Shown here: positions 1 to 64,000 of the stretch, in pieces | How the letters are laid out: the number at the start of each line of letters is the position of its first letter | How positions within the stretch are numbered: position 1 is the stretch's first letter | Assembly: GCA_001004105.1 (NCBI GenBank) | Contig: LCQK01000001.1 | Coordinates: 102,928 to 166,927, forward strand | Length of the DNA: 64,000 bases | Direction: 5' to 3' | Source of the DNA: Candidatus Jorgensenbacteria bacterium GW2011_GWB1_50_10 | GTDB lineage: Bacteria > Patescibacteriota > Minisyncoccia > UBA6257 > GWB1-50-10 | Translations under genes and position numbers: made by a program | Notes under the pieces: model-generated | What the model saw: only the letters and a program-made list of their open reading frames with translations | Told to the model about the DNA's origin: nothing | The model's database searches: none

Positions 1-2
1 GC

Positions 3-116
3 AGAGGTATGCTAAAGTTTGTCAAAAGATTTAACACACCGAATAGTGCATGGGACGAACTGTATCTTTGCAGAATTAAAGGTGATGGTGCTTATGAGTG
101 GGAAAAAATAACCTAA
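3..116 (+). CDS. 3' fragment of a gene starting upstream of the window (ends ...GAYEWEKIT*)
   Basis: frame open from the window edge to TAA at 114-116; no start codon in window. Confidence 0.25.
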   Translation, partial: RGMLKFVKRFNTPNSAWDELYLCRIKGDGAYEWEKIT

Positions 117-134
117 ATAGGTTTAGTAGTTTTT

Positions 135-163
135 TTGACAAATCGCTTGTTTTATGCTATATA
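135..163 (+). promoter_or_regulatory. sigma70-like promoter TTGACA-17-TATATA for the 223 gene
   Basis: TTGACA at 135-140, 17 nt spacer, TATATA at 158-163; GGAGG RBS before ATG 223. Confidence 0.5.
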
Positions 164-222
164 GAAAGCAGGACACTACATCTATTGTAACCCAGGCACA
201 TCTCACTACGGAGGTCTGAAAA

Positions 223-915
223 ATGTTCCGGAGACTCTTCGCAGTTCTTGCAGTGGCGTTGCTGCCCGCGGCGGCATCGGCCCAGAGTCACATCGCTATC
301 TCGGTCTACGGGGGGGTGATGCAGCCGCAGACGGTGAGTCAGAGTTACTTCCTCACCGCTCCTTCCAACGACCGAACCGAGCATAACTCGATTGCCGAAG
401 GTGTAGGCGCGAACATTACCTACTACTTCGGTCGCATCGCGGCGCTCCCGCTCCGCTTCGGCGTCGGCGTTGACGCCAGTTACTTCGGCGGCGCAGTCCA
501 GCCCATCAAGGTATCCGACTTCATGTCCATTTTCGGGTCGGATTGCCCGCTGGGCATCTGCGGCGGAAGCGACATTGAGCTTCAGCCGTCGCTCTCCAAC
601 GCCACGATTGGCATCGTCGCGGCCGCGAACTACGAACCGGGACGAGTCGGCCTCTACGCTGGCGGCGGACCGGCTTTCACGGGAAGCCGGCTCTACCACG
701 CGGCGAAATCCACGCTCGTGGACCTCGCCTTTGGCTGGCAGGCGCTCTTGGGGAGCCGAGTGCGGATTTCGCCACAATGGTCGGTTTTCGCCGAAGCGCG
801 GCGGACGGATTTCGGGCGGGACTTTACGGTTCCGCTCAACGTCCTCCAAAGCACGAAGCTCACAGGCAATCCGGCGAACCATCTCCTCGCCGGGGTCACA
901 TTCTCCCCGCCGTAA
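223..915 (+). CDS. secreted outer-membrane beta-barrel-like protein (paralog of 2080..2769)
   Basis: signal peptide MFRRLFAVLAVALLPAAASAQS; alternating hydrophobic beta-strand pattern, Gly/aromatic rich; ~62 % GC, unlike the host backbone. Confidence 0.7.
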   Translation: MFRRLFAVLAVALLPAAASAQSHIAISVYGGVMQPQTVSQSYFLTAPSNDRTEHNSIAEGVGANITYYFGRIAALPLRFGVGVDASYFGGAVQPIKVSDFMSIFGSDCPLGICGGSDIELQPSLSNATIGIVAAANYEPGRVGLYAGGGPAFTGSRLYHAAKSTLVDLAFGWQALLGSRVRISPQWSVFAEARRTDFGRDFTVPLNVLQSTKLTGNPANHLLAGVTFSPP

Positions 916-980
916 GGGGAGACCAACGCAACACGGGCGTGTTCCTTCACAGGAATGCGCCCAGTCTGTTTTTTGATATA

Positions 981-1991
981 ATGAGCTTAAGTAAGATTAT
1001 GCAGCTACTTCGTAATCCTCTTTTTTATCTTGGTTTCATTTTAGTGATTGTTCTGGTTTTTAGTGTTGTCCGCGCCGCTTTCACGGAACCCTCCAATTCT
1101 TTCCCCGGCAGCGCGCCGGCGGCGCCCTTGGACACTTCATCTCTAACTCAAACCAAGGACGGCAGTCTCATTATCAACGGTTCGTTGGGCGTGGGAGGCA
1201 CGCCGGTGGGAGCGAGATTCTACGTTCTCGGCCCGATCGAGGCAACCGGCAATGTTACCGCCACCGCTTTTGTCGGCGACGGTTCGGGGCTTACCAGTCT
1301 TCCTTGGAGTGAATTAACCGGTTTCCCGAGCGCCTGCCCGAGCGGCCAAGCCGTAACAGCGGTTGGGGGAACATTGACCTGCGCGGCGGTTGGCGGCTCC
1401 TCGCAATGGACGACAACAAGCACAGGGGTTTATTACAACGGCGGGAGCGTGGGAATTGGGACGGTTAATCCAACAGCAAGATTTCATGTTTCTGATATAG
1501 GTTCCAACAGCATCAGAGATACTAATTTAAAGTTATCCACGGAAGATTTTAACAACGTGTCAATTATCTTTGAGAAAAATATCGTAGATGTCGGTCTTAC
1601 GGAACTAGGAAGAATTACAACGTCAGATAATTTCACTATAAGAGCTGGTGCGGGGAGTGTGCTTAATTTAGACGGAGCCGCAATAGTTTTTAAGACCGGC
1701 GGCACGGAAAGATTGAGGGTAGGAAGTACTGGTATTACCCCGACGTATTACCCGACAGTCGGTTCAATCACAAGTGGCGTCCAGAACGGTAACGGTCAAA
1801 AGAGTGTGGATCTAGGAGTGCATGATTTGTGCTTCGTAACGACGTGTAGAGTTGGAGATATTGATAACGGTAACGGCAGCGCTTCCTGTAGGGTATATAG
1901 AACTTCAGACGGTAAGTGGACTCTTTATGCCATCATTGTCAATGATAGCGATGCAATAGCTGAAACAGAGGCGACGTGTGCTGATTTCTAA
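981..1991 (+). CDS. secreted/surface hypothetical protein (N-terminal signal-anchor, Gly/Thr-rich repeats)
   Basis: ORF with hydrophobic N-terminus LFYLGFILVIVLVFSVV; TGATATAAT extended -10 overlaps ATG 981, so the true start may be ATG 1008 (leaderless or short leader). Confidence 0.6.
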   Translation: MSLSKIMQLLRNPLFYLGFILVIVLVFSVVRAAFTEPSNSFPGSAPAAPLDTSSLTQTKDGSLIINGSLGVGGTPVGARFYVLGPIEATGNVTATAFVGDGSGLTSLPWSELTGFPSACPSGQAVTAVGGTLTCAAVGGSSQWTTTSTGVYYNGGSVGIGTVNPTARFHVSDIGSNSIRDTNLKLSTEDFNNVSIIFEKNIVDVGLTELGRITTSDNFTIRAGAGSVLNLDGAAIVFKTGGTERLRVGSTGITPTYYPTVGSITSGVQNGNGQKSVDLGVHDLCFVTTCRVGDIDNGNGSASCRVYRTSDGKWTLYAIIVNDSDAIAETEATCADF

Positions 1992-2079
1992 ATCTTTTTT
2001 GACAAGAGTTCTATTTTGTGATATTTCAAAAACAGAACCTCTCGTCTAAATTTGGGACAATTTGCCACGGAGGCAGCAG

Positions 2080-2769
2080 ATGCTTCGCAAGTTCTTGGCA
2101 GTTTTTGCCGCAGTGTTGCTCCCTGCGACCGCTCTCGGACAGAGTCGGTTCTACGTTGCCGGTTATGCAGGTCTAAACGGCAACAGTTTTTCCTACCGGA
2201 CTCTCTTCCTCGGCGCACCTTCGCAGTGGGAGACGCAAAACACCGACTTCGGTTTGGGCGGCGGAGTGAAAGTCGGCCGAACCGGTGTCCGGAAGTTGGG
2301 GCTTTTCCGTTTTGACGCGGAAGTGGATATCTTCTATATTTCTTCGCCGCTTCCGAAGACGGTAATCGGTTTCGACTTCTGTTCTGTCGATGGGTTCCCG
2401 ATGATCTGCCCCGCCGAGGTTGCCGGAACGCTCGGAACTTTTGGCGCCGCTCCGAGTATCGTCGTGAGCGTCGCAGACGTCACGGGTAGCGGTTCGGAAT
2501 TCTATCTCGGCCTTGGCGCAGTCGTCGGCCGGGGGAGTTTCGGAACTGATACTTTCACGGAATCCGATCTTCATTTCGGCGCCCGTCTCTTGGGAGGCAG
2601 TAGATTGCGACTCGGCCGCAACTTCAGCTTTTTCGCCGAATGCCAAGGCATTTTCCTTCCCCTCTCGTTTTTGAGGAAGGAGGGTTTCTTGGGGGCGCCG
2701 CTCACTACCGGCTTGGAGTTCAAGTCGAGACAGCTTGCTTTCAACTTCGGCCTGGTTCGCTACTTCTGA
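2080..2769 (+). CDS. outer-membrane beta-barrel protein (C-terminal Phe)
   Basis: GGAGG RBS; signal peptide MLRKFLAVFAAVLLPATALGQS similar to the 223 gene; ends ...GLVRYF (classic OMP C-terminal aromatic); high GC. Confidence 0.7.
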   Translation: MLRKFLAVFAAVLLPATALGQSRFYVAGYAGLNGNSFSYRTLFLGAPSQWETQNTDFGLGGGVKVGRTGVRKLGLFRFDAEVDIFYISSPLPKTVIGFDFCSVDGFPMICPAEVAGTLGTFGAAPSIVVSVADVTGSGSEFYLGLGAVVGRGSFGTDTFTESDLHFGARLLGGSRLRLGRNFSFFAECQGIFLPLSFLRKEGFLGAPLTTGLEFKSRQLAFNFGLVRYF

Positions 2770-2873
2770 TGGCGCCACGCAGCACGGGTGCGTTTCATAC
2801 GAGACGTGCCCGGTTTTTTTTGACTTTTTAATCAAAAGTGTTATAGCTAAAAATCAGATACTAAACATTTCAC

Positions 2874-3707
2874 GTGAGACAGCGGGAGGCGGAAATGCTT
2901 CTTCGGAAAATCGCTTTCGCGCTTGCCGCCCTCTCGTTGGGGAGCGGTGAAGCGAAAGCACAAAGCGACGCGGAACTTCTCATTGCCCAGTACGGCTTTT
3001 CTTTTGGTCAGCAGTTCTTGGGCAAGGTAGTTCGCGGCAAAAACATCTGGAAGGCATTCCGGCAGACCTCTTACGAGGCCGTGCCGAGCGCAACTCTCCA
3101 GTACACCGGGATGAAGATGGTTGGGCAGGATTACCGTCTTGCTCTACCGTCTCAACTTCTTATGCAGAAAGGAGCGTGGTTCGGGCGGCAGTCAATTCTC
3201 GGCCGGCCTATTTTCTCGCAAGAAGCGCTCACGTCCTGGGAGCTGGACTATTTCTGGTTCAACTTCCGGCTTCGGGACGGGAAAGTTCTGCCCCCGCGAG
3301 TGAACGTTGCGACAGTGGGAATATCGTTTTACTACGACAACGTTCGTCTTGAGTGGCGGAGATCGCTTGCGACCGGCGTCGTGGTTTTGACGAGCACGAA
3401 TGGCCGGATTGGGAACCGAGTGGGTCAGGCTGGTTCCGGAGTTATTCTGATGCGCAGCCCGCGATACGGGGACTCGTTCAGACACGAACTTGTCCATACG
3501 CACCAGAGTATCCGGGGAAACGCTTTTTCCGACCCGCTTCTTCATCAAGGCGATTCCCAAAGCCGATTCCTGCCTTTCCTGCGGCTGAATCTCGGCAGTC
3601 TTGTAGGCCGAGTGCCAGCAACGCTTCAGGAATTTTTCGGTGAGCCAGCGTATTACAGCCAGCTTCACGAGTGGGAGGCGAGAGCTTACGCCAACTCGCC
3701 GAAGTAG
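2874..3707 (+). CDS. secreted hypothetical protein
   Basis: signal peptide LLRKIAFALAALSLGSGEAKAQS (alternative start 2895); TTGACT-16-TATAGC promoter at 2828-2856; high GC. Confidence 0.6.
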   Translation: MRQREAEMLLRKIAFALAALSLGSGEAKAQSDAELLIAQYGFSFGQQFLGKVVRGKNIWKAFRQTSYEAVPSATLQYTGMKMVGQDYRLALPSQLLMQKGAWFGRQSILGRPIFSQEALTSWELDYFWFNFRLRDGKVLPPRVNVATVGISFYYDNVRLEWRRSLATGVVVLTSTNGRIGNRVGQAGSGVILMRSPRYGDSFRHELVHTHQSIRGNAFSDPLLHQGDSQSRFLPFLRLNLGSLVGRVPATLQEFFGEPAYYSQLHEWEARAYANSPK

Positions 3708-3726
3708 CCCATAGCGAGCGCATCTA

Positions 3727-3768
3727 CGGGCCCGCGGATTCAATTCCCGGGCTCGTTTTTGTTTTTTG
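3727..3768 (+). terminator. rho-independent terminator running into the next promoter
   Basis: GC hairpin (GCCCG...CGGGC) followed by a T run that merges into TTGACA (3766-3771)-17-TACATT. Confidence 0.5.
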
Positions 3769-3848
3769 ACAAAATATTCATATTGTGCTACATTCCTAAT
3801 TAGGACACTTCCAATCTATCGATTGAACGCCTTACCACAGGAGGACTC

Positions 3849-4334
3849 ATGAAGTACCTTGCGGCGCTCTTTGCCGTCGCGACTCTCGCCTGCGGCGAGC
3901 CCGTTTTCTCGCCGGAGACGGAGATGCCTGAGTGGACGTTCGTCATTCAGTTGCTCGAGTACCGGGCTACTGAGCCGATGGTGACGCTCCGCGACGCCGT
4001 GCCGGGCCAGGGCCGCATGACGATGCAGTTCGGGAAGAACCGGACTGTTCTGGCGCGCGGTCCGCTGAACTTTCCCCGTTGGGGGCCGTCGGCCGCCCAC
4101 CCAGTTGGTGAGCCGTACCTGCTCCTTTCGGATGAGGAGTTCGTCGGAACCTACAAGTTCACGACGTCCAATACCCTCGAGATGTCTTTCCCGGAAGCGA
4201 CCGGCGCGAACGCCTGGGTGAACGGCACGTGGTTCTACAACTGGGACCATGTTGACAAGGTGGGCGTAATGCTTTACCACGGCACGTGGCTCCGGGTCAT
4301 TCTGGATCCGGCGGGCGTCACCAGGACGCCGTAG
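3849..4334 (+). CDS. lipoprotein, hypothetical
   Basis: MKYLAALFAVATLAC lipobox (L-A-C); high GC. Confidence 0.65.
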   Translation: MKYLAALFAVATLACGEPVFSPETEMPEWTFVIQLLEYRATEPMVTLRDAVPGQGRMTMQFGKNRTVLARGPLNFPRWGPSAAHPVGEPYLLLSDEEFVGTYKFTTSNTLEMSFPEATGANAWVNGTWFYNWDHVDKVGVMLYHGTWLRVILDPAGVTRTP

Positions 4335-4355
4335 CAAGCAGGGCAGCAGCAAAAA

Positions 4356-4394
4356 GCGAGCTCGAGGTTTCGACCCCGAGCTCGTTTTGTTTTT
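4356..4394 (+). terminator. rho-independent terminator
   Basis: GAGCTCGAGG-tttcgac-CCCGAGCTC hairpin followed by TTTTGTTTTT, then TGATATAAT (4394-4402). Confidence 0.6.
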
Positions 4395-4400
4395 GATATA

Positions 4401-6986
4401 ATGAACTTAATGAGGGTTTTGAAAATCTCTTTGTTTTTGGTTCTTTTTTTGATTTTTTTTTCCGAAGCTTCCGCAGAACCGGCTTTCCCGACGTATTTTG
4501 CGGTCACGCCCCAGTCGGCCTGCGCCATTAATTTAAACTGGGATCAGAGCACTCCAGGCGCTTATTATTTTGAGTATTTTTATTCAACCGATAACTTTGT
4601 AAGAGATTCCACGCCAGGGAGGGTGCCGCCCGTGGGCAACCTGCCGGGCGTGCCGCCGGCGGTAACCGGCAATTTTACGGCGACAACCACCAATTTGTTC
4701 CAGAACACAGAATACTGGTACCGTATAAGGGCCTGTGATTCAACCAGCTGTTCGCAATTTACAACCTCGCCTTCTAAAATCACACCTTCTTTGCCTGGCG
4801 CGCCTTCGGCACCGAACATCAATTCGGTTGCCGCTGTTCAACGCGGCAGAGTCCAGGACGTTGATTTGACCTGGGCGACCTCAACTCAACCGTCGAACTA
4901 CGGCGGTTTCTCCATTTTCCGCTCAACCGACGGCGGCGCACCTCAATTTATTAATTCATTACCTTTTAATAGGAAAAATCCGCCGCCTTTATTTTGGCGC
5001 GACTTGGGACTCTCGCTCGGTTCCTCCTACTCTCATTACGTCATCCAATATGAGAGCGCGATTGGCTGCACGGTTATTCCGTCAAACGTCAGCGGCCCGA
5101 CGACGAGCCCCAATAATCAAGCGGTTTTTTCCGTTCCCTCCAATACCGTTTATGTCCTGCGCGGCCCCACCAATCTGGATGGCTCCTTTAATGATGTGAC
5201 CATCAATTTGACTTGGACCGACAACTCCGGAAACGAAGATAATTTTGGGGTTTGGAAATCAACCGACCCCGCTTTCCCTTCGGTTAATCGCACAGAACTT
5301 TCTTTGCCTGCTAACACCGAGAACTTATCGGACTCGGCTTGGACTGATAATACGACCTACTATTACAAGGTGCGGGCCTGCAAAAGCGGTTCGAGTTGTT
5401 CGGTTTTTTCCAACACTCACGCAGTTTCAACCGGCCTAGCTAATCCGGTTTTGAGCGCGAGCGTGCTTTCCGCTTCCGACACTTCCGGCATCGGCAAGGT
5501 TTATCTTTCTTGGCCAGGCGTTCCGGGTGCTACTTCTTATAAAGCGGAGCGAGCCACCTCCACAGATTTCAGCAATGCCGTGGTTCTTGCAAACCAAAGC
5601 GCCGATTTTTACTACGACCAAAATATTTCTTTAGGTGAAGTTTATTATTATCGCGTGGAGGCCTCCGATGCGGGGGGGCAAACCGCTCGCTCCAATATCG
5701 AGGACGTTCACCTGAATTATCTTTACATTCTGCAAGGCGTGGCCTTCGCGAATGCCGGAGAAGGCGGCATCGGCTGGATTAAATTCAGCTCGGCTGATGA
5801 GAATGGCGTCGCTTCGGCGATTGATTACAACGTTCTCATTGCCAAAGACGGTGTTGTTTCGGGGATGGCCTGGGCTTCAATTGAAAACGGCCGGGGTTAC
5901 GGCTGGCTATCCTTTAGTAAGAGTGATTCAGTAGGATGCCCAGCGACGCCCAGTAATCCAAATTGCGAGGCGCGGTTTTCCACTTCTACCAACGAGTTAT
6001 CCGGCTGGGCGAGATTTTATTACCCGCAGGTGCGGGCCGGAGAATCCAGTTGGGGAGCGGTGGATGCGCCGGGCTGGGTTAGTTTGAAAGGTGTTCCCCA
6101 GTTTGCCGCGCTTGCACCGTTTTCTAAAATAGCTTCTTTGATAGAAGTGACGCCTTTTGCGCCGCTCGCTTCCATTATTAACTTTGCCTCTGCCGCCGGA
6201 ACTCCTTATGGTGTCAGATATAACCCCTCTACCGGTAAATTCTCCGGTCAGGCTTGGGGCGGGAACGTGACGGGCTGGATCGGTTTTAGTGATGCTGAAT
6301 GTGATGCGGATAACAATATTGCCGCGCCGGTCTGCACTGTACGGGTGACAAGCTTCAACCAGTCGCCGACAGTAAGCAACGTCATTATTGAAGGACCGCC
6401 AGAGTCGTGGTGCGCCGCCGACCCGTTTTACCGGGTGCGGTGGGATTACAGCGATCCGGAAAGCGTTAGTCAGCAGGCATTTGACATTCAGTTCATAGAA
6501 CTGGGTGGTGGCACCGCCGCTTTTTCTGAATCGGTAACCGGTTTGGACGGCGGCCAGCAGCTTTATCGGTTGAATGATCCTTTGACCGAACTTGCCGCTC
6601 TCACTACTTACAAAACGAGGGTGCGAGCTTCAGACGGGAACAGTTCTTCCACTTGGAGTGAATCAGCTGCAACGACCACGCCAACTTATTATTACCCGCT
6701 CGTTGATTTCGGCTGGACGCCGATGCCAACTACAACCGGCACCGTTACTACTTTTATGTCTTCGAGCACCGACCGCGGAGGGGGCATCTCTTCGTACGAT
6801 TGGCAATTCCAATTCGGCTCACCTTCCCAGTCCGCTAACCCGGCGCCACAAACCGTTTTCAGCCGGTTGCCTGCCGACGCATCGCTCACGGTAACCGACA
6901 GCGGCAATAACAGTTGTATCGGCACGCGGACCGTGAGCGGGACGGGATCGGGATCCTTGAAGCGCCGCATCTTCCGCGAGAGATAA
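4401..6986 (+). CDS. large secreted cell-surface protein with several fibronectin-III-like repeats
   Basis: 861 aa; N-terminal signal; recurrent FN3-like blocks (YWYRIRACDSTSCSQF, YYYKVRACKSGSSCSVF, YYYRVEASDAGGQ); possible leaderless start at ATG 4410. Confidence 0.75.
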   Translation: MNLMRVLKISLFLVLFLIFFSEASAEPAFPTYFAVTPQSACAINLNWDQSTPGAYYFEYFYSTDNFVRDSTPGRVPPVGNLPGVPPAVTGNFTATTTNLFQNTEYWYRIRACDSTSCSQFTTSPSKITPSLPGAPSAPNINSVAAVQRGRVQDVDLTWATSTQPSNYGGFSIFRSTDGGAPQFINSLPFNRKNPPPLFWRDLGLSLGSSYSHYVIQYESAIGCTVIPSNVSGPTTSPNNQAVFSVPSNTVYVLRGPTNLDGSFNDVTINLTWTDNSGNEDNFGVWKSTDPAFPSVNRTELSLPANTENLSDSAWTDNTTYYYKVRACKSGSSCSVFSNTHAVSTGLANPVLSASVLSASDTSGIGKVYLSWPGVPGATSYKAERATSTDFSNAVVLANQSADFYYDQNISLGEVYYYRVEASDAGGQTARSNIEDVHLNYLYILQGVAFANAGEGGIGWIKFSSADENGVASAIDYNVLIAKDGVVSGMAWASIENGRGYGWLSFSKSDSVGCPATPSNPNCEARFSTSTNELSGWARFYYPQVRAGESSWGAVDAPGWVSLKGVPQFAALAPFSKIASLIEVTPFAPLASIINFASAAGTPYGVRYNPSTGKFSGQAWGGNVTGWIGFSDAECDADNNIAAPVCTVRVTSFNQSPTVSNVIIEGPPESWCAADPFYRVRWDYSDPESVSQQAFDIQFIELGGGTAAFSESVTGLDGGQQLYRLNDPLTELAALTTYKTRVRASDGNSSSTWSESAATTTPTYYYPLVDFGWTPMPTTTGTVTTFMSSSTDRGGGISSYDWQFQFGSPSQSANPAPQTVFSRLPADASLTVTDSGNNSCIGTRTVSGTGSGSLKRRIFRER

Positions 6987-6987
6987 T

Positions 6988-7785
6988 CTATGTCTTTGCG
7001 ATAACAAAGCCGATAATCTTTTTCGCGCCGGCGTTTTTTAGAACGAGCACCGCTTCTTTCATTGTCGCACCCGAAGTAAAAACGTCGTCAACGAGAATGA
7101 CGTTTTGGCCGACAATTGCTTCAGGACGCTTCAGTGAAAACGCGCCGCTGACGTTTTCTTGTCTTTTCTCGTGGTCTTTCATTTTCGTCTGCGATTTGGT
7201 GTTTTTAGTGCGCACGAGATTGTTGGTTTCGATTCCAATTTTACGAGGTTCAACCTCCTCGCGAATTGACGTCAATATTTGGGAGGTTGAACCTCGGGGA
7301 GGTCGGACTTCCAAACATTGACGTAACACCTCCGCAACAAGATACGCCTGGTTGAAACCGCGCTCCCGCTCTTTTTGCGGATGAAGAGGCAGAGGCACAA
7401 CTGCAAAATTTCTAATTTCTAATTTCGAATTTCTAATTACTTTTTCCAGGTACTTATTGATAATTTCTCCGAGCGGTTCAAGAACGGTTTTGGCCCGGTT
7501 GTATTTCAAGGCGTGGATCAGTTCTCTTACCACCCTGTCTTGATAAGAAGCGGCGGCGGCGAGGACGAATTTCACTCGCGGATGGCAGAGATTTTGGTTC
7601 TTAGGCAGGCTGTCTCGGGCAGGCAGGCGCCGGTTGCATTCCGGGCAAAAAAAGGAGTTGTTGATTTCGATTCGGGCGGCGCATTCATCGCAGAGCGCTT
7701 TTTCTCCCCGCCGGAGGCAATTCACGCAAATCGGCGGGAAAATAACGTCAAGAAACAAATTCCATATTTTTTGAAGCGTCTCCAT
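6988..7785 (-). CDS. comF: ComF-family competence protein (double zinc ribbon + phosphoribosyltransferase domain)
   Basis: CVNCLRRGEKALCDEC...CPECNRR zinc ribbons; C-terminal PRTase motif NVILVDDVFTSGAT; carries a ~60 aa internal insertion encoded by palindromic DNA. Confidence 0.8.
   Translation of the reverse strand: METLQKIWNLFLDVIFPPICVNCLRRGEKALCDECAARIEINNSFFCPECNRRLPARDSLPKNQNLCHPRVKFVLAAAASYQDRVVRELIHALKYNRAKTVLEPLGEIINKYLEKVIRNSKLEIRNFAVVPLPLHPQKERERGFNQAYLVAEVLRQCLEVRPPRGSTSQILTSIREEVEPRKIGIETNNLVRTKNTKSQTKMKDHEKRQENVSGAFSLKRPEAIVGQNVILVDDVFTSGATMKEAVLVLKNAGAKKIIGFVIAKT
7245..7312. repeat. palindromic mini-element (paired GGAGGTT(C)GAACCTCC hairpins) inside the comF CDS
   Basis: GAGGTTCAACCTCC 7245-7258 and GGAGGTTGAACCTC 7283-7296 plus a partial third arm; same family as 18755-18805 in ligA. 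Confidence 0.6.
7408..7435. repeat. heptanucleotide tandem repeat (TTTCTAA)x4 within comF
   Basis: tttctaa tttctaa tttcgaa tttctaa seen directly; encodes ...KLEIRNSKLEIRNF... Confidence 0.6.
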
Positions 7786-7821
7786 TCAATAAAGTTTAAT
7801 CTGTGTTAAAATGATAATACC

Positions 7822-8919
7822 ATGCGCCTCGGTTTTCTGGATTTTTTCCGCGACATTGCGAATTTCGTGAAAAGCGGTTCGGTTTTGGGAATCGATATCG
7901 GCACCGTTTCCGTGAAGATCGCCGAAGTCGGCAAGCGGGGAGAACGCTTCCGGCTTTTAAACTATGGAGTTTTGGAAACTAAGAGATATTTTGAACGGCC
8001 GAACGAGGCTATCCAGACAAGTTCCCTGAAACTCTCGGAGGCAGCCGCGACCGAACTCGTGAAAACTCTTCTTCGGGAAACAGGGACGAAAACGAGAACG
8101 GCCGTTTGTTCCATTCCGGCTTTTTCGGCGTTCGTCGCTCCCTTGGAAATGCCGTTCCTCTCTCCTGCGGAAACGGCGAGAACCGTCGGTTTTGAAGCGC
8201 GGCAATACATTCCTCTTCCCGTGAGCGAGGTTTCCATTGACTGGCTCAAGGTTGACGAGTTTGATTCTCCGCAGGGCGGCCGAAGCCAGCGGCTACTCCT
8301 TATCGGTATTCCTAACGAAACAATCAGAAAGTATAAAAACATTTTCAAAAATTGCGGCCTGCGGCTCGTCGCGCTGGAGCTGGAAACTTTTTCCTTGATA
8401 AGAGCACTGGGGCGGTTTTCTTCTCCCACGCTTGTCGTCGACATCGGCGCCGAGTCCACCGCGATTGCCGTCGCGGAGGCAGGGGTTTTGAAACACGTGA
8501 GCCAGACTGACTACGGCGGCATCCATCTTACGGCTGCCTTGAGTAAAAGTTTGGGCGTGAGCGTGAAGAGGGCGGAGGAGTTAAAACGCCGAAGAGGACT
8601 TCTCGCAACGGGCGGCGAATCGGAGTTATCAACATTAATCGTTCCTTTTTTGGATGTTATAATACAAGAGGTGAGGTACGCGCAGGATTCGTACGAGCGC
8701 CGCTGGGCTAAAAAAGTTGCCGGATTGACGCTCGTGGGCGGCGGTTCGGAACTTTTGGGCATTGAAAAATACCTTGAGCGCCAGATGGGATTGCCCTGCA
8801 CCTCGCCCGATGTTTTCGGCGACGTCGATTACGATGCCTCCGCGGAACCACTTCGGAGAAATCTTTCCCGGGTTTTGCCGGTTGCCGTGGGTCTTGCCAA
8901 AAAGTATTTCCAAAATTGA
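7822..8919 (+). CDS. pilM: type IV pilus assembly ATPase-fold protein PilM
   Basis: actin-like GIDIGTVSVKIAEV N-terminus, 365 aa, first gene of a pilMNO-pilB-pilT-pilC array. Confidence 0.8.
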   Translation: MRLGFLDFFRDIANFVKSGSVLGIDIGTVSVKIAEVGKRGERFRLLNYGVLETKRYFERPNEAIQTSSLKLSEAAATELVKTLLRETGTKTRTAVCSIPAFSAFVAPLEMPFLSPAETARTVGFEARQYIPLPVSEVSIDWLKVDEFDSPQGGRSQRLLLIGIPNETIRKYKNIFKNCGLRLVALELETFSLIRALGRFSSPTLVVDIGAESTAIAVAEAGVLKHVSQTDYGGIHLTAALSKSLGVSVKRAEELKRRRGLLATGGESELSTLIVPFLDVIIQEVRYAQDSYERRWAKKVAGLTLVGGGSELLGIEKYLERQMGLPCTSPDVFGDVDYDASAEPLRRNLSRVLPVAVGLAKKYFQN

Positions 8920-8922
8920 TTC

Positions 8923-9483
8923 ATGACGGAATTCTCTCCCCAAAATTCGCTAAGAGAACAGTTCGTGACCGAGAATATTCCCGTCGGTTTCCCGTGGCGG
9001 CTTTTCACTTTTTCCCTGATTCTTTTCCTTTTTTCCATTTTCGTTTTTTTCGGCCTGAGATTCGGCTACGCTTCCTATCTTACAAATCAAACGTCAGCCC
9101 TAGACAAAAAAATTCAGGACTTGAGTAGCCGGGTGAGCGTTGAAGATCAGGCCCGATTCATCGGTTTTTATTCCCAACTCGCCAACCTAAAAAAAATTCT
9201 TGACCGCCACGGCTTCCCCGGCAACACCTTTAGCTTTCTGGAGAAGCAAACGGTCGGCGAAGTTTTTTATACCGACGCCGACTTTAGGGCCGAGGACAGC
9301 AAACTCATCCTGAAAGGCCTTGCCGTCTCAAGTGAAGTGCTTATTGCTCAACTTTCCCTTTTTGACAGGGCGCCGGAAGTGGCCAATGTTTTTTTGAACC
9401 AGACGAACGTCGACCGAGGAGGCGTTACTTTTACTTTAACTCTGGATTTCAAGCCCGATTTTTTCCAAAAAACCGCCCCTTAA
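8923..9483 (+). CDS. pilN: PilN-like pilus assembly protein (single TM)
   Basis: size, one N-terminal TM (FPWRLFTFSLILFLFSIFVFFGL), position after pilM. Confidence 0.55.
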   Translation: MTEFSPQNSLREQFVTENIPVGFPWRLFTFSLILFLFSIFVFFGLRFGYASYLTNQTSALDKKIQDLSSRVSVEDQARFIGFYSQLANLKKILDRHGFPGNTFSFLEKQTVGEVFYTDADFRAEDSKLILKGLAVSSEVLIAQLSLFDRAPEVANVFLNQTNVDRGGVTFTLTLDFKPDFFQKTAP

Positions 9484-9485
9484 TT

Positions 9486-10052
9486 ATGAAAACCTCCACC
9501 AAAAGAATTTTAAGCATCGCTCTTGCCGGCCTCTTTTTCGTCGGTATTTTAGTCGTCTACACGAGTTTAATCCGGCCGGAACTTACGAAAATCGGCGAAA
9601 AAAGAGCCCTCCTCGTTTCTAAAGAGACGCTTTTCTTGAACGAGCAGAACGCCGTGAACCAGGTGGAAACATTGCTTGGGGAGTTTCAGAATCTCGCCGA
9701 GTTACAAGATACGGTTTCTTTAGCTCTACCCCTTACGGCAAATGTCACGGGTGCCTTAAATCAAATCCAGTCCATTGCCAAGCTCGCGGGCGTTTCGGTT
9801 GGTTCTTTCTCCGTAAAACCCCTTGCTTTCGTCGCTTCCAAAGAACCCTTGGTCAAAAGAATGGGTTCATTCGAGTTGAGCCTCGCGGTCTCGGGTTCCT
9901 ACGATAATTTGAAAACTTTCGTCAAATCTCTTGAGACGAACGTGAGAATCATGAACGTCGCAAGTATGCGTCTTGCGCCAGCGGCGGTTGGCGCCCTGGT
10001 GGACAGTTTGAATCTAACACTCACGGTCGATGTTTATTACCAAGAACAATAA
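9486..10052 (+). CDS. pilO: PilO-like pilus assembly protein
   Basis: single N-terminal TM then coiled-coil region; synteny. Confidence 0.5.
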   Translation: MKTSTKRILSIALAGLFFVGILVVYTSLIRPELTKIGEKRALLVSKETLFLNEQNAVNQVETLLGEFQNLAELQDTVSLALPLTANVTGALNQIQSIAKLAGVSVGSFSVKPLAFVASKEPLVKRMGSFELSLAVSGSYDNLKTFVKSLETNVRIMNVASMRLAPAAVGALVDSLNLTLTVDVYYQEQ

Positions 10053-10053
10053 C

Positions 10054-10344
10054 ATGGCCATTCTCGTTCAAGAAGAAGAAAAAGGCACCAACTGGGTAAC
10101 AATTCTTTCCACCATTGTCATTATCGTGGTTATCTTCGCTGGCGCTTATTATTTCTTTTTCAAAAAACCGGAATTGATTGAAGTGGTGGCCCCGGGTTCG
10201 CTAGAGAACGTGTCAAGTATTTCCAAAATTTCCTTTGACCCGCAGGGCGTTTTGCAATTACCCACTTTCAAGCTGCTTAGGCAATACGGGAGCGCGCCCT
10301 CGGTTCCCACGCCGGGCCGGAGCAACCCTTTCCGCCCGTTTTAA
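10054..10344 (+). CDS. small membrane protein, hypothetical (pilus cluster)
   Basis: ATG 10054, TM VTILSTIVIIVVIFAGAYYFFF; overlaps the region upstream of pilB. Confidence 0.4.
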   Translation: MAILVQEEEKGTNWVTILSTIVIIVVIFAGAYYFFFKKPELIEVVAPGSLENVSSISKISFDPQGVLQLPTFKLLRQYGSAPSVPTPGRSNPFRPF

Positions 10345-10351
10345 CTTTTTC

Positions 10352-12082
10352 ATGACGGACCAGGATTTAATTAAAGAACTTGTCAAAAGGAAAATTTTGG
10401 ACGCCGTCCTTTCCGAGCAGGTTTTGAAGGAAGCAAAATTCGGCGGCAAGGCGGCGGAAGAAGTAATTTACGAGAAAAGATTGGCCGACGAAACGGATGT
10501 GGCCGGCGTGAAATCAGAACTCTTGGGCGCGCCTTATAAAAAGATCGACCCGGGTCTCATTCCGGACGAGGTTTTGGGAATCATTCCTTTTGAAACTTCC
10601 AAAACCTATCGGGTGGCACCACTTGAAAAGAAAAAAGACCTTCTGGTGGTGGGTATGCTCCGGCCCGATGACACGAGAGCCCAGGAAGCATTGAGGTTTA
10701 TCGCCAAGCGCGAGCGAGTGTCGCTTGGCGTTTTTTTAGTGACGCCCTCGGATTTAGCCGCTGTCTGGCGGCGCTACTCGCCTTACAAAGGCGAAATTGA
10801 GTCGGCGGTGAAGGAACTTGGCGCTCGGTCTGCGGAAGAAGAACGGCTTGTGTCTTTGGAAGAAGGTGCGCGAAGCGCGGAAGATGCGCCGATAATCAAA
10901 ATCGTTGCTTCCACCCTGCGAAGAGCGGTGGAAGTTAAGGCCTCCGACGTCCATGTTGAGCCCCAGCGCTCGCGGCTCCGCATCCGGTTTCGGGTGGACG
11001 GCAAATTGCAAGAAGTGGCTTCCCTCCCTTTATCCTTGAGCCAGCCGGTTGTCTCCAGGGTAAAAGTTCTCTCGCGCCTGCGGCTTGATGAAACGAGAGT
11101 CCCGCAGGATGGTCGTTTCCGGACGCTTGTTTCCGGAGTCGACATTGATTACCGCGTTTCCACTTTTCCCACGCCCTCGGGCGAGAAAGTCGCCATTCGC
11201 GTCCTTGACCCCACGACCGGTTTGAAAGGCCTCCCCGAGCTGGGACTTTCCGATTACAATTTTAAAATTTTAAACGAGGGACTGAATTCGCCCTACGGCA
11301 TGATTTTAATTACGGGCCCCACTGGTTCTGGTAAAACGACTACTCTTTACGCCATGATGCAGAAGATAAATTCCGATGAGTTGAACATCTTGAGCTTGGA
11401 AGACCCGGTGGAATATTTCATGGACGGCATCAATCAGTCGCAAGTAAAGCCCGAAATCAGCTACACTTTCGCCTCCGGTCTCCGGCAGATTCTCCGGCAG
11501 GATCCCGACGTGATAATGGTCGGCGAGATACGGGATTCCGAAACTGCTTCGCTTGCGGTAAACGCGGCTTTGACCGGCCACATGATGCTCTCCACGCTTC
11601 ACACCAACAATTCCGTGGGCGTCATCCCGCGGCTTATTGATTTGGAAGTGCCGGCGTTTCTTCTCTCATCCGCTCTTAATTTAATGATGGCCCAGCGGTT
11701 GGTCGCCCGGCTCTGTCCCAAGTGCCGCGAAAAAAGGGAGGCGCCGAAGGAAGCGGAGGGCATTATCGCGAAAAATCTGGAAAGCTTACCCGAGGAGCTT
11801 AAAAAATCCGTGAAAGCGAGGCCGCCTTACCCTATCTATCATTCCAGCCCGAAACCGAACTGCCCGGAATGCGGCGGTAAGGGTTTCGTCGGCCGGGTGG
11901 CGATTTTCGAAATTTTCAGGATGACGCGGGAGCTAAGTGAAATCATCAATTCCGGTTTTACCGAGGGCAGACTTTACGACGAAGCCAAGCGCCAGGGAAT
12001 GGTAACATTGAGACAGGATGGAATCTTGAAAGCTCTGGAAGGTGAAGTGCTTTTAGAAGAAGTTTTGAGAGAGACCGAATAG
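10352..12082 (+). CDS. pilB: type IV pilus assembly ATPase PilB (GspE family)
   Basis: N-terminal GspII-like domains; Walker A GPTGSGKTT; CxxC...CxxC tetracysteine; start taken at ATG 10352, the first Met preceding recognisable sequence. Confidence 0.85.
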   Translation: MTDQDLIKELVKRKILDAVLSEQVLKEAKFGGKAAEEVIYEKRLADETDVAGVKSELLGAPYKKIDPGLIPDEVLGIIPFETSKTYRVAPLEKKKDLLVVGMLRPDDTRAQEALRFIAKRERVSLGVFLVTPSDLAAVWRRYSPYKGEIESAVKELGARSAEEERLVSLEEGARSAEDAPIIKIVASTLRRAVEVKASDVHVEPQRSRLRIRFRVDGKLQEVASLPLSLSQPVVSRVKVLSRLRLDETRVPQDGRFRTLVSGVDIDYRVSTFPTPSGEKVAIRVLDPTTGLKGLPELGLSDYNFKILNEGLNSPYGMILITGPTGSGKTTTLYAMMQKINSDELNILSLEDPVEYFMDGINQSQVKPEISYTFASGLRQILRQDPDVIMVGEIRDSETASLAVNAALTGHMMLSTLHTNNSVGVIPRLIDLEVPAFLLSSALNLMMAQRLVARLCPKCREKREAPKEAEGIIAKNLESLPEELKKSVKARPPYPIYHSSPKPNCPECGGKGFVGRVAIFEIFRMTRELSEIINSGFTEGRLYDEAKRQGMVTLRQDGILKALEGEVLLEEVLRETE

Positions 12083-12083
12083 C

Positions 12084-13157
12084 ATGATGGACTACAAGAA
12101 AAAATTGGAGGAATTGCTTTTGATAACGGCGCGGCAGAACGCCTCGGATTTGCACATTGCGGTCGGTCGCCGGCCGACGATAAGAGTGGATAGCGTCTTG
12201 GTGCCCATCGCTAAAGAACAGATTTTAACGAGAGAAGACGCCGAAGGCCTGGTTCTCGCACTTTTGACCGAAGAACAGAAGCAGAGTTTTCTCGTTCAAA
12301 GGCAGGTTGATTTTTCTTATGCTTTGGAAGATAAGGCGAGGTTTCGGGTAAACGTCTATTTCCAACGCGGTTTCATGGCCGCCGCCCTGCGGCTCATTCC
12401 CGCCCAGATTAAAAATATTGAAGAGTTGAATTTACCGCCGCTTCTTCACGAATTCACCAAACTCAATCAGGGATTCATTTTGGTCGTGGGCCCGGCTGGC
12501 CACGGCAAGTCAACGACCTTAGCTGCTCTTTTAGACGAAGTTAACCACAAGCGGACCGACCACATCATCACCGTGGAGGACCCGATTGAATATCTTTTCT
12601 CCCAAGACCGCTGCATTATTTCCCAGCGGGAAGTGGGATCAGACACGCTCTCTTTCCATGATGCGCTCCGTTCTATTTTGCGTCAGGACCCGGACGTCAT
12701 CATGATCGGCGAGGTTCGTGACCCCGAAACGATGGCCACCGCAATGACGGCGGCCGAAACCGGCCACCTGGTTTTCGCGACCATGCACACAAACTCCGCC
12801 TCCCAGACGATCGACCGGATGATCGATAGTTTTCCGCCCAACCAACAGGGCCAGATTATTTCCCAGCTTGCCTCCACGCTCGTGGCCGTCGTTTCCGAGC
12901 GTTTGATTCCGCGCCAGGGCGGCGGCCGGGTGCCGGCAATGGAGATAATGCTCGCAAACCCGGCGATAAGAAACCTCATTCGCGAGAAGAAGATTTACCA
13001 GATCGATTTGGTGATTGAAACGAGTGTCCAGGAAGGGATGGTATCTCTGAACCGCTCGCTTGTCGGCCTCGTAAGACGTAAAGAGATTTCAATGGAACAG
13101 GCCAAAAGTTATTCCTTGAATCCGGGCGAACTCCAAATCCTCCTTGAGCGAAGTTAG
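12084..13157 (+). CDS. pilT: twitching-motility retraction ATPase PilT
   Basis: 357 aa; Walker A GPAGHGKSTT; PilT-like motifs. Confidence 0.85.
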   Translation: MMDYKKKLEELLLITARQNASDLHIAVGRRPTIRVDSVLVPIAKEQILTREDAEGLVLALLTEEQKQSFLVQRQVDFSYALEDKARFRVNVYFQRGFMAAALRLIPAQIKNIEELNLPPLLHEFTKLNQGFILVVGPAGHGKSTTLAALLDEVNHKRTDHIITVEDPIEYLFSQDRCIISQREVGSDTLSFHDALRSILRQDPDVIMIGEVRDPETMATAMTAAETGHLVFATMHTNSASQTIDRMIDSFPPNQQGQIISQLASTLVAVVSERLIPRQGGGRVPAMEIMLANPAIRNLIREKKIYQIDLVIETSVQEGMVSLNRSLVGLVRRKEISMEQAKSYSLNPGELQILLERS

Positions 13158-13172
13158 GTTATAATAAAAACA

Positions 13173-14378
13173 ATGAAGTTTGCTTACAAAGCCAGAACCA
13201 AAGAGGGTGAACTGCAGATTGGCAATGTTGATGCTTCCAATCGCGACGGCGCCCTGGGGATTCTTTTGGGTCACGGCCTTTTTATTCTCACCCTGGAACC
13301 TGTGGCGGAGGAACGCTGGTTCGACCGGGTTTTGTCTTTTTTCCGGCGAGTGAAAGCCTCGGATATGATGATTTTCACGCGGCAGTTCGCCACACTCCTC
13401 GCTTCCCAAGTGCCGCTCTCGGACAGTTTGGCCAATCTTTACCGTCAGACCCAGCACGCCACTTTGAAAGAAATCATCGCCGAGATTTCGAACGACGTCG
13501 ACGCCGGTTTCTCGCTCTCGCAGGCGCTCGATCGGCACGTTTCCACCTTTTCCGAGTTTTACGTGAATATGGTTAAATCCGCCGAGGTAACCGGAAGGCT
13601 TAGCGAGGTGCTGAATTTCCTGGCTGACTATCTGGAAAAACAGACGGCTCTTGTCGCCAAAGTCAAAAACGCCCTCATTTACCCGGCGCTTGTTATCGGC
13701 CTTTTTATCGTCGTTGTGATTATCATGGTTTCCGTCGTTTTACCGCAGATTACGCCGATTTTTGCCGAAGCGAACATTGAGTTGCCGTTTTTCACCCAAA
13801 TCCTTCTCTCGGTCGGAACCTTCATCGCCAATTGGTGGTGGGGCATCGGGATTCTCTTCGGGATTTTTTTGCTTGTGCTCATTGATTATTCCCAGACTAA
13901 AGAAGGTAAAGTTGTTTTCGATGAAATCTCGCTCCGCTTGCCGGTAATGGGCCCGCTTTTCCAGAAGCTGTATGTGGCCCGGTTTTCGGAATCGACGCGG
14001 ATGCTCATCAAGGGCGGGCTCACTATCCCGCAGGCAATTGAAATTTCCTCCCACACCATCGGGAACGCCGTTTATCGCGACCGCTTGCATGAGGCCTCAG
14101 ATAAAATCCGAAAAGGGGAATTGCTTTCCCGGACCTTGGAAACGATGTCCGAATTTCCACCCTTGGTTTCTCAGCTTATCGCGGTCGGTGAATCAACCGG
14201 TCGGCTGGAACAGCTCTTGGAAAAGGTGACTGACTTTTACAGCCGGGAGGTGGATGATATGGTGAACAATTTAGTGACGCTTATCCAGCCGATTTTGATG
14301 ATTGTAATCGGCGTGATGGTTGCTCTCCTTTTTGCCTCAATACTTCTCCCGCTCTACAACTTGAGCCGGGCGTTTTGA
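13173..14378 (+). CDS. pilC: type IV pilus platform protein PilC (GspF family)
   Basis: 401 aa polytopic membrane protein with duplicated GspF-type domains. Confidence 0.8.
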   Translation: MKFAYKARTKEGELQIGNVDASNRDGALGILLGHGLFILTLEPVAEERWFDRVLSFFRRVKASDMMIFTRQFATLLASQVPLSDSLANLYRQTQHATLKEIIAEISNDVDAGFSLSQALDRHVSTFSEFYVNMVKSAEVTGRLSEVLNFLADYLEKQTALVAKVKNALIYPALVIGLFIVVVIIMVSVVLPQITPIFAEANIELPFFTQILLSVGTFIANWWWGIGILFGIFLLVLIDYSQTKEGKVVFDEISLRLPVMGPLFQKLYVARFSESTRMLIKGGLTIPQAIEISSHTIGNAVYRDRLHEASDKIRKGELLSRTLETMSEFPPLVSQLIAVGESTGRLEQLLEKVTDFYSREVDDMVNNLVTLIQPILMIVIGVMVALLFASILLPLYNLSRAF

Positions 14379-14423
14379 TATAATTAAGAGGAATTACAAA
14401 AGGTCGTTATTAACTAATAACAA

Positions 14424-14822
14424 ATGAAAAACAACAAAGGTTTTACATTAATTGAAATGTTGGTTGTGATCGCCATTATCGGGCTTTTGAGCTCGGTGGT
14501 GATTATCGGCTTGGGCGGTTCTCGCTCCAAGGCCAGAGACGCAAGGCGGATTGCCGACATTCAGCAGATTCAGAATGCTCTGGAGCTTCAGTATAACCCG
14601 GCAACCGGTTACCCAGTGGCCGGCACTCCTCCAACCGCTACCATCACAGGGGCGCCAACTAAAGATCCACAGAGCAAGGATTACCAATATGCCCCAAATG
14701 CCACCACCCTTGGATATAATTTAGGAATTTGTCTTGAAAATTCGGAAGGAGCATCGGGAGCGGGTAATTGCCCGTCAGGCGTCACCAACTGCAGCGGTAA
14801 GGAATATTGTGTAAAGCAATAA
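14424..14822 (+). CDS. pilA: type IV major pilin
   Basis: prepilin leader MKNNKG|FTLIEMLVV with Glu at +5; 7-bp-arm palindrome GTTATTA-ac-TAATAAC 2 nt upstream of the ATG. Confidence 0.8.
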   Translation: MKNNKGFTLIEMLVVIAIIGLLSSVVIIGLGGSRSKARDARRIADIQQIQNALELQYNPATGYPVAGTPPTATITGAPTKDPQSKDYQYAPNATTLGYNLGICLENSEGASGAGNCPSGVTNCSGKEYCVKQ

Positions 14823-14826
14823 AATA

Positions 14827-15264
14827 ATGAACAAGGGGTTTACGCTGATTGAGATGCTAGTCGTAGTAGCAATTATCGGGTTGCTTTCTTCAACCATTCT
14901 CGTTGGATTGGGGAATGCCCGGAGTAAGGCCCGCGACGCGCGCCGGATTGCGGATTTGCGCCAGATTCAGACCGGCTTGGAAAATTATTATGTGGAAAAC
15001 AACCAATCGTATCCCCAAACGCTTTACACTTCGGTTCCCGGCCTGCCGCACGACCCCCAGGGAGGCGAGTATGGCTACGTCCGGCCCGGAAGCCAAGCCT
15101 ACATTTTGGGTGCCTGTCTTGAGAATGACCGAACAGGCGACATCCAAACGTTTCCCGGGAGTTACGACGTAAGTCCTGTTGGTTCGAATAAAGTGCCGCC
15201 GCCTTCCTGCACCTGTGATGACGTGAGCGCCTACTGCGTCGCCGTGGGCTTGGGCGGCCGCTAA
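14827..15264 (+). CDS. type IV pilin (second copy)
   Basis: MNKG|FTLIEMLVVVAIIGLL prepilin signature; C-terminal Cys pair. Confidence 0.8.
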   Translation: MNKGFTLIEMLVVVAIIGLLSSTILVGLGNARSKARDARRIADLRQIQTGLENYYVENNQSYPQTLYTSVPGLPHDPQGGEYGYVRPGSQAYILGACLENDRTGDIQTFPGSYDVSPVGSNKVPPPSCTCDDVSAYCVAVGLGGR

Positions 15265-15265
15265 A

Positions 15266-16165
15266 ATGGAAGCGCTTTATTACCCGATACTTTTTTTATT
15301 CGGGCTTGCCGTCGGCAGTTTTTTGAACGTTTTGATTTTAAGATATGCTCCGGAGAGGAGCGTATTCAGTTTGGAGAATTTGCGCGGTCGCTCGCATTGT
15401 CCGCACTGCGGCAAAACTCTTCAGTGGTTTGAGCTTGTGCCGTTTCTCTCGTACATCGCACAGGGCGGCCGCTGCCGTTCCTGCGGCAAGAAATTAACCG
15501 TTCAGTACCCGCTTGTTGAATTCTTGTCGGGAGCGATTTTTGTCGCTCTGCCGCTTTATTTTTCCAAATTTTACGGTTTCATCGGTCTTTTCCCGGAGGG
15601 CTCTGGATTCCGCTCCTACTACGCCTATCTTATCGTCTGGGTTTTGATTCTGCTCACCTGGGCTTTGATAAGCGTAATTGACATGCGCCATTATCTGATT
15701 CCCAACGAACTGAACGTTCTTCTTGCGGCACTGGGGGTCATTTTGGTTGCCGTAAAGAGCCTGCCTTCGGTTTGGCTCCTGCCTTTCCATAGTTCATTTT
15801 TAAGGCATTACCTTTTGATTTTTTCGCCGATGCAGAACATTTGGATAAATCATCTTTTAGGTGCCCTAGCCGGTCTTTTATTTTTCGGACTTTTAATTGC
15901 AATTTCCCGAGGCCGGGCGATGGGGATGGGAGACGTGAAACTCGCCGCCGCCGCCGGTCTTATTTTGAGCTGGCCGGACATGGCTCTTGCCATGATTATC
16001 GCTTTCATCTTGGGAGGCGTCTGGGGAGCATTCTTGCTTTTGACCAAAAAGAAAACCCTCCGCGACAAATTGCCTTTCGCGCCGATTATGATTTTGGGAA
16101 TGGTTCTTACCGTCTTCTTCGGATATCAGATCGTAAGCGGCTATTTCGGACTTTTTAATATCTGA
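15266..16165 (+). CDS. pilD: prepilin peptidase PilD (A24 family)
   Basis: CPHCGKTL...CRSCGKKL zinc motif; polytopic membrane protein with the catalytic MGMGDVKLAAAAGLIL segment. Confidence 0.8.
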   Translation: MEALYYPILFLFGLAVGSFLNVLILRYAPERSVFSLENLRGRSHCPHCGKTLQWFELVPFLSYIAQGGRCRSCGKKLTVQYPLVEFLSGAIFVALPLYFSKFYGFIGLFPEGSGFRSYYAYLIVWVLILLTWALISVIDMRHYLIPNELNVLLAALGVILVAVKSLPSVWLLPFHSSFLRHYLLIFSPMQNIWINHLLGALAGLLFFGLLIAISRGRAMGMGDVKLAAAAGLILSWPDMALAMIIAFILGGVWGAFLLLTKKKTLRDKLPFAPIMILGMVLTVFFGYQIVSGYFGLFNI

Positions 16166-16185
16166 GTCGGCTTTTTGCTGTTATA

Positions 16186-16740
16186 ATGTTATTAATGGAT
16201 CTCAAATCCCGAGAAGGTTTTTCATTGTTTGAGATGGTGGTTGTCGTCGGTATCACGGTTCTTCTTTCAGCCATCACTCTTACCTACAATCGTTCCAGTG
16301 AGCGCCAGCTTATCCTTTTTAAGGACCAAGCCGTGGTGGTCGGACTTTTGAATCGGGCCAAGTCGCTCGCCATCCAGAAATACCAAAATCCGGCGATCAC
16401 CGCCGATTACGTCTTTTGCGCTTTCGGTCTTCACCTTGAGGCGCCGCGCGATGTTATTCTTTTTGCCGATTTAGGGGAGGGCAGTTGCGACCCGACTAAT
16501 GCTAATTACCGTTATGATGCGGGCGTTGTGCCACCCGAGGCACTTGAAACGAAATCACTTGATGTGCGTAACGAGTTTTCGGGATTGCCCGAAGGCGGAC
16601 TGGACATCCTTTTTATCGCGCCGGAACTCACGGCTACAACGAGCGCTGATTTTCCGGTTGGCATCACCATTAATTCAACTGTCGGCGGCCTCTCGGCGGC
16701 GACGACTATCTCGGCGGCCGGTCAGATTATTACGGAATAA
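16186..16740 (+). CDS. minor pilin / pseudopilin
   Basis: leader MLLMDLKSREG|FSLFEMVVVV. Confidence 0.65.
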   Translation: MLLMDLKSREGFSLFEMVVVVGITVLLSAITLTYNRSSERQLILFKDQAVVVGLLNRAKSLAIQKYQNPAITADYVFCAFGLHLEAPRDVILFADLGEGSCDPTNANYRYDAGVVPPEALETKSLDVRNEFSGLPEGGLDILFIAPELTATTSADFPVGITINSTVGGLSAATTISAAGQIITE

Positions 16741-16746
16741 GGGGCC

Positions 16747-17262
16747 ATGGGAAAAATATCTAAAAATCGAAAAGGCAACCTGCTTATTGAATCCATAATC
16801 GCTCTTAGCGTTGCGACGATAGGCATTCTCGGGGTTTTGGGCCTTCTTTCGCGTTCTTTGGGAATCAACAAGGACGTGAGCCAGAAGTTCGCCGCGACTT
16901 ATTTGGCCGCCGAAGGAGTGGAGGTAGTGAAGAGTTTGATTGATAAAAATTTTGCTGACAGCGATGCTTGGAATGAGGGGATTGGCGATTGCGGTTTTCC
17001 CACCTGTGATTATGAGGTGGTTTTTAATGACGCCGCTCTTAGTGGTTTCTCCGACCATTTCCTTAATTTTGATTCTACGAACGGCACCTACAGCTACGGC
17101 GATGGTGTTCCAACGCCCTTTAAAAGAAAAATTGTTATTACTGCGATTGATTTAAACGGCGGCGGCGATGACGAACTCAAAGTTAATTCCTCGGTTACTT
17201 GGGCTGTCCGCGGCGGAACGGAAACGGTCGATTTGGAGGACCATTTTTTTGATTGGCGATGA
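16747..17262 (+). CDS. minor pilin / pseudopilin
   Basis: KG|NLLIESIIALSVATIG prepilin-like N-terminus. Confidence 0.6.
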   Translation: MGKISKNRKGNLLIESIIALSVATIGILGVLGLLSRSLGINKDVSQKFAATYLAAEGVEVVKSLIDKNFADSDAWNEGIGDCGFPTCDYEVVFNDAALSGFSDHFLNFDSTNGTYSYGDGVPTPFKRKIVITAIDLNGGGDDELKVNSSVTWAVRGGTETVDLEDHFFDWR

Positions 17263-17870
17263 ACAAAAATTCAAAATTCAAAATTCCTGCCTGCCGGCAG
17301 GCACGGCAAAATTCAAAATTTAGGAAAGGTTTTACCCTCGTTGAGCTTATTGTCGCGATGTCGGTTTTTATCATCGCGATTACCATCGCCGTGGGCGCTT
17401 TTGTCCAGGCGCTCCGCACCCAGCGGATTGTGAATCACATGCTCTCCGTAAATTCCAACGCCAGTTTGGCGATTGAGCAGGTAGCGCGGGAGGTCAGGAC
17501 GGGTTATAACTTTGATTTGAATAACGTGCCTCAAGGCAACTGCATCGGGGGGCAGGAAGAAGAACTTGAATTCACTAATTCTCGTGCCAACAGTGTTTTT
17601 TATCGGGAGGAATCGGACGCTATTACCCGAATGGAGTGCGTGGGGAGTGATTGCTCGGGCAAAACTTTCCAGCCGCTTACAGCCTCAAACATCAAAGTGG
17701 ACCGGCTCTGTTTCACGAACACCGGCAGTTTGGTGAACGGCAAGGATCCCTGGCGGATAACGTTTTTTATGACGCTTGGTTCCTCCGACCCAAAACTCTC
17801 AGGTGAGGTTTTGAACTTTCAAACAACGGTCGCGGCAAGAATTTTGCCCCAAGAATTACCCGAAGAATGA
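17253..17870 (+). CDS. minor pilin (PilW-like) with a long repeat-encoded leader
   Basis: RKG|FTLVELIVAMSVFII prepilin motif; 26 aa leader encoded by (AAAATTC)n repeats and a palindrome. Confidence 0.65.
   Translation: MAMNKNSKFKIPACRQARQNSKFRKGFTLVELIVAMSVFIIAITIAVGAFVQALRTQRIVNHMLSVNSNASLAIEQVAREVRTGYNFDLNNVPQGNCIGGQEEELEFTNSRANSVFYREESDAITRMECVGSDCSGKTFQPLTASNIKVDRLCFTNTGSLVNGKDPWRITFFMTLGSSDPKLSGEVLNFQTTVAARILPQELPEE
17266..17320. repeat. (AAAATTC)x3, palindrome TGCCTGCCGGCAGGCA, then (AAAATTC)x2 at the 5' end of a pilin gene
   Basis: seen directly; heptamers 17266-17286, palindrome 17288-17303. Confidence 0.7.
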
Positions 17871-18265
17871 TTCAAAATTCAAAATTCAAAATTAAAAATT
17901 CGCAGAGAGGTCAAGTGATGATTTTAAGCGTGATGATGCTGGGCGGCATCATGCTCTCGGGCGCCGCGATTGCCGGTCTTCTCATGCTTTACCAGATTAA
18001 GTCGGCAAATGACGCGGTGAATTCCGCGAAAGCCATTTTTGCGGCCGATGCCGGCTTAGAAAGCGTGACTTGGTGCATTCTTAAAGGTGCCGGCACAAGC
18101 GCTTGCGTTGATGGCATAGTCCCAATTGTCTTTGATGATTCAACTGTCTCGATAAACGCAAAAAGTCAGACCGTCGGTAGCGAAATAATAATCACTTCCC
18201 GGGGTTACGGCGCCTCCGGCAAGGCGGTAAGAATCTTGGAAACGATTTTTGAAACCGGACCTTAA
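17867..18265 (+). CDS. minor pilin-like protein (PilX-like)
   Basis: N-terminal hydrophobic segment VMILSVMMLGGIMLSGAAIAGLLML; no Glu at +5; the true start could be Met 17918. Confidence 0.5.
   Translation: MIQNSKFKIKNSQRGQVMILSVMMLGGIMLSGAAIAGLLMLYQIKSANDAVNSAKAIFAADAGLESVTWCILKGAGTSACVDGIVPIVFDDSTVSINAKSQTVGSEIIITSRGYGASGKAVRILETIFETGP
17871..17905. repeat. heptanucleotide tandem repeat (TTCAAAA)x3 plus degenerate units at the start of the PilX-like gene
   Basis: ttcaaaa ttcaaaa ttcaaaa ttaaaaa ttcgcag directly after ATG 17867. Confidence 0.7.
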
Positions 18266-20323
<2,058 letters not shown>

Positions 20324-20326
20324 GAC

Positions 20327-20614
20327 ATGCTTTCAAAGAAAGATTTGGAACATTTGGCGGAGTTGGCCCGCATGGAATTGAAAAAGTCCGAGGAAGAAAA
20401 ACTACTCAAAGACCTGGAGAAAATTCTCGGACATTTTGAAGAATTAAAAGAACTTGATACCGAAGGCGTTTTGCCGATGTCGGGGGGCACGTTTTCAAGA
20501 AACATTCTCCGCGCCGATGATTTGGAAGAAACAAAACTTGCCGGCGAGAAATCCGTGAGCCAGTTTCCGGAAAGAGATAAGGGGTTTCTCAAAATCCCGC
20601 CAGTTTTCGAGTAG
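20327..20614 (+). CDS. gatC: Asp/Glu-tRNA amidotransferase subunit C
   Basis: 95 aa; LSKKDLEHLAELARMEL; immediately precedes gatA. Confidence 0.8.
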   Translation: MLSKKDLEHLAELARMELKKSEEEKLLKDLEKILGHFEELKELDTEGVLPMSGGTFSRNILRADDLEETKLAGEKSVSQFPERDKGFLKIPPVFE

Positions 20615-20615
20615 T

Positions 20616-22067
20616 ATGAAAAAACATCTCCACGATTTGACCATTAAAGGTTTTCATGAGGGACTTTTGAACAAGGAGTTTTCAGCTTTTGAGATTGCGG
20701 AGGGTTATTTTGACTGGATTGCCGAGAAAGACAAGGAAGTCGGCGCTTATCTTTCGCTCCAAAAAGACGAGGCATTAAAGAGCGCTTCGGAGGTTGATGT
20801 AAAAGTCGCCTCCGGCGTTGAAGTGGATGTTTTGGCCGGAGTGCCTCTGGCCGTGAAAGACGTGGTTTTGATCGAGGATGCGCCTGCCTCTGCCGGTTCA
20901 AAAATTTTGGAAAAATACAGTGCAAGTTACGACGCAACTGTTATAAAAAAACTAAAAGAGGCACAAGCGGTATTTTTAGGGAAAACAAATTTGGATGAGT
21001 TCGCAATGGGTTCTTCCACCGAGAACTCCGGCTACAGGCTGGTTCACAATCCTTATGATTTATTGCGGGTGCCGGGTGGCTCTTCCGGCGGCTCGGCCGC
21101 CGCCGTCGCCGCGAACATGGCTTTAGCCGCACTGGGTACCGACACCGGCGGGTCCATCCGCCAGCCGGCCGCTTTCTGCGGCGTGGTCGGTTTGAAGCCG
21201 ACGTATGGCGCGGTTTCCCGCCACGGGCTTATCGCTCTTGCTTCCAGCCTGGACCAAATCGGGCCTTTCGGAAAAACCGCGGAGGACGCGGCAATAGTGT
21301 TTTCAAAAATAAGAGGTAGCGACCCGTTTGATTCTACAAGCGTTGAGGCGGAGGAAGACGATTTATTGAAGCCCGATTTTGAGAGGATAAAGAAACTGCG
21401 CGTTGGTATCCCCAAAGAATATTTTGCAGGCGGTTTATCGCCGGAAGTTGAAAAAGGAATGGCGGAGGCGGAGCGGCGCTTGCGCAGTTTGAAACTGGAA
21501 TTCGAAGAAATATCGCTGCCCCACACCAAGTATGCCCTTTCCGTTTATTACATCATTTTGCCGGCCGAGGCCTCGGCGAATCTCGCCCGTTTTGACGGCA
21601 TCCGCTACAGCCGGATTGTTTCCGAAAAGGAGGTAAAAAGTTTACGCGATATTTATTTCAAAGACCGGGGCGCGGGGTTCGGGGCCGAGCCGCGGCGGCG
21701 GATTCTTTTGGGAACATTCGTTTTATCGGCCGGTTATTACGACGCTTATTACGCCAAAGCCCAAAAGGTGCGGCGGCTGATATTGCGCGATTTTGATGAG
21801 GCCTTCAAAAAGGTGGATGTGATTTTCGCGCCAACGACTCCCACCTCCGCTTTCAAAATCGGCGAGAAAACCGAGGATCCCCTCTCGATGTATCTTTCGG
21901 ATATTTTCACCATTCCGGCGAACTTGGCCGGGGTACCCGCCGTTTCCATACCGGTCAAAAAATACTCTCTAGCTGATAAGGAATTGCCTATTGGCCTCCA
22001 GTTAATCGGCCGCCATTTCCGCGAAGCCGATATTTTAGGTTTGGGGCAATACTATGAACGGCTCTGA
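20616..22067 (+). CDS. gatA: Asp/Glu-tRNA amidotransferase subunit A
   Basis: amidase signature GGSSGGSAAAVAA; 483 aa. Confidence 0.9.
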   Translation: MKKHLHDLTIKGFHEGLLNKEFSAFEIAEGYFDWIAEKDKEVGAYLSLQKDEALKSASEVDVKVASGVEVDVLAGVPLAVKDVVLIEDAPASAGSKILEKYSASYDATVIKKLKEAQAVFLGKTNLDEFAMGSSTENSGYRLVHNPYDLLRVPGGSSGGSAAAVAANMALAALGTDTGGSIRQPAAFCGVVGLKPTYGAVSRHGLIALASSLDQIGPFGKTAEDAAIVFSKIRGSDPFDSTSVEAEEDDLLKPDFERIKKLRVGIPKEYFAGGLSPEVEKGMAEAERRLRSLKLEFEEISLPHTKYALSVYYIILPAEASANLARFDGIRYSRIVSEKEVKSLRDIYFKDRGAGFGAEPRRRILLGTFVLSAGYYDAYYAKAQKVRRLILRDFDEAFKKVDVIFAPTTPTSAFKIGEKTEDPLSMYLSDIFTIPANLAGVPAVSIPVKKYSLADKELPIGLQLIGRHFREADILGLGQYYERL

Positions 22068-22744
22068 AGCGCCTCCTCCGCATATTTCATGTCTTCAGGG
22101 GTGGCGATCGGGAACCAAAAATTGGCTTTGACGGCCATCACTTTCTCGTGTTTCGCCATTTCAGCGACGGCGGTTGAAAGATAATATTCGCTGTTTACCG
22201 CATACGGCGGCGGATATTGGAAAATTTTGTTGGTGAGAAGCAGGCCGTTGGCAAGAACCGTATTGGTGGGGGGATTTTCCGGTTTCTCAATTATTTCTTT
22301 AACGGAACCGTCTTCGTTCAAGACCACCACGCCGAAACGGCGCGGGTCGGCGACCTCGCTTACGAGAACCGCCTGTTCATAGTCGGTCATTTTGCGGATC
22401 GTTTCGGCATCTATTAAGTCATCGCCGTAAAAAACAAAGAACCTTTTATCCTTGTCGTTATATACGAGGGGATAGCAAAGAGAGACGGCGTGGTAGGTGC
22501 CGCGCTGATTTTCTTGCTCCACATAACTGACTTTTTTGCCCAGGAATTCGTCCTTGCAGTAATTTTTTATTTGATCCCCAAGGTAGCCCACCACAAGAAT
22601 GATTTCGTCGACGGCCTCAGGCAGTTTTGAAACAAGGTGATAAATCAAGGGCTTGCCCGCGACCTCAAGAAGCGGTTTCGGCTTGGTAAGCGTAAGGGGC
22701 CGCATTCTTACGCCGTTGCCGGCAACTAAAAATATAGCTTTCAT
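22052..22744 (-). CDS. sugar-phosphate nucleotidyltransferase family protein
   Basis: MKAIFLVAGNGVRMRPLTLTKPKPLLEVAGKPL NTP-transferase N-terminus; 16 nt convergent overlap with gatA. Confidence 0.7.
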   Translation of the reverse strand: MKAIFLVAGNGVRMRPLTLTKPKPLLEVAGKPLIYHLVSKLPEAVDEIILVVGYLGDQIKNYCKDEFLGKKVSYVEQENQRGTYHAVSLCYPLVYNDKDKRFFVFYGDDLIDAETIRKMTDYEQAVLVSEVADPRRFGVVVLNEDGSVKEIIEKPENPPTNTVLANGLLLTNKIFQYPPPYAVNSEYYLSTAVAEMAKHEKVMAVKANFWFPIATPEDMKYAEEALQSRS

Positions 22745-22759
22745 ACTTTTATTTTTTTG

Positions 22760-22834
22760 CGGACCCGACCGGATTTGAACCGGCGATCTTCCCCGTGACA
22801 GGGGGACGTGTTAACCGGGCTACACCACGGGTCC
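22760..22834 (-). tRNA. tRNA-Asp (GTC)
   Basis: cloverleaf folded by hand; anticodon loop CTGTCAC; GTTCAAATCC T-loop. Confidence 0.8.
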
Positions 22835-22838
22835 ACTG

Positions 22839-22910
22839 TGCCGGCAGCAGGGATTGAACCTGCGACCTAGGGCTTATGAGTCCCTCGCTCTGCCACTGAG
22901 CTATGCCGGC
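22839..22910 (-). tRNA. tRNA-Met/CAT-anticodon tRNA (elongator type or tRNA-Ile2)
   Basis: anticodon loop CTCATAA; G1:C72; GTTCAATCC T-loop. Confidence 0.75.
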
Positions 22911-22972
22911 GGCGGTTTTTTTCAATATACATCAGTATTGAATTTTTTCAAATTTATTGCTATCTTAATGAA

Positions 22973-23044
22973 CGCGGGTAGGTGCTCCGGATGCACGGGA
23001 GGCCCATAACCTCCTCGTAGCGGGTCCGATTCCCGCACCCGCAA
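22973..23044 (+). ncRNA. atypical tRNA-like element, CAT anticodon, C1:A72, abutting the pheS start
   Basis: folds as a cloverleaf (acceptor CGCGGGT/ACCCGCA, D stem GTGC/GCAC, anticodon stem GGAGG/CCTCC, loop CCCATAA, T stem GCGGG/CCCGC) but has A8, C33 and C55 where U is near-universal. Confidence 0.45.
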
Positions 23045-23048
23045 CACA

Positions 23049-24182
23049 ATGAGAGAGATAATAATTAACTCCGAGGAGGAAAAGAAAATACTGAAGGAAC
23101 TGGAAAAAAGAAACGACATTGAAGCAATCCGACTCAAAAGGTTTTTCGGAATGCCGGATTTGTCAAGAACGCCGGGAAGCCCCCTTTACGAGCTGGTTCA
23201 AAGAGTTAAGAAAATCCCCGTTTTTCAAGATTTCGACGACATTAAAATTCCGGAAATCGTTCCAACGCGCGTTTTATTTGACCTTTTTAACATGCCGCCC
23301 GGACATCCGGCGCGAAGCAAATCGGACACTTATTACGTAGACGAGAATCACATCTTGATTACTCATGATACCGTTATGTGGTACTACTATTTCGAGCACC
23401 CGAGGGTTTTGGAAAAAATAGCTGGGGGCGAGGATTTGGGTGTGGTATGTTACGCGAAAGTTTACCGCAAGGACGAGATTGACCAGCACCATATGAACGT
23501 ATTTCACCAGTTCGGTGGCCTCTATCTTACAAGGAATGAGAAGAGAAAAGTCGTTCTTGACGATCTTAAGAATGTCCTGGGAGATGTAGCGAAGAGTGTT
23601 TTTGGTCCCGGCGTGGAGTACAATTTTACTCTTGAAGTTTTTCCCTATACCGATCCGAGCGTTGAAATGAACATCAAGATAAAAGGAAAGTGGGTTGAAA
23701 TGGTCGGCTCCGGGTTGCCTCGCAAAGACGTACTGGCAAATTTTGGGGTGAGTGGTTATAACGGCTGGGCTTTTGGTTTCGGTTTGGAAAGGTTGGCAAT
23801 AGTGAGCATGGATTTACCCGACATCCGTCTCTTATGGTCCGATGACCCGCGAGTAAAGCGTCAGTTGAAACTAGGCAGCAAATTCAAGGAGGTTTCCAAG
23901 TACCCGCCCATCACGAGGGACATTTCGTTTGTGGTCGGTAACAACTTCGTTTCTAACAACTACTTTGACTTGATCCGGGATCTGGGCGGCAGTTTGGTTG
24001 AAGAAGTGAAATTGCTTGATACTTACGAGAACGAAGAAAAATTCGGCAAAGATAAAGTGAGCTACACTTTTCGCATCACTTACCGTTCGCCCGAGCGGAC
24101 GCTCACCAACGAGGAAGTGGACAAGATTCAGAAGGAAATCGAATCCCGCACCCAAGAGGAATTTAAGGCAGTGGTGCGGTAG
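23049..24182 (+). CDS. pheS: phenylalanine--tRNA ligase, monomeric mitochondrial type (PheS catalytic core fused to an FDX-ACB anticodon-binding domain)
   Basis: class II motif FNMPPGHPARSKSDTYYV; C-terminal ...FRITYRSPERTLTNEEVDKIQKEI matches the PheT/FARS2 FDX-ACB domain; no pheT adjacent. Confidence 0.8.
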   Translation: MREIIINSEEEKKILKELEKRNDIEAIRLKRFFGMPDLSRTPGSPLYELVQRVKKIPVFQDFDDIKIPEIVPTRVLFDLFNMPPGHPARSKSDTYYVDENHILITHDTVMWYYYFEHPRVLEKIAGGEDLGVVCYAKVYRKDEIDQHHMNVFHQFGGLYLTRNEKRKVVLDDLKNVLGDVAKSVFGPGVEYNFTLEVFPYTDPSVEMNIKIKGKWVEMVGSGLPRKDVLANFGVSGYNGWAFGFGLERLAIVSMDLPDIRLLWSDDPRVKRQLKLGSKFKEVSKYPPITRDISFVVGNNFVSNNYFDLIRDLGGSLVEEVKLLDTYENEEKFGKDKVSYTFRITYRSPERTLTNEEVDKIQKEIESRTQEEFKAVVR

Positions 24183-26300
24183 CTACTCCCAATGAGTTTC
24201 TTTTTTGAAATCCGTGAGGCGCTCCCGGAGAGCCGTAAAATTTTTGAGCGACGGGTCTTTTTTTAATATCGCGAGCGCTTCCTCGCGCGCATCTTTCACC
24301 AGTTCCAGATTTTGGAGGGCTTTCATTGCCAAATCCGGCATACCGGTCTGGATGGTACCCAGAAATTCGCCCGGTCCCCGGATCGCCAGATCCCTTTCGG
24401 CCAGTTCAAAACCGTTTTTGGCTTTCACTATTGATTCCAATCTTCGGCGGGTGGTTTTTGATGAAGAATCGGTGAAAAGAAAACAGAATGACTGGTGTTC
24501 TCCGCGGCCGACTCGCCCCCGGAATTGGTAAAGCTGGGCCAAACCGAAGCGGTCGGCTCCTTCAATCATCATAATGGTCGCGTTCGGCACATCCACGCCG
24601 ACCTCCACCACCGAAGTAGCTACTAAAATATCTATTCTTTCGCGTTTATCCGCCGAAGCTTTAGCGAAGGCGGACATGGTTCTTTCTTTTTCTTTTGATG
24701 CCATTTTGCCGTGAAGTACGGAAACGCGCAGGTCCGGGAAGATTTTTTTGGCCAGTTTCTCAAATTCCTCTTTCACGGATTTGATTTCCAGTTTGCCGGT
24801 GTCCGTTTCGTTTTTTTCGCCCGGTTCGATGCGCGGGCAGATGACGAAAACCTGCCGGTCTCTTTTAACCTGGCCGCGGATGAAAGCGTAGGCCTTCTCG
24901 CGGTTTTCGGGGGCAACCACCTTGGTGATTATCGGCTTCCGGTTTTTGGGGAGTTCGGTGATAAGCGACAAATCCAAATCGCCGAACAAAGTAAGCGATA
25001 AAGTGCGGGGGATGGGAGTCGCCGACATAGAAAGGAGATGCGGCACCAAATTTTTGCCGCCCACCAGTTCTTTTCTCTGCTTTACGCCGAAACGGTGCTG
25101 TTCGTCGATGACGACGAGCGCCAAATTGAGGAAGGAAACGTTTTTTTGGATAAGAGCGTGGGTGCCGACCGAGATTTTTATTTTGCCGTTCGATATCTCT
25201 TTCAGGAAATCCGGTTTTTTGATGCTCGACTCCAGTCTATGGCCGTAAAAAATCTTCGCTTCCGACGAAGTCAAAAGCCCGATTTCGGCCCCAAGCTCGC
25301 TGAAAATTTTCTTCAGGGTGCCGTAGTGCTGGCGGGCGAGAATTTCGGTCGGCGCCATGAAAGCGGTCTGTGCGCCGTTTTTGGCGGCAACAAGAGCCGC
25401 GACGGCGGCAATAACTGTTTTGCCGCTCCCCACATCGCCCTGGAGCAGACGGTTCATCGGTTGCGTTTTATTCAGGTCTTTCAGAATCTCCCAGAGGGAT
25501 TTTTTCTGGGTTTCGGTAAGTTCAAAAGGCAGTTTGGAGAGAATCTCCTTAATTTCCTCAATTTTAAATTTGAGCGGCATCGCTTTCTCTTTGGCTATCT
25601 TCAGTTTTTCGGTGAGGACGGTGAACTCCAAGAGTAAAAGGTCTTCAAAAGCGAAGCGGCGCTTGGCGGCGACGGCTTCTTCCAAATTTTCTGGGAAATG
25701 GACGGCCTGAAGCGCCTCGTTTATCTCCGGCAGGTTTTTATTTTTTAAAATGTCGTGAGGAATGAAATCCCTTAACTTTTCCAGTTCGTCCAAAACAGGC
25801 TTTATGAGATAGCGGAGGCCTTTAGAAGTAAGTCCTCTCGTTTCCGGGTAAATCGGCACGATGCGGCCGGTGTGTTTCGTTTCCCTCCAGTCGCTTACGA
25901 GTTCGTAGACGGGGTTCGAAAGATAAATTTCTTCGTTTGAGACAACCACTTTGCCGGAAAAATTCGCGATCCTACCAGGTTGAAGGATGTTTTTGATGTA
26001 GGGCTGGTTGAACCAAACCGCCCGAATGGAGCCGGTTTCATCACTTACAAGCGCCTCCACAATATAGAGATGTTTCCGCCAAGTGCGGCGGCCGCCGATT
26101 TCTTTGATGACTCCCTGAATGGTCGCCTCCTGATTTGGTTCCAAGTCCCGGATAGCGTAAATTTGAGAAAAATCCTCGTAGCGGGTGGGGAAATGCCAGA
26201 GTAAATCTCTAACGTTTTGGATTCCGAGATTTTTCAGTTTGCTCAAAAACCGCGGGCCAATGCCGTAAACTTCCGAGAGCGGCGCGCCAAGCTGAATCAC
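24183..26300 (-). CDS. recG: ATP-dependent DNA helicase RecG
   Basis: 705 aa; wedge/OB N-terminus; helicase motifs GDVGSGKT, DEQHRFG. Confidence 0.9.
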   Translation of the reverse strand: MIQLGAPLSEVYGIGPRFLSKLKNLGIQNVRDLLWHFPTRYEDFSQIYAIRDLEPNQEATIQGVIKEIGGRRTWRKHLYIVEALVSDETGSIRAVWFNQPYIKNILQPGRIANFSGKVVVSNEEIYLSNPVYELVSDWRETKHTGRIVPIYPETRGLTSKGLRYLIKPVLDELEKLRDFIPHDILKNKNLPEINEALQAVHFPENLEEAVAAKRRFAFEDLLLLEFTVLTEKLKIAKEKAMPLKFKIEEIKEILSKLPFELTETQKKSLWEILKDLNKTQPMNRLLQGDVGSGKTVIAAVAALVAAKNGAQTAFMAPTEILARQHYGTLKKIFSELGAEIGLLTSSEAKIFYGHRLESSIKKPDFLKEISNGKIKISVGTHALIQKNVSFLNLALVVIDEQHRFGVKQRKELVGGKNLVPHLLSMSATPIPRTLSLTLFGDLDLSLITELPKNRKPIITKVVAPENREKAYAFIRGQVKRDRQVFVICPRIEPGEKNETDTGKLEIKSVKEEFEKLAKKIFPDLRVSVLHGKMASKEKERTMSAFAKASADKRERIDILVATSVVEVGVDVPNATIMMIEGADRFGLAQLYQFRGRVGRGEHQSFCFLFTDSSSKTTRRRLESIVKAKNGFELAERDLAIRGPGEFLGTIQTGMPDLAMKALQNLELVKDAREEALAILKKDPSLKNFTALRERLTDFKKETHWE

Positions 26301-26322
26301 GCGCCATATTATACCACGAAAT

Positions 26323-27159
26323 TTATTTTTTCTTAAGTTTTTTTCTCAACCGTTCCAGGTAAAGACAGATGCCGAAAAAAACCTGGTCGTTTTTGAGCGC
26401 TTGGAGCGGATTGCGTTTTCTCAAGTCCTCCTTTTGGGTGAGAAGTTCGTTAGCGATAGCGAGGTCGGTTTCGTATGTTTCGGCAATAGCCGGCTGCCCG
26501 ACTGCTCGGGCGTAGGCCGCGAAAGCTTCAAGCTGCAAGCGTATTTCTTCAAGCATAATGATTTGCATCGGGTGCTCGGCAAGCTTCCCCTGGTCGCGGG
26601 CGAGCCAGACGGGGATCAATTGTTCGACTGTTCTTTGGTCGGCGCCCACGACCACCTCGGGTATTTGCTGGACTTCGCCTCGGAGAGAGGAGGATTTGAA
26701 ATATTTCACCTGGGCAAGCTCGCCCCTTTCTATTTTTGAAACGATCCGCTCGAGTTTTTTATCAAGGACCGGGTTAAAAGTGACGTCAATGCCGAGCGCC
26801 AACCGGGAGGTTTTACCCGGTTCGCCGGTGAATTCAACAATTTCATCAACGCCGTTTTTTACGTCATCGTAACGTGACGTCTTCATTGTTCTGGCGTCTG
26901 GTCCGAGCCAGTCGCTTAGTTCGGCCTGTTCGTGGATAATAGCTTCGAGGACGGTCGCCATTTTGCTCGGCTCACGGTATTCCGGGCTGGCCTCAATTTT
27001 TTGAATTTCAGCTAAGTCGCGTTCAACATTATCTTCCCCGTAAAGGTCAATAAAATCTTTTTCTTTAATTACGTCGAGAGCCAAAGCTTCCTCGGCGCGT
27101 CTAAATGCAAGCTCAACATCGGTTTCTTGTTCTATCTCTCTTTCGAATTGATTTCTCAT
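26323..27159 (-). CDS. hypothetical protein
   Basis: 278 aa acidic ORF; no motif recognised. Confidence 0.5.
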   Translation of the reverse strand: MRNQFEREIEQETDVELAFRRAEEALALDVIKEKDFIDLYGEDNVERDLAEIQKIEASPEYREPSKMATVLEAIIHEQAELSDWLGPDARTMKTSRYDDVKNGVDEIVEFTGEPGKTSRLALGIDVTFNPVLDKKLERIVSKIERGELAQVKYFKSSSLRGEVQQIPEVVVGADQRTVEQLIPVWLARDQGKLAEHPMQIIMLEEIRLQLEAFAAYARAVGQPAIAETYETDLAIANELLTQKEDLRKRNPLQALKNDQVFFGICLYLERLRKKLKKK

Positions 27160-27172
27160 TGAGTTTTTATTG

Positions 27173-27244
27173 TCCGCCCGGTAGGACTTGAACCTACAAC
27201 CGTCTCCTTAAGAGGGAGCTGCTCTGCCATTGAGCTACGGGCGG
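27173..27244 (-). tRNA. tRNA-Lys (CTT)
   Basis: anticodon loop CTCTTAA; GTTCAAGTCC T-loop; 72 nt without CCA. Confidence 0.75.
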
Positions 27245-27318
27245 CTATTTTGGGACTGTTGATAGGTTGAAGTTGCGAAGTATATTATAAGCGATTTGTT
27301 ATAATTATAAAAGAGATT

Positions 27319-27612
27319 ATGGATGGAACAATTGGAGCAGGGTCATCGCCTAAAAAATTAGTCGTTACTATTGTTGTCGCGATAATTGTTGTCGTCCTTC
27401 TTGGCGCGGCTTATTGGTGGTTTGGTCTGCGGGAAGTAAAGACGCCCGAAGAAAAAGCAACCGAATCCTTTGAAAAATCGCTCCAGTCGGCCGGCGCCGG
27501 CGCCTTGCCGGAAATTAATCCGCTTTCTAATCCCCTGGAAGAAATGCCCGACATAAACGCCGTCAGTAAAACCAACCCCTTTAAAGACATTAAAACAAAT
27601 CCATTTGAATAA
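27319..27612 (+). CDS. small membrane-anchored protein, hypothetical
   Basis: TM VVTIVVAIIVVVLLGAAYWWF; abuts the Cys-repeat protein gene. Confidence 0.5.
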   Translation: MDGTIGAGSSPKKLVVTIVVAIIVVVLLGAAYWWFGLREVKTPEEKATESFEKSLQSAGAGALPEINPLSNPLEEMPDINAVSKTNPFKDIKTNPFE

Positions 27613-27614
27613 TT

Positions 27615-29300
27615 ATGTCTTTCCCGCTCAATCAAAAAAATATTCTCGCCGGCATTATTCTTGGTTTTGCCATTTTCGTTTCTTTGTTTCTCTATGCCGG
27701 CGCCACCTCAAAAGAAGACATAGTTTTTCCGGTACCGGAATTGGGCAGTTGTAAGAGCGAGGGCGATTGCCGAACTTATTGCGATAATCCCAAGAACATC
27801 ACCGCCTGCGTTGCTTTTGCCGAAAAACACAATTTAATTTCACCAGATGAAGCTAAGCAGGCTCGGCAGTTCGCTCAAGTTGGCGTTGGACCCGGCGGCT
27901 GTACCACCAAAGACGCCTGTGAAAATTACTGTAATGACGTCAGTAATATTGATGAGTGTATTTCCTTTGCCGAAAGAAACAACTTGATGCCGCCCGGCGA
28001 GTTGGAAGAGGCGAGAAAAGTTCAGGCCGCTTTAGCGAGAGGCGCAAAACTACCCGGCGGTTGTACCAATAAGCAATCCTGCGACAATTATTGTAATGAC
28101 CCCAGTCATATGGAAGAGTGTATTACTTTCGCCGAGGCCGCGGGATTCATCCCGCCGGATGAATTGGTAGAAGCCAAAAAAGTTTTGGAAGCGGTAAGAC
28201 GTGGCGCAAAACCACCGCCTTGTCGCGGCAGGGCCGAATGTGATGTTTATTGTTCCGAACCCAATAATTTTGAGGCCTGCATTGCTTTTGCCGAAGCAGC
28301 CGGCTTTGTCTCTAGGGAAGAAGCAGCCATGGCTCGTAAAACCGGCGGCAAGGGTCCGGGCAACTGTCGCGGCCGCGAAGAATGCGATAGATTTTGTCAG
28401 GATGAGAATAACTTTGAAACCTGTCTGGCGTTTGCCGAAGAGCATGGTTTTATTTCCAAAGACGAAGTAGAAATGGCTCGGAAGACCGGCGGCAAAGGTC
28501 CGGGCGATTGTAAAAGCAAAGAACAATGCGAAGCATTTTGTGAGAACCCGGCCAATCAGGAAACTTGTTTCAATTTTGCCAAAGAACACGGTTTAATACC
28601 AGAGGAAGATTTGCGGCAAATGGAAGAAGGCAAGCAGCAGATGATGCAAGGTTTTACCGAGGCGCCGAGAGAGGTAATGGAGTGTCTTACGGGCGCTCTT
28701 GGCAGTGAAACAATTGAGAAATTGAAAGCGGGCACGGCAATGCCCAGCCGCGACATCGGCGATAAAATGCGGGAGTGTTTTGAAAAAATGGGGCCGCCAT
28801 CCGGGCAAGGCGGGCCGGGTGGCGGACCACCGTCTGGTTTTGGCGGAGCGCCGGGAGCGGGATTTAGCGGTCCGGGCGGGTGTAAAACTCCCGAAGAATG
28901 CACGACTTATTGTATAGAACATCAGGAAGAGTGCCAGAATTTTGCTCCGCCAGGAGGAGGTGATCAAGGTGGTCAAGGCGGACAAACCGGATCCATTGTT
29001 TGCGACGCCATTATGCCAGAGTGCATAGGATGGGAAGAATTTTGCAAAGCCCGTCCAGATGACCAACGTTGTTCTGCATCAGGTGACGGTTCTTCTCCGC
29101 CTCCCTCGGGAGGTGGTGGCGCTGATTTTAGCGGACCGGGTGGTTGCAAGACTACTGAAGAATGTCAGACCTATTGCACACAAAATTATCAGGATCCGGC
29201 GTGCCAGCAGTTCAGCCCGGGTTCAAGGCTCGAACCGGCTAATCAGGGATTTTTCGCTGGAGTGTTAAGCACCTTCGGGCTGTTATTAGGAATTCGTTAA
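27615..29300 (+). CDS. Cys-rich repeat surface protein (about 8 tandem ~45 aa Cys4 modules, signal-anchor, C-terminal hydrophobic tail)
   Basis: repeats of G-G-C-x5-C-x3-C-x9-C-x-F-A-E-x2-G-(F/L)-I with conserved spacing; N-terminal TM; ends ...QGFFAGVLSTFGLLLGIR. Confidence 0.75.
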   Translation: MSFPLNQKNILAGIILGFAIFVSLFLYAGATSKEDIVFPVPELGSCKSEGDCRTYCDNPKNITACVAFAEKHNLISPDEAKQARQFAQVGVGPGGCTTKDACENYCNDVSNIDECISFAERNNLMPPGELEEARKVQAALARGAKLPGGCTNKQSCDNYCNDPSHMEECITFAEAAGFIPPDELVEAKKVLEAVRRGAKPPPCRGRAECDVYCSEPNNFEACIAFAEAAGFVSREEAAMARKTGGKGPGNCRGREECDRFCQDENNFETCLAFAEEHGFISKDEVEMARKTGGKGPGDCKSKEQCEAFCENPANQETCFNFAKEHGLIPEEDLRQMEEGKQQMMQGFTEAPREVMECLTGALGSETIEKLKAGTAMPSRDIGDKMRECFEKMGPPSGQGGPGGGPPSGFGGAPGAGFSGPGGCKTPEECTTYCIEHQEECQNFAPPGGGDQGGQGGQTGSIVCDAIMPECIGWEEFCKARPDDQRCSASGDGSSPPPSGGGGADFSGPGGCKTTEECQTYCTQNYQDPACQQFSPGSRLEPANQGFFAGVLSTFGLLLGIR

Positions 29301-29348
29301 AAGTCTAGCTTATCTTGCAAGACATAACTACCCCTAATTTTGATTTTG

Positions 29349-29420
29349 TGCCCTTGAGAGGATTTGAACCCCTAATCCGTGGTCCGAAGCCACGTGTGAT
29401 ATCCGTTTCACTACAAAGGC
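29349..29420 (-). tRNA. tRNA-Arg (TCG)
   Basis: anticodon stem CGTGG/CCACG, loop CTTCGGA; GTTCAAATCC T-loop. Confidence 0.7.
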
Positions 29421-29486
29421 AGAACCTATGGAGATGGGTTCCTATTTTGATTGTATCCCGCGTTTTTCAAGATTACAATTAAATCT

Positions 29487-30941
29487 ATGAAGATTGATGT
29501 CCCCGAAGTCGTAAGAGAAATCGCCGAAGGTTTGGAGGAGACCGGGCACAAGGCCTATCTTGTGGGCGGCTGCGTTCGCGATTTGCTCCTGCACCGCGAA
29601 CCTAAGGATTGGGATATCGCAACCGCCGCTCTGCCGGAGGCGGTTCAAAAAATTTTCCCGGAAAGCGTCTATGAAAACGAGTTCGGCACGGTGGGCGTGA
29701 AAACCGGGAGCGACGAGGAAAATCTGAAAATCGTGGAAGTGACCACTTTCCGGATTGAGGGCCGCTATACCGACAAGCGCCACCCCGACGAAATCAAATT
29801 CGCCAAAACAATTGAAGAGGATTTGAGCCGCCGGGATTTTACGATTAATGCGCTCGCGATGGATATGGCGGGCAGGGTCATTGACCCTTACGGCGGCAAA
29901 GATGATTTGAAGGCGAAAATCATAAAGGCAGTCGGCAATCCGAAGGAAAGATTCAACGAAGACGCGCTCCGCCTCGTGCGGGCCGTGCGGTTTGCCGCCG
30001 AACTTAGATTTGAAGTAGAAAAAGAAACCGGTCGGGCGATTAAAAACGACGCCGGCCTCCTGGAAATGATTGCTAAAGAACGGATTCGGGACGAATTCGT
30101 GAAAATTGTGATGGCGCCGGGTGCCGCGGACAGCATCATTAAACTTGAAGATTATGGTCTGCTTCGCTTCGTTATGCCGGAGTTTCGCGAAGGCATCGGC
30201 TGCGGCCAGAATTTGCACCACATCTACACCGTTTTTGAGCATAATGTGCGGGCCTTGAATTACACGGTTGAAAAAGGTTATCCGCTCCACATTCGGCTTG
30301 CCGCCCTGCTCCACGATGTCGGCAAGCCCCGCACTAAGCATGGCGAAGGCAAGTATTCCACTTTTTACAATCACGAGGTGGTCGGCGCCAAAATGACGAT
30401 GAAAATTTTGGACCGCCTCCATTTCTCCAAAGATTTAGTGGAGCGAGTGGCGCATCTCGTCCGCTCCCATCTTTTTTACTACAACGTGGGCGAAGTGACT
30501 GAGGCCGGCGTCCGGAGGTTTTTAATGAGAGTTGGTCCCGAGAACGTTCCCGATTTGATAAAAGTGCGGGAGGCCGACCGGATAGGTTCCGGCGTTCCCA
30601 AGGCCGTGCCTTATAAAATCCGCCACCTCCTTTTTATGATTGAGAAGGTGAAGAACGACCCAATCAGCCCCAAGATGCTCAAGGTGGATGGGAATGACGT
30701 CATGAAAATTTTGGGGCTCCCGCCGGGACCGAAAGTCGGGCAAATTTTAAGCGTGCTTTTGGAGGACGTTTTGGACGACCCGGCCAAAAACAAAAGCGAT
30801 TTTTTGGAAAATCGGGTGGGGGAGCTGGGGCACTTGAAAGAAGAGAGCTTAAGAGCGCTTTCCTTGAAAGCCGAGACGAAGAAGGAGGAATTTGAAAGCG
30901 GAGTTGAAAGAGAAATCAAAAAGAAATACCATGTGAGTTGA
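29487..30941 (+). CDS. cca: CCA-adding enzyme / tRNA nucleotidyltransferase with HD domain
   Basis: GGCVRDLLL...DWDIAT polymerase-beta head; HD motif LAALLHDVGKP. Confidence 0.85.
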   Translation: MKIDVPEVVREIAEGLEETGHKAYLVGGCVRDLLLHREPKDWDIATAALPEAVQKIFPESVYENEFGTVGVKTGSDEENLKIVEVTTFRIEGRYTDKRHPDEIKFAKTIEEDLSRRDFTINALAMDMAGRVIDPYGGKDDLKAKIIKAVGNPKERFNEDALRLVRAVRFAAELRFEVEKETGRAIKNDAGLLEMIAKERIRDEFVKIVMAPGAADSIIKLEDYGLLRFVMPEFREGIGCGQNLHHIYTVFEHNVRALNYTVEKGYPLHIRLAALLHDVGKPRTKHGEGKYSTFYNHEVVGAKMTMKILDRLHFSKDLVERVAHLVRSHLFYYNVGEVTEAGVRRFLMRVGPENVPDLIKVREADRIGSGVPKAVPYKIRHLLFMIEKVKNDPISPKMLKVDGNDVMKILGLPPGPKVGQILSVLLEDVLDDPAKNKSDFLENRVGELGHLKEESLRALSLKAETKKEEFESGVEREIKKKYHVS

Positions 30942-30943
30942 CT

Positions 30944-31014
30944 CGGGGTGTCGTATAGTGGCAGTACGCAGGGTTCGGGACTCTGTAGTCTGGGTTCGAT
31001 TCCCAGCACCCCGA
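30944..31014 (+). tRNA. tRNA-Pro (CGG)
   Basis: anticodon loop TTCGGGA with G37; GGTTCGATTCC T-arm. Confidence 0.75.
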
Positions 31015-31020
31015 CATTTC

Positions 31021-32112
31021 ATGGAAATAAAATCCGATAAGTTCGGTCCGGAAAACGTTATTGAAGTTTATGAACCCGAAATTGGGATGAAGGGGTTTTT
31101 AGTGATTGACAATACGGTGCTCGGTCCCGGCAAGGGGGGCATCAGAATGACGCCGAACGTGACCAAAGAGGAAGTTTGGCGTCTCGCCCGGACCATGACT
31201 TGGAAGAATGCCTTGGCTGACATCCCTTTCGGCGGCGCCAAAGCGGGAATTGTCTGGCAGGGCGGCGACGGAGCGCAGAAAAAGCAATTCGTTCAGAGTT
31301 TCGCAAAAAGAATTAAAGATTTCATGCCGGACCGTTACATTGCCGGGCCCGACGTTTCGACCGGCGAGAGGGAAATGCGGTGGTTCGTGGAGGCAACCGG
31401 CGACCCGCGTTCGGCAACCGGGAAACCGGAGAGTTTCGGCGGCCTCCCTCATGAATTAGGCAGCACCGGTTTTGGGGTGGCGGAAGCCGCGGCCGTGGCC
31501 GCCGAGATCGGAGGCGTTAACATCAAAAACGCGTCGGTGGCGATTGAGGGTTTTGGCAACGTGGGAAAGTTTGCCGCGAAGCACTTGGTCGGGAAAGGAG
31601 CAAAAATTGTGGCCGTGGCCGACAGCGAGGGAATGATTTACGACCCCAGAGGTCTCGACGTTTTGAAGCTCATAGAAATTAAATCTGGCGGCTGCGCCGT
31701 TTGTGAATATCCGGGAGGGGAAAAGTTACCGCGCGGAGACGTCTTCGGTCTTGAGGTTGATATTCTCATCCCCGCTTCGGTGACCGACGTTATAAACGAA
31801 AAGAACGAAAAATCAATCAAATCAAAAATAATCGTGGAAGGCGCCAACATTCCGATGACCGAGGAGATAGAGAAAGAACTGTGGCAGCGCAACGTTCTTG
31901 TTGTGCCGGATATGGTGGCCAATGCCGGCGGCGTGATTTCCTCTTACGCCGAATATATGGGTTACGGTCCCGACAAAATGTTCGGGCTCGTGGAGGAAAA
32001 GATAAGGAAAAGCGTCGGGGCGGTGCTTCGGTTGAGTCTTGAACAAAAAAGAAATCCCCGCGAAGTCGCCTTAGAGATTGCCAGGGCAAAAATTGAAGCC
32101 AAAGTATTATAA
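31021..32112 (+). CDS. Glu/Leu/Phe/Val dehydrogenase family (glutamate dehydrogenase-like)
   Basis: GKGGIRM and FGGAKAGI motifs; Rossmann GFGNVG; 363 aa from ATG 31021. Confidence 0.8.
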
Positions 32113-32120
32113 TAAAGTTT

Positions 32121-32693
32121 ATGCATAATTTTGTACCCGCCAAGGTCTTTTTTACGAAAGGAGTTGGCCGCCACAAGGAAGAGCTTGGTTCTTTTGAGAT
32201 GGCGCTTCGTGACGCGGGGATTGAGAAGTTTAACCTCGTTCGAGTTTCGTCTATTTTTCCTCCGAACTGCAAGATTATTTCGCGGGAGAAGGGGCTCCAG
32301 CTTCTTAATCCCGGGGAGGTCGTGTTTTGCGTAATGTACGATTTGCGGGCGAACGAGCCGAACCGCTTAATGGCGGCCTCCGTAGGGCTTGCGGTGCCGG
32401 CGGATCCCAACCAATACGGCTATCTTTCCGAGCATAAATCTTTCGGTGAAACGGAAGAGAGAGCCGGCGAATACGCCGAGGATCTGGCGGCGAGCATGCT
32501 CGCCACGACGCTCGGGCTTGAGTTTAACGCCGATGCCGCCTGGGATGAACGCGAGCATATTTACAAAACGAGCGGGAAGATAATAAAAACGACGAACATC
32601 ACGCAATCGGCAGTAGGGAATAAAGATGGTCTTTGGACGACGGTTCTCGCCGCCGCAGTTTTCGTTTCTGATGGGAACGGTGCAGAGGTTTGA
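32121..32693 (+). CDS. pdaD: pyruvoyl-dependent arginine decarboxylase
   Basis: PdaD-family N-terminus with the VSS|I self-cleavage site ([10 protein letters not shown]). Confidence 0.75.
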
Positions 32694-33013
32694 TGATAAG
32701 CTTTGAAGATTTCAAAAAATTGGATTTACGGGTGGCGAAAATCGTCGCCGCGGAAAGGGTGGAGGCGACGGACAAGCTTCTGAAGCTTCACCTTGATATT
32801 GGCGGTGAGGAGCGGCAAATTATCTCTGGTATTGCCGAGGAATATTCTCCCGAAGGACTAATCGGCCGGGAAATCGTGATTATCGCCAATCTCGAACCGC
32901 GGAACTTCAAGGGAATTGAAAGCCAGGGGATGCTTCTTGCCGCCGAGTCGGATGGCGTGATATCGCTTTTGAAGCTGGATGAGGAAGTCCCGCCCGGCAG
33001 CCCGGTTCACTAA
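32690..33013 (+). CDS. tRNA-binding protein (CsaA/Trbp111/EMAP-like domain)
   Basis: [22 protein letters not shown] resembles the MetRS C-terminal tRNA-binding domain. Confidence 0.7.
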
Positions 33014-33092
33014 AATTTCTCTGGAAAATTTCTCTGGTTTTGTTGTGTCTTCAAAATCCGTCCATATGGACGGATTTTGAAGACGTTTTGTT

Positions 33093-33785
33093 TTGCCGCT
33101 TTTTAGTGATAAGATGAAAGCAATGGACGGCATCTTTGCGGTTTACAAACCCAAAGGGATGACTTCGCACGACGTAGTGGATAGAGTCAGACGGATCACC
33201 GGAGAGCGGAGCGTGGGACACGCCGGGACGCTTGACCCCTTGGCCGAAGGCGTTTTGGTTTTAGGTATCGGGGACGCGACCAAAGATTTGCAGAAAGTCG
33301 TAGAGAAAGATAAGGAATATTTCGTCCGGATAAAACTGGGCGAAGAGAGTACGACCGACGACGCCGAAGGCGAGAAGAGAATGGTCTTTGCGAGGGAGAT
33401 TCCGACGAGCGACAAAATAGCGGCTCTTGTTGAAAAATTCAAAGGCAAAATTAAGCAGACGCCGCCCCTGTACAGCGCCGTGAAAGTTGAGGGCAAAGAA
33501 TCCTACAAATGGGCGCGGCGAGGCGAACCGAAAGAGTTGAAACCCCGCGAAGTGGAGATTAAAGATATAGAAGTAATAATGTATGACTGGCCGAACTTGT
33601 CTCTTAAAGTCGTGACTGGCCCCGGCTTCTACGTCCGTTCTTTGGCCCGCGACATCGGCAAGGAACTCAAAACCGGCGGCTATGTTCAGGAACTGTTCCG
33701 GACGCGAGTGGGCGTTTACACTGACAAGGAAGCGATTAGATTGGAAGAATTCCCGGAGTTTTGGAAATCAAGAACGTTGAGTTAA
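33093..33785 (+). CDS. truB: tRNA pseudouridine-55 synthase TruB
   Basis: GIFAVYKPKGMTSHDVV...GHAGTLDPLAEGVLV catalytic-Asp motif. Confidence 0.85.
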   Translation: MPLFSDKMKAMDGIFAVYKPKGMTSHDVVDRVRRITGERSVGHAGTLDPLAEGVLVLGIGDATKDLQKVVEKDKEYFVRIKLGEESTTDDAEGEKRMVFAREIPTSDKIAALVEKFKGKIKQTPPLYSAVKVEGKESYKWARRGEPKELKPREVEIKDIEVIMYDWPNLSLKVVTGPGFYVRSLARDIGKELKTGGYVQELFRTRVGVYTDKEAIRLEEFPEFWKSRTLS

Positions 33786-33881
33786 AATCACTTACTCGCT
33801 TTCCATTCCCGTGAGATTCCGGTAAGTTGCGCGACTCCCCGTATTTTATTAATATACTCTCCAGAACATCCGGGAGGATTA

Positions 33882-34085
33882 ATGTTTGAAAGCCATGACT
33901 GGCGGTCCAAACCGGGGCTCTTCAGAGAAGGCAGTGACGAGTTTTTCGAGCTGGTTTTGAGCACGGGCGTGCAAATTGAGCTCTTACCCACCGAACCCTC
34001 GTCAGGCATCTTCCAGCACCGCTTCTGCGCGAATCATCCGGGCGAAGAAGTGTTGGAGGAATTGTCTCTCGCCGTCTTTGACTGA
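33882..34085 (+). CDS. small hypothetical protein (high GC)
   Basis: GGAGG-like RBS, 67 aa, followed by a strong terminator. Confidence 0.35.
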   Translation: MFESHDWRSKPGLFREGSDEFFELVLSTGVQIELLPTEPSSGIFQHRFCANHPGEEVLEELSLAVFD

Positions 34086-34097
34086 ACCCGGGCAGTG

Positions 34098-34135
34098 CTC
34101 CGTCATCTCGCACGAGATGACGGAGCGTTTTTCTT
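34098..34135 (+). terminator. rho-independent terminator
   Basis: CTCCGTCATCTCG-cac-GAGATGACGGAG hairpin followed by TTTTTCTT. Confidence 0.7.
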
Positions 34136-34174
34136 ATGGTATAAATTTTTAAGCGCCTGCCCGCTGGCAGGCAG

Positions 34175-34248
34175 GGGCCTGTAGTATAGTGGTAATACAC
34201 CGCATTCGCATTGCGGAGACAGGGATTCGATTTCCCTCAGGTCCACCA
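34175..34248 (+). tRNA. tRNA-Ala (CGC), CCA encoded
   Basis: G3:U70 identity pair; anticodon loop TTCGCAT; 3' ...CAGGTCCACCA; preceded by palindrome GCCTGCCCGCTGGCAGGC. Confidence 0.8.
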
Positions 34249-34348
34249 CGTAATTTCGTTTGATTTTTGAAGCCGCTTAATCTACCTTGAAAGGCAGCAC
34301 CATTGCCTATTTTGGGCTATCCCACATCTAAATTAAGGAGAGTGAAAC

Positions 34349-35053
34349 ATGGAGAGCAGGATAATTCTCGCTGCCGACATGAGTCTTGGTGAGTGCCTGG
34401 ACTTGACCCATGCGATCGGAGAGAGGGTCTACGCGGTCAAGGTTCACGACGCCTATGACTCGAACGGCCCGACCGCGGTCAAGATGCTCCGCGAAGCCGG
34501 GGCCATGCGGGTTTGGGTGGACGCGAAGCTTCATGACATTCCGAACACGGTGAAGCGCCGTGCCAATGCGATCGCCGATTCCGGCGCCCAGATTCTCACG
34601 GTTCACGCCTCGGGTGGAATCGAGATGATGCAAGCGGCGGTCGGCGAGTTTCCTTTCGAGGTCTACGCAATCACGGTTCTCACCTCACTCACTGAAGAGG
34701 AGGTGCATCTCGCTTACGGCCAGCCATCCAAGGCGGCCGTACTCTACCTCGCGCGGCTTGCCAAGCTCGCAGGAGTTGCCGGCATCGTCTGTTCCCCGAA
34801 GGAGGTCGGTATTCTCGCCAAGCGGCCGGAACTGAAAGGCATGAAGTTCGTGGTTCCAGGCATCCGGTCGGCCGGCAAGGATAAAGGAGACCAGGAACGG
34901 GTGGATACACCGGCGGCGGCCTTGAAAGACGGCGCCGACTATCTCGTCGTCGGCCGCCAGATCACGCAGGCCTCCGACCCGGTGGCCGCACTCATTGAGC
35001 TCGAGGCGGAGATTTCCGCGGCTCTCGCTTCAATCGAAGGAGCGAAGTCATGA
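34349..35053 (+). CDS. pyrF: orotidine-5'-phosphate decarboxylase
   Basis: AADMSL...KVHDAY...DAKLHDIPNT...VVGRQI motifs; high GC. Confidence 0.8.
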   Translation: MESRIILAADMSLGECLDLTHAIGERVYAVKVHDAYDSNGPTAVKMLREAGAMRVWVDAKLHDIPNTVKRRANAIADSGAQILTVHASGGIEMMQAAVGEFPFEVYAITVLTSLTEEEVHLAYGQPSKAAVLYLARLAKLAGVAGIVCSPKEVGILAKRPELKGMKFVVPGIRSAGKDKGDQERVDTPAAALKDGADYLVVGRQITQASDPVAALIELEAEISAALASIEGAKS

Positions 35054-35784
35054 AAAGAAGACCCAACAACGGGAGAATTAATTCTCTCGAAGTATCCGGA
35101 ATGCCGCTCGCCGGGCTTCGCGGACTCCTCGCCGAAGATTTCAACGGCGACATCTCGCCAGCCGCTCTCCGGCACATTCTCACGATCTGCGACGCGCTCT
35201 GGCTCCATTCGGGCGACCCGGCTTTGCCGCACGCCGAGCTCACCTCGGGTAAGTGCAGTAACGGGTTCGTGGATGTGCTCCGCGTTCTTCAGTATCCGAA
35301 TCTCTGCGAGCTTCTGGCGTGTCAGCTTGTCATGAAGCTCGAGGCGACCTACCGCGGGCCTATTCACTGGGCGGTTGGTTCGGACCACGCCGGCGCGACC
35401 ATTTCCTACGCCGTCGCGAACTGGCTTCTCGCAAAGCACGCTTTCACGGAGAAGGGGCTGGACAAGACCCAACTCTGGAAGCGGTTCGTGATTGAGCCGG
35501 AGGAGGTCGTTCTTCAGGTGGAAGACCTCGTGACCACGCTCGGTACGCTCCGGGCGGTGCGGGAAGGCATCCGGCAGGGGAATCCGCATCCGGTCACGTT
35601 CGCTCCCGTCGTTCTCACGCTCGTCCATCGTTCGGACGTCTACGAGTTCGAGGGCGCGCCCATCGTCTACCTCGCGCACTACGACATCCAAACATGGTCG
35701 CCCGAGGAATGCCCTCTTTGCAAGGCCGGCTCCGTTCGGCTCCGGCCCAAGGAGAACTGGGCCAAACTCACGGGACAGGAGTAG
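35050..35784 (+). CDS. pyrE: type I phosphoribosyltransferase, probable orotate phosphoribosyltransferase
   Basis: PRPP-binding motif VLQVEDLVTTLGT; ATGA overlap with pyrF. Confidence 0.5.
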   Translation: MKRRPNNGRINSLEVSGMPLAGLRGLLAEDFNGDISPAALRHILTICDALWLHSGDPALPHAELTSGKCSNGFVDVLRVLQYPNLCELLACQLVMKLEATYRGPIHWAVGSDHAGATISYAVANWLLAKHAFTEKGLDKTQLWKRFVIEPEEVVLQVEDLVTTLGTLRAVREGIRQGNPHPVTFAPVVLTLVHRSDVYEFEGAPIVYLAHYDIQTWSPEECPLCKAGSVRLRPKENWAKLTGQE

Positions 35785-35806
35785 TTCTGTCTCAAGCAAA
35801 AAGCAA

Positions 35807-35841
35807 GCGGCACCAGAAAATCGGTGCCGCTTTCGCTTTTT
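35807..35841. terminator. bidirectional terminator (GCGGCACC-agaaaatc-GGTGCCGC)
   Basis: hairpin plus flanking T run; the same element recurs inverted at 36728-36765. Confidence 0.65.
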
Positions 35842-35853
35842 CTTCATCGCTCG

Positions 35854-36135
35854 TCACTCCTCTTTCCCTGTGTTCGGAATGGCCGGGCCGCAGCCGCCGG
35901 GATGCCGGTCATAGTAGGCGCGGCAGTTTTTCAAGAACAATTCCCGCGTCATAGTGATGGTGCCCGCGTTTAGCGATTCCGGCAGGAGCCGGTAGAGCTC
36001 CGAATCCAAAATCCAGCACCGGTCGTTGTTGTGCGCGTTCCGGTGGCGCCGGATGGCGTTGCGGAGCCGCATCACCTCCCTCCGCAGTTCCGGAGCCACC
36101 ATCGGCTTCAGATCCCTATCCTGCAGTCGCATCAT
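35854..36135 (-). CDS. hypothetical protein (high GC)
   Basis: AAGGAGA RBS upstream on the minus strand; 93 aa. Confidence 0.5.
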   Translation of the reverse strand: MMRLQDRDLKPMVAPELRREVMRLRNAIRRHRNAHNNDRCWILDSELYRLLPESLNAGTITMTRELFLKNCRAYYDRHPGGCGPAIPNTGKEE

Positions 36136-36186
36136 AAATTCTCCTTGAAGGTCCGATTTCCAAACTACCGCAAGTTGTTTGCCTTT

Positions 36187-36215
36187 TCAAGGACAGGTTG
36201 GTATAGTCCGAGGCG
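36187..36215 (+). promoter_or_regulatory. promoter TTGCCT-17-TATAGT
   Basis: near-identical copy at 36765-36793. Confidence 0.5.
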
Positions 36216-36240
36216 GAAACCTTAACAAGGAGGGTGCGAA

Positions 36241-36688
36241 TATGACCTGGAAACAGAGAGCAGCGATGATTTCGATCATCATCGCCGGAATCTTCGCCTT
36301 GGTCGCCTTGGTTCGGTTCGTGCCCGACGGCAGCGCTTCGGACGCGAATCCGCCGGGGAAAGCCGAGCCGAGGAACACCTGGGTACTCGCCATAGTGGCT
36401 GAATACCAATCGCGAGTGTCCATTGAAGATGATTACGTCGACGTGGACGTCGTCTGGGAGATCGCCGAAGGTCCCGATACCAGGCGGCTCATGTTCGGTA
36501 CGATCAATCGCCTCCGGGTGGCGAAGAGCAACCCGCGCCTCAAGGAGCTCGTGCCGGGTGCGGCAGTTTTCATCCCCATGTCAGTGGACAAACTCACCTA
36601 CGATAGCGAAAAGTACACGAGTTACACGAGGGACTACAACAGCGAGCCGCTCACCGAGTTCCGGCTCTACCGGGAGTATCACCGGTAG
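36241..36688 (+). CDS. membrane-anchored hypothetical protein
   Basis: AAGGAGGG RBS; TM ISIIIAGIFALVALV. Confidence 0.55.
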
Positions 36689-36727
36689 GACGCTCTAGAG
36701 CGAGCGACACAGCACAAGCAAAAAGCA

Positions 36728-36765
36728 AGCGGCACCGATTTTCTGGTGCCGCTTTGTGCTTTTAT
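36728..36765. terminator. terminator, inverted copy of the 35807 element
   Basis: GCGGCACC-gattttct-GGTGCCGC plus T run; shares the upstream 22-mer caagcaaaaagcaagcggcacc. Confidence 0.65.
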
Positions 36766-36793
36766 TTGCCTTTTCAAAAATTGGTTGGTATAG
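36765..36793 (+). promoter_or_regulatory. promoter TTGCCT-17-TATAGT (duplicate)
   Basis: seen directly. Confidence 0.5.
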
Positions 36794-36825
36794 TCCGGGG
36801 TGGAACCTCTCACCAAGGAGAAGTT

Positions 36826-37158
36826 ATGAAAGCCGTTGCAACGGCCAAACCGCAGGCCTACACCCCACGCTTTCCGGAGATGTACAAGTTTCTCTTCGAG
36901 GTATACTCCAGGGCGATGAAGCCGGGAGCGAAGGACGCGGAGGTGTGGTGTGAGAGAGCGAAGACGCTTTTCTTGACCTTGAGCACGCTCAAGGAAGAAG
37001 GTGTTCTTCCGATTTCTTTCACCCAGACTTTCTGGGAAGATGTGCAAGCCGTGATGAAGACGGTGCACGGCCGAGTGAAGCCGGTCGAGCTCACGGAGAC
37101 CCAGTCCTATCTCACCTTCGGCATCTCCAACCTCCGCCGCGATTTCGGCGGCGACTGA
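36826..37158 (+). CDS. hypothetical protein
   Basis: AAGGAGAAG RBS; 110 aa. Confidence 0.55.
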   Translation: MKAVATAKPQAYTPRFPEMYKFLFEVYSRAMKPGAKDAEVWCERAKTLFLTLSTLKEEGVLPISFTQTFWEDVQAVMKTVHGRVKPVELTETQSYLTFGISNLRRDFGGD

Positions 37159-37209
37159 ACAACAACCGAGCAACTCATCAGGGTAAGCAAAAATTTGGGA
37201 GGCAAACGT

Positions 37210-37371
37210 ATGGCCCCGTCCCAGCAAACCAAAACCCTTACCTTGGATGAGGTAAGGGCGCAGGTGGAAGAGTGGGAGGAAATAGCCAGGAACTACGAGA
37301 ACGTCCCTGACAGCCTCGCAAGGAATCTCAAGGAAGCGTGTGCGGTAATACGAGCTTTCCTTAGAAGATAA
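37210..37371 (+). CDS. small hypothetical protein (53 aa)
   Basis: GGGAGG RBS 8 nt upstream of ATG 37210; below the ORF-track size cutoff. Confidence 0.35.
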   Translation: MAPSQQTKTLTLDEVRAQVEEWEEIARNYENVPDSLARNLKEACAVIRAFLRR

Positions 37372-37429
37372 ACTTGAGCAACCAGCAACGGGGCAAGCGC
37401 GTGCGCTTGCCCTGAAGTATTTTATAAAA

Positions 37430-37458
37430 TTGATCATTTTGAAAATTTGAGGCAGAAT
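37430..37458 (+). promoter_or_regulatory. island promoter module TTGATC-17(ATTTTGAAAATTTGAGG)-CAGAAT
   Basis: same spacer and -10 recur at 37809, 38288, 40637 and 44965. Confidence 0.5.
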
Positions 37459-37464
37459 ACTATT

Positions 37465-37808
37465 GACGCAAGCCAGCGCAGTTGACCGAGAGTGTGCAGA
37501 CGCGTATGCGCCCTCTCCTCTGAGCGCCGAGACGGGTGGGTATAAGTGTCCGGCTAAGCCCGTAAAAAAGCTGGCAACAAAGAAACCTTGAAAGCCGCGG
37601 CTTGGGGAAGTGCAAGTATATCGCGCCCCTTGAAGGACGGCTATCAAACCAAATAGCCGCTCTTGGATAAAATGACTTTGTTCGGGTGGCTGGAGCCTGA
37701 ACTCTGCCGTACTCCCCGCGGTGAGTATTGGACAGCTATCGGTTCTCTCTGAGAACCGTGCATCTTGGGCCCGATGAGACGTTACGTCAAACGGGCCCAG
37801 TTTTTTTA
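37465..37808 (+). ncRNA. candidate structured non-coding RNA (~340 nt) of unknown class
   Basis: own promoter (37430-37458) and strong terminator (GGGCCCG...CGGGCCC + T8 at 37767-37808); all three + frames closed; several internal hairpins (GAGAACCGATAGC/GGTTCTC). Confidence 0.35.
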
Positions 37809-37857
37809 TTGTCCATTTTGAAAATTTGAGGCAGCAGAACAAAATTGGTTATTGGAA

Positions 37858-37873
37858 CAATTCGCGCGAATTG
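37858..37873. promoter_or_regulatory. perfect 16 bp palindrome CAATTCGCGCGAATTG (operator copy 1)
   Basis: at -40 to -25 relative to TGGTATAAT (37882-37890) of the ArsR-like gene; identical 24-mer at 38238-38261. Confidence 0.6.
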
Positions 37874-37902
37874 GCGAAAGATGGTATAATGAGTTCAAGA
37901 AT

Positions 37903-38166
37903 ATGAAACGGTGGACGATTGTTTTTAAGGCGTTATCTAATGTCAATCGGCTCAAAATCATAAGACTTTTGTCAAAAGGCGGCGCTTTGAATGTCGGCGG
38001 CATTGCCGAGGAACTCAATATTTCGCCGAAAGCCACCTCCAAGCATTTGATAATTCTTCATAACTTGGACGTTCTGGAAAGCGTAGGGAAAGAAGGTCAC
38101 GTTTTGTATTCGCTGAACACGAAAATGCCGCGGGATTTTCGCAGAGTTTTGGGGAACTTTAATTAA
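37903..38166 (+). CDS. ArsR/SmtB-family transcriptional regulator
   Basis: HTH SNVNRLKIIRLLSKGGALNVGGIAEELNISPKATSKHLIILHNL; start ATG 37903 just after the extended -10. Confidence 0.7.
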   Translation: MKRWTIVFKALSNVNRLKIIRLLSKGGALNVGGIAEELNISPKATSKHLIILHNLDVLESVGKEGHVLYSLNTKMPRDFRRVLGNFN

Positions 38167-38240
38167 GCAGTTTGCCCGGGGCGCGCTCCTTATCCTATCC
38201 TAACCTTGTCTTACCTTTCTTACTCTAAGGCCTTAGGGAA

Positions 38241-38256
38241 CAATTCGCGCGAATTG
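38241..38256. promoter_or_regulatory. CAATTCGCGCGAATTG palindrome (operator copy 2)
   Basis: identical to 37858-37873 with 4 bp of flank each side. Confidence 0.6.
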
Positions 38257-38339
38257 GCGAATGGTTGGTGAATGGGGAAGGGGCAAATTGTCCGTTTCTC
38301 GAAAATGAGGCAGAATGAGGGGATAAATTAGTTATCGTA

Positions 38340-38366
38340 TGATAACCATTGACAAATTGGTTATCA
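38340..38366. promoter_or_regulatory. inverted repeat TGATAACCA-N9-TGGTTATCA spanning a TTGACA hexamer (candidate TA operator)
   Basis: seen directly; the P3 promoter module lies at 38288-38316. Confidence 0.5.
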
Positions 38367-38384
38367 GTTATATTCTTTGTATAT

Positions 38385-38639
38385 ATGGATAAAAAACTCT
38401 TGTCGACGAGTGAAGCCGCAAAAATTTTAGGTATCAGCCGGGTAGCGGTATTGAAGAGAATTAAAAAGAATCAGCTTAAAGCCAGGAAGGTTGGGAAGAA
38501 TTATGTCATTGCTAAAGAAGATCTGCCGATTGAGGCAGGGGGTGAAATCACCGAAATTAAGAAAAAACTAATTGATGCAGCCATAAAAAAAGCATTAACC
38601 GACTATCGGGAAACTCTGGAATTGTTGGGGAAAGAATAA
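38385..38639 (+). CDS. HTH (excisionase/MerR-type) DNA-binding protein, probable antitoxin of Doc
   Basis: LSTSEAAKILGISRVAVLKRIKKNQL HTH; 12 nt upstream of doc. Confidence 0.6.
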   Translation: MDKKLLSTSEAAKILGISRVAVLKRIKKNQLKARKVGKNYVIAKEDLPIEAGGEITEIKKKLIDAAIKKALTDYRETLELLGKE

Positions 38640-38650
38640 ATTGATCGTTT

Positions 38651-39067
38651 ATGCAGCAGCTTTCAATAACAGAGGTTGAGTATGTTGCTCATCGTTTGGC
38701 AAAAGCATGGTTAAGCTGGGATGAGCCGATTCCCGATTTCGACACAAGATTCCCAAACATTTTAGAAAGCTGTATTGCCACCCCATTCCAATCGTTTGGC
38801 AAAAAAGCGGCCTACTCCGGCCTTATCGGCAAGGGGGCGATTTTGTTTTACTTGATGATTAAAAATCATCCTTTCCGTAACGGGAATAAAAGGATCGCCG
38901 TGACTACTCTTCTGGTTTTTCTGTATAAAAACAAAAAATGGCTCCGTGTTGATGAACGCGAATTTTACAATTTTGCCAAGTGGGTCGCGGAGAGCAGCCC
39001 CAAGTTTAGGATTGAAACTATTGCCGCCATTTCAAAATTCATAAAGACGTATATGATAAAAATATGA
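38651..39067 (+). CDS. doc: Doc/Fic-family toxin
   Basis: Fic/Doc motif HPFRNGNKRIAVTT (HxFx(D/N)GNKR). Confidence 0.75.
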   Translation: MQQLSITEVEYVAHRLAKAWLSWDEPIPDFDTRFPNILESCIATPFQSFGKKAAYSGLIGKGAILFYLMIKNHPFRNGNKRIAVTTLLVFLYKNKKWLRVDEREFYNFAKWVAESSPKFRIETIAAISKFIKTYMIKI

Positions 39068-39161
39068 AAATAAAATATTTGTTTGTCCAAAAAGGCCGGA
39101 AGTTGATAGTAAAGGATTGGAGAAGGTAGGCTAAGGTTATTAAGGTAAATCCTTGACTTTT

Positions 39162-39191
39162 TTGATACGATTTGCTAAATTAGCATAAAAT
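39162..39191 (+). promoter_or_regulatory. promoter TTGATA-N17-TAAAAT with palindrome TGCTAAATTAGCA in the spacer
   Basis: palindrome 39173-39185 directly upstream of abiEi. Confidence 0.5.
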
Positions 39192-39200
39192 ACTAACTTT

Positions 39201-39788
39201 ATGAAATGGATAGATTTTGAGCGAAAAATAAAAGCAAAGAACATCAAGCTTTTTACCCCCCTCGACGTGCAAAAATTTTTAGGGAGAACGAAAATAGCCA
39301 CGCGTTTTTTAATCCACCGTTTGAAAAAGAACGGGTATATTGTGAGCGTAAAACGCGGCTTGTATCAATTGTCCGATGAACAAATCCCCGATGTATATGT
39401 CGCTAACAGGATTTACGCCCCCTCATATGTATCTTTGGAATTCGCGCTGTCATACTACGGCGTTATTCCCGAGACGGTGTATGAAATTACCTCGGTGACG
39501 ACAAAAACCACCCGTCGGTTCGAAACGCTTGGCAAGATTTTTTCTTATCACAAGATAAAAAAGACGGCCTACACCGGCTACGCCATTCACAGTCAGAACG
39601 GGATGCGTTTCTATATCGCCGATGCCGAAAAAGCGTTCGTTGATGCAAGCTACTTGCGCCTGATGCGGAAACAAAAGCCGATTTCCCGTTTTCGCAAAGA
39701 AAAAATCAATCGCGCCAAGTCGTTAAAATACGCTTCGCTCTTCAATAATGAAAAACTTACCAGCATCATTAAAACAACGCTCCAATGA
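39201..39788 (+). CDS. abiEi: AbiEi-family antitoxin/transcriptional regulator
   Basis: 195 aa N-terminal wHTH-like; ATGA overlap with the downstream DUF1814 nucleotidyltransferase. Confidence 0.6.
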   Translation: MKWIDFERKIKAKNIKLFTPLDVQKFLGRTKIATRFLIHRLKKNGYIVSVKRGLYQLSDEQIPDVYVANRIYAPSYVSLEFALSYYGVIPETVYEITSVTTKTTRRFETLGKIFSYHKIKKTAYTGYAIHSQNGMRFYIADAEKAFVDASYLRLMRKQKPISRFRKEKINRAKSLKYASLFNNEKLTSIIKTTLQ

Positions 39789-40546
39789 TTTCGGTGGAAT
39801 CGCTTGAAAAATTGAGCAGGCGGTATCAAGCAGGAATATTTCCCAATATAATCAGGGAATATTTTCAGCATGTTTTTCTGGGAGAGTTGTATAAGATGGA
39901 AGGCGCGGAGAAAATGCTCTTTAAAGGAGGCACCGCCTTGCGGATTGTGTATGGCAGTCCGCGTTTTTCCGAGGACTTGGATTTTTCCTTGTTCGGTGTC
40001 GCGCAGAACGAGCTGAAATCTTTCATTGAAGGGGTTTTTGCGCGGGTTCTGGCGGAGATAGAGCACGTCGGCATAAAAGTCGAACTTGGAGAAAAAATCG
40101 GCCCTACGCGCGGGGGATATTTCGGCGTCGCGACATTCCGCATGCTTGAATATCCGCCAGTTGCCGTGGAGATAAACGTGTCGGCGCGCAACGGCAGGGA
40201 CATGCGGGGAGAAATAGACAGCGTCGCGGGCGATTTTGTGCCGACTTACACCGTCGTTCACTTGCCGCAGAACGAGCTTGTGGAAGAAAAAATTTTCAGC
40301 GCGCTCCGCGAGCGCAAGAAACCGCGCGATTTCTACGATCTTTATTTCATCATGCGCAAAGCGATGCTCTCGCCTGATCAGAAAAAACGGCTGGCCGGAA
40401 TAAAGGAAGAAATAACCGCAGCCGCGGGACGCGTTGATTTTCGCGGCGAGTTGGGCGCCCTCCTGCCGGTGGACCAGCAGCCGGTTATCCGCGATTTCCC
40501 GGCCATGCTTGAACGCGAGCTTAATAGGCAGTTAAGTGGAATATGA
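39785..40546 (+). CDS. abiEii: AbiEii/AbiGii-family nucleotidyltransferase toxin
   Basis: KGGTALRIVYGSPRFSEDLDF motif typical of DUF1814/AbiEii. Confidence 0.75.
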   Translation: MISVESLEKLSRRYQAGIFPNIIREYFQHVFLGELYKMEGAEKMLFKGGTALRIVYGSPRFSEDLDFSLFGVAQNELKSFIEGVFARVLAEIEHVGIKVELGEKIGPTRGGYFGVATFRMLEYPPVAVEINVSARNGRDMRGEIDSVAGDFVPTYTVVHLPQNELVEEKIFSALRERKKPRDFYDLYFIMRKAMLSPDQKKRLAGIKEEITAAAGRVDFRGELGALLPVDQQPVIRDFPAMLERELNRQLSGI

Positions 40547-40636
40547 AAACAAGAGATCTGCCGAAAGGCCGGAAGTTGATAGTAAAGGATTGGAGGAATT
40601 AGAAAACCGCCGAAAAGGCGGTTTTCTAATTGTAAA

Positions 40637-40665
40637 TTGAGCATTTTGAAAATTTGAGGCAGAAT
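40637..40665 (+). promoter_or_regulatory. island promoter module TTGAGC-17-CAGAAT (leaderless to ATG 40672)
   Basis: spacer ATTTTGAAAATTTGAGG identical to 37436-37452. Confidence 0.5.
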
Positions 40666-40671
40666 GAGGGT

Positions 40672-41373
40672 ATGAGTAATAATCCATTGCAAAAATTTAA
40701 TGATCTTCTGGAGAAGGTGGATTTAGTTGGTTATCGCAAGAGGTATCAACCAATCAAGATAGTAGAAATGGACTTACCCAAAGAAATTCAAGCAGTAAGC
40801 CTTCTCTACGAAATTTACTGGGATAAAAAGATGTTCGTCAATTTTGATGAATTTTACCGAATATATTTAAAGCTTTACAAGCATAAATTAGAAGAATTCA
40901 GGAAAAACAAAGCCTTTATGTGCAAAAACTGTTTTTATAGAGGCTTAGAGGCAAGGATTTATAGAACATGGGCGAGTATTATTACACAGATTCACGCAGC
41001 TTATGTTGCTGAATCAGTTTTTGTTAGTGGCACCGTTAGGATGTCAGAAGCCCTAGATCGAGCCGGCGCTGATTTCCAAGTCCAATATAAGAAAAAAACA
41101 TTAAATTATCAGGTTAAAAAAATCTCTTTTAGTAGAGAGGTTAGGAAAGAAAAACCTAAATCTAAGCAACCACTGGAAGGCGAATTTTTCGATATAACTT
41201 ACGACGTTCCTAGTGATAGCTATTTTAGAAATCCGAAGAGGAAAAACGGAAAATACAGATTGCCTTATTTAAGATTTAAAGAAAATAAAAATCTAAAACG
41301 ACTACCTAACGGCTTTGTTGTATTCACGCCGCTGATTTTTGAGGAAAAAAAGAAGGAGATAGATGCAATTTAG
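40672..41373 (+). CDS. hypothetical protein, candidate restriction endonuclease partner of the LexA-MTase fusion
   Basis: 233 aa; convergent with the methylase, 4 bp overlap at the 3' ends; no confident nuclease motif; call rests on context only. Confidence 0.3.
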   Translation: MSNNPLQKFNDLLEKVDLVGYRKRYQPIKIVEMDLPKEIQAVSLLYEIYWDKKMFVNFDEFYRIYLKLYKHKLEEFRKNKAFMCKNCFYRGLEARIYRTWASIITQIHAAYVAESVFVSGTVRMSEALDRAGADFQVQYKKKTLNYQVKKISFSREVRKEKPKSKQPLEGEFFDITYDVPSDSYFRNPKRKNGKYRLPYLRFKENKNLKRLPNGFVVFTPLIFEEKKKEIDAI

Positions 41374-42896
41374 ATTAAATTTGGTGTTGTTTTAACTTTA
41401 TTAAGCCATTTTTCAGCCAAATTTACATAATCTGGGTTTATTTCGAAGCCAATGTAATTTTGGTCTAATTCTTTTACTGCCACACATTCTGAACCGCTGC
41501 CAACAAACGGTATTAATATAACTCCTTCTTTTTCGGGAGCAGATGATTTAATAAGTTTTCTTGTTAATTCAAGAGGTTTTTGGGTGGGGTGTTTTATTAC
41601 ATTGTGTTTTGAATGCTCTTGTAGTTTTTGCGGTTCAAAAACATCGTTACAGGTTTTACATAAAAACCATCTTTCAACCATTCCTGCGCCGCCGGCTAGT
41701 GCCGCCGTTTTTATGACGTCTCTCGGTAAAGCGCCATTCTTGTGGAATTTATAAATCGTTTCTTTGCCGTTTTTACTGAATCTTCCAGGCGTACCTTTTC
41801 TTATTTTTCCCGCGGCGCCATTTAAAAATCCCTCTGTATATGGTTCTCTCACCTCGTCTTTGTTGAAAATTGGCTTGTTTTTCCAAGCGCAAACTATGGC
41901 TTCATGGCTCCTTTGCCAAAAATTTAAAGAAGCCACGTTTTTGTTAGTGTAATGCCAAATTAGCCAACGCTTATTTATAGGTATTTCTACAGATAAATAA
42001 GCTAAAATTTCACTAAAACCGTAGATAAAAAGCGTTGCAGTTGGTTTCATAACTCTTACACTTTCATTTATCCAACTTTTGCACCAATTAACATATTCAT
42101 TTAATTCTCTCTTATCGGTATTATTGCCAAAATCTTTCCCGATGTTATAGGGTGGATCAACAATAATCACATCACAGCTGTTATCCGGTAACTTTCTTAA
42201 CTCTTCCACTGCATCCCCGCAGATAATTTGATTAAGAGGTAAACGCTTATATTTTCTATCTACAGTTGGGCGTTGTAGAGATATTTCCTGGAAACCCTTT
42301 TCCGGGCTCTTGATTACATCTAAGACAACCCCTTGTATTGCGAATTCCCTATTCTTTCTAACAATTATCGGTTCAAAGTTTTTATTTGCCGGTTGGAGGC
42401 GGATTTGATTTCTTTCCTTGTAAAAAGTTTTTAAAGTTGTCTCGTAGTTGTCTATTAGCGCCACGATTTTCTGACCATTCTCTGCAAACCCCTGTTGTTT
42501 GACTAATATAATATCTCCGTCGAGGATGTTTTCTTCAATCATGCTCTCACCAGCAACACGCAGGGCATAAACTTCTCCGTTTTTCGGGATTTTGGTCTGG
42601 GGGACAGCGATTGTTTCTTTTGTGCCTTCGTATGTCTCCACTGGCCGGCCGGCAGCGATAGTTCCAAGTAGCGGAATTTGGACCATTGGTTCTATTTCGC
42701 GTACGGAGAGAGAACGTGCCCGTCCCGGGAGTTTTTCTAGACGGCCGGCGCCGCGAAGGTTTTGAAGGTGTTCGTGAATGGTAGAAACTGACCTCCTAAA
42801 ATGGCGCGCCATCTCTTCTATAGAGGGTGGCACATCGTGTTTGGAGGAGTATTCCCTCATAAAGCGGATAATCTGTTCTTGACGTAGGGTTGGCAT
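41370..42896 (-). CDS. fusion protein: LexA-type repressor (wHTH + Ala-Gly site + S24 Ser/Lys autopeptidase) joined to a beta-class N6A/N4C DNA methyltransferase
   Basis: N-terminus QIIRFMREY...EEMARHFRRSVSTIHEHLQNLRGAG; cleavage site GTIAAGRP; VAGESMIEENILDGDIILV and TTLKTFYKE; then CDVIIVDPPYNIG (motif IV) and LIPFVGSGSECVAV (motif I) at the C-terminus. Confidence 0.8.
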   Translation of the reverse strand: MPTLRQEQIIRFMREYSSKHDVPPSIEEMARHFRRSVSTIHEHLQNLRGAGRLEKLPGRARSLSVREIEPMVQIPLLGTIAAGRPVETYEGTKETIAVPQTKIPKNGEVYALRVAGESMIEENILDGDIILVKQQGFAENGQKIVALIDNYETTLKTFYKERNQIRLQPANKNFEPIIVRKNREFAIQGVVLDVIKSPEKGFQEISLQRPTVDRKYKRLPLNQIICGDAVEELRKLPDNSCDVIIVDPPYNIGKDFGNNTDKRELNEYVNWCKSWINESVRVMKPTATLFIYGFSEILAYLSVEIPINKRWLIWHYTNKNVASLNFWQRSHEAIVCAWKNKPIFNKDEVREPYTEGFLNGAAGKIRKGTPGRFSKNGKETIYKFHKNGALPRDVIKTAALAGGAGMVERWFLCKTCNDVFEPQKLQEHSKHNVIKHPTQKPLELTRKLIKSSAPEKEGVILIPFVGSGSECVAVKELDQNYIGFEINPDYVNLAEKWLNKVKTTPNLI

Positions 42897-42918
42897 ATTG
42901 ATTTTCGGGTTTTTTTCG

Positions 42919-42935
42919 GTTATAATTATTATAAC
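42919..42935. promoter_or_regulatory. perfect palindrome GTTATAAT-n-ATTATAAC (candidate LexA-like operator) over the -10 region of the fusion gene
   Basis: 8 bp arms, 23-39 nt upstream of start codon 42896 on the minus strand; contains two TATAAT hexamers. Confidence 0.6.
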
Positions 42936-42999
42936 AATCCACTAAGCCCAAAATCACGGGGCACTGTGGATAAAAAGGTCGTAAAATTAAAGGAAAAAC

Positions 43000-43290
43000 A
43001 TGACTAAAAGAGGAAAAATCGGACAGGCTAGGCATGACGCAAAAGTTCAGCAACGTTTGGATCTTTATAAGGATAAAGGTTTTAGGGTTAAAGCTGATTT
43101 GCCGGGTCGAGCTAAACCTCAAAAAATTGGTGGTAGGATCCCCGATATTATAGCTAAAAAGGGTAAAAAGTTGGTTGTTGAAGAAGTCGAAACTCGCTCA
43201 ACCAAAGATACTGATAAAACACAGCAAGAAGCCCTTAGAAAAGGCACGAAGGAACGCGGTGGTACTTTCAAGGTAATTGTGGCTAAATAG
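43000..43290 (+). CDS. hypothetical basic protein (possible degenerate PD-(D/E)xK fold)
   Basis: RIPDIIAKKGKKLVVEEVETR resembles the PD...ExK block of the next gene; weak. Confidence 0.4.
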   Translation: MTKRGKIGQARHDAKVQQRLDLYKDKGFRVKADLPGRAKPQKIGGRIPDIIAKKGKKLVVEEVETRSTKDTDKTQQEALRKGTKERGGTFKVIVAK

Positions 43291-43299
43291 TTATAAGAT

Positions 43300-43518
43300 A
43301 TGAATATTAAAACATGTATCGCCTGTGGCGGTATCATCATTTCGTTGTCAATATCTACTTGCGAAAAGTGTTTGCTGGCATTACCTCCTGACTTGCCGAG
43401 TGTTGATCATTCCACAACAACGTCAACCTCGACACGTACAATTTTCGTTTCCGGAGCTACTGGCTCAACCGCAGTTTCTATTTCAGCTACAACCACTCAA
43501 CCACCCAATCTCGGTTAA
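43300..43518 (+). CDS. small hypothetical protein (CxxC...CxxC N-terminus, Ser/Thr-rich tail)
   Basis: ORF only; AT-rich. Confidence 0.3.
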   Translation: MNIKTCIACGGIIISLSISTCEKCLLALPPDLPSVDHSTTTSTSTRTIFVSGATGSTAVSISATTTQPPNLG

Positions 43519-43558
43519 TAACTAACCCGCCGCGGTCCGGAGGAGTATAAATATAAAA

Positions 43559-44056
43559 ATGAACCCCGAATCAATGTTAAAAGGCCGGATGGCCGAAACG
43601 TTATTTGAAGAACTGATACGGCAGTCGGGGAATATTGTTTATCGTTTCGGATATGAAGCGATTGTTCAAAATTTGACGCAACTTGAAGAAAAATTTGACA
43701 GATATAGCGAGGTAGGTGAAAGAATCCGGGCTATTCCGGATTTTATTGTTATAGATAAAGCCGGCAAGCCGGAGTTTGTTGAGGTAAAATTCCGATGGAA
43801 GCCAGAACTTCACGAAGACGATTACAAAAAATTGGAAAAGATAGAAAAGTTATGGAGCCCAAAAATAGTTTTTGTAAACTGCTGGGAGCAGCCGTATTTC
43901 AGAATTTCAGAGCCACCTTATGTTAAAAACAAGAAACTAGTCACAAAAACCCTTTTAGATGAAAAGAATTGGAAAATTGATAAGGAACTTTATGATGAGT
44001 ACGAAAGTTTAGTTCATCGTTATTTAACGCCAACGCTTGTACCGCCAAAAAATTAG
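43559..44056 (+). CDS. PD-(D/E)xK nuclease-fold protein
   Basis: IPDFIVIDKAGKPEFVEVKF (PD-x9-ExK); 165 aa. Confidence 0.55.
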   Translation: MNPESMLKGRMAETLFEELIRQSGNIVYRFGYEAIVQNLTQLEEKFDRYSEVGERIRAIPDFIVIDKAGKPEFVEVKFRWKPELHEDDYKKLEKIEKLWSPKIVFVNCWEQPYFRISEPPYVKNKKLVTKTLLDEKNWKIDKELYDEYESLVHRYLTPTLVPPKN

Positions 44057-44143
44057 GAGAGTAGAGATTAGCTGATAGGTTGTAGATGATAGGTGATAGT
44101 TAACAATTAACGGCTGATGACAAATTAGGAGAATAGATTTATA
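44041..44143. repeat. boundary repeat copy A (83 nt identical to 45390-45472) carrying a 53 bp insert flanked by 18-19 bp direct repeats
   Basis: ccgccaaaaaattaggagagtag core; ATTAGGAGAGTAGAGATTA (44052-44070) and ATTAGGAGAATAGATTTA (44124-44141) flank gctgatagg...gctgatgacaa. Confidence 0.65.
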
Positions 44144-44231
44144 GAATTGACAAGAGAAGTATTATAATTTAAAACTTTGACAGAACACCCAGGCTGAATA
44201 GCCATCACGTTTTCACTCGGAGGAAGCAGAC

Positions 44232-44906
44232 ATGACCACGCTGGAGATTAAAGGCAGTATCCCGGCTATTGTGACGAACAAGGACGGTCTTTACGACGGC
44301 GACCTCGTCGGCTACTTCCGGGCCGTCTTCAACCACGCCGAGAACCTCTGCAATCCGTACCACAACTTCCGGCACATGTGCCACGTGCTCTGGTTGTGCT
44401 ACGAGGCCAGCGTCTTCTACGTGGAGATGTCCTCGCGGGACATGCGCAACCTGCTCATCGCGGCTCTCTTCCACGACTTCGACCACACCGGCCGGAGCGA
44501 CCCTGATGCCGCAAACATCAAGAGGGCCATCGATGGTTTGCGGCGGCACTTGCTTCCCGAGGACAAGAGGGAGCTCGGCAAAATCGAAGCCATCATCCGG
44601 GCGACCGAGTTCCCCTACCGTGTCTCCTTGGAACGGCTGGACCTCCAGAGCCAGATCATCCGCGACGCAGACATGAGTCAGGCACTAACCGTGGCCTGGA
44701 TTCAGCAGGTCGTCTTCGGTCTTGCGACCGAGTGGAAGAGAACACCGCTCGAGGTTCTCCGGGCTCAGGATCCCTTCCACCGCAACCTCAAGCTCCACAC
44801 GGCATGGGCCAGGCAGATGTTCCCGCAGGCGGCGATCGAATCCAAGATCGCTGAGGCGAACGAGCTGGTCGAGCTCTTGAGCGGAGAGCCGGTGGCAGCA
44901 GCCTGA
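44232..44906 (+). CDS. HD-domain phosphohydrolase
   Basis: H...HD motif (YHNFRHMCHV, LFHDFDHTG); ~64 % GC. Confidence 0.7.
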   Translation: MTTLEIKGSIPAIVTNKDGLYDGDLVGYFRAVFNHAENLCNPYHNFRHMCHVLWLCYEASVFYVEMSSRDMRNLLIAALFHDFDHTGRSDPDAANIKRAIDGLRRHLLPEDKRELGKIEAIIRATEFPYRVSLERLDLQSQIIRDADMSQALTVAWIQQVVFGLATEWKRTPLEVLRAQDPFHRNLKLHTAWARQMFPQAAIESKIAEANELVELLSGEPVAAA

Positions 44907-44929
44907 AACCGCAGGCTTCACAGCACAGC

Positions 44930-44963
44930 GGAGGGCGACCCACAAGTCGCCCTCTTTCTTTTT
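44930..44963 (+). terminator. rho-independent terminator
   Basis: GAGGGCGAC-ccacaa-GTCGCCCTC + TTTCTTTTT; near-identical design at 47131. Confidence 0.7.
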
Positions 44964-44964
44964 A

Positions 44965-44993
44965 TAAAATCCCTTACGATTTTGAGGTAGAAT
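44965..44993 (+). promoter_or_regulatory. island promoter module (..GATTTTGAGG TAGAAT), leaderless to ATG 45000
   Basis: TAGAAT at 44988-44993; start codon 6 nt downstream. Confidence 0.45.
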
Positions 44994-44999
44994 AGATTT

Positions 45000-45368
45000 A
45001 TGGACTCCAAAAGGTTCAAGGAATTGGTGGCTAAGGGAATCAGCGAAATCCCGGCGCGGTTTTTGGAAAAATTGAAAAACGTGGCAATTTTGGTCGCGGA
45101 GGAGCCCTCCGCCGAACAACTCGAGAACTTAGGCATAAAAAGGGAAAGTGGCGACACTCTTCTCGGACTTTACGAGGGCGTCTCCAACCTCGAAGGCGGC
45201 CACACTCACCGCGGTTTCCCGGACCGGATCACCATTTTCCGCAAACCGGTCCTTGCCGAGGCCGCCGGGGAGGACGACGTGCCCCGCGTCGTTGCCGAAA
45301 CGGTTCGGCACGAGATCGCCCATCATTTCGGGATGGATGAGGAAGACATTGAACGCGCCCGAAAATAG
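45000..45368 (+). CDS. zincin-like metallopeptidase family protein
   Basis: HEIAHHFG (HExxH) near the C-terminus; 122 aa. Confidence 0.6.
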   Translation: MDSKRFKELVAKGISEIPARFLEKLKNVAILVAEEPSAEQLENLGIKRESGDTLLGLYEGVSNLEGGHTHRGFPDRITIFRKPVLAEAAGEDDVPRVVAETVRHEIAHHFGMDEEDIERARK

Positions 45369-45389
45369 TAGAATAAACCCATAACTAAA

Positions 45390-45472
45390 ACCGCCAAAAA
45401 ATTAGGAGAGTAGAGATTAGCTGATAGGTTGTAGATGATAGGTGATAGTTAACAATTAACGGCTGATGACAA
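45390..45472. repeat. boundary repeat copy B
   Basis: 83/83 identity with 44041-44123. Confidence 0.7.
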
Positions 45473-45500
45473 GTTGGAGTAAATAATATAGTATACAAAT

Positions 45501-45683
45501 ATGGTGAGAATTGCACAGGAAAAGAGCGATACGAGACTTCGGGCGGAAATGGCTCAAGTAGCAGCTGAGGTTCTTAAGGACCCCGATTTCGGAAGGAAAT
45601 TAAGCCCGGAGGCCAAAAAACGCCTTTTGTCTGTATCCGAAAAAGATTTATCAAAAGCCGTTTCTTTATCTGAAATTAAGTAA
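45501..45683 (+). CDS. probable antitoxin (small helical protein) of the RelE/ParE pair
   Basis: 60 aa; 14 nt upstream of the toxin gene. Confidence 0.45.
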   Translation: MVRIAQEKSDTRLRAEMAQVAAEVLKDPDFGRKLSPEAKKRLLSVSEKDLSKAVSLSEIK

Positions 45684-45697
45684 ACCCCAGCCGTTTT

Positions 45698-45958
45698 ATG
45701 GATTGGGTTGTTAAGCTAACGGAAGACGCGCAGAAAGACCTCAACACCTTGGATGGTAAGGTGCGGGGGCGGATTTTGGAAAAGCTGAAATGGATTAGTG
45801 AAAACTTTGATGATATTACACCTCTACCTCTTACGGGGGAGTTTACGGGTTTTTATAAATTACGGGTAGGCGATTGGCGGGTATTTTACAAAGTTGATTG
45901 GGCGGCACATATTATTTTCGCTGTGTATATCGGGCATCGAGATTCTGCTTATAGATAG
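45698..45958 (+). CDS. RelE/ParE-family type II toxin
   Basis: KLRVGDWRVFYKVDW...IIFAVYIGHR, typical RelE/ParE C-terminal half. Confidence 0.7.
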   Translation: MDWVVKLTEDAQKDLNTLDGKVRGRILEKLKWISENFDDITPLPLTGEFTGFYKLRVGDWRVFYKVDWAAHIIFAVYIGHRDSAYR

Positions 45959-45976
45959 TGTATAAATTTGCTAGTT

Positions 45977-46012
45977 CCGCCAAAAAATTAGGAGAGTAGC
46001 AGAATAGATTTT
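45977..46012. repeat. boundary repeat copy C (short form lacking the 53 bp insert)
   Basis: ccgccaaaaaattaggagagtag + cagaatagattt. Confidence 0.55.
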
Positions 46013-46022
46013 TAAAAATGGA

Positions 46023-46060
46023 ACGAGCCCGTGAGGTAACTCCTCGCAGGCTCGTTTTGC
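46023..46060. terminator. bidirectional terminator
   Basis: GAGCCCGTGAGG-taac-TCCTCGCAGGCTC with T runs on both sides. Confidence 0.5.
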
Positions 46061-46088
46061 TTCTCTGCTCTTCGAGCGGTCGTGTTCT

Positions 46089-46607
46089 TCAGTTGGGTCC
46101 GCCGAAACCGGTTGGCACGGCGTGGGCGTCCCAGAAGTGCTCGTTCGCCACCGTCCCGTGGGACATAATGACTTCAAACTCGCCCCAGATGGGATAGCCG
46201 CCGTCGCGCCAGCAGGGACTGGTCGTCGGCGACGGGCCGACCCAGACGATGCGGTAGTGCCACGTCTCGCCGGAACCATCGGGAACCTGGCCGTTCCACT
46301 GGTTATCGGTCCAGGCGTCGCAGTTCCAGTTTGCGCCGTGGAAGCGGGCTTCGTCCCAGGCGCGCGACCAGCTCATCTTGAGATGGTCGTTGCCGTAGGT
46401 CGGGTCGCCCCAGACCGTGCCGTCGAGATTCCGGTCGACGCCGTCAGCCGGGCCGACGAAGACGCGGGCACGGTAGTTGTAGCCGAACTCGTCAAAGCCG
46501 TTCGCTCCTGCGTGGCTGAAGTTCGGCGCTGCAGCGGGTTGGGGATCCTCCGGCAGCTCGCAAGCCAAGACAAAGGCAAGAAGCACCGGTACGATGATGC
46601 GTTTCAC
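46089..46607 (-). CDS. lipoprotein, hypothetical (Trp/Gly-rich, high GC)
   Basis: MKRIIVPVLLAFVLAC lipobox. Confidence 0.6.
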   Translation of the reverse strand: MKRIIVPVLLAFVLACELPEDPQPAAAPNFSHAGANGFDEFGYNYRARVFVGPADGVDRNLDGTVWGDPTYGNDHLKMSWSRAWDEARFHGANWNCDAWTDNQWNGQVPDGSGETWHYRIVWVGPSPTTSPCWRDGGYPIWGEFEVIMSHGTVANEHFWDAHAVPTGFGGPN

Positions 46608-46761
46608 TCAACACCTCCTGAAAGAGGACCGGTTAAAGAATAAACAAAAGAGTTTATTTTGGCAATACCCCTGATGACCTCTTGACTCTTAGCGTCCTCT
46701 GCGCTTTTATATTTTTAGTCCTAATCAACTTCACTACACACTACCAGCGTGCGGAGGAGCC

Positions 46762-47109
46762 GTGTTCATCCTTTTTCTCACACTCGAAGGGCTCATTGCC
46801 CACGCGAATGAGCATCCGGAAAGGGAGTGGCTCGAGTGTTCACTCTTCTTCCTGGACTGCGAGCCGGGGAAACTCAAAGAGCACCAGCGGCTTGACGAAG
46901 CAATCCGGTACCTGGAGCGGAGGGGCCGCGTCTCCTGGAGGAGAGAAGTAAATCCCTTCGCCAACCACGACCTCTTGAACCAGCTGCTTAAAAGCAGCTT
47001 GCTCAGGCCCTTCAACGCCGGTCTCGCGGCGCGAGACGACCCGGAGTTCCTCAGAGAAGCGGTTCTCGCCGCAAACAACGGCAACCACCGCGTGGAAGTG
47101 GTGGTGTAG
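46762..47109 (+). CDS. hypothetical protein (high GC)
   Basis: 115 aa ORF followed by a strong terminator. Confidence 0.45.
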   Translation: MFILFLTLEGLIAHANEHPEREWLECSLFFLDCEPGKLKEHQRLDEAIRYLERRGRVSWRREVNPFANHDLLNQLLKSSLLRPFNAGLAARDDPEFLREAVLAANNGNHRVEVVV

Positions 47110-47130
47110 GCAAGTGCTGCAACATTGAGC

Positions 47131-47163
47131 GAGGGGCGACCACAGGTGTCGCCCCCTTTTAGT
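47131..47163 (+). terminator. rho-independent terminator
   Basis: GAGGGGCGACC-acag-GTGTCGCCCCC + TTTT. Confidence 0.7.
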
Positions 47164-47188
47164 TTTATGATTCTTTATAATAAATTTA

Positions 47189-48415
47189 ATGAGAGCTAAC
47201 AGGAAAGCGTGGGTGGTGGCGGTGGAGATGGGTTACGGCCACTTAAGGGCGGCGAGACCGCTTGCGTCCTTAGCTTATCAGGGAAAGCTCACCACCGCCG
47301 ACCTCTATGACGGCATTCCCAAAAATGACCGTCTCATTTGGGAGGAATCAACGAAACTTTACCACGCTATTTCCCGTTTAGAGGAAAAAGGCGTGTTCGG
47401 TGCCTTAGCTTTTAAAATCTTTGATTATTTTCAGAGAGTGGATGATGTCGGAGGCGGAAAATCGAAACCGACTTTTCAGCTGAAACAGGGCTACAAATTA
47501 ATCAGAAAAGGCTGGGGGCGGGATTTGATTGAAAAATTGAACAAAAACCCGTTGCCGCTCATTGCGACTTTTTTCACCATCGGCCACATGGCCGAGTATT
47601 GGGGATACAGAGGGCCGGTTTACGTTCTCGTGACCGACGCCGACGTCTCTAGAGCCTGGGCGCCCATTAATCCGGCAACGAGCCGTCTTGTTTATCTTGC
47701 GCCGACCGCAAGGGCCAAAGAACGGCTTGCAAGTTACGGCGTAAACCCCAAAAACATTTTTATTACCGGTTTTCCGCTACCGCGGGAACTTTTGGGTCCG
47801 TCTTCAAAGACGGCAAAAAAGAATTTAGAGCGGCGGCTCAAGATCCTCGGAGAGCGGGGCGGCCGGCCGACAGCCGTCACTTTTGCGATTGGCGGTGCGG
47901 GTGCCCAGAGCAAAATCGGTTTGGAAATAATTGAAAGCTTGGCACCTTTAATCAGAAAAGGCGCAATATCGCTTTTTCTTATTGCCGGTACTCACTCTAA
48001 GCTCGCTTTGAAGTTTTACAACCAAGCGGAAAAATCCGGTCTTGGGGAATTTTTGAATAAAGGGATTTCCGTCATTCAAAACGAAACAAAGGAGGAATAT
48101 TTTAAGGTTTTCAATGAAACGCTCGCGAAAACCGACATTCTATGGACCAAGCCCTCGGAACTTTCGTTTTACGCCGGACTTGGTATTCCAATTATAATGG
48201 CGCCGCCCTTGGGCGCGCATGAGGAGAAAAATAGGGAGTGGCTCACGGAGGTCGGCGCCGGTGTCCCGGAAGAGGAGCCGCGGGAGGCCGGGCGGTGGCT
48301 GCCGGAGATGATTCGGAACGGCCGGCTCGCTGCGGCGGCAAGAGCCGGTTTTGAAAAAATTGAGAAAAACGGGGTGGAAAATATTTCGAAGATTGTTTTT
48401 AGCAAAAAAACATGA
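47189..48415 (+). CDS. glycosyltransferase family 28 (MurG/MGDG-synthase-like)
   Basis: N-terminal GYGHLRAARPLA; C-terminal DILWTKPSELSFYAGLGIPIIMAPPLGAHEEKN resembles the Glyco_tran_28 C-domain. Confidence 0.6.
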   Translation: MRANRKAWVVAVEMGYGHLRAARPLASLAYQGKLTTADLYDGIPKNDRLIWEESTKLYHAISRLEEKGVFGALAFKIFDYFQRVDDVGGGKSKPTFQLKQGYKLIRKGWGRDLIEKLNKNPLPLIATFFTIGHMAEYWGYRGPVYVLVTDADVSRAWAPINPATSRLVYLAPTARAKERLASYGVNPKNIFITGFPLPRELLGPSSKTAKKNLERRLKILGERGGRPTAVTFAIGGAGAQSKIGLEIIESLAPLIRKGAISLFLIAGTHSKLALKFYNQAEKSGLGEFLNKGISVIQNETKEEYFKVFNETLAKTDILWTKPSELSFYAGLGIPIIMAPPLGAHEEKNREWLTEVGAGVPEEEPREAGRWLPEMIRNGRLAAAARAGFEKIEKNGVENISKIVFSKKT

Positions 48416-49335
48416 ATTGGCTCTGGATAACAATAATCGCTTACGCCATTTTAGGCCTCGTTTCCGTCGTTGACCGGTATCTTCTCTCCGGGCCCTTACC
48501 AAATCCGCGGGCTTACACTTTCTATGTCGGCTCGCTCGGCATGCTTGTTTTTCTCCTTACGCCATTTTTCGGGCTGGAAAATCTTCCGCTAAATCTTTTG
48601 GGCGTTGCTTTCCTTTCCGGATTTCTCTTCGTCGCCGCTCTTTTCTTCCTTTACTCCGGTCTCAATAAATTCGAGGCCTCCCGGGTGGTGCCGGCTATGG
48701 GCGGACTCGTACCGATTTTCACGCTGCTTTTCAGTTTCTTTATTTTACGGGGAGGCGCCGTCGTCGGCTGGGATTGGCTTGCCTTCGTTTTCCTCATTTC
48801 GGGAAGCATCGCTATAACCATAGAAAGAGGCAAGAAGATAACCTTGCCAAGCTTGAAGTTTGCCGCCGGAGCGGCACTATTCTTCGCCCTTTCTTTCGTT
48901 TTTGCCAAGTATGTTTATCTTGCCGCCTCGTTCTGGTCGCCTTTTGTCTGGATGCGGGTCGGCGGATTCATTTTTGCGGCCGGTATTTTCGTCTTTTCGG
49001 CGGACTTGCGCCGGATGCTCTTTACCAAAAAGATAAGAGAGCCCAAAGAGAGAAAAAAGACCACGGCTGTTTTTTTAGGCAATCAGGTATTGGGCGCCGG
49101 CGGGAGCGTCCTCCAGAGCTTCGCCATTTTTCTTGCGCCGGCGCTCTACGTGGCTTTCGTGAACGCGCTTGAAGGATTGATTTATGTTTTTGTTCTCATC
49201 TACACCGCCGCAATTTCCATTTTCTTTCCGCATTTAATTGAAGAGATTTTCACCAAAAAAACAGCTTTTCAGAAAGCGGCTGCAACAGTTCTAATCCTTG
49301 TAGGGATAATGATTCTATCTTTGGCCGGCCGATGA
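48412..49335 (+). CDS. DMT-superfamily (EamA-like) transporter
   Basis: about 10 TM helices in two halves. Confidence 0.6.
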   Translation: MNWLWITIIAYAILGLVSVVDRYLLSGPLPNPRAYTFYVGSLGMLVFLLTPFFGLENLPLNLLGVAFLSGFLFVAALFFLYSGLNKFEASRVVPAMGGLVPIFTLLFSFFILRGGAVVGWDWLAFVFLISGSIAITIERGKKITLPSLKFAAGAALFFALSFVFAKYVYLAASFWSPFVWMRVGGFIFAAGIFVFSADLRRMLFTKKIREPKERKKTTAVFLGNQVLGAGGSVLQSFAIFLAPALYVAFVNALEGLIYVFVLIYTAAISIFFPHLIEEIFTKKTAFQKAAATVLILVGIMILSLAGR

Positions 49336-50330
49336 GAATTTTTCAAAAAATCATTAAGTACGCCGCCTTTCTTTTAGCGGCGACCATTGTCCTTTCGTTT
49401 ATTTTCTTTTTCGTGGGGAAGAGCCGGCCGGCCGCCGATATCCGCTGGGGAGTGAATTTTTCCTACTCTCATGCGGAGGAGCTGGGTTTGGATTGGCAGG
49501 AAACATACCTCACGTTCCTTGACGAACTTGGCGTAAAGCGCTTCAAGCTCATTACCCAGTGGGATCTTTTGGAGCCGAGCCCCGGTAAATTTGATTTTGA
49601 AGCCGTTGACTGGCAATTAAGAGAAGCGGAGAAGCGGGGAGCGAGGGCGTTTTTGGTGCTCGGGATGAAAACGCCGCGTTATCCGGAATGCCACATCCCT
49701 GGCTGGGCCGCGAATTTTTCCCAAAAAGAAAGAGAGGCGGCGGTTTTGAATTTCCTTGAAGCGAGCATCAAACATTTCAAAGAAACGCCCACGATTTGGG
49801 CTTGGCAAATTGAGAACGAACCGCTTTTTCCCTTCGGCGAATGTCCGGAAATGAGAAAAGAGTTTTGGCGGGAGGAAATCAATTTAGTGAAATCGCTTGA
49901 CCCGGCACGGCCAGTCATAGCAACCGACAGCGGCGAGTGGTCGCTTTGGTTCCAAGCTGCCCGCGTGGGCGACATCGTCGGCACCACGCTTTATCGCAAG
50001 GTTTGGTTCAAGGAACTGGATATCTATACGCCGTACCCGCTGCCGCCGGTTTTCTACGGCAGAAAAGCGTGGCTTGTGAAATTTCTTTTCGGAAAAGACG
50101 TGATTAACGTTGAACTCCAAGCCGAGCCGTGGGGGCCGACACTGCTCTATGATCTGCCGCTTGAAGAGCAGGATAAGACAATGAATTTGGAAAGATTTAA
50201 AAAAATCATAAGCTACGCGAAGAACACCGGCATGTCAGAGTTTTATTTTTGGGGCGCCGAATGGTGGCATTGGCTAAAGGAAGCAGATAACAACTCCGCC
50301 ATCTGGGAAGAAGCAAAGAAACTTTTTTAG
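49332..50330 (+). CDS. membrane-anchored TIM-barrel glycoside hydrolase (GH5/GH42-like)
   Basis: N-terminal TM; WAWQIENEP (NEP catalytic acid motif). Confidence 0.6.
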   Translation: MRIFQKIIKYAAFLLAATIVLSFIFFFVGKSRPAADIRWGVNFSYSHAEELGLDWQETYLTFLDELGVKRFKLITQWDLLEPSPGKFDFEAVDWQLREAEKRGARAFLVLGMKTPRYPECHIPGWAANFSQKEREAAVLNFLEASIKHFKETPTIWAWQIENEPLFPFGECPEMRKEFWREEINLVKSLDPARPVIATDSGEWSLWFQAARVGDIVGTTLYRKVWFKELDIYTPYPLPPVFYGRKAWLVKFLFGKDVINVELQAEPWGPTLLYDLPLEEQDKTMNLERFKKIISYAKNTGMSEFYFWGAEWWHWLKEADNNSAIWEEAKKLF

Positions 50331-50349
50331 CCGTGTTATCATTAAAGAA

Positions 50350-51654
50350 ATGAAGATAAAGAATTTTGAGGCGCTTGGGGTGACTAAAACCAGGGAGCGT
50401 CTCCTTAAAATCGCGGAAGCCGGACTTCAAGCAATTGACACTGAAAAGACAGTAAGCGAGAAAGTTAATCTTCACGGCAATGAACTTGAAATCGGGGATA
50501 AGGTTTTCAACCTGGAGAAGATGAAGAGGATTTTTGTGGCTGGCGTCGGCAAATGCTCGCTTGAAGCCGCTCGAGCTCTTGAGAAAATCTTAGAGAGCAG
50601 AATAACAGACGGCGTGGTGATAGATATTCACAAGGGAAAATTAGAAAGGATTAAAACTTTCTCCGGCACCCACCCTTTCCCCACCGAGGAAAACATCAGC
50701 GCCACAAAAGAGCTCATAAAACTTCTTGAAAAGTCAGGAGAAAGCGATCTGGTTATTTTTTTGATCTCTGGCGGCGGCTCAACTCTTCTTTGCCAGCCAA
50801 AAGAACATACCTGCGCAAGCGAAGCCGAACTTGTCAAGCACCTTTTTTCAGAGGGAGCGACAATTAAGGAGATAAATACAGTAAGGAAACACATCTCCCT
50901 TGCCCGGGGCGGCAATTTGGCCAAATACGCTTATCCTTCAAAAGTCGTGTCTTTGATTTTCTCAGATGTGCCCGGAGACGATTTGAGTTTTGTGGCTTCC
51001 GGTCCCACCGTGCCCGATACAACCACCGTTCGAGACGCCGAGAAAGTTTTAGATAAATACGGCGCCTGGGAGCGCTGCGGCATTTCTAAAAAAGGTCTCG
51101 TTGAAACTCCAAAAGAGTCGAAAATTTTCAAGAGAGTTTCAAATATCCTCTTTATTTCCAACAAAACTGCCATTAAAGCAATGGCTCGGGAAGCAAAAAA
51201 AATGGGGTTTATACCGAGCATTCAGAACCTTTCTCTTCGAGGTGAGGCAAGTAAAGTCGGTGAAGAAATAACCAAAAAGCTCCATCGGTTTTCAAAAAAC
51301 ACGGTTCTTCTCTACGGCGGGGAGACGACGGTAGCCCTCCGACAAGACAAGGTCTTACGAGAGCGAGCGGGTAAAGGCGGACGAAATCAGGAATTAGTTC
51401 TTTCGGCTCTAAGATTCATCGGGGATGGTGAAGTTTTAGCGGCTTTGGCATCGGACGGCGAAGACAATACGGACGCGGCCGGCGCAATTTGTGATAAAAT
51501 GACAAGAGAAAAAACGGAGAAACGGGGTTTAAAACCAGAAGAACACCTTAAGCGGCACAGCTCTTATGATTTTTTCGCCGCTTTGGGGGACCAGATTCTC
51601 ACCGGTCCGACCGGCTCCAACGTTTCGGATTTAATAATCGCTCTTAAAGAATAA
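50350..51654 (+). CDS. glycerate 2-kinase (MOFRL family)
   Basis: DUF4147-type N-domain (VAGVGKCSLEAARALE) + MOFRL C-domain (LYGGETTVALRQD...GGRNQELVLSA). Confidence 0.75.
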   Translation: MKIKNFEALGVTKTRERLLKIAEAGLQAIDTEKTVSEKVNLHGNELEIGDKVFNLEKMKRIFVAGVGKCSLEAARALEKILESRITDGVVIDIHKGKLERIKTFSGTHPFPTEENISATKELIKLLEKSGESDLVIFLISGGGSTLLCQPKEHTCASEAELVKHLFSEGATIKEINTVRKHISLARGGNLAKYAYPSKVVSLIFSDVPGDDLSFVASGPTVPDTTTVRDAEKVLDKYGAWERCGISKKGLVETPKESKIFKRVSNILFISNKTAIKAMAREAKKMGFIPSIQNLSLRGEASKVGEEITKKLHRFSKNTVLLYGGETTVALRQDKVLRERAGKGGRNQELVLSALRFIGDGEVLAALASDGEDNTDAAGAICDKMTREKTEKRGLKPEEHLKRHSSYDFFAALGDQILTGPTGSNVSDLIIALKE

Positions 51655-51666
51655 TAAAGAACAATA

Positions 51667-54051
51667 ATGAAAAAGTTCATCCTCCCATTCTCAAAAATCG
51701 GGATGAAAGACGTGCCAAAAGTTGGCGGCAAAAACGCGGCTTTAGGCGAGATGTATTCAAATCTGACAAAGCTTGGCATCAGCGTTCCGGATGGTTTTGC
51801 CCTTACTGCCGGCGCGTACAGGTTTTTCCTTAAGAAGAACGGCGCCGATGAAAAAATCAAGGATATCTTAAAAAGATTAAACATCAAGAACGTCAATGAT
51901 TTAAGAGGGCGCGCCGGACGGGTTCGGGCGCTTATTTTGTCTCTTCGGTTGCCCAAAGAGATAACGAAGGAAATTCGTTCGGCCTACCATCGCCTCGAGG
52001 GGAAATACGGAAAAAACGTTGACGTTGCCGTTCGCTCTTCGGCTACGGCCGAAGACCTACCTGGCGCCTCCTTTGCCGGACAACAGGAGACGTATTTAAA
52101 CGTCCGAGGCGAGGAGGGACTTGAGGCCGCCGCCAAAAAATGCATCGCTTCGCTTTTTACCGACCGGGCGATTTCCTATCGCGCAGACAAAAGGTTTTCC
52201 CATTTTGACGTTGCTTTATCGGTCGGCGTTCAGAAAATGGTCCGTTCGGACTTGGCTTCATCGGGCGTTGCCTTCACCATTGACACCGAAACCGGTTTTG
52301 ACAAAGTAGTGGTAATTGAAAGTTCTTATGGTTTGGGCGAGATGGTGGTTCAAGGCGAGATTACGCCGGATGAGTTTGTCGTTTTTAAACCGACCCTTGG
52401 AAAAGGTTTTCAGCCGGTGATTGCAAAAGATTTAGGCGTAAAAAACGTAAAGCTTGTTTACGGAAAAGAAGGGACGCGGAAGGCAAAAGTTTCAAATCGG
52501 GACAAGAATTCATTTTCTTTGAACGAAGAAGAAATTATTAAGCTGGCCAGATGGTGCGTTTCGATAGAAAAACATTTCTCCCGCATTTACAAGCATTACC
52601 AGCCGATGGATATTGAGTGGGCCAAAGACGGAAAAACAAAAGAGCTTTTTATTCTTCAAGCAAGACCCGAGACCGTTCACTCTTTAATAAGCGGAAAGAA
52701 AATTTACCCCGAATACCGCCTTAAGGGAAAGGGTAAAATCGTCGTCTCCGGCATTGCGGTCGGGACGAAAGCGGTCTCGGGTAAAGCCAGATTCATAAAA
52801 GACGTAAAAGACATCGGAAAATTCAGGAAAGGAGAAGTGCTTGTGACGGAAATTACCGATCCGGCCTGGGAACCGATTATGAAAATCGCCGCCGCCATTG
52901 TCACCGATAAAGGGGGTCGGACGTCGCATGCGGCAATTGTTTCGCGCGAGCTCGGCATTCCCTGCATTGTCGGCGCCGCCCTGGCGACAAAAAAACTTAA
53001 GACCGGCAAAGTTTTTACCGTTGACTGTACCTCCGGCGGCGAGGCGCGGGTTTATGCCGGAAAAATTCCCTATGAGATTGTAGAGCACCACTTGGATAAA
53101 ATTCCGAAAACCAGAACCAAAGTGATGGTAAACATCGGCTCGCCGGATGAGGCCTTTAAAAACCATTATTTGCCGGTAAAAGGTGTGGGTTTGGGTCGGC
53201 TGGAATTCATAATCGCTTCGCACATCAAAATTCATCCCCAGGCGCTCATTGATTACAAAAAACTAAAGGACGAAAAAACTAGAAGAAGAATCGATTCTTT
53301 GACCCGCGGCTACCGGAATAAAGCCCAGTTTTACGTTGACGAGCTTGCCGAAGGCATTGCCAAGATTGCCGCCGCTTTTTATCCGGAAGAAGCGATAATC
53401 CGTTTCTCGGATTTTAAAACGAACGAGTACCGGAAGCTCATCGGCGGCGAGCTTTACGAGCCCGACGAGGAAAATCCGATGCTCGGCTGGCGCGGCGCTT
53501 CGCGCTACTATGATCCTAAGTTTGAGCGAGCTTTCGGGCTTGAATGCAAAGCCCTCAAGCGGGTGCGCGAGAAATTCGGTCTCAAAAACGCCGTCCCGAT
53601 GATTCCTTTCTGTCGGAGTACGGAGGAAGGAAAAAAAGTCCTCTCCGTGATGGCTAAAAACGGTCTGCGGCGCGGCAAAGACGGGCTGAAGGTCTACGTA
53701 ATGTGCGAGATACCGTCGAATGTTCTCTTAGCTGATGAATTTCTTGATATTTTTGACGGCATGTCCATCGGTTCCAATGATTTGACTCAACTGGTTCTTG
53801 GTCTTGATAGAGATTCAGGTATTGTCACCCATATTGCCAATGAAAATAATCCGGCCGTGAAAAAGATGATAAGCGAAGTGATAGAGAGGTGCCGGAAGCG
53901 GAAAAAATACATCGGTATCTGCGGTCAGGCGCCGTCGGATTACCCGGAGTTCACCAAATTTCTGGTCAAAGAGGGCATTGGGAGTATTTCTCTAAATCCC
54001 GACACAGTCATTAAAACGATTTTGGAAATCAAGCGCCAGGAATCTAAATAA
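51667..54051 (+). CDS. ppsA: phosphoenolpyruvate synthase (pyruvate, water dikinase)
   Basis: ATP-grasp N-domain; phospho-His region GGRTSHAAIVSRELGIPCIVG; PEP-utilising C-domain; 794 aa. Confidence 0.9.
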   Translation: MKKFILPFSKIGMKDVPKVGGKNAALGEMYSNLTKLGISVPDGFALTAGAYRFFLKKNGADEKIKDILKRLNIKNVNDLRGRAGRVRALILSLRLPKEITKEIRSAYHRLEGKYGKNVDVAVRSSATAEDLPGASFAGQQETYLNVRGEEGLEAAAKKCIASLFTDRAISYRADKRFSHFDVALSVGVQKMVRSDLASSGVAFTIDTETGFDKVVVIESSYGLGEMVVQGEITPDEFVVFKPTLGKGFQPVIAKDLGVKNVKLVYGKEGTRKAKVSNRDKNSFSLNEEEIIKLARWCVSIEKHFSRIYKHYQPMDIEWAKDGKTKELFILQARPETVHSLISGKKIYPEYRLKGKGKIVVSGIAVGTKAVSGKARFIKDVKDIGKFRKGEVLVTEITDPAWEPIMKIAAAIVTDKGGRTSHAAIVSRELGIPCIVGAALATKKLKTGKVFTVDCTSGGEARVYAGKIPYEIVEHHLDKIPKTRTKVMVNIGSPDEAFKNHYLPVKGVGLGRLEFIIASHIKIHPQALIDYKKLKDEKTRRRIDSLTRGYRNKAQFYVDELAEGIAKIAAAFYPEEAIIRFSDFKTNEYRKLIGGELYEPDEENPMLGWRGASRYYDPKFERAFGLECKALKRVREKFGLKNAVPMIPFCRSTEEGKKVLSVMAKNGLRRGKDGLKVYVMCEIPSNVLLADEFLDIFDGMSIGSNDLTQLVLGLDRDSGIVTHIANENNPAVKKMISEVIERCRKRKKYIGICGQAPSDYPEFTKFLVKEGIGSISLNPDTVIKTILEIKRQESK

Positions 54052-54070
54052 CCGATTATAATTAGGGCAT

Positions 54071-55072
54071 ATGCGCATCGCTTTTTTTGAAATTGAGGAA
54101 TGGGAAAAACCTCGGGTTCGGGGGAAGTTCGGCGAGGACGTCTATTTAGACGAGAAAAAAGTGGACGAAGACGAACTCTCCAAAGAAAACGATTTCGAAA
54201 TAATTTCGATTTTTGTTGACTCGCGGATTACCGAGAAGGTCCTTGCTCATTTTCCCAACCTGAAATTCATTGCCACTCGTTCCACCGGTTTTGACCATAT
54301 TGACCTTGCTGCCTGCAAAAAGAGAAATATTTCGGTTTCCTACGTGCCCGGCTACGGCGATAACACCGTTGCCGAATTCACCTTCGGACTTATTTTGAAC
54401 CTTACCCGAAAAATCTATCACGGCATTGACCAGATAAAAGAGACTGGTTCTTTTTCTTTTGAGGGACTGCGGGGAACGGACCTTAAAGGGAAAACAATCG
54501 GCATAATCGGCACGGGCCGCATCGGCAAAGAAGCGTTAAAAATCGCCAAGGGTTTTGGGATGAAAGTAATCGCGAGCGACCCTTATCCGGACGAGAAATT
54601 CGCCAAGGAAGAAAATTTTGAGTACGTCTCTTTAGAAAAACTGCTCTCTTCAAGCGACATTATCACCGTTCACTGTCCCTACAACGAAAAAACCCGCCAT
54701 CTCATCAATAAAGAGAACATCCGGCTCATCAAAAAAGGGGCGTATCTCATAAATACTGCCCGGGGCGGCATTGTCGAAACCGATGCTTTGGCTGGGGCGC
54801 TTGAGGAAGGGATTTTGGCCGGCGCCGGTTTGGACGTTTTGGAAGAAGAAGGCGAGACTAAGGAAGAGATGGAATTTCTGCGGCGAGGCAAGTTTAAAGA
54901 GGATGAGCTTAAAACCATGCTCCAAAACCACATGCTGATGAGAATGCCGAACGTTCTCATAACGCCTCATAATGCTTTCAACTCCAGAGAGGCATTGGAG
55001 AGAATTTTGGGCACCACCTTGGAGAACATTGAAGGATTTCTCTCCGGAGGCCCCGTGAATTTGGTTCCATGA
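54071..55072 (+). CDS. D-isomer-specific 2-hydroxyacid dehydrogenase (glycerate dehydrogenase/hydroxypyruvate reductase-like)
   Basis: NAD-binding GIIGTGRIGKEALKIAKGFGMKVIASD; catalytic R/E/H region. Confidence 0.8.
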   Translation: MRIAFFEIEEWEKPRVRGKFGEDVYLDEKKVDEDELSKENDFEIISIFVDSRITEKVLAHFPNLKFIATRSTGFDHIDLAACKKRNISVSYVPGYGDNTVAEFTFGLILNLTRKIYHGIDQIKETGSFSFEGLRGTDLKGKTIGIIGTGRIGKEALKIAKGFGMKVIASDPYPDEKFAKEENFEYVSLEKLLSSSDIITVHCPYNEKTRHLINKENIRLIKKGAYLINTARGGIVETDALAGALEEGILAGAGLDVLEEEGETKEEMEFLRRGKFKEDELKTMLQNHMLMRMPNVLITPHNAFNSREALERILGTTLENIEGFLSGGPVNLVP

Positions 55073-56262
55073 AAATAAATGAAGCTTCGCTTCGGGAGAT
55101 AAAGGACTCGCGGGGGGAGCTGACAATTGAGATTGGGATTAAAACCAAGGATGGCGAATTTTTCGCTCAAATTCCCTCGGGCAAAAGCCGCGGCAGTCGC
55201 GAGGCGACCGTTTTTTTGCCGGGGAAAGCGAGGGAAGTTCTCGGGAGTATAGGAAAAGAGCTTATCGGGAGAGATTTTGAAAGCATTGAGGATTTTGACT
55301 TTTTTTTGCTCGGGCTTGACGGCACGCCGAATAAAAGCAAACTTGGCGGGAATCTTATGCTGGGATTGTCGCTGTCCTTTGCCCGCAGTTTGGCCAAAGA
55401 AAACAACTTTGAACTCTGGCAGATACTGAAAAAAGAATTTTTCCCGAATAACGGCGAATCAAAATCGCCCCGGATTTTCTCCAACTTTATTGAGGGCGGC
55501 GTTCACACGGACAATAATCTTGATATTCAGGAATTTTTGGTCGTTGCCGAATCAAAAGAAGGAGCGGCGATGACTTATCGTAAACTTGCAGAATTTTATA
55601 AATCAGTCGGCGAAGCCCTGAAGGGAAAATATAATTTTTCCTCGCTTAAACTCGGTGACGAAGGCGGTTATTCGTTGTATTTTAAAAATAATTTTGAGCC
55701 GATTGAATTGCTCGGCGAAGAAATTAAAAGGGCGCGGCTCGCCGGAGAGTTTTCGCTCGGGCTTGATGCCGCCGCTTCAAGTTTTTACAAAGGCGGTCAT
55801 TATGTCTTTGAAGCAAAAGAATTAACTTCGGACGGGCTAAAGGAAGTTTATTCGGATTATTTCAGGAAGGCGCCGTTTTTAAATTCAATCGAAGACCCCT
55901 TTGATGAGAATGACAGTGAGGGTTTTGCCGGACTGCGGCGAGATTGGGGGGATAAATTAATCATTGGCGATGACCTTACGGTTACCAACGCAAAATTAAT
56001 CAGAGAAAATTCCCAAAAAAAGCTTATAAACGGGGTCATTATCAAACCCAATCAGATCGGTACGGTTTCCGAAACTTGCGAGGCCATCAACGCCGCCTAC
56101 GACAGCGGTCTCCAAAGAATTATTTCGCACCGCTCGGGGGAGACGCCGGATAATTTTTTGGTTCATTTTGCCAAAGCCGCCGGCGCCGAAGGATTGAAAA
56201 TCGGCGCGCCGGCGCGGGAGAGAGTGGCGAAATTTGACGAATTTGTCCGTTTGTATTCCTGA
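55069..56262 (+). CDS. eno: enolase
   Basis: SHRSGET and KIGAPARERVAKFDEFVRL signatures; 397 aa. Confidence 0.85.
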   Translation: MKINEASLREIKDSRGELTIEIGIKTKDGEFFAQIPSGKSRGSREATVFLPGKAREVLGSIGKELIGRDFESIEDFDFFLLGLDGTPNKSKLGGNLMLGLSLSFARSLAKENNFELWQILKKEFFPNNGESKSPRIFSNFIEGGVHTDNNLDIQEFLVVAESKEGAAMTYRKLAEFYKSVGEALKGKYNFSSLKLGDEGGYSLYFKNNFEPIELLGEEIKRARLAGEFSLGLDAAASSFYKGGHYVFEAKELTSDGLKEVYSDYFRKAPFLNSIEDPFDENDSEGFAGLRRDWGDKLIIGDDLTVTNAKLIRENSQKKLINGVIIKPNQIGTVSETCEAINAAYDSGLQRIISHRSGETPDNFLVHFAKAAGAEGLKIGAPARERVAKFDEFVRLYS

Positions 56263-56452
56263 GCTATTGTCAAACCCCCGCATTTACGTTTTTAGCAAGC
56301 AGAAATGGTCGCGGTAAGTCGCACCCTTGACTTTATCAACCGGGTGGAGTATTATATATCGGTAAGTTTCTAGTCTCTTTTCTTGCATGCAAAACTTGTA
56401 AGGCGAAAGGACCAAAGAAGTTAGGTCGACTTACGTCAGAAATCAGAAGATA

Positions 56453-56764
56453 ATGGCAAAGAAGTTATATGTGGGCAGCTTGTCTTACGACACGACTGAC
56501 CAAAGCTTAAAAGACGCTTTCTCCAAAGCGGGCGCTGTCGAGACCGCCACCGTCATCATTGACAGGATGTCGGGTCGCTCCAAGGGTTTCGGTTTCGTGG
56601 AAATGGCAACCGATGAGGAAGCCAAGGCCGCGATCGAAATGTGGAACGGCAAGGAACTCGACGGCCGGAAAGTGGTAGTGAATGAGGCCAAGCCAATGGA
56701 GCCGCGCGCCCCGAGAAGGGAAGGCGGTTTCGGCGGCGGTGACCGCGGCCGGAGAAGCTGGTAA
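56453..56764 (+). CDS. RRM-type RNA-binding protein with Gly/Arg tail
   Basis: RNP-2 LYVGSL and RNP-1 KGFGFVEM; about 190 nt structured 5' UTR. Confidence 0.85.
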   Translation: MAKKLYVGSLSYDTTDQSLKDAFSKAGAVETATVIIDRMSGRSKGFGFVEMATDEEAKAAIEMWNGKELDGRKVVVNEAKPMEPRAPRREGGFGGGDRGRRSW

Positions 56765-56814
56765 ACGAGCTCGATTTATAAAGAAACCCGCGCAATGCGC
56801 GGGTTTCTTTTGTT

Positions 56815-58506
56815 ATGATTAAAACAATGAGTATAGGCGTGCTTGAACTCGCGGCGGTCGTCGGCTTTGCGGCGGTACTCGGCATTGCCGCGAAAGCACT
56901 GCGCCAGCCGGTGATTCTGGCTTATCTTGCGGCCGGGGTATTCATCGCTTATTTCGGATTCTTTAATCTCGCAAGCGAGAGCACTTTTAAAATTTTTTCC
57001 GATTTAGGAATAATGTTCCTGCTTTTTTTGGTTGGTTTGGAAATAAATTATTCGTCTTTGAGAATTGCCGGGAAGCCATCGGTGGTCGTGGGTTTGGGGC
57101 AGGTGATTTTTGCTTTCGTTATCGGCTACTTTATTGCTCTTCAGTTTGGCTTCGAGCAATTGGAGGCCGCTTACATCTCCGTCGCGCTCACGTTTTCGAG
57201 CACGATTATCGTCGTAAAACTCTTATCCGACAAAAAGGACCTGAACAGTTTGTACGGCCGGATTTCCGTCGGAATGATGCTTGTCCAGGATTTTATCGCG
57301 ATTTTCATCCTGATACTCCTCTCCGGCGTGGAAGCGGGGAAGGGGGTGGAGATTTTGCCGATCACCATCGCCGTTTTGAAAGGACTTGTCCTTGTGGTGG
57401 TGGTTTTTTGGCTGGGGAAAAGGTTTTTCCCCTGGCTTTTCGAGAAAATTGCCCGCTCCGAGGAGCTTTTATTTTTAACGAGTACGGCTTGGGTATTCCT
57501 TTTCGCCGCCGCCTTGTCCGAGCTAGGGTTTTCGATTGAAATCGCCGGACTCCTCGCGGGCTTGGCACTTGCCAATTCCTCGGAAAATTTCCAAATCGCG
57601 AGCCGCATCCGGCCCTTGCGGGACTTTTTTATCATGATTTTCTTCGTGATTTTGGGCGCTTCGCTTATTTTCACGGGCGTAAAGGATTTGGGTTTGCCGG
57701 CGGTCGTCCTTTCGCTATTCGTTCTCATCGGCAATCCGCTTATTGTCCTTATTATCATGGGGCTTATGGGTTACCGGCGGAGGACGAGTTTCCTCACGGG
57801 TATCACCACCGCCCAGATTTCGGAATTCAGCATGATTTTGGGCGCCGTAGGTTTGAAACTCGGCCATTTCGGTGAGAACGTTTTGGGGCTCATCACCGCG
57901 GTCGGGGTTGTCACCATCACCCTTTCCACTTACATGATTATTTATTCGCGGGGACTCTATAAATTTTTGTCCTGGCCGTTGCGGCTTTTTGAAAAGAAAA
58001 ACGCCAAAGAGGAAGAAATCCGCGAAGAAATCTACGAGAAGCCGATTGTGCTCGTCGGCTGCGGTCGGACGGGGGCCTCCATCGCCTACAATCTGCCCAA
58101 GGAAAAACTTTTGATCGTTGATTTCAATCCGGAGGAAATTGAAAGTTTGCGGCGGCGCGGCTACGAGGCGCTCTTCGGCGACATCGCCGATTCCGAAATT
58201 TTCGAGAAGGCGAATTTCCCGCAGGCAGCGCTCGCCATTTCCACGAGCTCCGATTTTGAGGACAATATGGTTTTCCTGGAAGAAATCAAAAAATTGCCGA
58301 GGCGGCCGAAAATCATTTTGCGGGCCGAAACAGAAAGAGAAGCGCGAGCGTTCTATGCGGCCGGGGCCGATTACGTTCTTCTGCCGCATTTCACTTCCGG
58401 TCAGTATCTCGGAAAAACTTTAGCCATTGACCCTGAGATGGAAATTTTGGATTCACTTCGGGAACGGGACTTGGCGCTCATGCAGAAAGTGAACCACGCG
58501 GTTTAG
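56815..58506 (+). CDS. cation:proton antiporter (CPA2/Kef-type) with C-terminal RCK/TrkA-N domain
   Basis: about 12 TM; IVLVGCGRTGASIAYNL Rossmann motif. Confidence 0.8.
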   Translation: MIKTMSIGVLELAAVVGFAAVLGIAAKALRQPVILAYLAAGVFIAYFGFFNLASESTFKIFSDLGIMFLLFLVGLEINYSSLRIAGKPSVVVGLGQVIFAFVIGYFIALQFGFEQLEAAYISVALTFSSTIIVVKLLSDKKDLNSLYGRISVGMMLVQDFIAIFILILLSGVEAGKGVEILPITIAVLKGLVLVVVVFWLGKRFFPWLFEKIARSEELLFLTSTAWVFLFAAALSELGFSIEIAGLLAGLALANSSENFQIASRIRPLRDFFIMIFFVILGASLIFTGVKDLGLPAVVLSLFVLIGNPLIVLIIMGLMGYRRRTSFLTGITTAQISEFSMILGAVGLKLGHFGENVLGLITAVGVVTITLSTYMIIYSRGLYKFLSWPLRLFEKKNAKEEEIREEIYEKPIVLVGCGRTGASIAYNLPKEKLLIVDFNPEEIESLRRRGYEALFGDIADSEIFEKANFPQAALAISTSSDFEDNMVFLEEIKKLPRRPKIILRAETEREARAFYAAGADYVLLPHFTSGQYLGKTLAIDPEMEILDSLRERDLALMQKVNHAV

Positions 58507-58740
58507 AGTAGTAAAATTTTCTTCCCCTCGCCAGACGGCTTCGGCTCGCGAGTCCGACCGCGGTTGGACACTAAGCTCGCTTCGTCTCCCTGGAGTTGCC
58601 GGAACGGGTAATGGCTTCGCTTGTTAACTTAGTATGCCGCCGAGCATCTCTCTGAAGTTTTTGCCACATTTCAATTTATCCCATATGGGAGAAAATGAAA
58701 TAAACAGAAGCTCGACTTAGGAAAAGAAAATTTTACTGCT
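58507..58740. repeat. 234 bp intergenic segment bounded by 18-21 bp inverted repeats (MITE-like or long-stem element)
   Basis: AGTAGTAAAATTTTCTTCC (58507-58525) vs GGAAAAGAAAATTTTACTGCT (58720-58740); internal GC-rich hairpins. Confidence 0.5.
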
Positions 58741-59140
58741 TTTTAGTTTTTATATAGGAAAGAGTAATAAGAGTACCCAGGATTCCCAGAATAATATCCA
58801 AAATCGTGTCGCCGGTCGCGCCGCCGACGGGGGTGGCGAAACCGTAAGCGTTTTTGGCGTATAAGTTCAAGCCAGCTTCGAAAATCTCCCAGATGAGAGC
58901 GGCGCCGAAGACGATAAGAAACGTTTTTAAAGAAGAGATCTCTCCCCGGAAGAAAAAAATTACGGCCAAAGCGAGCCAGGCGCCGCCTGCGAAGTGGAGG
59001 AGATTGTCAAACCAGTCGGTCGCCCTGTAAAGCCAAATTGAGCCCGCGGCGTGGCCTGCAATGACGACTAAAGTTGCAAGAACGAGGCAATTCCCCAGTT
59101 TTTGGGGGCTGTGGAAATCTTTGTTGGTAACGGAGGCCAT
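58733..59140 (-). CDS. membrane protein, hypothetical (4 TM)
   Basis: hydrophobicity pattern. Confidence 0.55.
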   Translation of the reverse strand: MASVTNKDFHSPQKLGNCLVLATLVVIAGHAAGSIWLYRATDWFDNLLHFAGGAWLALAVIFFFRGEISSLKTFLIVFGAALIWEIFEAGLNLYAKNAYGFATPVGGATGDTILDIILGILGTLITLSYIKTKKQ

Positions 59141-59248
59141 ATTTTCTATAATAAAGAGTAGGGATGTTCCATTTATTTTACTATAAATGGACTCTTAATG
59201 ATGCTAAAAGGTCGATTTCTAGAATTATAGATTAACAAAGAAAGTTTC

Positions 59249-59932
59249 ATGGTTATTCAAGATTGGCTGTCAGTGGTTGTCGGTTCACTTCAGAATTTGT
59301 GGGTCGGCGCGATTGGCGTCTTAGGCAGCATCGTCGGAGCACTTATCGTGCTCATCGTCGGTCTTATCGTTGCTTCGGGTTTGGGCGCGCTCGTGGAACG
59401 GGTGGTCGGACTCTTGAAGGTAGACAAACTCCTGTCGAACCTCGGCGTTCATGAATATTTTGAGCGCGCGGGTTTGAACATGAACAGCGGCCGTTTCGTC
59501 GGCCGGCTCGTTTACTGGTTCCTGGTGGTTGTTTTTCTTCTTGCGGCAACCGACATTCTGGGGTTCTACACTCTCTCAAACTTCTTGAGGGAAGTGCTCT
59601 TGTACATCCCGAACGTGATTGTCGCCGTGCTCATAATGCTTGCGGCGGTCGTGGTGGCGAATTTCATGCGCAATTTGGTGCGCGCCTCGGTTAAAAGCGC
59701 GAGGTTGCACGCCGCGCATTTTCTTAGCTCGCTCACCTGGTGGGCTGTGGTGCTCTTTGGGTTCTTTGCGGCTCTGTCGCAACTCGGCATCGCGGTTTCC
59801 ATCATCAACTCGCTTGTGACCGGATTTGTCGCGATGCTCGCCCTTGCCGGCGGCATTGCTTTCGGCTTGGGCGGGAAGGACTACGCCGAAGGTCTCGTGA
59901 ATCGTTTGAGAGAGCACACGGAAGGGAGATAA
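59249..59932 (+). CDS. membrane protein with duplicated conserved TM-helix motif (MscS-associated family)
   Basis: two similar halves (IVGALIVLIVGLIVA...; VAVLIMLAAVVVANFMRNL...). Confidence 0.5.
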   Translation: MVIQDWLSVVVGSLQNLWVGAIGVLGSIVGALIVLIVGLIVASGLGALVERVVGLLKVDKLLSNLGVHEYFERAGLNMNSGRFVGRLVYWFLVVVFLLAATDILGFYTLSNFLREVLLYIPNVIVAVLIMLAAVVVANFMRNLVRASVKSARLHAAHFLSSLTWWAVVLFGFFAALSQLGIAVSIINSLVTGFVAMLALAGGIAFGLGGKDYAEGLVNRLREHTEGR

Positions 59933-60017
59933 GCTTTCAGTTGTTTTGAAACCAATCCCCCACATAGATTCATTTGGGGGATTGTGTTTTTGGTGTTCTT
60001 TTGATATATTGGCTTTC

Positions 60018-60326
60018 ATGTTATTCGCAGTCATCGAAACCGGTGGAAAACAATATAAAGTTTCCGCCGGAGACAAAATTAAAGTTGAAAAGTTGGACGT
60101 CAAAGGAGACGCCGCTGTTTTTGATAAGGTGCTTTTGAAAAGCGACGGGAGCGAGGTTTTAATCGGTACGCCTCATTTGAAGGGCGCGAAAGTGGAGGGG
60201 AAAATATTGAAACAGGGGAGGACCGACAAGAAAATCGTCTTCCGCTACCACTCGAAAACCCGATACAGAAAGCTCAAAACCCACCGCCAATCTTTCACCG
60301 AGGTGGAAATCACCAAAATTTCTTAA
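60018..60326 (+). CDS. rplU: 50S ribosomal protein L21
   Basis: MLFAVIETGGKQYKVSAGDKIKVEKL; TGATATATT extended -10 upstream. Confidence 0.9.
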   Translation: MLFAVIETGGKQYKVSAGDKIKVEKLDVKGDAAVFDKVLLKSDGSEVLIGTPHLKGAKVEGKILKQGRTDKKIVFRYHSKTRYRKLKTHRQSFTEVEITKIS

Positions 60327-60919
60327 TTTCTGCTCTCCAAGGCACTTTTCAAAGTTTCTTCGTCGGCGAATTCAATTTCGCCGCCGGTCGGTATCCCGCG
60401 GCCGAGACGGGTGATTTTTTCGCTCATGCCGGCAAATTCGTTTTTAATGAGTTCGGCCGTGAAATCGCCGAGCGTGCTCGGACTCAAAGCAATGATTATT
60501 TCTTTTGCCTTGTCGCCCAGTTCTTTTTTGATTCTCTCTTTCAAATGCTCCAGCCGGAGTTTTTCCACGGATGTGAGCGTCCCGCTCTCGGCAAGTTCTC
60601 CCAAAACCAAATAATTGCCCCGGAAGACGCGGGCTTTTTCGAGCGAGATAAGGTCGGTTTCTTTTTCCACGATGGCGATGACGTTCTTTTCCCGGCGCGG
60701 GTCGGCGCAAATCCCGCAGAGATGACCGCCGGATTTGATGAAAAAGCAGTTGGGACAGCGGCCGATTTTTTTCAAGCCCGCAAAAGCGTCCTCTAGTTCC
60801 TTCAGATTATTCTTATCCAAGCCGGAGAGAAAAAAAGCGAGCCGGGTGGCGAGCCGTGGTCCGATGGAAGGAAGGCGGGAGAAAGCGTCAATGAATTTTC
60901 TAATCGGTTCGGGAAGCAT
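60323..60919 (-). CDS. recR: recombination protein RecR
   Basis: HhH N-terminus, C4 zinc finger (CPNCF...CGIC), Toprim; 198 aa. Confidence 0.9.
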   Translation of the reverse strand: MLPEPIRKFIDAFSRLPSIGPRLATRLAFFLSGLDKNNLKELEDAFAGLKKIGRCPNCFFIKSGGHLCGICADPRREKNVIAIVEKETDLISLEKARVFRGNYLVLGELAESGTLTSVEKLRLEHLKERIKKELGDKAKEIIIALSPSTLGDFTAELIKNEFAGMSEKITRLGRGIPTGGEIEFADEETLKSALESRN

Positions 60920-62266
60920 TTAAAGTTCTTGAGCGTGGCGGGTGTCAATATTGCGGAAGCTCACTTTTTCCTGGTCGAAGTGGAGTTTGACCGTGCCTAA
61001 AGGCCCGTTTCGGTGTTTGGCGATAATTATTTCCACCAGGTTTTGTTCTTCTTCGGGGGCGTCCAAAACGCCGCGGTCTTTGCGGTAGAGGAAAAGAACG
61101 ACGTCGGCGTCCTGTTCCAAGGAGCCCGATTCTCTTAGGTCCGAGAGCCGCGGCACCTTACCTTCGCGCTGGTCAACGGCCCGCGAGAGCTGGGAGACGG
61201 CGATGATGGGGATGTTCAGTTCCCGGGCGAGTGATTTTAGCCCCCTGGAAATTTCCGTGACTTGCGTCACCATATTGTCGGAGTCCGTCCGGGGCCGGAT
61301 GAGCTGAAGATAGTCAACGACGAGCAAGTCCAGGCCGTGTTCGATCTGGAGGCGCCGCGCCATGGAGCGCATCTGGAGAATATTGGGTGAGGGGGAATCA
61401 TCAACGAAAAGATTGGATTTGGAAACTTCATCCAGGGCCTGTTGGATTAGAGCGAATTCGGTGTCGCCTTCTAAGCGCCCGGTGCGGAGCCGCCAGAGGG
61501 GAATCTGGGCTTGGGTGGCGAGGAGCCGGTCGATAACCTGGTCGCGGGACATCTCGAGTGAAAAAACGCCGACCGAGTGGCCGCTCAAAGCTGCAGCCCT
61601 CGCGATATCCAAAACGAAGGCGGTTTTGCCGAAGGAAGGCCGGGCGCCGACGATAATCAAGTCGGATTTCTGAAGGCCGGATAAGATATTGTCCAAGCCG
61701 TGGAAATGAGTGGGGACGCCGCGCAGTTTGGCGCCGCCGCCCGCGTGAAGTTTTTCCAGCCGCTCGTAGGCGCCGGCCAATTCCTCCTTAATGTGGATGA
61801 ATTTCTGGGTGCGGCTGCGGCCCGAGATGTCAAAAACGCGCTGTTCCACCTGGTCGAGGAGTGATTCAAAGTCGTCGTGCTCGAGCGCCTTCTCGTTTAT
61901 TTCGGAGGAAGCGGCAATGAGGTCGCGCCGGACGCGGTTTTCCCGGACAATACCCGCGTAGTGGGCAATGTGGGCGGCGGTCGGGACGGATTCAATAAGT
62001 TCGGTCAAATAATCCACGCCGCCAATAAGTTTCAGTTCCTTTTTCTCCTTAAGGCGGTTCGAGACGGTCAGAACGTCAATCGGCTCGCCTTTTTCAAAAA
62101 GGTCCATGACGCTTTCGTAGATTTTCTGGTGGTGGGGCTGGTAAAAATCGTTGGCATCAATAATATCCGCGATTTTTATGATGGCGTTTTTGTCGAGCAT
62201 TAAAGAACCGAGGACGGAACGCTCGGCCTCAATGTCTTGAGGCGGAAGGCGAAGGTTCTTGACCAT
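60920..62266 (-). CDS. dnaB: replicative DNA helicase DnaB
   Basis: 448 aa; Walker A GARPSFGKT; DnaB N-terminal domain. Confidence 0.9.
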   Translation of the reverse strand: MVKNLRLPPQDIEAERSVLGSLMLDKNAIIKIADIIDANDFYQPHHQKIYESVMDLFEKGEPIDVLTVSNRLKEKKELKLIGGVDYLTELIESVPTAAHIAHYAGIVRENRVRRDLIAASSEINEKALEHDDFESLLDQVEQRVFDISGRSRTQKFIHIKEELAGAYERLEKLHAGGGAKLRGVPTHFHGLDNILSGLQKSDLIIVGARPSFGKTAFVLDIARAAALSGHSVGVFSLEMSRDQVIDRLLATQAQIPLWRLRTGRLEGDTEFALIQQALDEVSKSNLFVDDSPSPNILQMRSMARRLQIEHGLDLLVVDYLQLIRPRTDSDNMVTQVTEISRGLKSLARELNIPIIAVSQLSRAVDQREGKVPRLSDLRESGSLEQDADVVLFLYRKDRGVLDAPEEEQNLVEIIIAKHRNGPLGTVKLHFDQEKVSFRNIDTRHAQEL

Positions 62267-62270
62267 GGGG

Positions 62271-63689
62271 TTAAAGACGTCTCCGGATAAAGGGCCCGAG
62301 AGGCGTATCTTCTACCTCATATCCTACACTCGTTATTTTTTTTCTCAAGGCGTCGGCGCGGGCAAACTGTTTATTCCGTCTGAATAACTCCCGAGCTTCA
62401 ACTAGTTTTCTCACTTCCGGCGGTATTTTAGGCGCCACCCGGTATTTGCCGATATCGAGTCCCAAAACCTTGTCGAATTCCGTAACCAAAAGCATTTTTT
62501 CGGGTAAGGATACGTCTTTAGCATCTATTACAGCATGAAGGACAGCTAGGGCTTTGGGTGTGTTTAAATCGCCATTTAAAGCTAATGTGAAATCACGTCT
62601 ATAGTGCTCGGCTCTCTTAGAGAGTTTGAATTTTTCAACCTTTTTATTCTTTTGCCATCTTAGTGCAAAATCAGTGATAGACCGATAAATTTTCTTTAAT
62701 GCTTCTTCCGCCGCTTCTAAGCTTCCCCAAAAGAAATCAACCTTTTTACGGTAATGCGTATTTAAAACCAAATATCGGTAAGCAATCGGGTTATAACCTT
62801 TCTTTTCCAAATCGGCGAGTGTGATGAGGTTTCCTTCAGACTTGCCCATTCTTTTTTTATTAATGACTAGAAATTCGCCGTGCATCCATATTTTAGCTAA
62901 AGGTTTATTGTAAGCCGCTTGGGATTGTGCAATTTCATTTTCATGATGAGTGCCGATGTGGTCAACGCCCCCAGTGTGAATATCAAACGGTTGCCCAAGT
63001 AACTCACGAGAAATTGCCGAGCATTCAATGTGCCAACCTGGGAAACCCTTACCCCACGGCGATGACCAACTTTGAAGATGATTTTTGAAATGACCGGCAA
63101 GCTTAAACCACAGGGCGAAATCAGCCGCGTTTCTTTTCAAGGGATCTTCAACTACTTCTTTCCGAGCGGCGGTTATTTTTGCTTTTAGCGATTGTCCGGA
63201 GAGTTTTCCGTAGTTTTTAAATTTAGTTACATCAAAGTAAACTGCCTGCGGCGTTTCGTAGGCATACCCCCTCTTAAAAAGTTCCTTTATAAGCGCCTGC
63301 ATTTCTTTTATGTGTTTAGTTGCAGGGGCAAGAATAGGCGGACGTTTAATATTGAGTTTTTCAACGTCATCCAGAAATGCACGAGTATAAAAAGCTGCTA
63401 TTTGTGCCGGCGTTTTCTTTTCGGTCCTGGCTCTTTCTTCAACTTTGTCGTTGCCAGTATCAGCATCTCCGGTCAGATGTCCGACGTCAGTGATGTTCAT
63501 CACCCGTTTTACGTTGTAGCCGTTCCACTGAAGAGTTTTCTCTAGTACGTCTTCAAAAATGTAGGTCCGAAGATTCCCTATGTGAGCGTAATTGTAGACT
63601 GTCGGACCGCAGGTGTAGAGTCCCACCCAAGATTTGTGGAGCGGCTTGAGACTTTCCTTTTTTCTGGAGAGTGAATTATAAAGTTTCAT
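62271..63689 (-). CDS. cysS: cysteine--tRNA ligase
   Basis: HIGN (HIGH) and RMGKSEGN (KMSKS) motifs; 472 aa. Confidence 0.9.
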   Translation of the reverse strand: MKLYNSLSRKKESLKPLHKSWVGLYTCGPTVYNYAHIGNLRTYIFEDVLEKTLQWNGYNVKRVMNITDVGHLTGDADTGNDKVEERARTEKKTPAQIAAFYTRAFLDDVEKLNIKRPPILAPATKHIKEMQALIKELFKRGYAYETPQAVYFDVTKFKNYGKLSGQSLKAKITAARKEVVEDPLKRNAADFALWFKLAGHFKNHLQSWSSPWGKGFPGWHIECSAISRELLGQPFDIHTGGVDHIGTHHENEIAQSQAAYNKPLAKIWMHGEFLVINKKRMGKSEGNLITLADLEKKGYNPIAYRYLVLNTHYRKKVDFFWGSLEAAEEALKKIYRSITDFALRWQKNKKVEKFKLSKRAEHYRRDFTLALNGDLNTPKALAVLHAVIDAKDVSLPEKMLLVTEFDKVLGLDIGKYRVAPKIPPEVRKLVEARELFRRNKQFARADALRKKITSVGYEVEDTPLGPFIRRRL

Positions 63690-64000
63690 TATCGACTCCA
63701 GTTCAAGATAACGTCGTCAACGCGCGGCGTCAGGTTCTGGGCGGTATTGGACTCCAGGAGCACGCGGTAACGGAGATAGCGGTTGTTTTTAATCCAGGCG
63801 CGGTCGCAGTCGGAAATTACAATCGGCGAGTCCGGTCCTGGACAAGAAGCACCGAAATATCCTCCGGTGTCACCCGAACCGTCGCAGGCGGCATCCGGCC
63901 CCCAATAGTTCCACGGGCCGCCGGAGGAGTTAGAAACCGCAATCTGGAATTTGGTGCAGGTGCCAGATGGTTGTGAGCCCTGCCAGATGACGCTGTTTAA
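63689..64000 (-). CDS. 3' end of a minus-strand gene continuing beyond the window (secreted/Gly-rich hypothetical)
   Basis: reverse-complement frame open from the window edge to a TAA overlapping the cysS ATG (TAATG); sensible translation ...RYLRYRVLLESNTAQNLTPRVDDVILNWSR*. Confidence 0.45.
   Translation of the reverse strand, partial: LNSVIWQGSQPSGTCTKFQIAVSNSSGGPWNYWGPDAACDGSGDTGGYFGASCPGPDSPIVISDCDRAWIKNNRYLRYRVLLESNTAQNLTPRVDDVILNWSR

Follow-up and report, generated by a model that had tools for sequence, protein, structure and literature searches.

An in-frame palindromic element in comF of Candidatus Jorgensenbacteria, probably a resident copy of a dispersed repeat family of Patescibacteria

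The comF gene of Candidatus Jorgensenbacteria bacterium GW2011_GWB1_50_10 contains a composite palindromic element, which is probably a resident copy of a dispersed, non-autonomous family of REP/RPE-like palindromic repeats of Patescibacteria (CPR). A further copy lies in ligA within the same window, a term that denotes here the whole 64 kb stretch of DNA that was analyzed. The family is previously undescribed in the searchable literature, where no paper was found on the core sequence, on CPR palindromic elements, or on RPE together with Patescibacteria; its kind, that of the REP/RPE-like palindromic repeats, is already known.

The host gene and the parts of the element are as follows.

Positions 6988-7785, minus strand: comF (ComFC-like), an ORF of 265 aa with Pfam matches DZR_2 (aa 11-57, a double zinc ribbon) and Pribosyltran (aa 206-261, a phosphoribosyltransferase match).
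Positions about 7232-7326: composite palindromic element of three units, encoding about aa 154-185, LRQCLEVRPPRGSTSQILTSIREEVEPRKIGI.
Positions 7244-7258: core of arm 1, CGAGGTTCAACCTCC, read in the mRNA as EEVEPR.
Positions 7259-7281: spacer of 23 nt between the arms, with a palindrome of its own, ATTGACGTCAAT, at 7265-7276.
Positions 7282-7296: core of arm 2, GGAGGTTGAACCTCG, read in the mRNA as RGSTS.
Positions 7298-7324: third unit, degenerate, made of the core GGAGGTCGGACTTCC (7298-7312) and the flank CAAACATTGACGT, read as LRQCLEVRP.

The original prediction described paired hairpins about 22 nt apart in the comF coding sequence, extending over positions 7245-7312. The paired sequences are present, GAGGTTCAACCTCC at 7245-7258 and GGAGGTTGAACCTC at 7282-7295, and with one base more each they form an inverted repeat of 15 nt that is 100% complementary (7244-7258 and 7282-7296), with 23 nt between the arms. 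The pairing was thus real, but the sequences are the two arms of one long hairpin: in a single strand they pair together into a 15-bp stem, rather than as two small separate hairpins. Similarly, the proposed extent did take in the third, degenerate core, but the composite is larger and comprises three units. The variant core of the third unit is the one that forms the hairpin in the ortholog P0126, and its flank pairs with the spacer. When a 103-nt stretch was folded, the 15-bp stem gave -21.7 (DNA) and -41.4 (RNA) kcal/mol, with z = -4.4 and -4.8, respectively, and a second small helix was also formed. Rfam 15, searched at the gathering threshold, contained no family matching the comF site, and its matches in the window were six tRNAs only. 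The comF gene is the same, base for base, in five independent assemblies, and a sixth shows a single-base difference; therefore, the element is not an assembly artefact. The exact ComF and LigA proteins carry the name Candidatus Jorgensenbacteria GW2011_GWA1_48_13 in sequence records, which denotes a tiny CPR/Parcubacteria bacterium from groundwater.

That the same element is present in ligA was also borne out. The second host gene and its copy are located as follows.

Positions 18269-20323, plus strand: ligA (NAD-dependent DNA ligase).
Positions 18744-18816: doublet of the same family as the comF element, with cores GGAGGTTCGACCTCC (18755-18769) and GGAGGTCGAACCTCC (18791-18805), encoding 20 residues.

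The copies in comF (minus strand) and ligA (plus strand) have the longer string GAGGTTCRACCTCCCAAAWATTGA in common, and the ligA element folds with z = -6.2 (DNA) and -7.2 (RNA). The 13-mer GAGGTTSAACCTC, with up to one mismatch, occurs 4 times in the window, compared with 0.06 expected from shuffles, and the 15-mer GGAGGTYSRACCTCC, with up to two mismatches, occurs 5 times in the 64 kb, compared with 0.4 expected, all of them in comF or ligA. In addition, an nhmmer profile built solely from units of other genomes matched the window at ligA (E 1e-8 and 3e-8) and at comF (7237-7261, E 7e-4; 7274-7295, E 1.5e-4; 7296-7322, E 0.17). Neither patterns nor profile matched anything in the window outside these two genes, which leaves five units at two loci and no scattered singletons, a modest copy number that counts against a repeat family.

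Judged from the alignments, the comF and ligA segments are insertions, not ancestral sequence. The distance between the GFNQ and DDxxTSG motifs of ComF is 90 aa in the window and 63-75 aa in 77 other orthologs, 59 of which fall within 65-67 aa, so that the window protein has about 24 codons more than the family norm. In the ortholog alignment that had been proposed as a check, the segment was absent from the four closest relatives (P0122, P0123, P0125 and P0127, in a tree built without the loop), as well as from 77 more distant orthologs. A metagenome scan with the ComF alignment returned only distant orthologs (at most 48% identity), which were of no use for covariation, gave the canonical spacing and did not contain the core element in any case. 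A comparison of 119 CPR LigA homologs showed the loop flanked by IPLxL and LVVRGEVF to be hypervariable and the GGSTSQ...GGRTSQ sequence to be absent from all of them; the orthologs at 82% and 80% identity are a net 13 codons shorter at the element site, and the solved Bacillus LigA adenylation domain (PDB 1B04) is 20 residues shorter. Sequence and profile searches of the PDB with ComF yielded no ComF structure and generic PRT matches only. In an AlphaFold2 model of the protein (mean pLDDT 81), aa 160-184 are coil and aa 161-180 have a pLDDT below 50, and the element-encoded stretch is accordingly predicted to be a disordered loop. An extra loop had indeed been proposed, but between the zinc ribbon and the PRTase domain; in the model, it sits within the PRT-like fold, between the helix 146-159 and the strand 190-192.

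The genome-wide search for such pairs, and their classification as coding or non-coding, was carried out as an exact-pattern scan (GGTTCRACCTCC-N15-45-GGAGGTYGAA) of 185,579 GTDB species, with one genome per species. It yielded 53 loci, including 41 fully palindromic doublets; about a dozen matched on one strand only and came from unrelated phyla, a number of the order estimated by hand for chance. The 41 doublets are nearly all from Patescibacteria (Lipton-, Wolfe-, Jorgensen-, Nealson-, Kaiser- and Tagabacteria, Saccharibacteria and others), the further ones belonging to a few MAGs whose deposited name is just 'bacterium' and to one Omnitrophota chromosome, which has 4 loci with adjacent arms. 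One Liptonbacteria MAG contains at least 10 near-identical copies. The core with AAWATT flanks recurs in over 20 genomes, which together have over 40 such loci. In viral contigs, the paired core pattern gave two irrelevant matches only, one of them a coding tandem repeat of a giant virus.

The family unit can be written as AATATT-nn-GGAGGTTCRACCTCC-nn-AAWATT, its consensus being AATaTttGGAGGTTCAACCTCCnaaaAtt, with conservation ending about 9 nt beyond the core. Most units come in inverted doublets, in which the two arms form a 15-bp stem. The central base of the arms is complementary in 40 of the 41 doublets (28 A/T, 12 G/C and 1 mismatch), with both types found within one genome, and therefore the doublet behaves as one unit. 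The spacers are genome-specific (GGGAACCGAAGAATGAATATT in Liptonbacteria, TCCGCC-AGC[T/C]-GGCGGA at three loci and AATATTA-CGT-TAATATT in most others), which is the pattern expected from amplification within a genome. The 15-nt core consists of a Shine-Dalgarno-like GGAGGT and its complement ACCTCC and is kept across phyla, a point that counts against reading it as a repeat. Two resemblances of GGTTCRACC were considered and dropped: that to the tRNA T-arm, because the loop is too short, and that to integron attC sites, because a match to the attC core is trivial for any GTTSAAC palindrome.

Seventeen of the 41 doublets (about 40%) lie inside long ORFs, and Pfam names the host in 15 of these, the other two having no match. 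The named hosts include a GltD-like oxidoreductase, a Wzy_C protein, two PMT glycosyltransferases, PolX, the CCA-adding enzyme, LeuRS (two loci), Val/IleRS (two loci), LpxK, RecG, HisF, LepA and an NTP-transferase; a single unit was also found within GatB. Compared with solved structures, HisF has 15 extra residues and LepA 8. Depending on the frame, the same DNA is read as RGSTS/GGSTS, EV(R/Q)PP/EVEP or RF(D/N)L/RSNL; therefore, the peptide is a by-product, and a functional peptide motif was ruled out, as identical DNA is read in three frames. The 15-nt core amounts to 5 codons and is stop-free in all six frames in its G/C variant and in five of six in its A/T variant, where the stop appears as GGT TGA ACC; read from the sequence, the copies inside ORFs avoid that frame. 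Because the core is stop-free, copies whose total length keeps the frame survive within genes. The intragenic copies occupy variable loops, and their frame is dictated by the host gene. The remaining doublets lie in short spacers between different co-directional genes (for instance holB|frr, pheS|pheT, leuS|ligD-PE and prfB|ABC, with no gene split) or in arrays after a tRNA gene. A split-gene or intron-like reading of the intergenic copies was rejected because the flanking ORFs are different genes.

The presence of copies also varies between syntenic genomes. The contig Ga0137716_10000589 comes from a relative of the window genome (LigA 80% identical in amino acids and 78% in nucleotides), and both its ligA and its comF are without the element. 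Conversely, it contains a doublet of the same subfamily (L063:6305-6385, AATATTAAGGAGGTTCGACCTCCCGAACATTGATGGTAATTTCAGGAGGTCGGACCTCCAAAAATTCC) in the spacer between a pilin-like gene and a prepilin peptidase gene, at a junction that is empty in the window.

Positions 15260-15270 (about 15264): empty site at the junction of the pilin-like and prepilin peptidase genes, TAAAATGG, filled in the syntenic relative.

There are thus three presence/absence differences between two collinear genomes. At the junctions of this one filled/empty pair there are 16 extra nt and a repeat that can be read as AT or as AAAAT; given this ambiguity, a target-site duplication is not established. Among the unannotated ORFs beside the Liptonbacteria arrays there was no recognizable transposase or other mobilizing gene, RAYT included, and no IS or transposase was seen between spaced cores.

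The comF site itself carries hairpins in other lineages. Parts of the protein segment are shared by six orthologs (P0124, P0126, P0128, P0145, P0150 and P0160), and no element-free ortholog with the same segment was found: all six have a hairpin at the spot, with core-like arms in the first five and a shorter GGAAGT/ACTTCC stem in P0160. Folding of the DNA fetched for six orthologs with a loop gave -25 to -67 kcal/mol at the site, compared with -5.8 in the loop-less P0123. The arms vary in sequence while their complementarity is kept, as in P0145 (GGAGGCTCAACTTCC-TAA-GGAGGTTGAGCCTCC), P0150 (GAAGGCCGACTTC-CTAAA-GAAGTCGACCTTC) and P0126 (a variant, GGAAGTCCGA), and the palindromes of P0139 (130 nt) and P0160 at this site are unrelated ones. 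The complementarity kept at the comF site could reflect selection for structure, which counts against a simple repeat. It could be argued from this that the hairpin is not selfish, but a host-beneficial nucleic-acid signal under selection, acting in mRNA stability, processing or pausing or as a binding site for a conserved protein. A strong hairpin retained at one position despite different arms, the near-complete complementarity of the doublets and a Shine-Dalgarno-like core that is the same, with its complement, across phyla would all suit such a signal. We nevertheless regard it as unlikely, given that the genes with copies are unrelated and read them in different frames, that further copies form intergenic arrays or follow tRNA genes, that the presence of copies is patchy even among the closest relatives, that across the family the arms hold one sequence with no free covariation and that Rfam has no match at the site.

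A likely history of the comF copy emerges from the comparison with P0124 (59% identical), in which arms and flanks are nearly as in the window and the spacer is different. The portion of comF concerned is the following.

Positions 7177-7371, minus strand: apparent recombinant comF tract carrying the element, aa 139-203, delimited by informative-site counts.

The informative sites at which the window agrees with P0123 or with P0124 number 104 and 32, respectively, in the 5' part of comF and 28 and 19 in the 3' part, while within the tract the proportion is inverted, 11 to 39 (Fisher 3e-11). Likewise, identity to P0124 at third codon positions reaches 0.75-0.8 next to the element, with values of roughly 0.3-0.6 (mostly 0.3-0.5) in most of the remaining gene. 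In the simplest reading of these sequence comparisons, the element-bearing tract of roughly 200 nt appears to have been acquired from another lineage by homologous recombination. Consequently, the claim that an element was inserted in comF holds as far as the insertion is concerned, but the copy seems to have come with a recombinant tract and not by fresh transposition. The ligA copy has no counterpart elsewhere and therefore looks like a de novo insertion.

Two further proposals are related to recombination. The first, which we also rate as improbable, is that the core GGAGGTTCRACCTCC is the signal of a transposase-free spread in Patescibacteria and Omnitrophota, in which tracts would be moved by transformation and homologous recombination, occasionally seeding sites, and the core would be read by a conserved host factor (for instance the machinery of uptake or of recombination, or the 16S rRNA through its anti-Shine-Dalgarno end). 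If true, ultra-small bacteria would harbor a new class of mobile DNA that is linked to their habit of scavenging DNA. The second, which we consider distinctly improbable, is that the core is a DNA uptake or recombination signal proper, accumulated through biased uptake and homologous recombination in competent CPR cells instead of transposition. The mosaic nature of the comF tract is in its favor, as are the type IV pilus/competence cluster encoded beside comF in the window, the conservation of the core across lineages and the many hosts involved in genome maintenance (ligA, recG and polX, as well as a copy next to holB and another next to ligD-PE); a bias to genome-maintenance genes has been reported for Neisseria DUS too. 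However, the density observed in the window is far too low, the copies are insertions of 40-95 nt and not motifs made by point mutation, and the ligA copy, absent from the 119 homologs, calls for de novo insertion.

Another origin that was considered is one in situ, in which an ancestral loop became palindromic through a local inverted duplication or through hairpin-templated (quasi-palindrome) mutation, with a coincidental likeness to the ligA sequence. One arm does encode EVEP, resembling the EVEPP, EVDLP or EVGLP of orthologs, and in other lineages the corresponding permissive loops contain palindromes of unrelated sequence (P0139, P0160 and the LigA P0117). This origin is already largely refuted by the GTDB scan, with core and flanks recurring in many genomes, and by the independent profile, which matches both loci of the window; moreover, the EVEP segments of the orthologs are arms of the same hairpin family. 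We give it very little credence. Finally, the possibility of an ancestral functional ComF peptide or of an assembly artefact, for which an intact ORF and the recurrence of parts of the peptide in some orthologs might be invoked, is negligible, being refuted by the variety of frames and peptides in other hosts, the absence of the segment from most orthologs, the predicted disorder of the encoded region and the agreement among independent assemblies.

In the preferred reading, that of a resident copy of a dispersed palindromic repeat family, new copies would arise by insertion of a hairpin, at the DNA level, at AT-rich sites. This would need a putative enzyme acting in trans, possibly one that recognizes hairpins, while existing copies would also pass between alleles by homologous recombination. 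The encoded peptide would have no function and the element would be selfish in nature.

The streamlined genomes of CPR/Patescibacteria, about 1 Mb in size, are generally regarded as containing little mobile DNA. A repeat family found in many CPR classes, in frame in essential genes, suggests that these genomes are still being colonized, the affected genes including those for DNA ligase, aminoacyl-tRNA synthetases, LepA, RecG, PolX and ComF, and draws a parallel with Rickettsia, another reduced, host-dependent lineage. The family would account for part of the unusual low-complexity loops seen in proteins of CPR and advises caution against taking such loops as functional motifs. In practical terms, the presence or absence of copies could be used as a marker for strain tracking, and the core is a defined sequence with which cultivable Saccharibacteria could be probed for a mobilizing activity or for biased uptake. 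The mosaic in comF, in turn, would directly attest homologous recombination across diverged CPR lineages.

The family can be compared with several known systems. With DNA uptake sequences (Neisseria DUS and Pasteurellaceae USS) it shares a short conserved motif, often in inverted pairs, permissive positions within genes, a presence in genome-maintenance genes and a spread linked to recombination. DNA uptake sequences are scattered single motifs with a density of about 1 per kb, whereas the density here is at least ten times lower and the units are clustered, forming insertions of tens of nucleotides. Like MITEs, such as the Correia elements of Neisseria, these are non-autonomous inverted repeats, present or absent between relatives; unlike them, they are much smaller and tolerated within ORFs, and neither a parent IS nor a clear target-site duplication was found.

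The family also resembles REPs and REPINs, the latter reportedly described by Bertels and Rainey. The unit, with its consensus, has the size and order of a REP (an imperfect palindrome of 20-40 nt, in inverted doublets), hairpin units are arranged as inverted head-to-head dimers and form genome-specific subfamilies, and copies occupy short spacers immediately behind stop codons, in some cases as arrays. Di Nocera et al. (2013; PMC3733652) described intragenic REPs, GTAG- and CGTC-tagged, whose head-to-head dimers code for 20-30 aa; the insertions were in genes for DNA ligase, for repair and for tRNA synthetases, and the CGTC class had no dedicated transposase. The categories of host genes are the same in our family. 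In contrast to REPs, which are predominantly extragenic with a small minority of intragenic copies, about 40% are intragenic here; the stem is longer, with a 3-nt loop, and the terminal tetranucleotide is inconsistent, as CGTC appears only in the central GACGTC of the window comF spacer and in some other spacers (L014, L028 and L034), many others having ACGT, GCGT or nothing. Unlike RAYT-mobilized REPs, no RAYT gene was found beside the Liptonbacteria arrays.

The original prediction drew a parallel with the Rickettsia palindromic elements (RPE) reportedly described by Ogata and coworkers in 2000 and 2002, and it has held up: the family is dispersed, coding and non-coding, read in different frames and variable between syntenic genomes. 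RPEs are short palindromes that populate both the coding and the non-coding DNA of a reduced, host-dependent genome, lie in frame in loops of housekeeping proteins and are absent from orthologs; no transposase is known for them. The same traits are encountered here: a stable palindromic hairpin (15-nt arms, 100% complementary, z from -4.4 to -7.2), in-frame insertions into loops of intact housekeeping ORFs that orthologs lack (about 24 extra codons in comF and 13-20 in ligA, and likewise in HisF and LepA), dispersal over both kinds of sites (17 of 41 doublets in long ORFs and the rest intergenic) and a reduced, host-dependent genome. The family differs from RPEs in its host phyla (Patescibacteria and Omnitrophota), in the direct evidence of spread by allelic recombination and, from RPE-1 in particular, in being much shorter, its core measuring 15 nt and its doublet about 70 nt; RPE-4 and RPE-6 are treated in PMC3733652. 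Because its host is a member of the Patescibacteria, the element is best regarded as an analogue of RPEs and not as one of them, likened to them by anatomy and distribution.

Heptanucleotide tandem repeats of a single type occur three times in the window, within comF and at the start of two pilin-like genes, and palindromes distinct from the core element lie in one of the latter and in an intergenic spacer.

Tandem repeats and further palindromes in the window
7407-7438: AATTTCT, 4.6 copies, within comF
17266-17286: AAAATTC, 3 copies, 5' end of a pilin-like gene
17288-17308: GC-rich palindrome CCTGCCTGCCGGCAGGCACGG, N-terminus of the same gene, immediately after the heptamer repeat
17870-17901: ATTCAAA, 4.6 copies, 5' end of another pilin-like gene
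33012-33037: 13-nt direct repeat AAAATTTCTCTGG, two copies, adjoining the next palindrome
33047-33084: perfect 38-nt palindrome GTCTTCAAAATCCGTCCAT/ATGGACGGATTTTGAAGAC, short intergenic spacer

Gain or loss of a 7-nt unit would shift the reading frame, as seven is not divisible by three, and the heptamer repeats in these competence and pilus genes may act as slipped-strand contingency loci. In the two pilin-like genes, they are translated into NSKFKI-type peptides, a motif that also occupies variable LigA and ComF loops in many other CPR genomes (xNSKFQIP, RNLKFEIP, RNSKLEIRN). The adjacent GC-rich palindrome encodes ACRQARQ, with the KGFTLVELI prepilin motif downstream. The intergenic palindrome at 33 kb may serve as an operator or as a site of recombination.

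Three doublets in other genomes (L018, L058 and L062) have as their spacer a second palindromic motif, TCCGCC-AGC[T/C]-GGCGGA. A related sequence, TCCGCCAGAAGCGGATCCACCTTAGGCGGA, which encodes SARSGSTLGG, lies as an insert within the heptamer-repeat loop in the comF gene of the syntenic relative (L065:10001-10756). Inserts of the same kind may account for the SAGGG- and GGSASGG-type loops in further homologs of ComF and LigA. In other lineages, these permissive loops hold palindromes unrelated to the core element.

Palindromes in ComF and LigA homologs of other lineages
P0139, ComF (L151:501-1412): 130-nt palindrome
P0160, ComF (L150:501-1391): perfect 24-nt palindrome GGTACTACACGATCGTGTAGTACC
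P0117, LigA (L152:201-2366): hairpin with a 13-bp stem in the loop, CTCGGGAACTAAA...TTTAGTCCCTGAG

Several hairpin families seem to gather in CPR protein loops.

A variant of the core element is found in the Omnitrophota chromosome CP070780.1 (L011, L042, L047 and L056), in which the two cores nearly touch, GAGGTTCGACCTCC-GGA-GGAGGTCGAACCTC. This variant is iterated in tandem within GltD-like, LpxK, RecG and HisF genes, yielding repeated RGSTSGGGRTS peptides. The presence of the same core in a non-CPR phylum suggests either its horizontal spread or a common recognition factor.

What the first reader, a model, noticed from the sequence alone, without database searches (positions are those of the whole stretch)
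23049..24182. Monomeric mitochondrial-type phenylalanyl-tRNA synthetase (PheS core fused to an FDX-ACB anticodon-binding domain), no pheT nearby
The C-terminal ~90 residues (RDISFVVGN...FRITYRSPERTLTNEEVDKIQKEIES) match the FDX-ACB domain. That domain normally ends bacterial PheT and human FARS2. The N-terminal ~280 residues carry the class II motifs. Canonical bacterial PheRS is an (alpha-beta)2 heterotetramer. A single-chain enzyme would lack the PheT editing domain.
Basis: partly seen in the sequence, partly recalled or inferred. Interest (0 to 1): 0.55.

Follow-up and report, generated by a model that had tools for sequence, protein, structure and literature searches.

The report
Mitochondria-style one-chain PheRS in a bacterium
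A tiny-genome bacterium appears to charge its phenylalanine tRNA with a one-chain enzyme of the kind otherwise known from mitochondria, and this gene sits exactly where close relatives keep the usual two-gene enzyme.

Summary
ORF 23049-24182 (+) encodes 377 aa: a PheS class II catalytic core (44-272) joined to an FDX-ACB domain (283-377). Its best sequence and fold match is human mitochondrial PheRS.

It is the only PheS-like gene in a 675-kb, 98.6%-complete Patescibacteria genome. That genome has no pheT, no B3/B4 editing domain and one tRNA-Phe(GAA).

The type is common but patchy. It occurs in 20 of 41 relatives and 28 of 401 genomes sampled from the phylum. No searched genome has both it and canonical pheS-pheT.

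In the window's family both forms occupy the same slot, between the tRNA-Met genes and recG. In three same-genus pairs the flanking genes are 53-96% identical, yet the PheRS gene is swapped (about 30-33% identity). One single-chain genome keeps an intact remnant of the resident pheT. This indicates repeated displacement at the same locus, with exchange among Patescibacteria.

In trees of the whole protein and of the FDX-ACB domain alone, the bacterial single-chain forms are a sister clade of the eukaryotic organellar enzymes plus giant-virus copies. They are not derived from the bacteria's own PheS/PheT.

I found no paper describing this. Activity, monomer state and fidelity are inferred.

The parts
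23049..24182 (+). Single-chain PheRS gene, 377 aa plus stop codon
   Evidence: ORF. Pfam and NCBIfam. Only PheS-like gene of the genome.
23049..23177 (+). Short N-terminal helical region (residues 1-43), in place of the long coiled-coil arm of canonical PheS
   Evidence: Predicted helices 9-19 and 24-34. The pheS profile is matched only from position 70 onward. Alignment.
23178..23864 (+). Class II PheS catalytic core (residues 44-272). Carries motif 2 (VYRKDEID..HQ, R140), the FPY triad (198-200) and motif 3 (GWAFGFGLERLA, A241, R248).
   Evidence: PF01409 E 3.2e-46. Invariant columns in the 52-sequence alignment. A241 aligns with E. coli PheS A294.
23865..23894 (+). Junction (residues 273-282, QLKLGSKFKE) between the end of the PheS-like part and the FDX-ACB domain. 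It has almost the same length as in eukaryotic organellar PheRS.
   Evidence: Alignment. Canonical PheS proteins end at ...RF..QF, just before this stretch.
23895..24179 (+). FDX-ACB (PheT B8-like) anticodon-binding domain, residues 283-377
   Evidence: PF03147 E 7.2e-25. TIGR00472 profile positions 698-798. Domain-only tree.
22973..23045 (+). tRNA-Met(CAT) gene 3 nt upstream. It belongs to the conserved tRNA-Asp/tRNA-Met/tRNA-Met cluster that marks the PheRS slot in this family.
   Evidence: Synteny.
24183..26300 (-). recG, convergent and abutting the PheRS stop codon. It is the conserved right-hand flank of the PheRS slot.
   Evidence: RecG_wedge and helicase domains. Synteny.

Best explanation
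The gene encodes the cell's only phenylalanyl-tRNA synthetase. It is a single polypeptide built like mitochondrial PheRS (FARS2/MSF1): a PheS-type class II catalytic core joined to the FDX-ACB domain that normally ends PheT.

Inferred mechanism, by homology to the human enzyme:
- The core makes Phe-AMP. Specificity relies on the conserved aromatic FPY triad and on Ala241, the equivalent of E. coli A294.
- The FDX-ACB domain swings from a closed to an open position to read the GAA anticodon of the single tRNA-Phe (G1-C72, A73).
- Phe is then transferred to the tRNA.
- There is no editing domain in cis or in trans, so fidelity against Tyr and m-Tyr rests on the active site alone.

Evolution:
- This bacterial form shares one fusion event with the eukaryotic organellar enzyme.
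- It has displaced pheS-pheT at the resident locus several times within Patescibacteria, and it is exchanged among them.

What is shown: the architecture, the uniqueness in the genome, the distribution, the synteny and the phylogeny. What is inferred: catalysis, monomer state, domain swing and lack of proofreading.
For: - Architecture and family.
- Fold: the AF2 model has pLDDT 94.8 and pTM 0.90. Its top Foldseek hits are human mtPheRS 5mgh/3cmq, E 1e-33, TMq 0.80, rmsd 2.8-3.1 Å over about 386 columns. Bacterial PheS alpha chains cover only the core, TMq about 0.54.
- Sole PheRS, part 1: the pheT model finds only this ORF's FDX-ACB plus a 23-bit tRNA_bind ORF. PF01409 finds this ORF plus a 21-bit stretch in a 484-aa frame.
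- Sole PheRS, part 2: phmmer against 6100 six-frame ORFs finds only the gene itself. B3_4 gives 0 matches at E<=1, with 14 of 14 control genomes ringing.
- Substrate: one tRNA-Phe(GAA) among 44 tRNAs.
- Catalytic residues: R140, H148, F152, H153, Q154, P199, G243 and R248 are invariant, and F198, A241 and E206 nearly invariant, across 52 sequences.
- Exclusivity in relatives: of 41 genomes, 20 have only the single-chain form, 19 have pheS+pheT over cut-off, 1 has partial pheS/pheT at contig ends, and 1 (88% complete) has none. None has both.
- Exclusivity in the phylum sample: 28 of 401 genomes have the single-chain form. There is a clean gap in E-values, 8e-63 against 1.5e-34. Each of the 28 has a single FDX-ACB match.
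- Same slot: 9 of 9 canonical and 6 of 6 single-chain regions, plus the window, lie beside the tRNA-Met cluster. recG follows in 6 of 9 canonical regions and in 5 of 6 single-chain regions plus the window.
- Same-genus swaps with flanks 53-96% identical.
- pheT remnant: a 134-aa B2 ORF, 74% identical to residues 43-160 of the sister genome's PheT, sits 8 nt upstream of the single-chain gene in G384.
- tRNA-Phe does not differ by enzyme type: 14 single-chain and 13 canonical genomes all have G1-C72, A73 and GAA.
- Trees.
Against: - No biochemical evidence exists for any bacterial member.
- The protein falls below the curated cut-offs of all three related NCBIfam models: pheS_mito 223.4 against 258.35, SrmL 211 against 300, pheS 152.1 against 237.45.
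- The genome is a 10-contig assembly, so a pheST operon in a gap cannot be excluded formally.
- The second aromatic residue of the substrate-sandwiching triad is Tyr (FPY), not Phe (FPF), in most bacterial members. The consequence is unknown.
- AlphaFold2 was trained on the human structure, so the fold match is not fully independent.
- The tree outgroup lacks named Alphaproteobacteria, archaeal and cytosolic alpha chains, and true SrmL members.
Confidence: 0.88

Rival explanations
1. The single-chain gene arose locally and independently, by a deletion inside the resident pheS-pheT operon. The deletion would fuse PheS to the last domain of PheT. The likeness to FARS2 would then be convergent.
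For: The gene sits exactly where relatives have pheS-pheT. PheS ends, and the FDX-ACB domain begins, just where one in-frame deletion would join them. A pheT remnant survives next to the gene in G384.
Against: The core is only about 28-33% identical to the PheS of same-family and same-genus genomes, while flanking genes are 53-96% identical. It is 50-65% identical to single-chain forms of other families of the phylum. In the careful tree the 7 Patescibacteria canonical PheS form their own clade (100/100) inside bacterial PheS. All fused proteins form one clade (100/100). The FDX-ACB-only tree also separates all fused proteins from all 39 PheT sequences, 9 of them Patescibacteria (SH-aLRT 96).
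Confidence: 0.05
2. The protein is a PheS-like ligase with another, non-translational job, like NCBIfam's 'PheS-related mystery ligase SrmL'. The real PheRS would simply be missing from the assembly.
For: NF051887 (SrmL) matches nearly end to end with 211 bits, close to the pheS_mito score. NCBI annotates many members as 'hypothetical protein'.
Against: The score is below the SrmL cut-off of 300. A tRNA-Phe gene is present, and no other PheS or PheT is found in a 98.6%-complete genome. The same exclusivity holds in 19 further relatives and in 27 further genomes of the phylum sample. The gene occupies the pheST slot. The ATP and Phe-site residues are conserved.
Confidence: 0.04
3. The gene is an artefact: eukaryotic or viral contamination, or a chimeric assembly.
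For: The nearest characterised relatives are eukaryotic. Giant-virus contigs also carry such genes.
Against: The gene is embedded in a 237-kb contig between bacterial tRNA genes and recG, with no intergenic room. The same arrangement is seen in 6 other genomes. Scans of viral contigs found no close relative of this protein. It clusters with Patescibacteria sequences at 64-82% identity.
Confidence: 0.01

Closest known systems
Mitochondrial/organellar monomeric PheRS (human FARS2, yeast MSF1; NCBIfam TIGR00469 pheS_mito; 'PheRS-M' in AARS Online, PMC11580382, passages read)
   Same: It has the same two-domain architecture and the same junction. Both have a short N-terminus instead of the PheS coiled coil. 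There is no beta subunit and no editing domain. It gives the best PDB sequence match (E 1e-53) and fold match (TM 0.80 to the closed form 3cmq). The fusion has a common origin in the whole-protein tree and in the FDX-ACB tree.
   Different: Here the enzyme serves a bacterial cytoplasm as the only PheRS. It has no targeting presequence and lacks the insertion between motifs 2 and 3 that many eukaryotic forms carry. It scores below the curated cut-off (223.4 against 258.35). It forms a sister clade (100/97) rather than sitting inside the eukaryotic clade. It has FPY instead of FPF.
Canonical bacterial (alpha-beta)2 PheRS: PheS (TIGR00468) plus PheT (TIGR00472)
   Same: The catalytic core is homologous to PheS, and the C-terminal domain is homologous to the PheT B8/FDX-ACB domain. 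It charges the same kind of tRNA-Phe, and the tRNA is indistinguishable between genomes with either enzyme. It occupies the same chromosomal slot as pheS-pheT in relatives.
   Different: It is one gene of 1.13 kb instead of two totalling about 2.9 kb. It has no N-terminal coiled coil, no B1-B7 domains and no B3/B4 editing site. It scores below the pheS cut-off (152.1 against 237.45).
NCBIfam NF051887, 'PheS-related mystery ligase SrmL'
   Same: The profile aligns over nearly its whole length (positions 34-345 of 349). SrmL therefore appears to share the core plus a C-terminal domain layout.
   Different: The score is 211 bits against a cut-off of 300. None of the 31 fused proteins that I scanned reached the cut-off; the best was 273.8. 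I could not obtain a true SrmL member, and I found no paper on it. Its place in the tree is therefore unknown.
Replacement of the heterotetrameric plastid PheRS by the monomer type in diatoms and other algae (Gile et al. 2015, PMC4494062, passages read)
   Same: The one-chain enzyme repeatedly takes over from the alpha/beta enzyme, which is then lost.
   Different: There the replacement works by retargeting a nuclear gene product to another organelle. Here the gene is physically replaced at the same bacterial locus.
Xenologous gene displacement in situ
   Same: An essential gene is replaced at its own locus by a distant functional equivalent while the flanks stay conserved.
   Different: Here two genes are replaced by one fused gene. 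This happened several times in one phylum, once in inverted orientation and once leaving a remnant of the old gene.

Membership tests
Monomeric mitochondrial-type PheRS (PheRS-M / TIGR00469) | One chain: PheS-type class II core followed by a C-terminal FDX-ACB domain | tested here: met
   PF01409 at 44-272 (E 3e-46) and PF03147 at 283-377 (E 7e-25)
Monomeric mitochondrial-type PheRS (PheRS-M / TIGR00469) | Score over the curated cut-off of the equivalog model | tested here: not met
   223.4 bits against 258.35. It is nevertheless the best-scoring model. Giant-virus and eukaryotic forms pass with 260-310 bits.
Monomeric mitochondrial-type PheRS (PheRS-M / TIGR00469) | Works without a beta subunit; no pheT in the genome | tested here: met
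   TIGR00472, PF03483 and PF01409 searches of the own genome. Controls rang in 14 of 14 genomes.
Monomeric mitochondrial-type PheRS (PheRS-M / TIGR00469) | Fold and domain arrangement of human mtPheRS | tested here: met
   Foldseek 3cmq/5mgh, E 1e-33, TMq 0.80, full length. Caveat: the AF2 training set holds these structures.
Monomeric mitochondrial-type PheRS (PheRS-M / TIGR00469) | Branches inside the clade of eukaryotic organellar enzymes | tested here: not met
   It is a sister clade. Clade A (bacterial) has support 100/97 and clade B (eukaryotes plus giant viruses) 100/98.
Monomeric mitochondrial-type PheRS (PheRS-M / TIGR00469) | Monomeric quaternary state | not testable with these tools
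   Needs size-exclusion or light-scattering measurements on purified protein.
Monomeric mitochondrial-type PheRS (PheRS-M / TIGR00469) | Charges tRNA-Phe with Phe | not testable with these tools
   Inferred from conserved active-site residues, from the single tRNA-Phe and from the absence of any other PheRS.
Canonical bacterial PheS (TIGR00468) | Score over the curated cut-off; N-terminal coiled-coil arm; partner PheT | tested here: not met
   152.1 bits against 237.45, with the profile matched only from position 70. No pheT.
SrmL, PheS-related mystery ligase (NF051887) | Score over the curated cut-off | tested here: not met
   211 bits against 300
SrmL, PheS-related mystery ligase (NF051887) | Genomic context and co-occurrence that define SrmL (not known to me) | not tested
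   No SrmL member or description could be obtained.
Bacterial PheT (TIGR00472) | B1-B8 multidomain beta chain with the B3/B4 editing site | tested here: not met
   Only profile positions 698-798 are matched, 80 bits against 402.65.

The most novel reading that the evidence does not exclude
The one-chain PheRS is a bacterial invention. Under this reading the fusion arose once by a deletion inside a pheS-pheT operon in a Patescibacteria-like lineage. It then spread as an exchangeable locus that overwrites pheST at the same site. A bacterium carrying it, not the alphaproteobacterial endosymbiont, donated the gene that became mitochondrial PheRS (FARS2) before the last eukaryotic common ancestor. 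The evidence does not exclude this. The bacterial and eukaryotic clades are reciprocally monophyletic sisters. The operon layout offers an obvious one-step route to the fusion. The reverse direction (stem eukaryote to bacterium) or a third donor fits the trees equally well.
Probability: 0.3. Interest if true: 0.85.

Novelty: new variant of a known kind. Interest (0 to 1): 0.62.

Why it matters
Reviews describe monomeric PheRS as a peculiarity of mitochondria, and all bacterial PheRS as (alpha-beta)2 tetramers with an editing site (passages in PMC4394434 and PMC11580382). Three consequences follow.

1. Here a large group of bacteria apparently lives on the minimal enzyme alone, with no proofreading domain for Tyr or m-Tyr in cis or in trans. 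That makes them a natural test of how much PheRS editing matters.

2. The bacterial clade is the closest known outgroup of FARS2. The unresolved origin of the mitochondrial enzyme therefore becomes testable with trees and with biochemistry.

3. The pheST and single-chain forms alternate at one locus, even within one genus. This is an unusually clean, repeated case of an essential translation gene being overwritten in place.

There is also a practical point. pheS and pheT are, as far as I recall, used as single-copy marker genes. Genomes with this form will then look incomplete, and NCBI's pipeline names the gene 'hypothetical protein'.

Tried and rejected
- Stand-alone tRNA_bind ORF as a partner. 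I considered the ORF at window 32690-33013 because some relatives carry a tRNA_bind domain fused to the single-chain enzyme. I rejected it. It is the general CsaA/Trbp111 type (PF01588, 103 bits), whereas the fused and remnant domains are PheT-B2-like (58-62 bits). Similar small ORFs also occur in genomes with pheT.
- Homodimer test. Complex prediction with two copies of the protein gave 'no answer'. It counts neither for nor against a dimer.
- Identity of the ~345-370-aa forms that pass the pheS_mito cut-off. The genome-contig scan was flooded by canonical PheS through the motif-3 pattern. All 80 loci kept matched the core only; I reused them as a named outgroup. The metagenome scan gave two N-terminal fragments with phage- or virus-like neighbours. 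The viral-contig scan then placed these forms on IMG/VR contigs.
- Origin of P0214, P0210 and P0152, the sister group of the Patescibacteria clade. Cluster look-ups, the protein atlas and a viral scan gave no organism. Their origin stays unknown.
- The protein atlas for P0219 only returned Minisyncoccota clusters with automatic names such as 'putative phenylalanine--tRNA ligase'.
- The promoter and terminator scan around the gene was no better than shuffles.
- A D-aminoacyl-tRNA deacylase was sought as a possible trans-acting proofreader and not found (only 8 of 14 control genomes have one).
- True SrmL members were not sampled. None of the 31 fused proteins scanned reached that cut-off.
- Direction of transfer between eukaryotes and bacteria could not be resolved.
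- Literature. Seven searches found no paper that mentions a monomeric or mitochondrial-type PheRS in CPR/Patescibacteria or in any bacterium. I read only passages found by term search in PMC5370408, PMC6744442, PMC4394434, PMC11580382, PMC5388404, PMC10810186 and PMC4494062. Subscription journals are not covered.
- Supplements. I did not ask for supplementary files, which are closed. Supplementary Fig. S2 of PMC10810186, the AARS Online web pages and the supplementary tables of PMC4494062 may list bacterial members of PheRS-M.
- Recalled and not seen here: Sanni 1991, Roy/Ibba 2005, Klipcan 2008/2012, Ibba 1994 (A294), Omelchenko 2003, and the use of pheS/pheT as marker genes.
Full report
**1. 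The observation**

An ATG-started ORF of 377 aa lies at 23049..24182 on the + strand. Pfam finds the PheS class II core (PF01409, residues 44-272, E 3.2e-46) and the FDX-ACB domain (PF03147, residues 283-377, E 7.2e-25).

NCBIfam ranks the related models as follows. All are below their curated cut-offs.

| Model | Bits | Cut-off |
|---|---|---|
| pheS_mito (TIGR00469) | 223.4 | 258.35 |
| 'PheS-related mystery ligase SrmL' (NF051887) | 211 | 300 |
| Bacterial pheS (TIGR00468) | 152.1 | 237.45 |
| pheT (TIGR00472), profile positions 698-798 only | 80.1 | 402.65 |

Against PDB sequences the best match is human mitochondrial PheRS (E 1.1e-53, covering both domains). The best bacterial PheS alpha chain gives 2.3e-30. 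PheT beta chains match only residues ~278-371, at 3e-08 or weaker.

**2. It is the only PheRS of the genome**

The window lies in a 675,076-bp, 10-contig genome rated 98.64% complete.
- The pheT model finds only this ORF's own FDX-ACB part (81 bits) and a weak tRNA_bind ORF (23 bits). All 14 control genomes ring.
- PF01409 finds this ORF and a 21-bit stretch in a 484-aa frame on another contig.
- phmmer with the protein against all 6100 six-frame ORFs of 50 aa or more finds only the gene itself.
- The B3/B4 editing domain gives no match even at E<=1, with 14 of 14 controls ringing.
- No D-aminoacyl-tRNA deacylase is found.
- ARAGORN finds 44 tRNA genes, including one tRNA-Phe(GAA) with G1-C72 and A73.

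The names that sources give to close homologues point to Patescibacteria/Parcubacteria.

**3. Structure and active site**

An AlphaFold2 model built from a 52-sequence alignment has mean pLDDT 94.8 and pTM 0.90.
- Foldseek ranks six entries of human mtPheRS first: E about 1e-33, TMq 0.79-0.80, rmsd 2.8-3.4 Å, over 384-388 columns.
- The tRNA-bound 'open' form 3tup scores TMq 0.60.
- Bacterial PheS alpha chains cover only the core, with TMq 0.52-0.55.

So the model has the closed arrangement of the apo human enzyme. The caveat is that those structures were in AF2's training data.

In the alignment R140 (motif 2), H148, F152, H153, Q154, P199, G243 and R248 (motif 3) are invariant. F198, E206 and A241 are nearly invariant. 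A241, in GWAFG, aligns with A294 of E. coli PheS, in GFAFG. I recall that residue as the Phe-specificity determinant. The aromatic triad reads FPY here and in most bacterial members, against FPF in E. coli and eukaryotes.

Canonical PheS proteins end at '...RF..QF'. The fused proteins continue from there with about 10 residues into 'SKYP..(R/K)D(I/M)(S/A)F', the start of FDX-ACB. The junction has almost the same length in the bacterial and eukaryotic forms.

**4. Distribution**

*Public protein collections*
- The 120 best homologues are 64-100% identical and 343-445 aa long. All carry both Pfam domains.
- Named ones are Patescibacteria. NCBI mostly calls them 'hypothetical protein', and JGI calls them 'phenylalanyl-tRNA synthetase alpha chain'.

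*Own family and order (41 genomes including this one)*
- 20 have only the single-chain form.
- 19 have pheS and pheT over cut-off, always adjacent.
- One has partial pheS and pheT at contig ends.
- One (88% complete) has none.
- No genome has both.

*Even sample of 401 genomes of the phylum*
- 28 have the single-chain form, with E from 3.7e-259 to 8e-63. The next best match is 1.5e-34.
- 360 show only canonical-level PheS matches.
- 13 have no match at E<=1e-10.
- Each of the 28 has exactly one FDX-ACB match, its own.

The 28 lie in 11 family codes. Some genus codes are split between the two types:
- g54: G316 and G424 are single-chain, G289 is canonical.
- g307: G384 is single-chain, G360 is canonical.
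- g324: G387 is single-chain, G410 is canonical.

These counts include the unpublished genome G190 (canonical type). Nothing rests on it.

**5. Same chromosomal slot**

In the window the order is ligA, gatC, gatA, a nucleotidyl transferase, tRNA-Asp, tRNA-Met, tRNA-Met, PheRS, recG, an unknown 278-aa ORF, tRNA-Lys, tRNA-Arg. I fetched 15 regions from family and order relatives.
- In 9 of 9 canonical genomes pheS-pheT lies beside the tRNA-Met cluster. In 6 of these 9, recG follows pheT.
- In 6 of 6 single-chain genomes the gene lies beside the tRNA-Met cluster. In 5 of these 6, and in the window, recG follows.
- With 1.5-kb flanks only, tRNA-Met genes are seen next to 14 of 19 canonical loci and 7 of 11 single-chain loci.

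In 13 single-chain loci from other families of the phylum, none of these neighbours is within 5 kb (0 of 13). There, the three same-genus pairs show the same swap in another context, next to gyrB.

| Genus | Single-chain genome | Canonical genome | Flank identity | Note |
|---|---|---|---|---|
| g324 | G387 | G410 | 63-96% | MONO against pheS: 33% identical |
| g307 | G384 | G360 | 53-84% | pheT remnant, see below |
| g54 | G316, G424 | G289 | 50-84% | single-chain gene inverted relative to the flanks |

In G384 an intact 134-aa ORF lies 8 nt upstream of the single-chain gene. It encodes a tRNA_bind (B2) domain that is 74% identical to residues 43-160 of the 774-aa PheT of G360. This is a remnant of the displaced gene, and it fixes the direction there as canonical to single-chain.

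The same B2-like domain is fused to the N-terminus of the single-chain enzyme in 8 of the 18 long Patescibacteria-like forms found. The domain content of one, P0121, was confirmed.

**6. Exchange among Patescibacteria**

The same-genus genome G001 has flanking proteins 62-84% identical to the window's, but its single-chain PheRS is only 54% identical. G022, of another genus, has flanks 52-70% identical and a PheRS 74% identical. Genomes of other families reach 50-65%.

The gene's history therefore departs from that of its neighbours.

tRNA-Phe does not track the enzyme type. Of the 27 tRNA-Phe genes recovered from 30 loci, 14 come from single-chain genomes and 13 from canonical ones. All have GAA, G1-C72 and A73, and near-identical sequences occur across the two types. 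This fits free interchange of the two enzymes.

**7. Relation to FARS2**

Using a C-terminal fragment and the 'longer' length class, I obtained 36 fused proteins 29-43% identical to the query.
- Named records from that search include Discostella, Orobanche, Pneumocystis, Capronia, Emericellopsis and Plasmodium.
- Later look-ups added Pteridium, Vitrella and Schistocerca.

The exhaustive search of 50%-identity representatives found 193 proteins at E<=1e-30.

A set of 338-357-aa forms pass the pheS_mito cut-off (260-308 bits). They proved to lie on IMG/VR viral contigs up to 1.47 Mb, several labelled GVMAG: 45 of 46 loci at 38-50% identity.

*Careful tree.* This was IQ-TREE with LG+C20+F+G4 PMSF on 90 rows and 366 columns. 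Support is given as ultrafast bootstrap / SH-aLRT.
- 20 canonical PheS (13 from named diverse bacteria including E. coli, 7 from Patescibacteria): 100/100.
- All 70 fused proteins: 100/100.
- Clade A, 100/97: 23 Patescibacteria forms, one protein labelled as an Oligoflexia MAG, and three proteins of unknown origin.
- Clade B, 100/98: 29 eukaryotic or eukaryote-like forms (themselves a clade, 98/87) among 14 giant-virus forms.
- The Patescibacteria canonical PheS form their own clade (100/100), beside Melainabacteria.

*FDX-ACB-only tree.* This was a quick search on 108 rows and 97 columns. It splits all fused proteins from all 39 PheT sequences, 9 of them from Patescibacteria (SH-aLRT 96).

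Both domains therefore point to one fusion event shared by the bacterial and organellar enzymes, and neither domain derives from the host lineage's own PheS/PheT.

Limits:
- No named Alphaproteobacteria, no archaeal or cytosolic alpha chains and no true SrmL members are in the trees.
- Many clade-B rows are unnamed.
- The stems are long (0.5-1.1 changes per site).
- Which way the gene travelled between bacteria and eukaryotes is not resolved.

**8. Mechanism, with shown and inferred steps marked**

*Shown*
- The architecture and the conserved active-site residues.
- The single tRNA-Phe.
- The absence of pheT, of the editing domain and of DTD.
- The exclusivity with pheST, the same-locus replacement and the phylogenetic position.

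*Inferred from homology to human and yeast mtPheRS* (reviews read in passages; primary papers recalled)
- The enzyme acts as a monomer and forms Phe-AMP in the class II site.
- It binds tRNA-Phe by swinging the FDX-ACB domain from the closed to the open position to read G34.
- It recognises G1-C72 and A73.
- It has no post-transfer editing.

**9. Novelty**

Reviews and databases that I could read treat the monomeric type as mitochondrial or organellar only. Seven full-text searches found nothing on bacterial members.

The sequences themselves are public. They are partly auto-named 'putative phenylalanine--tRNA ligase', and NCBIfam holds a related 'mystery ligase' model. So the existence of the family is visible in databases.

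What appears undescribed:
- its role as sole PheRS of many Patescibacteria;
- its sister position to FARS2;
- the repeated same-locus displacement of pheST.

I rate it a new variant of a known kind, with interest 0.62.

Noticed in passing
L122-L167 (IMG/VR contigs); P0219, P0232, P0244, P0246 and others: Contigs filed as viral, several labelled GVMAG and up to 1.47 Mb long, encode presequence-less 338-370-aa FARS2-type PheRS. These pass the pheS_mito cut-off. In my tree they branch around the base of the eukaryotic clade.
   Followed up: partly
L185 4670-5074 (genome G384); P0121, P0126, P0128, P0129, P0131-P0134: A PheT-B2-type tRNA-binding domain survives as a separate ORF just upstream of the single-chain gene. 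In other lineages it is fused to the N-terminus, giving a B2 + PheS core + B8 enzyme of 504-520 aa.
   Followed up: partly
window 32690-33013 (+): A stand-alone 107-aa tRNA_bind protein of the CsaA/Trbp111 type (PF01588, E 9e-30) lies just upstream of a truB-like ORF. Similar small ORFs occur in relatives with either PheRS type.
   Followed up: partly
G030:C25:4367-7388 (L025): In one same-order genome the pheS and pheT matches carry in-frame TGA codons, 3 and 2 respectively. This could be a different genetic code, pseudogenes or sequencing errors.
   Followed up: no
G000:C1:4612-4685 (outside the window): ARAGORN calls a tRNA-Ile with anticodon TAT. This is an uncommon way for bacteria to read AUA.
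   Followed up: no
window 38001-44000 and 34001-36000: G+C drops to 0.41 over about 6 kb and rises to 0.59 over 2 kb, against about 0.50 elsewhere. This may be a foreign island and an RNA gene region.
   Followed up: no
window 26323-27159 (-): A 278-aa ORF next to recG has no Pfam match. It is conserved, 43-70% identical, at the same place in two relatives.
   Followed up: no
P0208; P0214, P0210, P0152: A single-chain PheRS labelled as an Oligoflexia MAG sits inside the Patescibacteria clade, which suggests transfer or mis-binning. Three 439-456-aa proteins of unknown origin, with N-terminal extensions, form the sister group of that clade.
   Followed up: partly
G015-G037 pheT matches: The canonical PheT of this family and order start at about profile position 156 of 798, so they lack the B1/B2 N-terminal domains. 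This agrees with a remark in PMC5370408.
   Followed up: no

Follow-up and report, generated by a model that had tools for sequence, protein, structure and literature searches.

Promoter-like and gene-end fragments repeated between the units of a strain-specific toxin-antitoxin and restriction-modification gene cluster in Candidatus Jorgensenbacteria

Background

Defence islands and other accessory hot spots are the closest described counterparts of the gene cluster considered here. In them, as in our locus, an AbiE pair, a type II restriction-modification system and further toxin-antitoxin pairs lie clustered in a segment that is absent from relatives, has an atypical mosaic composition and is located at a breakpoint of synteny. 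The arrays of chromosomal integrons offer a second point of reference, with small units that are mostly in the same orientation and include toxin-antitoxin pairs, and with repeats between the units. The locus also invites comparison with leaderless bacteria (GeneMarkS-2 group C and Mycobacterium tuberculosis; PMC6028130, PMC8485053, PMC3898074), with which it shares the spacing of 6–8 nt behind the -10 box and the use of ATG starts; in M. tuberculosis, too, toxin-antitoxin genes belong to the leaderless set.

The host is an uncultivated groundwater bacterium of the candidate phyla radiation, Candidatus Jorgensenbacteria, and the DNA analysed is a stretch of 64 kb, here called the window, whose first letter is position 1. 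In the segment of interest, toxin-antitoxin and restriction-modification genes form a strain-specific cluster that is ordinary and of a known kind. It merits attention mainly for short promoter-like, operator and gene-end fragments that are copied between its units and appear to record assembly by repeated recombination.

Results

Relatives with a TruB protein 84–87% identical to that of the host keep the gene order as far as position 33788, and in one of them (L018) homology picks up again at 56812. In relatives with a DUF6938 protein 67–69% identical, the alignment starts only at 47183 and continues onward from there. None of the island proteins had a tblastn match in the loci of the relatives compared, and the segment that an earlier note had described as an island is missing at the syntenic position in every relative examined. 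Because synteny is conserved up to truB/tRNA-Ala and again from the DUF6938 gene on, with every island gene missing, comparison delimits an accessory region, specific to the strain or species, that spans about 11 kb (roughly 35.85–47.18 kb) and is placed at the gene-order break between these two blocks. Its left limit is a terminator hairpin behind a pyrE-like gene (35793–35844), which recurs with an inverted loop at 36715–36766. Four small high-GC genes of unassigned function follow (35854–37371; 93 aa on the minus strand, and 148, 110 and 53 aa on the plus strand), all absent from relatives; two of them have in common a duplicated promoter and leader with Shine-Dalgarno sites (36175–36218 and 36762–36805). 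The right part holds two more high-GC genes of unassigned function (46089–47109; 172 aa on the minus and 115 aa on the plus strand), beyond which the homology with relatives resumes. The G+C content at third codon positions (GC3) is 0.55–0.61 in core genes, compared with 0.31–0.44 or 0.68–0.83 in the sets of island genes, and the three classes interleave along the region to give a mosaic composition. More than 20 independent contigs of this strain carry the repeats described below in identical form, and no population variants were seen at the junctions among 21 contigs of the strain.

The gene content given in the earlier note (ArsR, HTH-Doc, AbiEi/AbiEii, TaqI-like/LexA-methyltransferase, nuclease-like, HD, Zincin_1 and ParE) was confirmed by Pfam and PADLOC. 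The results support the view that addiction and defence modules dominate the accessory cluster, with three toxin-antitoxin pairs and one type II restriction-modification system. Its core (38.3–46.0 kb) is made of self-contained selfish or defence units, all on the plus strand unless stated otherwise. The first consists of an HTH_17 antitoxin-like gene (38385–38639; Pfam HTH_17) and a Doc toxin of the Fic/Doc type (38651–39067; Pfam, PADLOC). It is followed by AbiEi (39201–39788; PADLOC 8.4e-42) and AbiEii (39785–40546; Pfam 9.3e-29, PADLOC 1.4e-24), a type IV toxin-antitoxin or abortive-infection pair. A TaqI-like type II restriction endonuclease (40672–41373; Pfam RE_TaqI 1.8e-34, PADLOC REase_II 1.3e-32) is convergent with the gene for a methyltransferase on the minus strand (41370–42896). 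The next genes encode an AHJR-like small nuclease (43000–43290; a weak match, below the Pfam cut-off), a 72-aa ORF (43300–43518), and a 165-aa protein with a PD-x13-EVK motif (43559–44056) that found no PDB or PADLOC match. An HD/phosphodiesterase-like protein (44232–44906; GC3 0.83) has a Shine-Dalgarno site and a terminator at 44930–44955. A Zincin_1 metallopeptidase-like protein (45000–45368; Pfam 3.2e-24) and a pair formed by a 60-aa putative antitoxin (45501–45683) and a ParE/RelE-type toxin (45698–45958; Pfam ParE_toxin 1.9e-10) complete the core. A domain scan of 58 ORFs of the window, several of them without any Pfam match, found no integrase, transposase or recombinase domains, which bears out the remark in the earlier note that integrases and transposases are absent.

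The methyltransferase is a full LexA repressor fused to a beta-class N6/N4 DNA methyltransferase (Pfam LexA_DNA_bind, Peptidase_S24 and N6_N4_Mtase), an architecture that recurs in the protein library. Its residues 3–194 match the LexA structure 3k2z (4e-31), and the Ala-Gly site and the Ser/Lys dyad are present. A 17-bp palindrome, GTTATAAT-A-ATTATAAC, lies over the -10 box of the methyltransferase promoter (42919–42935), is unique in the window, and is presumed to be the operator of the LexA domain. M.SsoII and M.EcoRII are methyltransferases that repress their own genes through an N-terminal DNA-binding domain. The island fusion resembles them in the N-terminal position of this domain and in the palindrome overlapping its own promoter, but its N-terminus is a complete LexA with both the helix-turn-helix and the S24 self-cleaving domain, and its control could therefore respond to DNA damage.

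A candidate non-coding RNA of about 345 nt (37460–37807, plus strand; 55% GC) ends in a strong intrinsic terminator (37767–37807) and has a fold z-score of -2.2. It has no Rfam match, its short ORFs have no Pfam match, and no homologue was found in any fetched locus. Next to it lies the gene of an 87-aa ArsR-family winged-helix regulator without cysteines (37903–38166, plus strand; Pfam HTH_5 1.1e-10), whose true start is ATG 37903 because its homologues are 87 aa long. Upstream stands an operator unit (37854–37891) composed of the perfect palindrome CAATTCGCGCGAATTG (37858–37873) and TGGTATAAT (37882–37890), the latter being the gene's own promoter-like element. A second unit follows the gene (38237–38274; palindrome at 38241–38256). 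In other contigs, too, ArsR homologues are preceded by the palindrome without any change, and its downstream copy is conserved in L020–L033; the perfect 16-bp sequence thus flanks on both sides homologues that are only 62–79% identical. The cargo 3' of the regulator varies and includes Zincin_1, a MazE-like gene, a MazG-like gene (by sequence inspection), an MTES_1575 nuclease with Fic, and a tRNA with MiaA. These comparisons portray ArsR and its two palindromes as a unit conserved in other bacteria of the candidate phyla radiation, with variable downstream cargo, and we count the regulator as such a unit and not as cargo of the island, within which the earlier note had listed it. CAATTCGCGCGAATTG is presumably the operator of this repressor. 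Autoregulated repressors of the ArsR/SmtB family are likewise small winged-helix proteins with a palindromic site over their own promoter; the island protein differs in having no cysteines and no recognisable metal site, and in the second perfect operator copy 3' of its gene, before a gene that varies by lineage.

The repeated module on which the earlier note rested its description is real. The 20-mer ATTTTGAAAATTTGAGG occurs exactly at 37436, 37815 and 40643, and a fourth copy at 38285 has the exact 15-mer GAGGCAGAATGAGGG in common with the copy at 40634 (0 expected). All copies are on the plus strand, and within the window they are found only inside 37.4–45.0 kb. P1 (37427–37458; TTGATC-17 nt-CAGAAT) stands directly after a terminator (37389–37414) and precedes about 345 nt without a credible ORF. 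In P2 (37806–37845) a 3-nt insertion destroys the CAGAAT box; an alternative site there, TTGAAA-16-CAAAAT, scores 9 of 12. P3 (38285–38321; TTGTCC-17 nt-CAGAAT, then GAGGG) occupies the position of a TGnTATAAT promoter found after the downstream operator in three relatives (L029, L031, L033). P4 (40634–40671) has its CAGAAT (40660–40665) 6 nt before ATG 40672 of the TaqI-like gene, and the module-like sequence of the zincin gene (44978–44999) has TAGAAT (44988–44993) 6 nt before ATG 45000. A terminator hairpin precedes each of P1, P2, P4 and the zincin copy. In the last, the likeness of TTTTGAGGTAGAAT (44980–44993) to the module is at chance level (7 hits window-wide against 7.4 in shuffled sequences); it belongs to a second, real family, AGAATAGATTT, exact at 44130, 44989 and 46001 (0.02 expected).

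Judged as sigma-70 sites, the modules reach no more than 8 of 12, are absent from the list of a consensus scan, and do not have the TGn extension that is common in host promoters. The repeated module is plausibly a promoter, most likely a modest one of the sigma-70 type (TTGnnn-17 nt-C/TAGAAT), whose activity we infer from its letters and position. The statement that five units start with the same module holds for the TaqI-like and zincin genes, the only two units in which the module's -10 box lies 6 nt before a credible ATG. Better promoter-like sites stand after P2 and P3, where ArsR has its own TGGTATAAT and the HTH-Doc pair, whose start is 68 nt after the module copy, has its own TTGACA-16-TATTCT (38349–38376), while another copy precedes non-coding DNA. 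As a general cassette promoter the module would thus serve two genes at most. The 60-aa antitoxin gene has ATGACA-17-TAGTAT 6 nt before its ATG, and the 46001 copy precedes a 59-aa ORF without a Pfam match, which starts within hairpin-like sequence, runs into the 3' end of the 172-aa gene on the other strand (46089–46607) and is uncalled as a gene in the assemblies.

A spacing of 6–8 nt between the -10 box and the start codon has been reported for leaderless genes (PMC6028130), and the 6 nt at the module genes falls in this range. For the TaqI-like and zincin genes, transcription would begin on the ATG or beside it, which fits a general leaderless habit of the host: a spacing of exactly 7 nt from -10 box to ATG recurs host-wide, many core genes included, with 11 cases where the background is about 1. 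Leaderless expression is therefore not a property of the island as had been proposed. Host genes peak at 7 nt, compared with 6 nt in three island units (TaqI-like, zincin and the 60-aa/ParE pair). In comparison with known leaderless systems, the host is a candidate-phyla-radiation bacterium and its signature is a prediction from sequence.

The island repeats are exact, far beyond chance, and those other than the ArsR palindromes and the module are relics of the 3' ends of genes that were displaced. One, at 39091 and 40564, equals the final 33 nt of a MazE-like gene that is intact in L015. Copy a (39091–39129) is 97% identical to the last codons of this 58-aa MazE/AbrB-like gene, and copy b (40564–40602) runs into a 15-bp terminator hairpin (40597–40631; -19.7 kcal/mol, z -5.25). 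A second repeat, at 44035, 45384 and 45970, opens with the last codons of the 165-aa gene. Two of its copies form an 86-nt repeat with 99% identity, the first (44041–44140) followed by AGAATAGATTT and the second (45390–45494) by the ATGACA-17-TAGTAT site ahead of ATG 45501; the third (45970–46011) is joined to CAGAATAGATTT and forms an orphan module where the toxin-antitoxin and restriction core ends on the right. L015 contains a junction in which the left flank of P4 is joined to the right flank of P2 and the ArsR operator, followed by different genes (MazE-like, RadC).

Discussion

The reading that we regard as probable is serial recombination into a resident promoter region, by neither an integron nor a tRNA-targeting element. 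Defence and selfish units would have accumulated beside a resident, conserved ArsR unit with its twin presumed operators, as foreign units were time and again inserted or exchanged within the promoter region that follows it. In one relative (L020) this region drives, by position, a Zincin_1 homologue 47% identical to ours and directly 3' of the ArsR unit; the zincin promoter regions of the two show weak similarity. The insertions may have used short shared sequences, and today's direct repeats may be what each round left behind by duplicating parts of the resident promoter, of terminators and of the final codons of genes that were displaced. Direct comparison shows that relatives lack the region, and it shows the repeats, the relic gene ends and the conserved ArsR operators; the order of events and the recombination mechanism we infer from these; the comparative material for this history is small, L015 (1.7 kb) being the sole related contig with the module.

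It is rather unlikely that selection has kept the module identical as the binding site of one regulator, making the candidate RNA, the restriction enzyme and other units a small regulon. Three copies have the same 17-nt spacer, a stretch that can normally vary and here contains an 11-nt palindrome, ATTTTGAAAAT, and the island encodes two DNA-binding proteins with palindromic operators. However, neither CAATTCGCGCGAATTG nor GTTATAATAATTATAAC, the palindromes known from the island, resembles the module, and that of the spacer is short and made of A and T only except for a central G. Moreover, the identity reaches into flanks and gene relics, which cannot all be operators, and the P2 variant with its broken -10 box is also present in L015, which points to recent common descent over selection.

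We give little credence to integron-like capture, in which a recombinase encoded outside the window would insert small circular cassettes at the module and gene-end repeats, tandem accretion producing arrays with each cassette bracketed by direct repeats. Nearly every unit is indeed bracketed by direct repeats of the same orientation (30–86 nt), two repeat families are present three or four times, as tandem accretion predicts, two families open with a gene 3' end as attachment sites of integrative elements often do, and the L015 junction is the expected product of an excised circle or a reshuffled array. On the other hand, none of the scanned ORFs encodes a recombinase domain, the 86-nt repeat has no attC-like hairpin fold (z +0.9 and +0.6), the repeat families differ from each other without a clear common core, the cassettes have their own promoters, and the ArsR palindromes are demonstrably a conserved operator pair and not an insertion scar.

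Equally improbable is the reading of the earlier note, that a decayed integrative element entered at tRNA-Ala together with pyrF/pyrE-like genes and has since lost its integrase. The tRNA-Ala(cgc) is confirmed (34175–34248, plus strand) and is a conserved landmark, found after truB in L018 and L019 as well; the region 3' of it differs among the window and these two contigs, and the composition is atypical. Yet the tRNA 3' end has no repeat anywhere in the window, which has no integrase, and the sequence directly after the tRNA is homologous in L018, as is the intervening 244-aa pyrE-like gene (58% identity). The variable part therefore begins about 1.6 kb after the tRNA, the pyrE-like gene is syntenic and not high-GC island cargo, and the link to tRNA-Ala is weak; three interleaved compositional classes also speak for numerous small events and against a single element. 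It is scarcely credible that the repeats are artefacts of a metagenome assembly, made by chimeric joining at short repeats, for although several short-read strain contigs end at repeat copies (37415/37418, 39120, 40568, 44070), independent assemblies and samples (ENA, JGI, NCBI, Logan) are 99.98–100% identical over the region, with contigs that read through all repeats.

Of the picture drawn earlier, the gene content, the module and the accessory defence cluster stand, and five leaderless cassettes behind one promoter are only partly right; one shared promoter for the cassettes in general and the leaderless trait as an island property are unsupported, and the tRNA-Ala link is weak. Compared with chromosomal integrons, the window has no IntI-type integrase and its repeats have no attC-like hairpins; they form several unrelated families, and the units come with promoter-like sites and terminators of their own. 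Compared with defence islands, the segment is very small, and the 64 kb contain no integrase or transposase; between its units lie copied fragments of promoter-like sequence, terminators and gene ends, and its anchor is an adjoining conserved ArsR-type repressor with twin operators.

Accessory status and borders of the island

The window derives from an uncultivated groundwater bacterium of the candidate phyla radiation; its TruB protein matches that of Candidatus Jorgensenbacteria bacterium GW2011_GWA1_48_13 at 100% identity. The cluster of toxin-antitoxin and restriction genes belongs to a known kind of defence/addiction island, mobility genes are not visible in it, and comparison with relatives finds it missing from the syntenic position. 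In two relatives identified through TruB (L018 and L019, 84–87% identical in this protein), the gene order from GatA to GDH and truB is kept up to window position 33788, tRNA-Ala(cgc) follows truB with an NAD-kinase gene between them, and the content beyond differs. L018 carries, right after the tRNA, a homologue (58% identity) of the window's pyrE-like 244-aa gene, and regains synteny with the window at 56812. Two relatives identified through DUF6938 (L012 and L013, 67–69% identical) align from 47183 onward only, with other genes upstream, including an MTES_1575 nuclease in one of them; a scan of the genome collection with DUF6938 returned distant relatives only (44–49% identity). No match to the island proteins was found in the loci of L012, L013, L018 or L019. 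Because synteny stops and resumes in this manner and the island proteins are unmatched in these loci, we take the accessory region to extend over ~35.85–47.18 kb, where two synteny blocks meet. The earlier note had placed the island at 37430–46080; its accessory character stands, and its real span is wider.

The same comparisons showed large rearrangements among the relatives (window 33.8–56.8 kb versus L018 and L013). The interval between truB and the Na/H exchanger holds the DUF6938-to-enolase block (47.2–56.3 kb) in this genome only, among the relatives compared, and the L21-to-CysS block has the opposite orientation in L013. The window lacks the NAD-kinase gene that follows truB in L018 and L019. 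The DnaB of L018 (889 aa; L018 positions 17626–20295) carries an intein with a LAGLIDADG domain, and the window DnaB (448 aa; 60920–62266) has no intein. A perfect 38-nt palindrome with 19-nt arms and no spacer lies at 33047–33084, between the gene for a tRNA-binding-domain protein and truB.

The composition of the region argues for many small acquisitions, as three classes of GC3 (G+C at third codon positions) are interleaved along it in a window with an overall G+C of 0.498. The flanking housekeeping genes define the core class (0.55–0.61); pyrF, small unknown genes, and the HD, zincin, 172-aa and 115-aa genes are high (0.68–0.83); and the TaqI-like, methyltransferase, AHJR-like, 165-aa, ParE-pair and HTH_17 genes are low (0.31–0.44). 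The repeats described below are not assembly artefacts, since independently assembled Rifle-aquifer samples yielded over 20 contigs in which the region is 99.98–100% identical. A search for population variants at the junction formed by the module copy at 37427, made through the adjoining 53-aa gene, found the same arrangement in 21 of 21 contigs, and a 295-bp difference near pyrF in one contig proved to be a scaffold gap and no variant.

No recombinase domain was detected by Pfam among the 58 scanned ORFs, at the island border or elsewhere, in agreement with the claim that the window lacks an integrase or transposase. The suggested search for a repeat of the tRNA-Ala 3' end at a distal border had a negative outcome: allowing up to 3 mismatches, only the tRNA itself matches in the window, and blastn-short within the window gave nothing longer than 14 nt. 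Nor does the island start directly at the tRNA, as L018 has homologues of both the post-tRNA sequence and the pyrE-like gene. The pyrF and pyrE-like genes after tRNA-Ala occupy 34349–35784 with GC3 of 0.73–0.76; the pyrE-like gene has no Pfam match and contains a phosphoribosyltransferase-like motif, and L018 has this gene without pyrF.

Gene content

The gene list proposed from inspection of the sequence was upheld and sharpened by Pfam and PADLOC. On the + strand, an ArsR-type regulator (37903–38166) is followed by an HTH_17 gene with Fic/Doc (38385–39067), AbiEi/AbiEii (39201–40546) and a TaqI-like restriction endonuclease (40672–41373). A LexA-methyltransferase fusion on the − strand (41370–42896) is convergent with the endonuclease gene and overlaps it. 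Further + strand genes encode an AHJR-like small nuclease (43000–43290; a weak match, under the Pfam cut-off), a 72-aa ORF (43300–43518), a 165-aa protein (43559–44056), an HD/phosphodiesterase-like protein (44232–44906), Zincin_1 (45000–45368), and a 60-aa protein with a ParE toxin (45501–45958). For the 165-aa protein a nuclease fold is suggested by a PD-x13-EVK motif only, and searches of PDB and PADLOC gave nothing useful. Opposite-strand ORFs at 36679–37842 and 34939–35847 were rejected as spurious, being without family match and uncalled in the assemblies.

PADLOC matched AbiEi/AbiEii and REase_II/MTase_II, and found Doc similar to the candidate system PDC-S23; with at least two recognised defence systems adjacent to each other, the cluster counts as a defence island. 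Three operons are of the toxin-antitoxin type with the small partner gene 5' of the toxin: HTH_17-Fic/Doc, AbiEi-AbiEii, and 60-aa-ParE_toxin. Judging from their families, Doc, AbiEii and ParE are toxins, each restrained by the partner encoded upstream.

The candidate RNA segment at 37460–37807 (~345 nt, 55% GC) has a module copy on one side and a strong terminator on the other. It contains no credible ORF and has no homologue in any fetched locus, Rfam searches of the window and of 37300–38400 gave no match for it, and its fold z-score is only −2.2.

Restriction-modification and the LexA-methyltransferase fusion

The TaqI-like endonuclease (RE_TaqI, E = 1.8e-34) and the methyltransferase (N6_N4_Mtase, 1.6e-38) form a type II restriction-modification gene pair. 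A TaqI-like enzyme would cleave DNA lacking modification. TCGA is rarer than expected in the window (observed/expected 0.57), which is compatible with the predicted TaqI-like specificity without proving it. By the same ratio, several 4-bp palindromes are scarce in the window: GATC (0.40), CTAG (0.50), TCGA (0.57), GTAC (0.65) and GGCC (0.70).

Residues 3–197 of the fusion constitute a complete LexA (E = 4e-31 against structure 3k2z), and the remainder is a beta-class N6/N4 methyltransferase. The LexA part comprises the DNA-binding and S24 self-cleaving domains, with the Ala-Gly site, the serine (GESM) and the lysine all present. A 17-bp palindrome, GTTATAAT-A-ATTATAAC, unique in the window, covers the methyltransferase's own −10 box (42919–42935); the presumed operator of the LexA domain reads GTTATAATAATTATAAC. 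Judging from what is known of the family, the promoter of the methyltransferase gene is probably repressed by the gene's own product, with the LexA domain bound at this putative operator, and since the self-cleavage residues are all present, DNA damage could relieve the putative repression. At least 25 cluster representatives in the protein library share the architecture, and a literature search for LexA-methyltransferase fusions found no paper in the library searched. This recurrent family is one of the more original by-products of the analysis and may merit a separate follow-up.

The repeated module and leaderless geometry

The repeated promoter-like module consists of the hexamers TTGnnn and C/TAGAAT separated by 17 nt, and its sequence is written as ATTTTGAAAATTTGAGGCAG. 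Repeat search and alignment yielded, with flanks included, a direct-repeat family (D2) of four copies at 37427, 37806, 38285 and 40634. Three positions (37436, 37815 and 40643) carry the 17-mer ATTTTGAAAATTTGAGG without a mismatch, and the exact 15-mer GAGGCAGAATGAGGG, of which no occurrence is expected by chance, is common to the copies at 38285 and 40634. The zincin copy, TTTTGAGGTAGAAT, resembles the module at the level of chance matches elsewhere in the window. It carries AGAATAGATTT, which occurs exactly three times (44130, 44989 and 46001, with 0.02 expected), and thus links two real sub-families. Every module copy is on the + strand and, within the window, confined to the island. Scans of viral collections gave one chance match to the module and none to the MazE-relic or operator repeats. 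A metagenome scan with the module 20-mer gave three matches, of which only L015 is related; L014 has no similarity outside the pattern and in L016 the pattern lies inside a NagA-like coding sequence, and both were judged chance matches.

The earlier note held that five units are expressed as leaderless mRNAs from this one module. The distance from the end of the −10 box to the ATG is 6 nt at the TaqI-like gene (40672) and the zincin gene (45000), and for these two genes the predicted leaderless arrangement holds. A spacing of 6–8 nt is also found at 45501, at an unrelated promoter-like site, and is absent for the copies at 37427, 37806 and 38285. The copy at 37427 is followed by ~345 nt without a credible ORF. 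In the copy at 37806 the −10 box carries a 3-nt insertion; the start of ArsR is placed at ATG 37903, because its homologues have 87 aa, and lies 12 nt past ArsR's own TGGTATAAT. The copy at 38285 stands at the position of the relatives' TGnTATAAT box, after the downstream ArsR operator, and HTH-Doc starts 68 nt past it, with its own site TTGACA-16-TATTCT. The copy at 46001 precedes a 59-aa ORF that has no Pfam match, is uncalled in the assemblies and overlaps the 3' end of an opposite-strand 172-aa gene. The units' own promoter-like sites, the broken box and the ORF-less copy therefore limit the picture of one module driving five cassettes to two genes. In favour of a promoter are the 17 nt between the hexamers, the 6-nt distance to the two ATGs, the terminator hairpin ahead of the copies at 37427, 37806, 40634 and 44978, and the place that the copy at 38285 takes. 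The arrangement TTGAnC-17-CAGAAT matches the sigma-70 consensus at 8 of 12 positions, below the scan threshold of 9, so the sites went unlisted in the scan.

Leaderless geometry is also not a trait of the island, as the signature occurs throughout the window and mainly at core genes. We counted TATAAT-like −10 boxes, matching at 5 or more of 6 positions, that stand ahead of an ATG with an open frame of 100 codons or longer. In the whole window the distance from box end to ATG is exactly 7 nt in 11 cases, compared with ~1 at other distances. Examples are at 4410, 13173, 16195, 32121, 47189, 50350 and 56827, and most are core genes (13173, 32121, 47189 and 50350, for instance). This peak agrees with the −10-to-start distance of 6–8 nt that has been reported where leaderless transcription is frequent in bacteria (PMC6028130). 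Three island units show 6 nt rather than the host-wide 7 nt, and other host genes use Shine-Dalgarno sites. A literature search on leaderless expression in candidate-phyla-radiation bacteria found no paper in the library searched. The host-wide signature matters for predicting gene starts in the lineage of this host.

The ArsR unit and its operators

The ArsR-type protein has 87 aa and no cysteines, and its gene is flanked on both sides by a 16-bp operator (37854–38274); both members of the pair, at 37854 and 38237, hold the perfect palindrome CAATTCGCGCGAATTG. At least eight other contigs have the same perfect palindrome upstream and downstream of an ArsR homologue, although the proteins are just 62–79% identical. 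The palindromes belong to a conserved unit as its presumed operators and are not scars of insertion. What follows the second operator differs among contigs, with toxin, antitoxin and nuclease genes frequent: Zincin_1 in L020 (with AbiEi relics nearby too), a 58-aa MazE/AbrB-like protein in L031, a MazG-like protein in L029 (by sequence inspection), an MTES_1575 nuclease and Fic in L033, and a tRNA and MiaA in L021. This twin-operator anchor beside variable, often toxic cargo is another of the more original by-products that may merit separate follow-up.

A bolder reading would make the ArsR repressor and its twin operators the fixed platform of an unrecognised candidate-phyla-radiation site of cassette accretion. 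A recombinase encoded elsewhere, or natural transformation, would bring in small cassettes for toxins, nucleases and restriction downstream of the repressor gene, with the resident promoter module and the gene-end repeats as points of recombination, and the repressor would silence new cargo until needed. Taken as a whole, we regard this reading as improbable.

Probable recombination junctions, and gene relics

The contig L015 (1665 bp, from a JGI metagenome) fuses the left flank of the copy at 40634, with its terminator, to the right flank of the copy at 37806 and the ArsR operator, at 96–98% identity. Beyond the junction, genes for an intact MazE-like protein, for RadC and for an unknown protein follow. 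Such a recombinant junction leading to different genes argues that the modules act as junctions for the exchange of cargo. The most fitting view of the shared module is that of a resident promoter which was copied and served as a recombination junction, rather than that of the common driver of five leaderless cassettes.

Other repeats are copies of gene ends and terminators. A 39-nt repeat at 39091 and 40564 corresponds to the 3'-terminal codons of L015's intact MazE-like gene, so that a displaced gene has left two relic 3' ends in the window, which bracket AbiE. An 86-nt repeat (copies at 44041 and 45390, 99% identical, with a third copy of its 30-nt core at 45970) opens with the final codons of the gene for the 165-aa protein and brackets the HD and zincin genes, then the ParE pair; it has no hairpin fold. 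The module copies at 37427, 37806, 40634 and 44978 are each 3' of a terminator hairpin, and the small high-GC genes are bracketed by duplicates of terminator and promoter-leader (repeat families D7 and D8).

Between flanking direct repeats AAATTAGGAGA(G/A)TAG (44041–44140, 45390–45480, 45970–46011), the 86-nt repeat has a C-poor body with stop codons plentiful in all frames. The site at 45970 resembles this arrangement minus the body, as though a 62-nt piece had been inserted in the other copies. The terminator hairpins at 35805–35832 and 36727–36754 have identical stems, with the 8-nt loop reverse-complemented between the copies.

In the history we propose, a promoter and a resident gene would have stood behind the ArsR unit in the ancestor; by the example of L020 this gene would be Zincin_1, by that of L031 and L015 a MazE-like one. 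Toxin-antitoxin and restriction units of foreign origin may then have entered the resident promoter region over several rounds, every one of which would have duplicated pieces of promoter, terminator and gene end. The joining could have occurred by homologous recombination between short repeats, by illegitimate recombination once DNA had been taken up, or through an unseen site-specific enzyme. A type IV pilus cluster is encoded at 7.8–18 kb of the window, which would be compatible with DNA uptake. The region offers a worked example of how an uncultivated bacterium with a tiny genome assembles a defence/addiction cluster without visible mobile-element machinery, and the copied promoter, terminator and gene-end fragments provide a readable log of recombination events.

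Comparison with integrons

The island differs from an integron cassette array in several respects. An integron has an IntI tyrosine recombinase and attI beside the array, and the island has none of these in the window. Each integron cassette ends at its 3' side in attC, an imperfect hairpin, whereas the 86-nt repeat of the island folds no better than shuffled sequences on either strand; attC-like folding of the intergenic repeats was rejected by this test. Finally, integron cassettes are mostly promoterless and depend on one platform promoter, whereas the units of the island have their own promoter-like sites and terminators.
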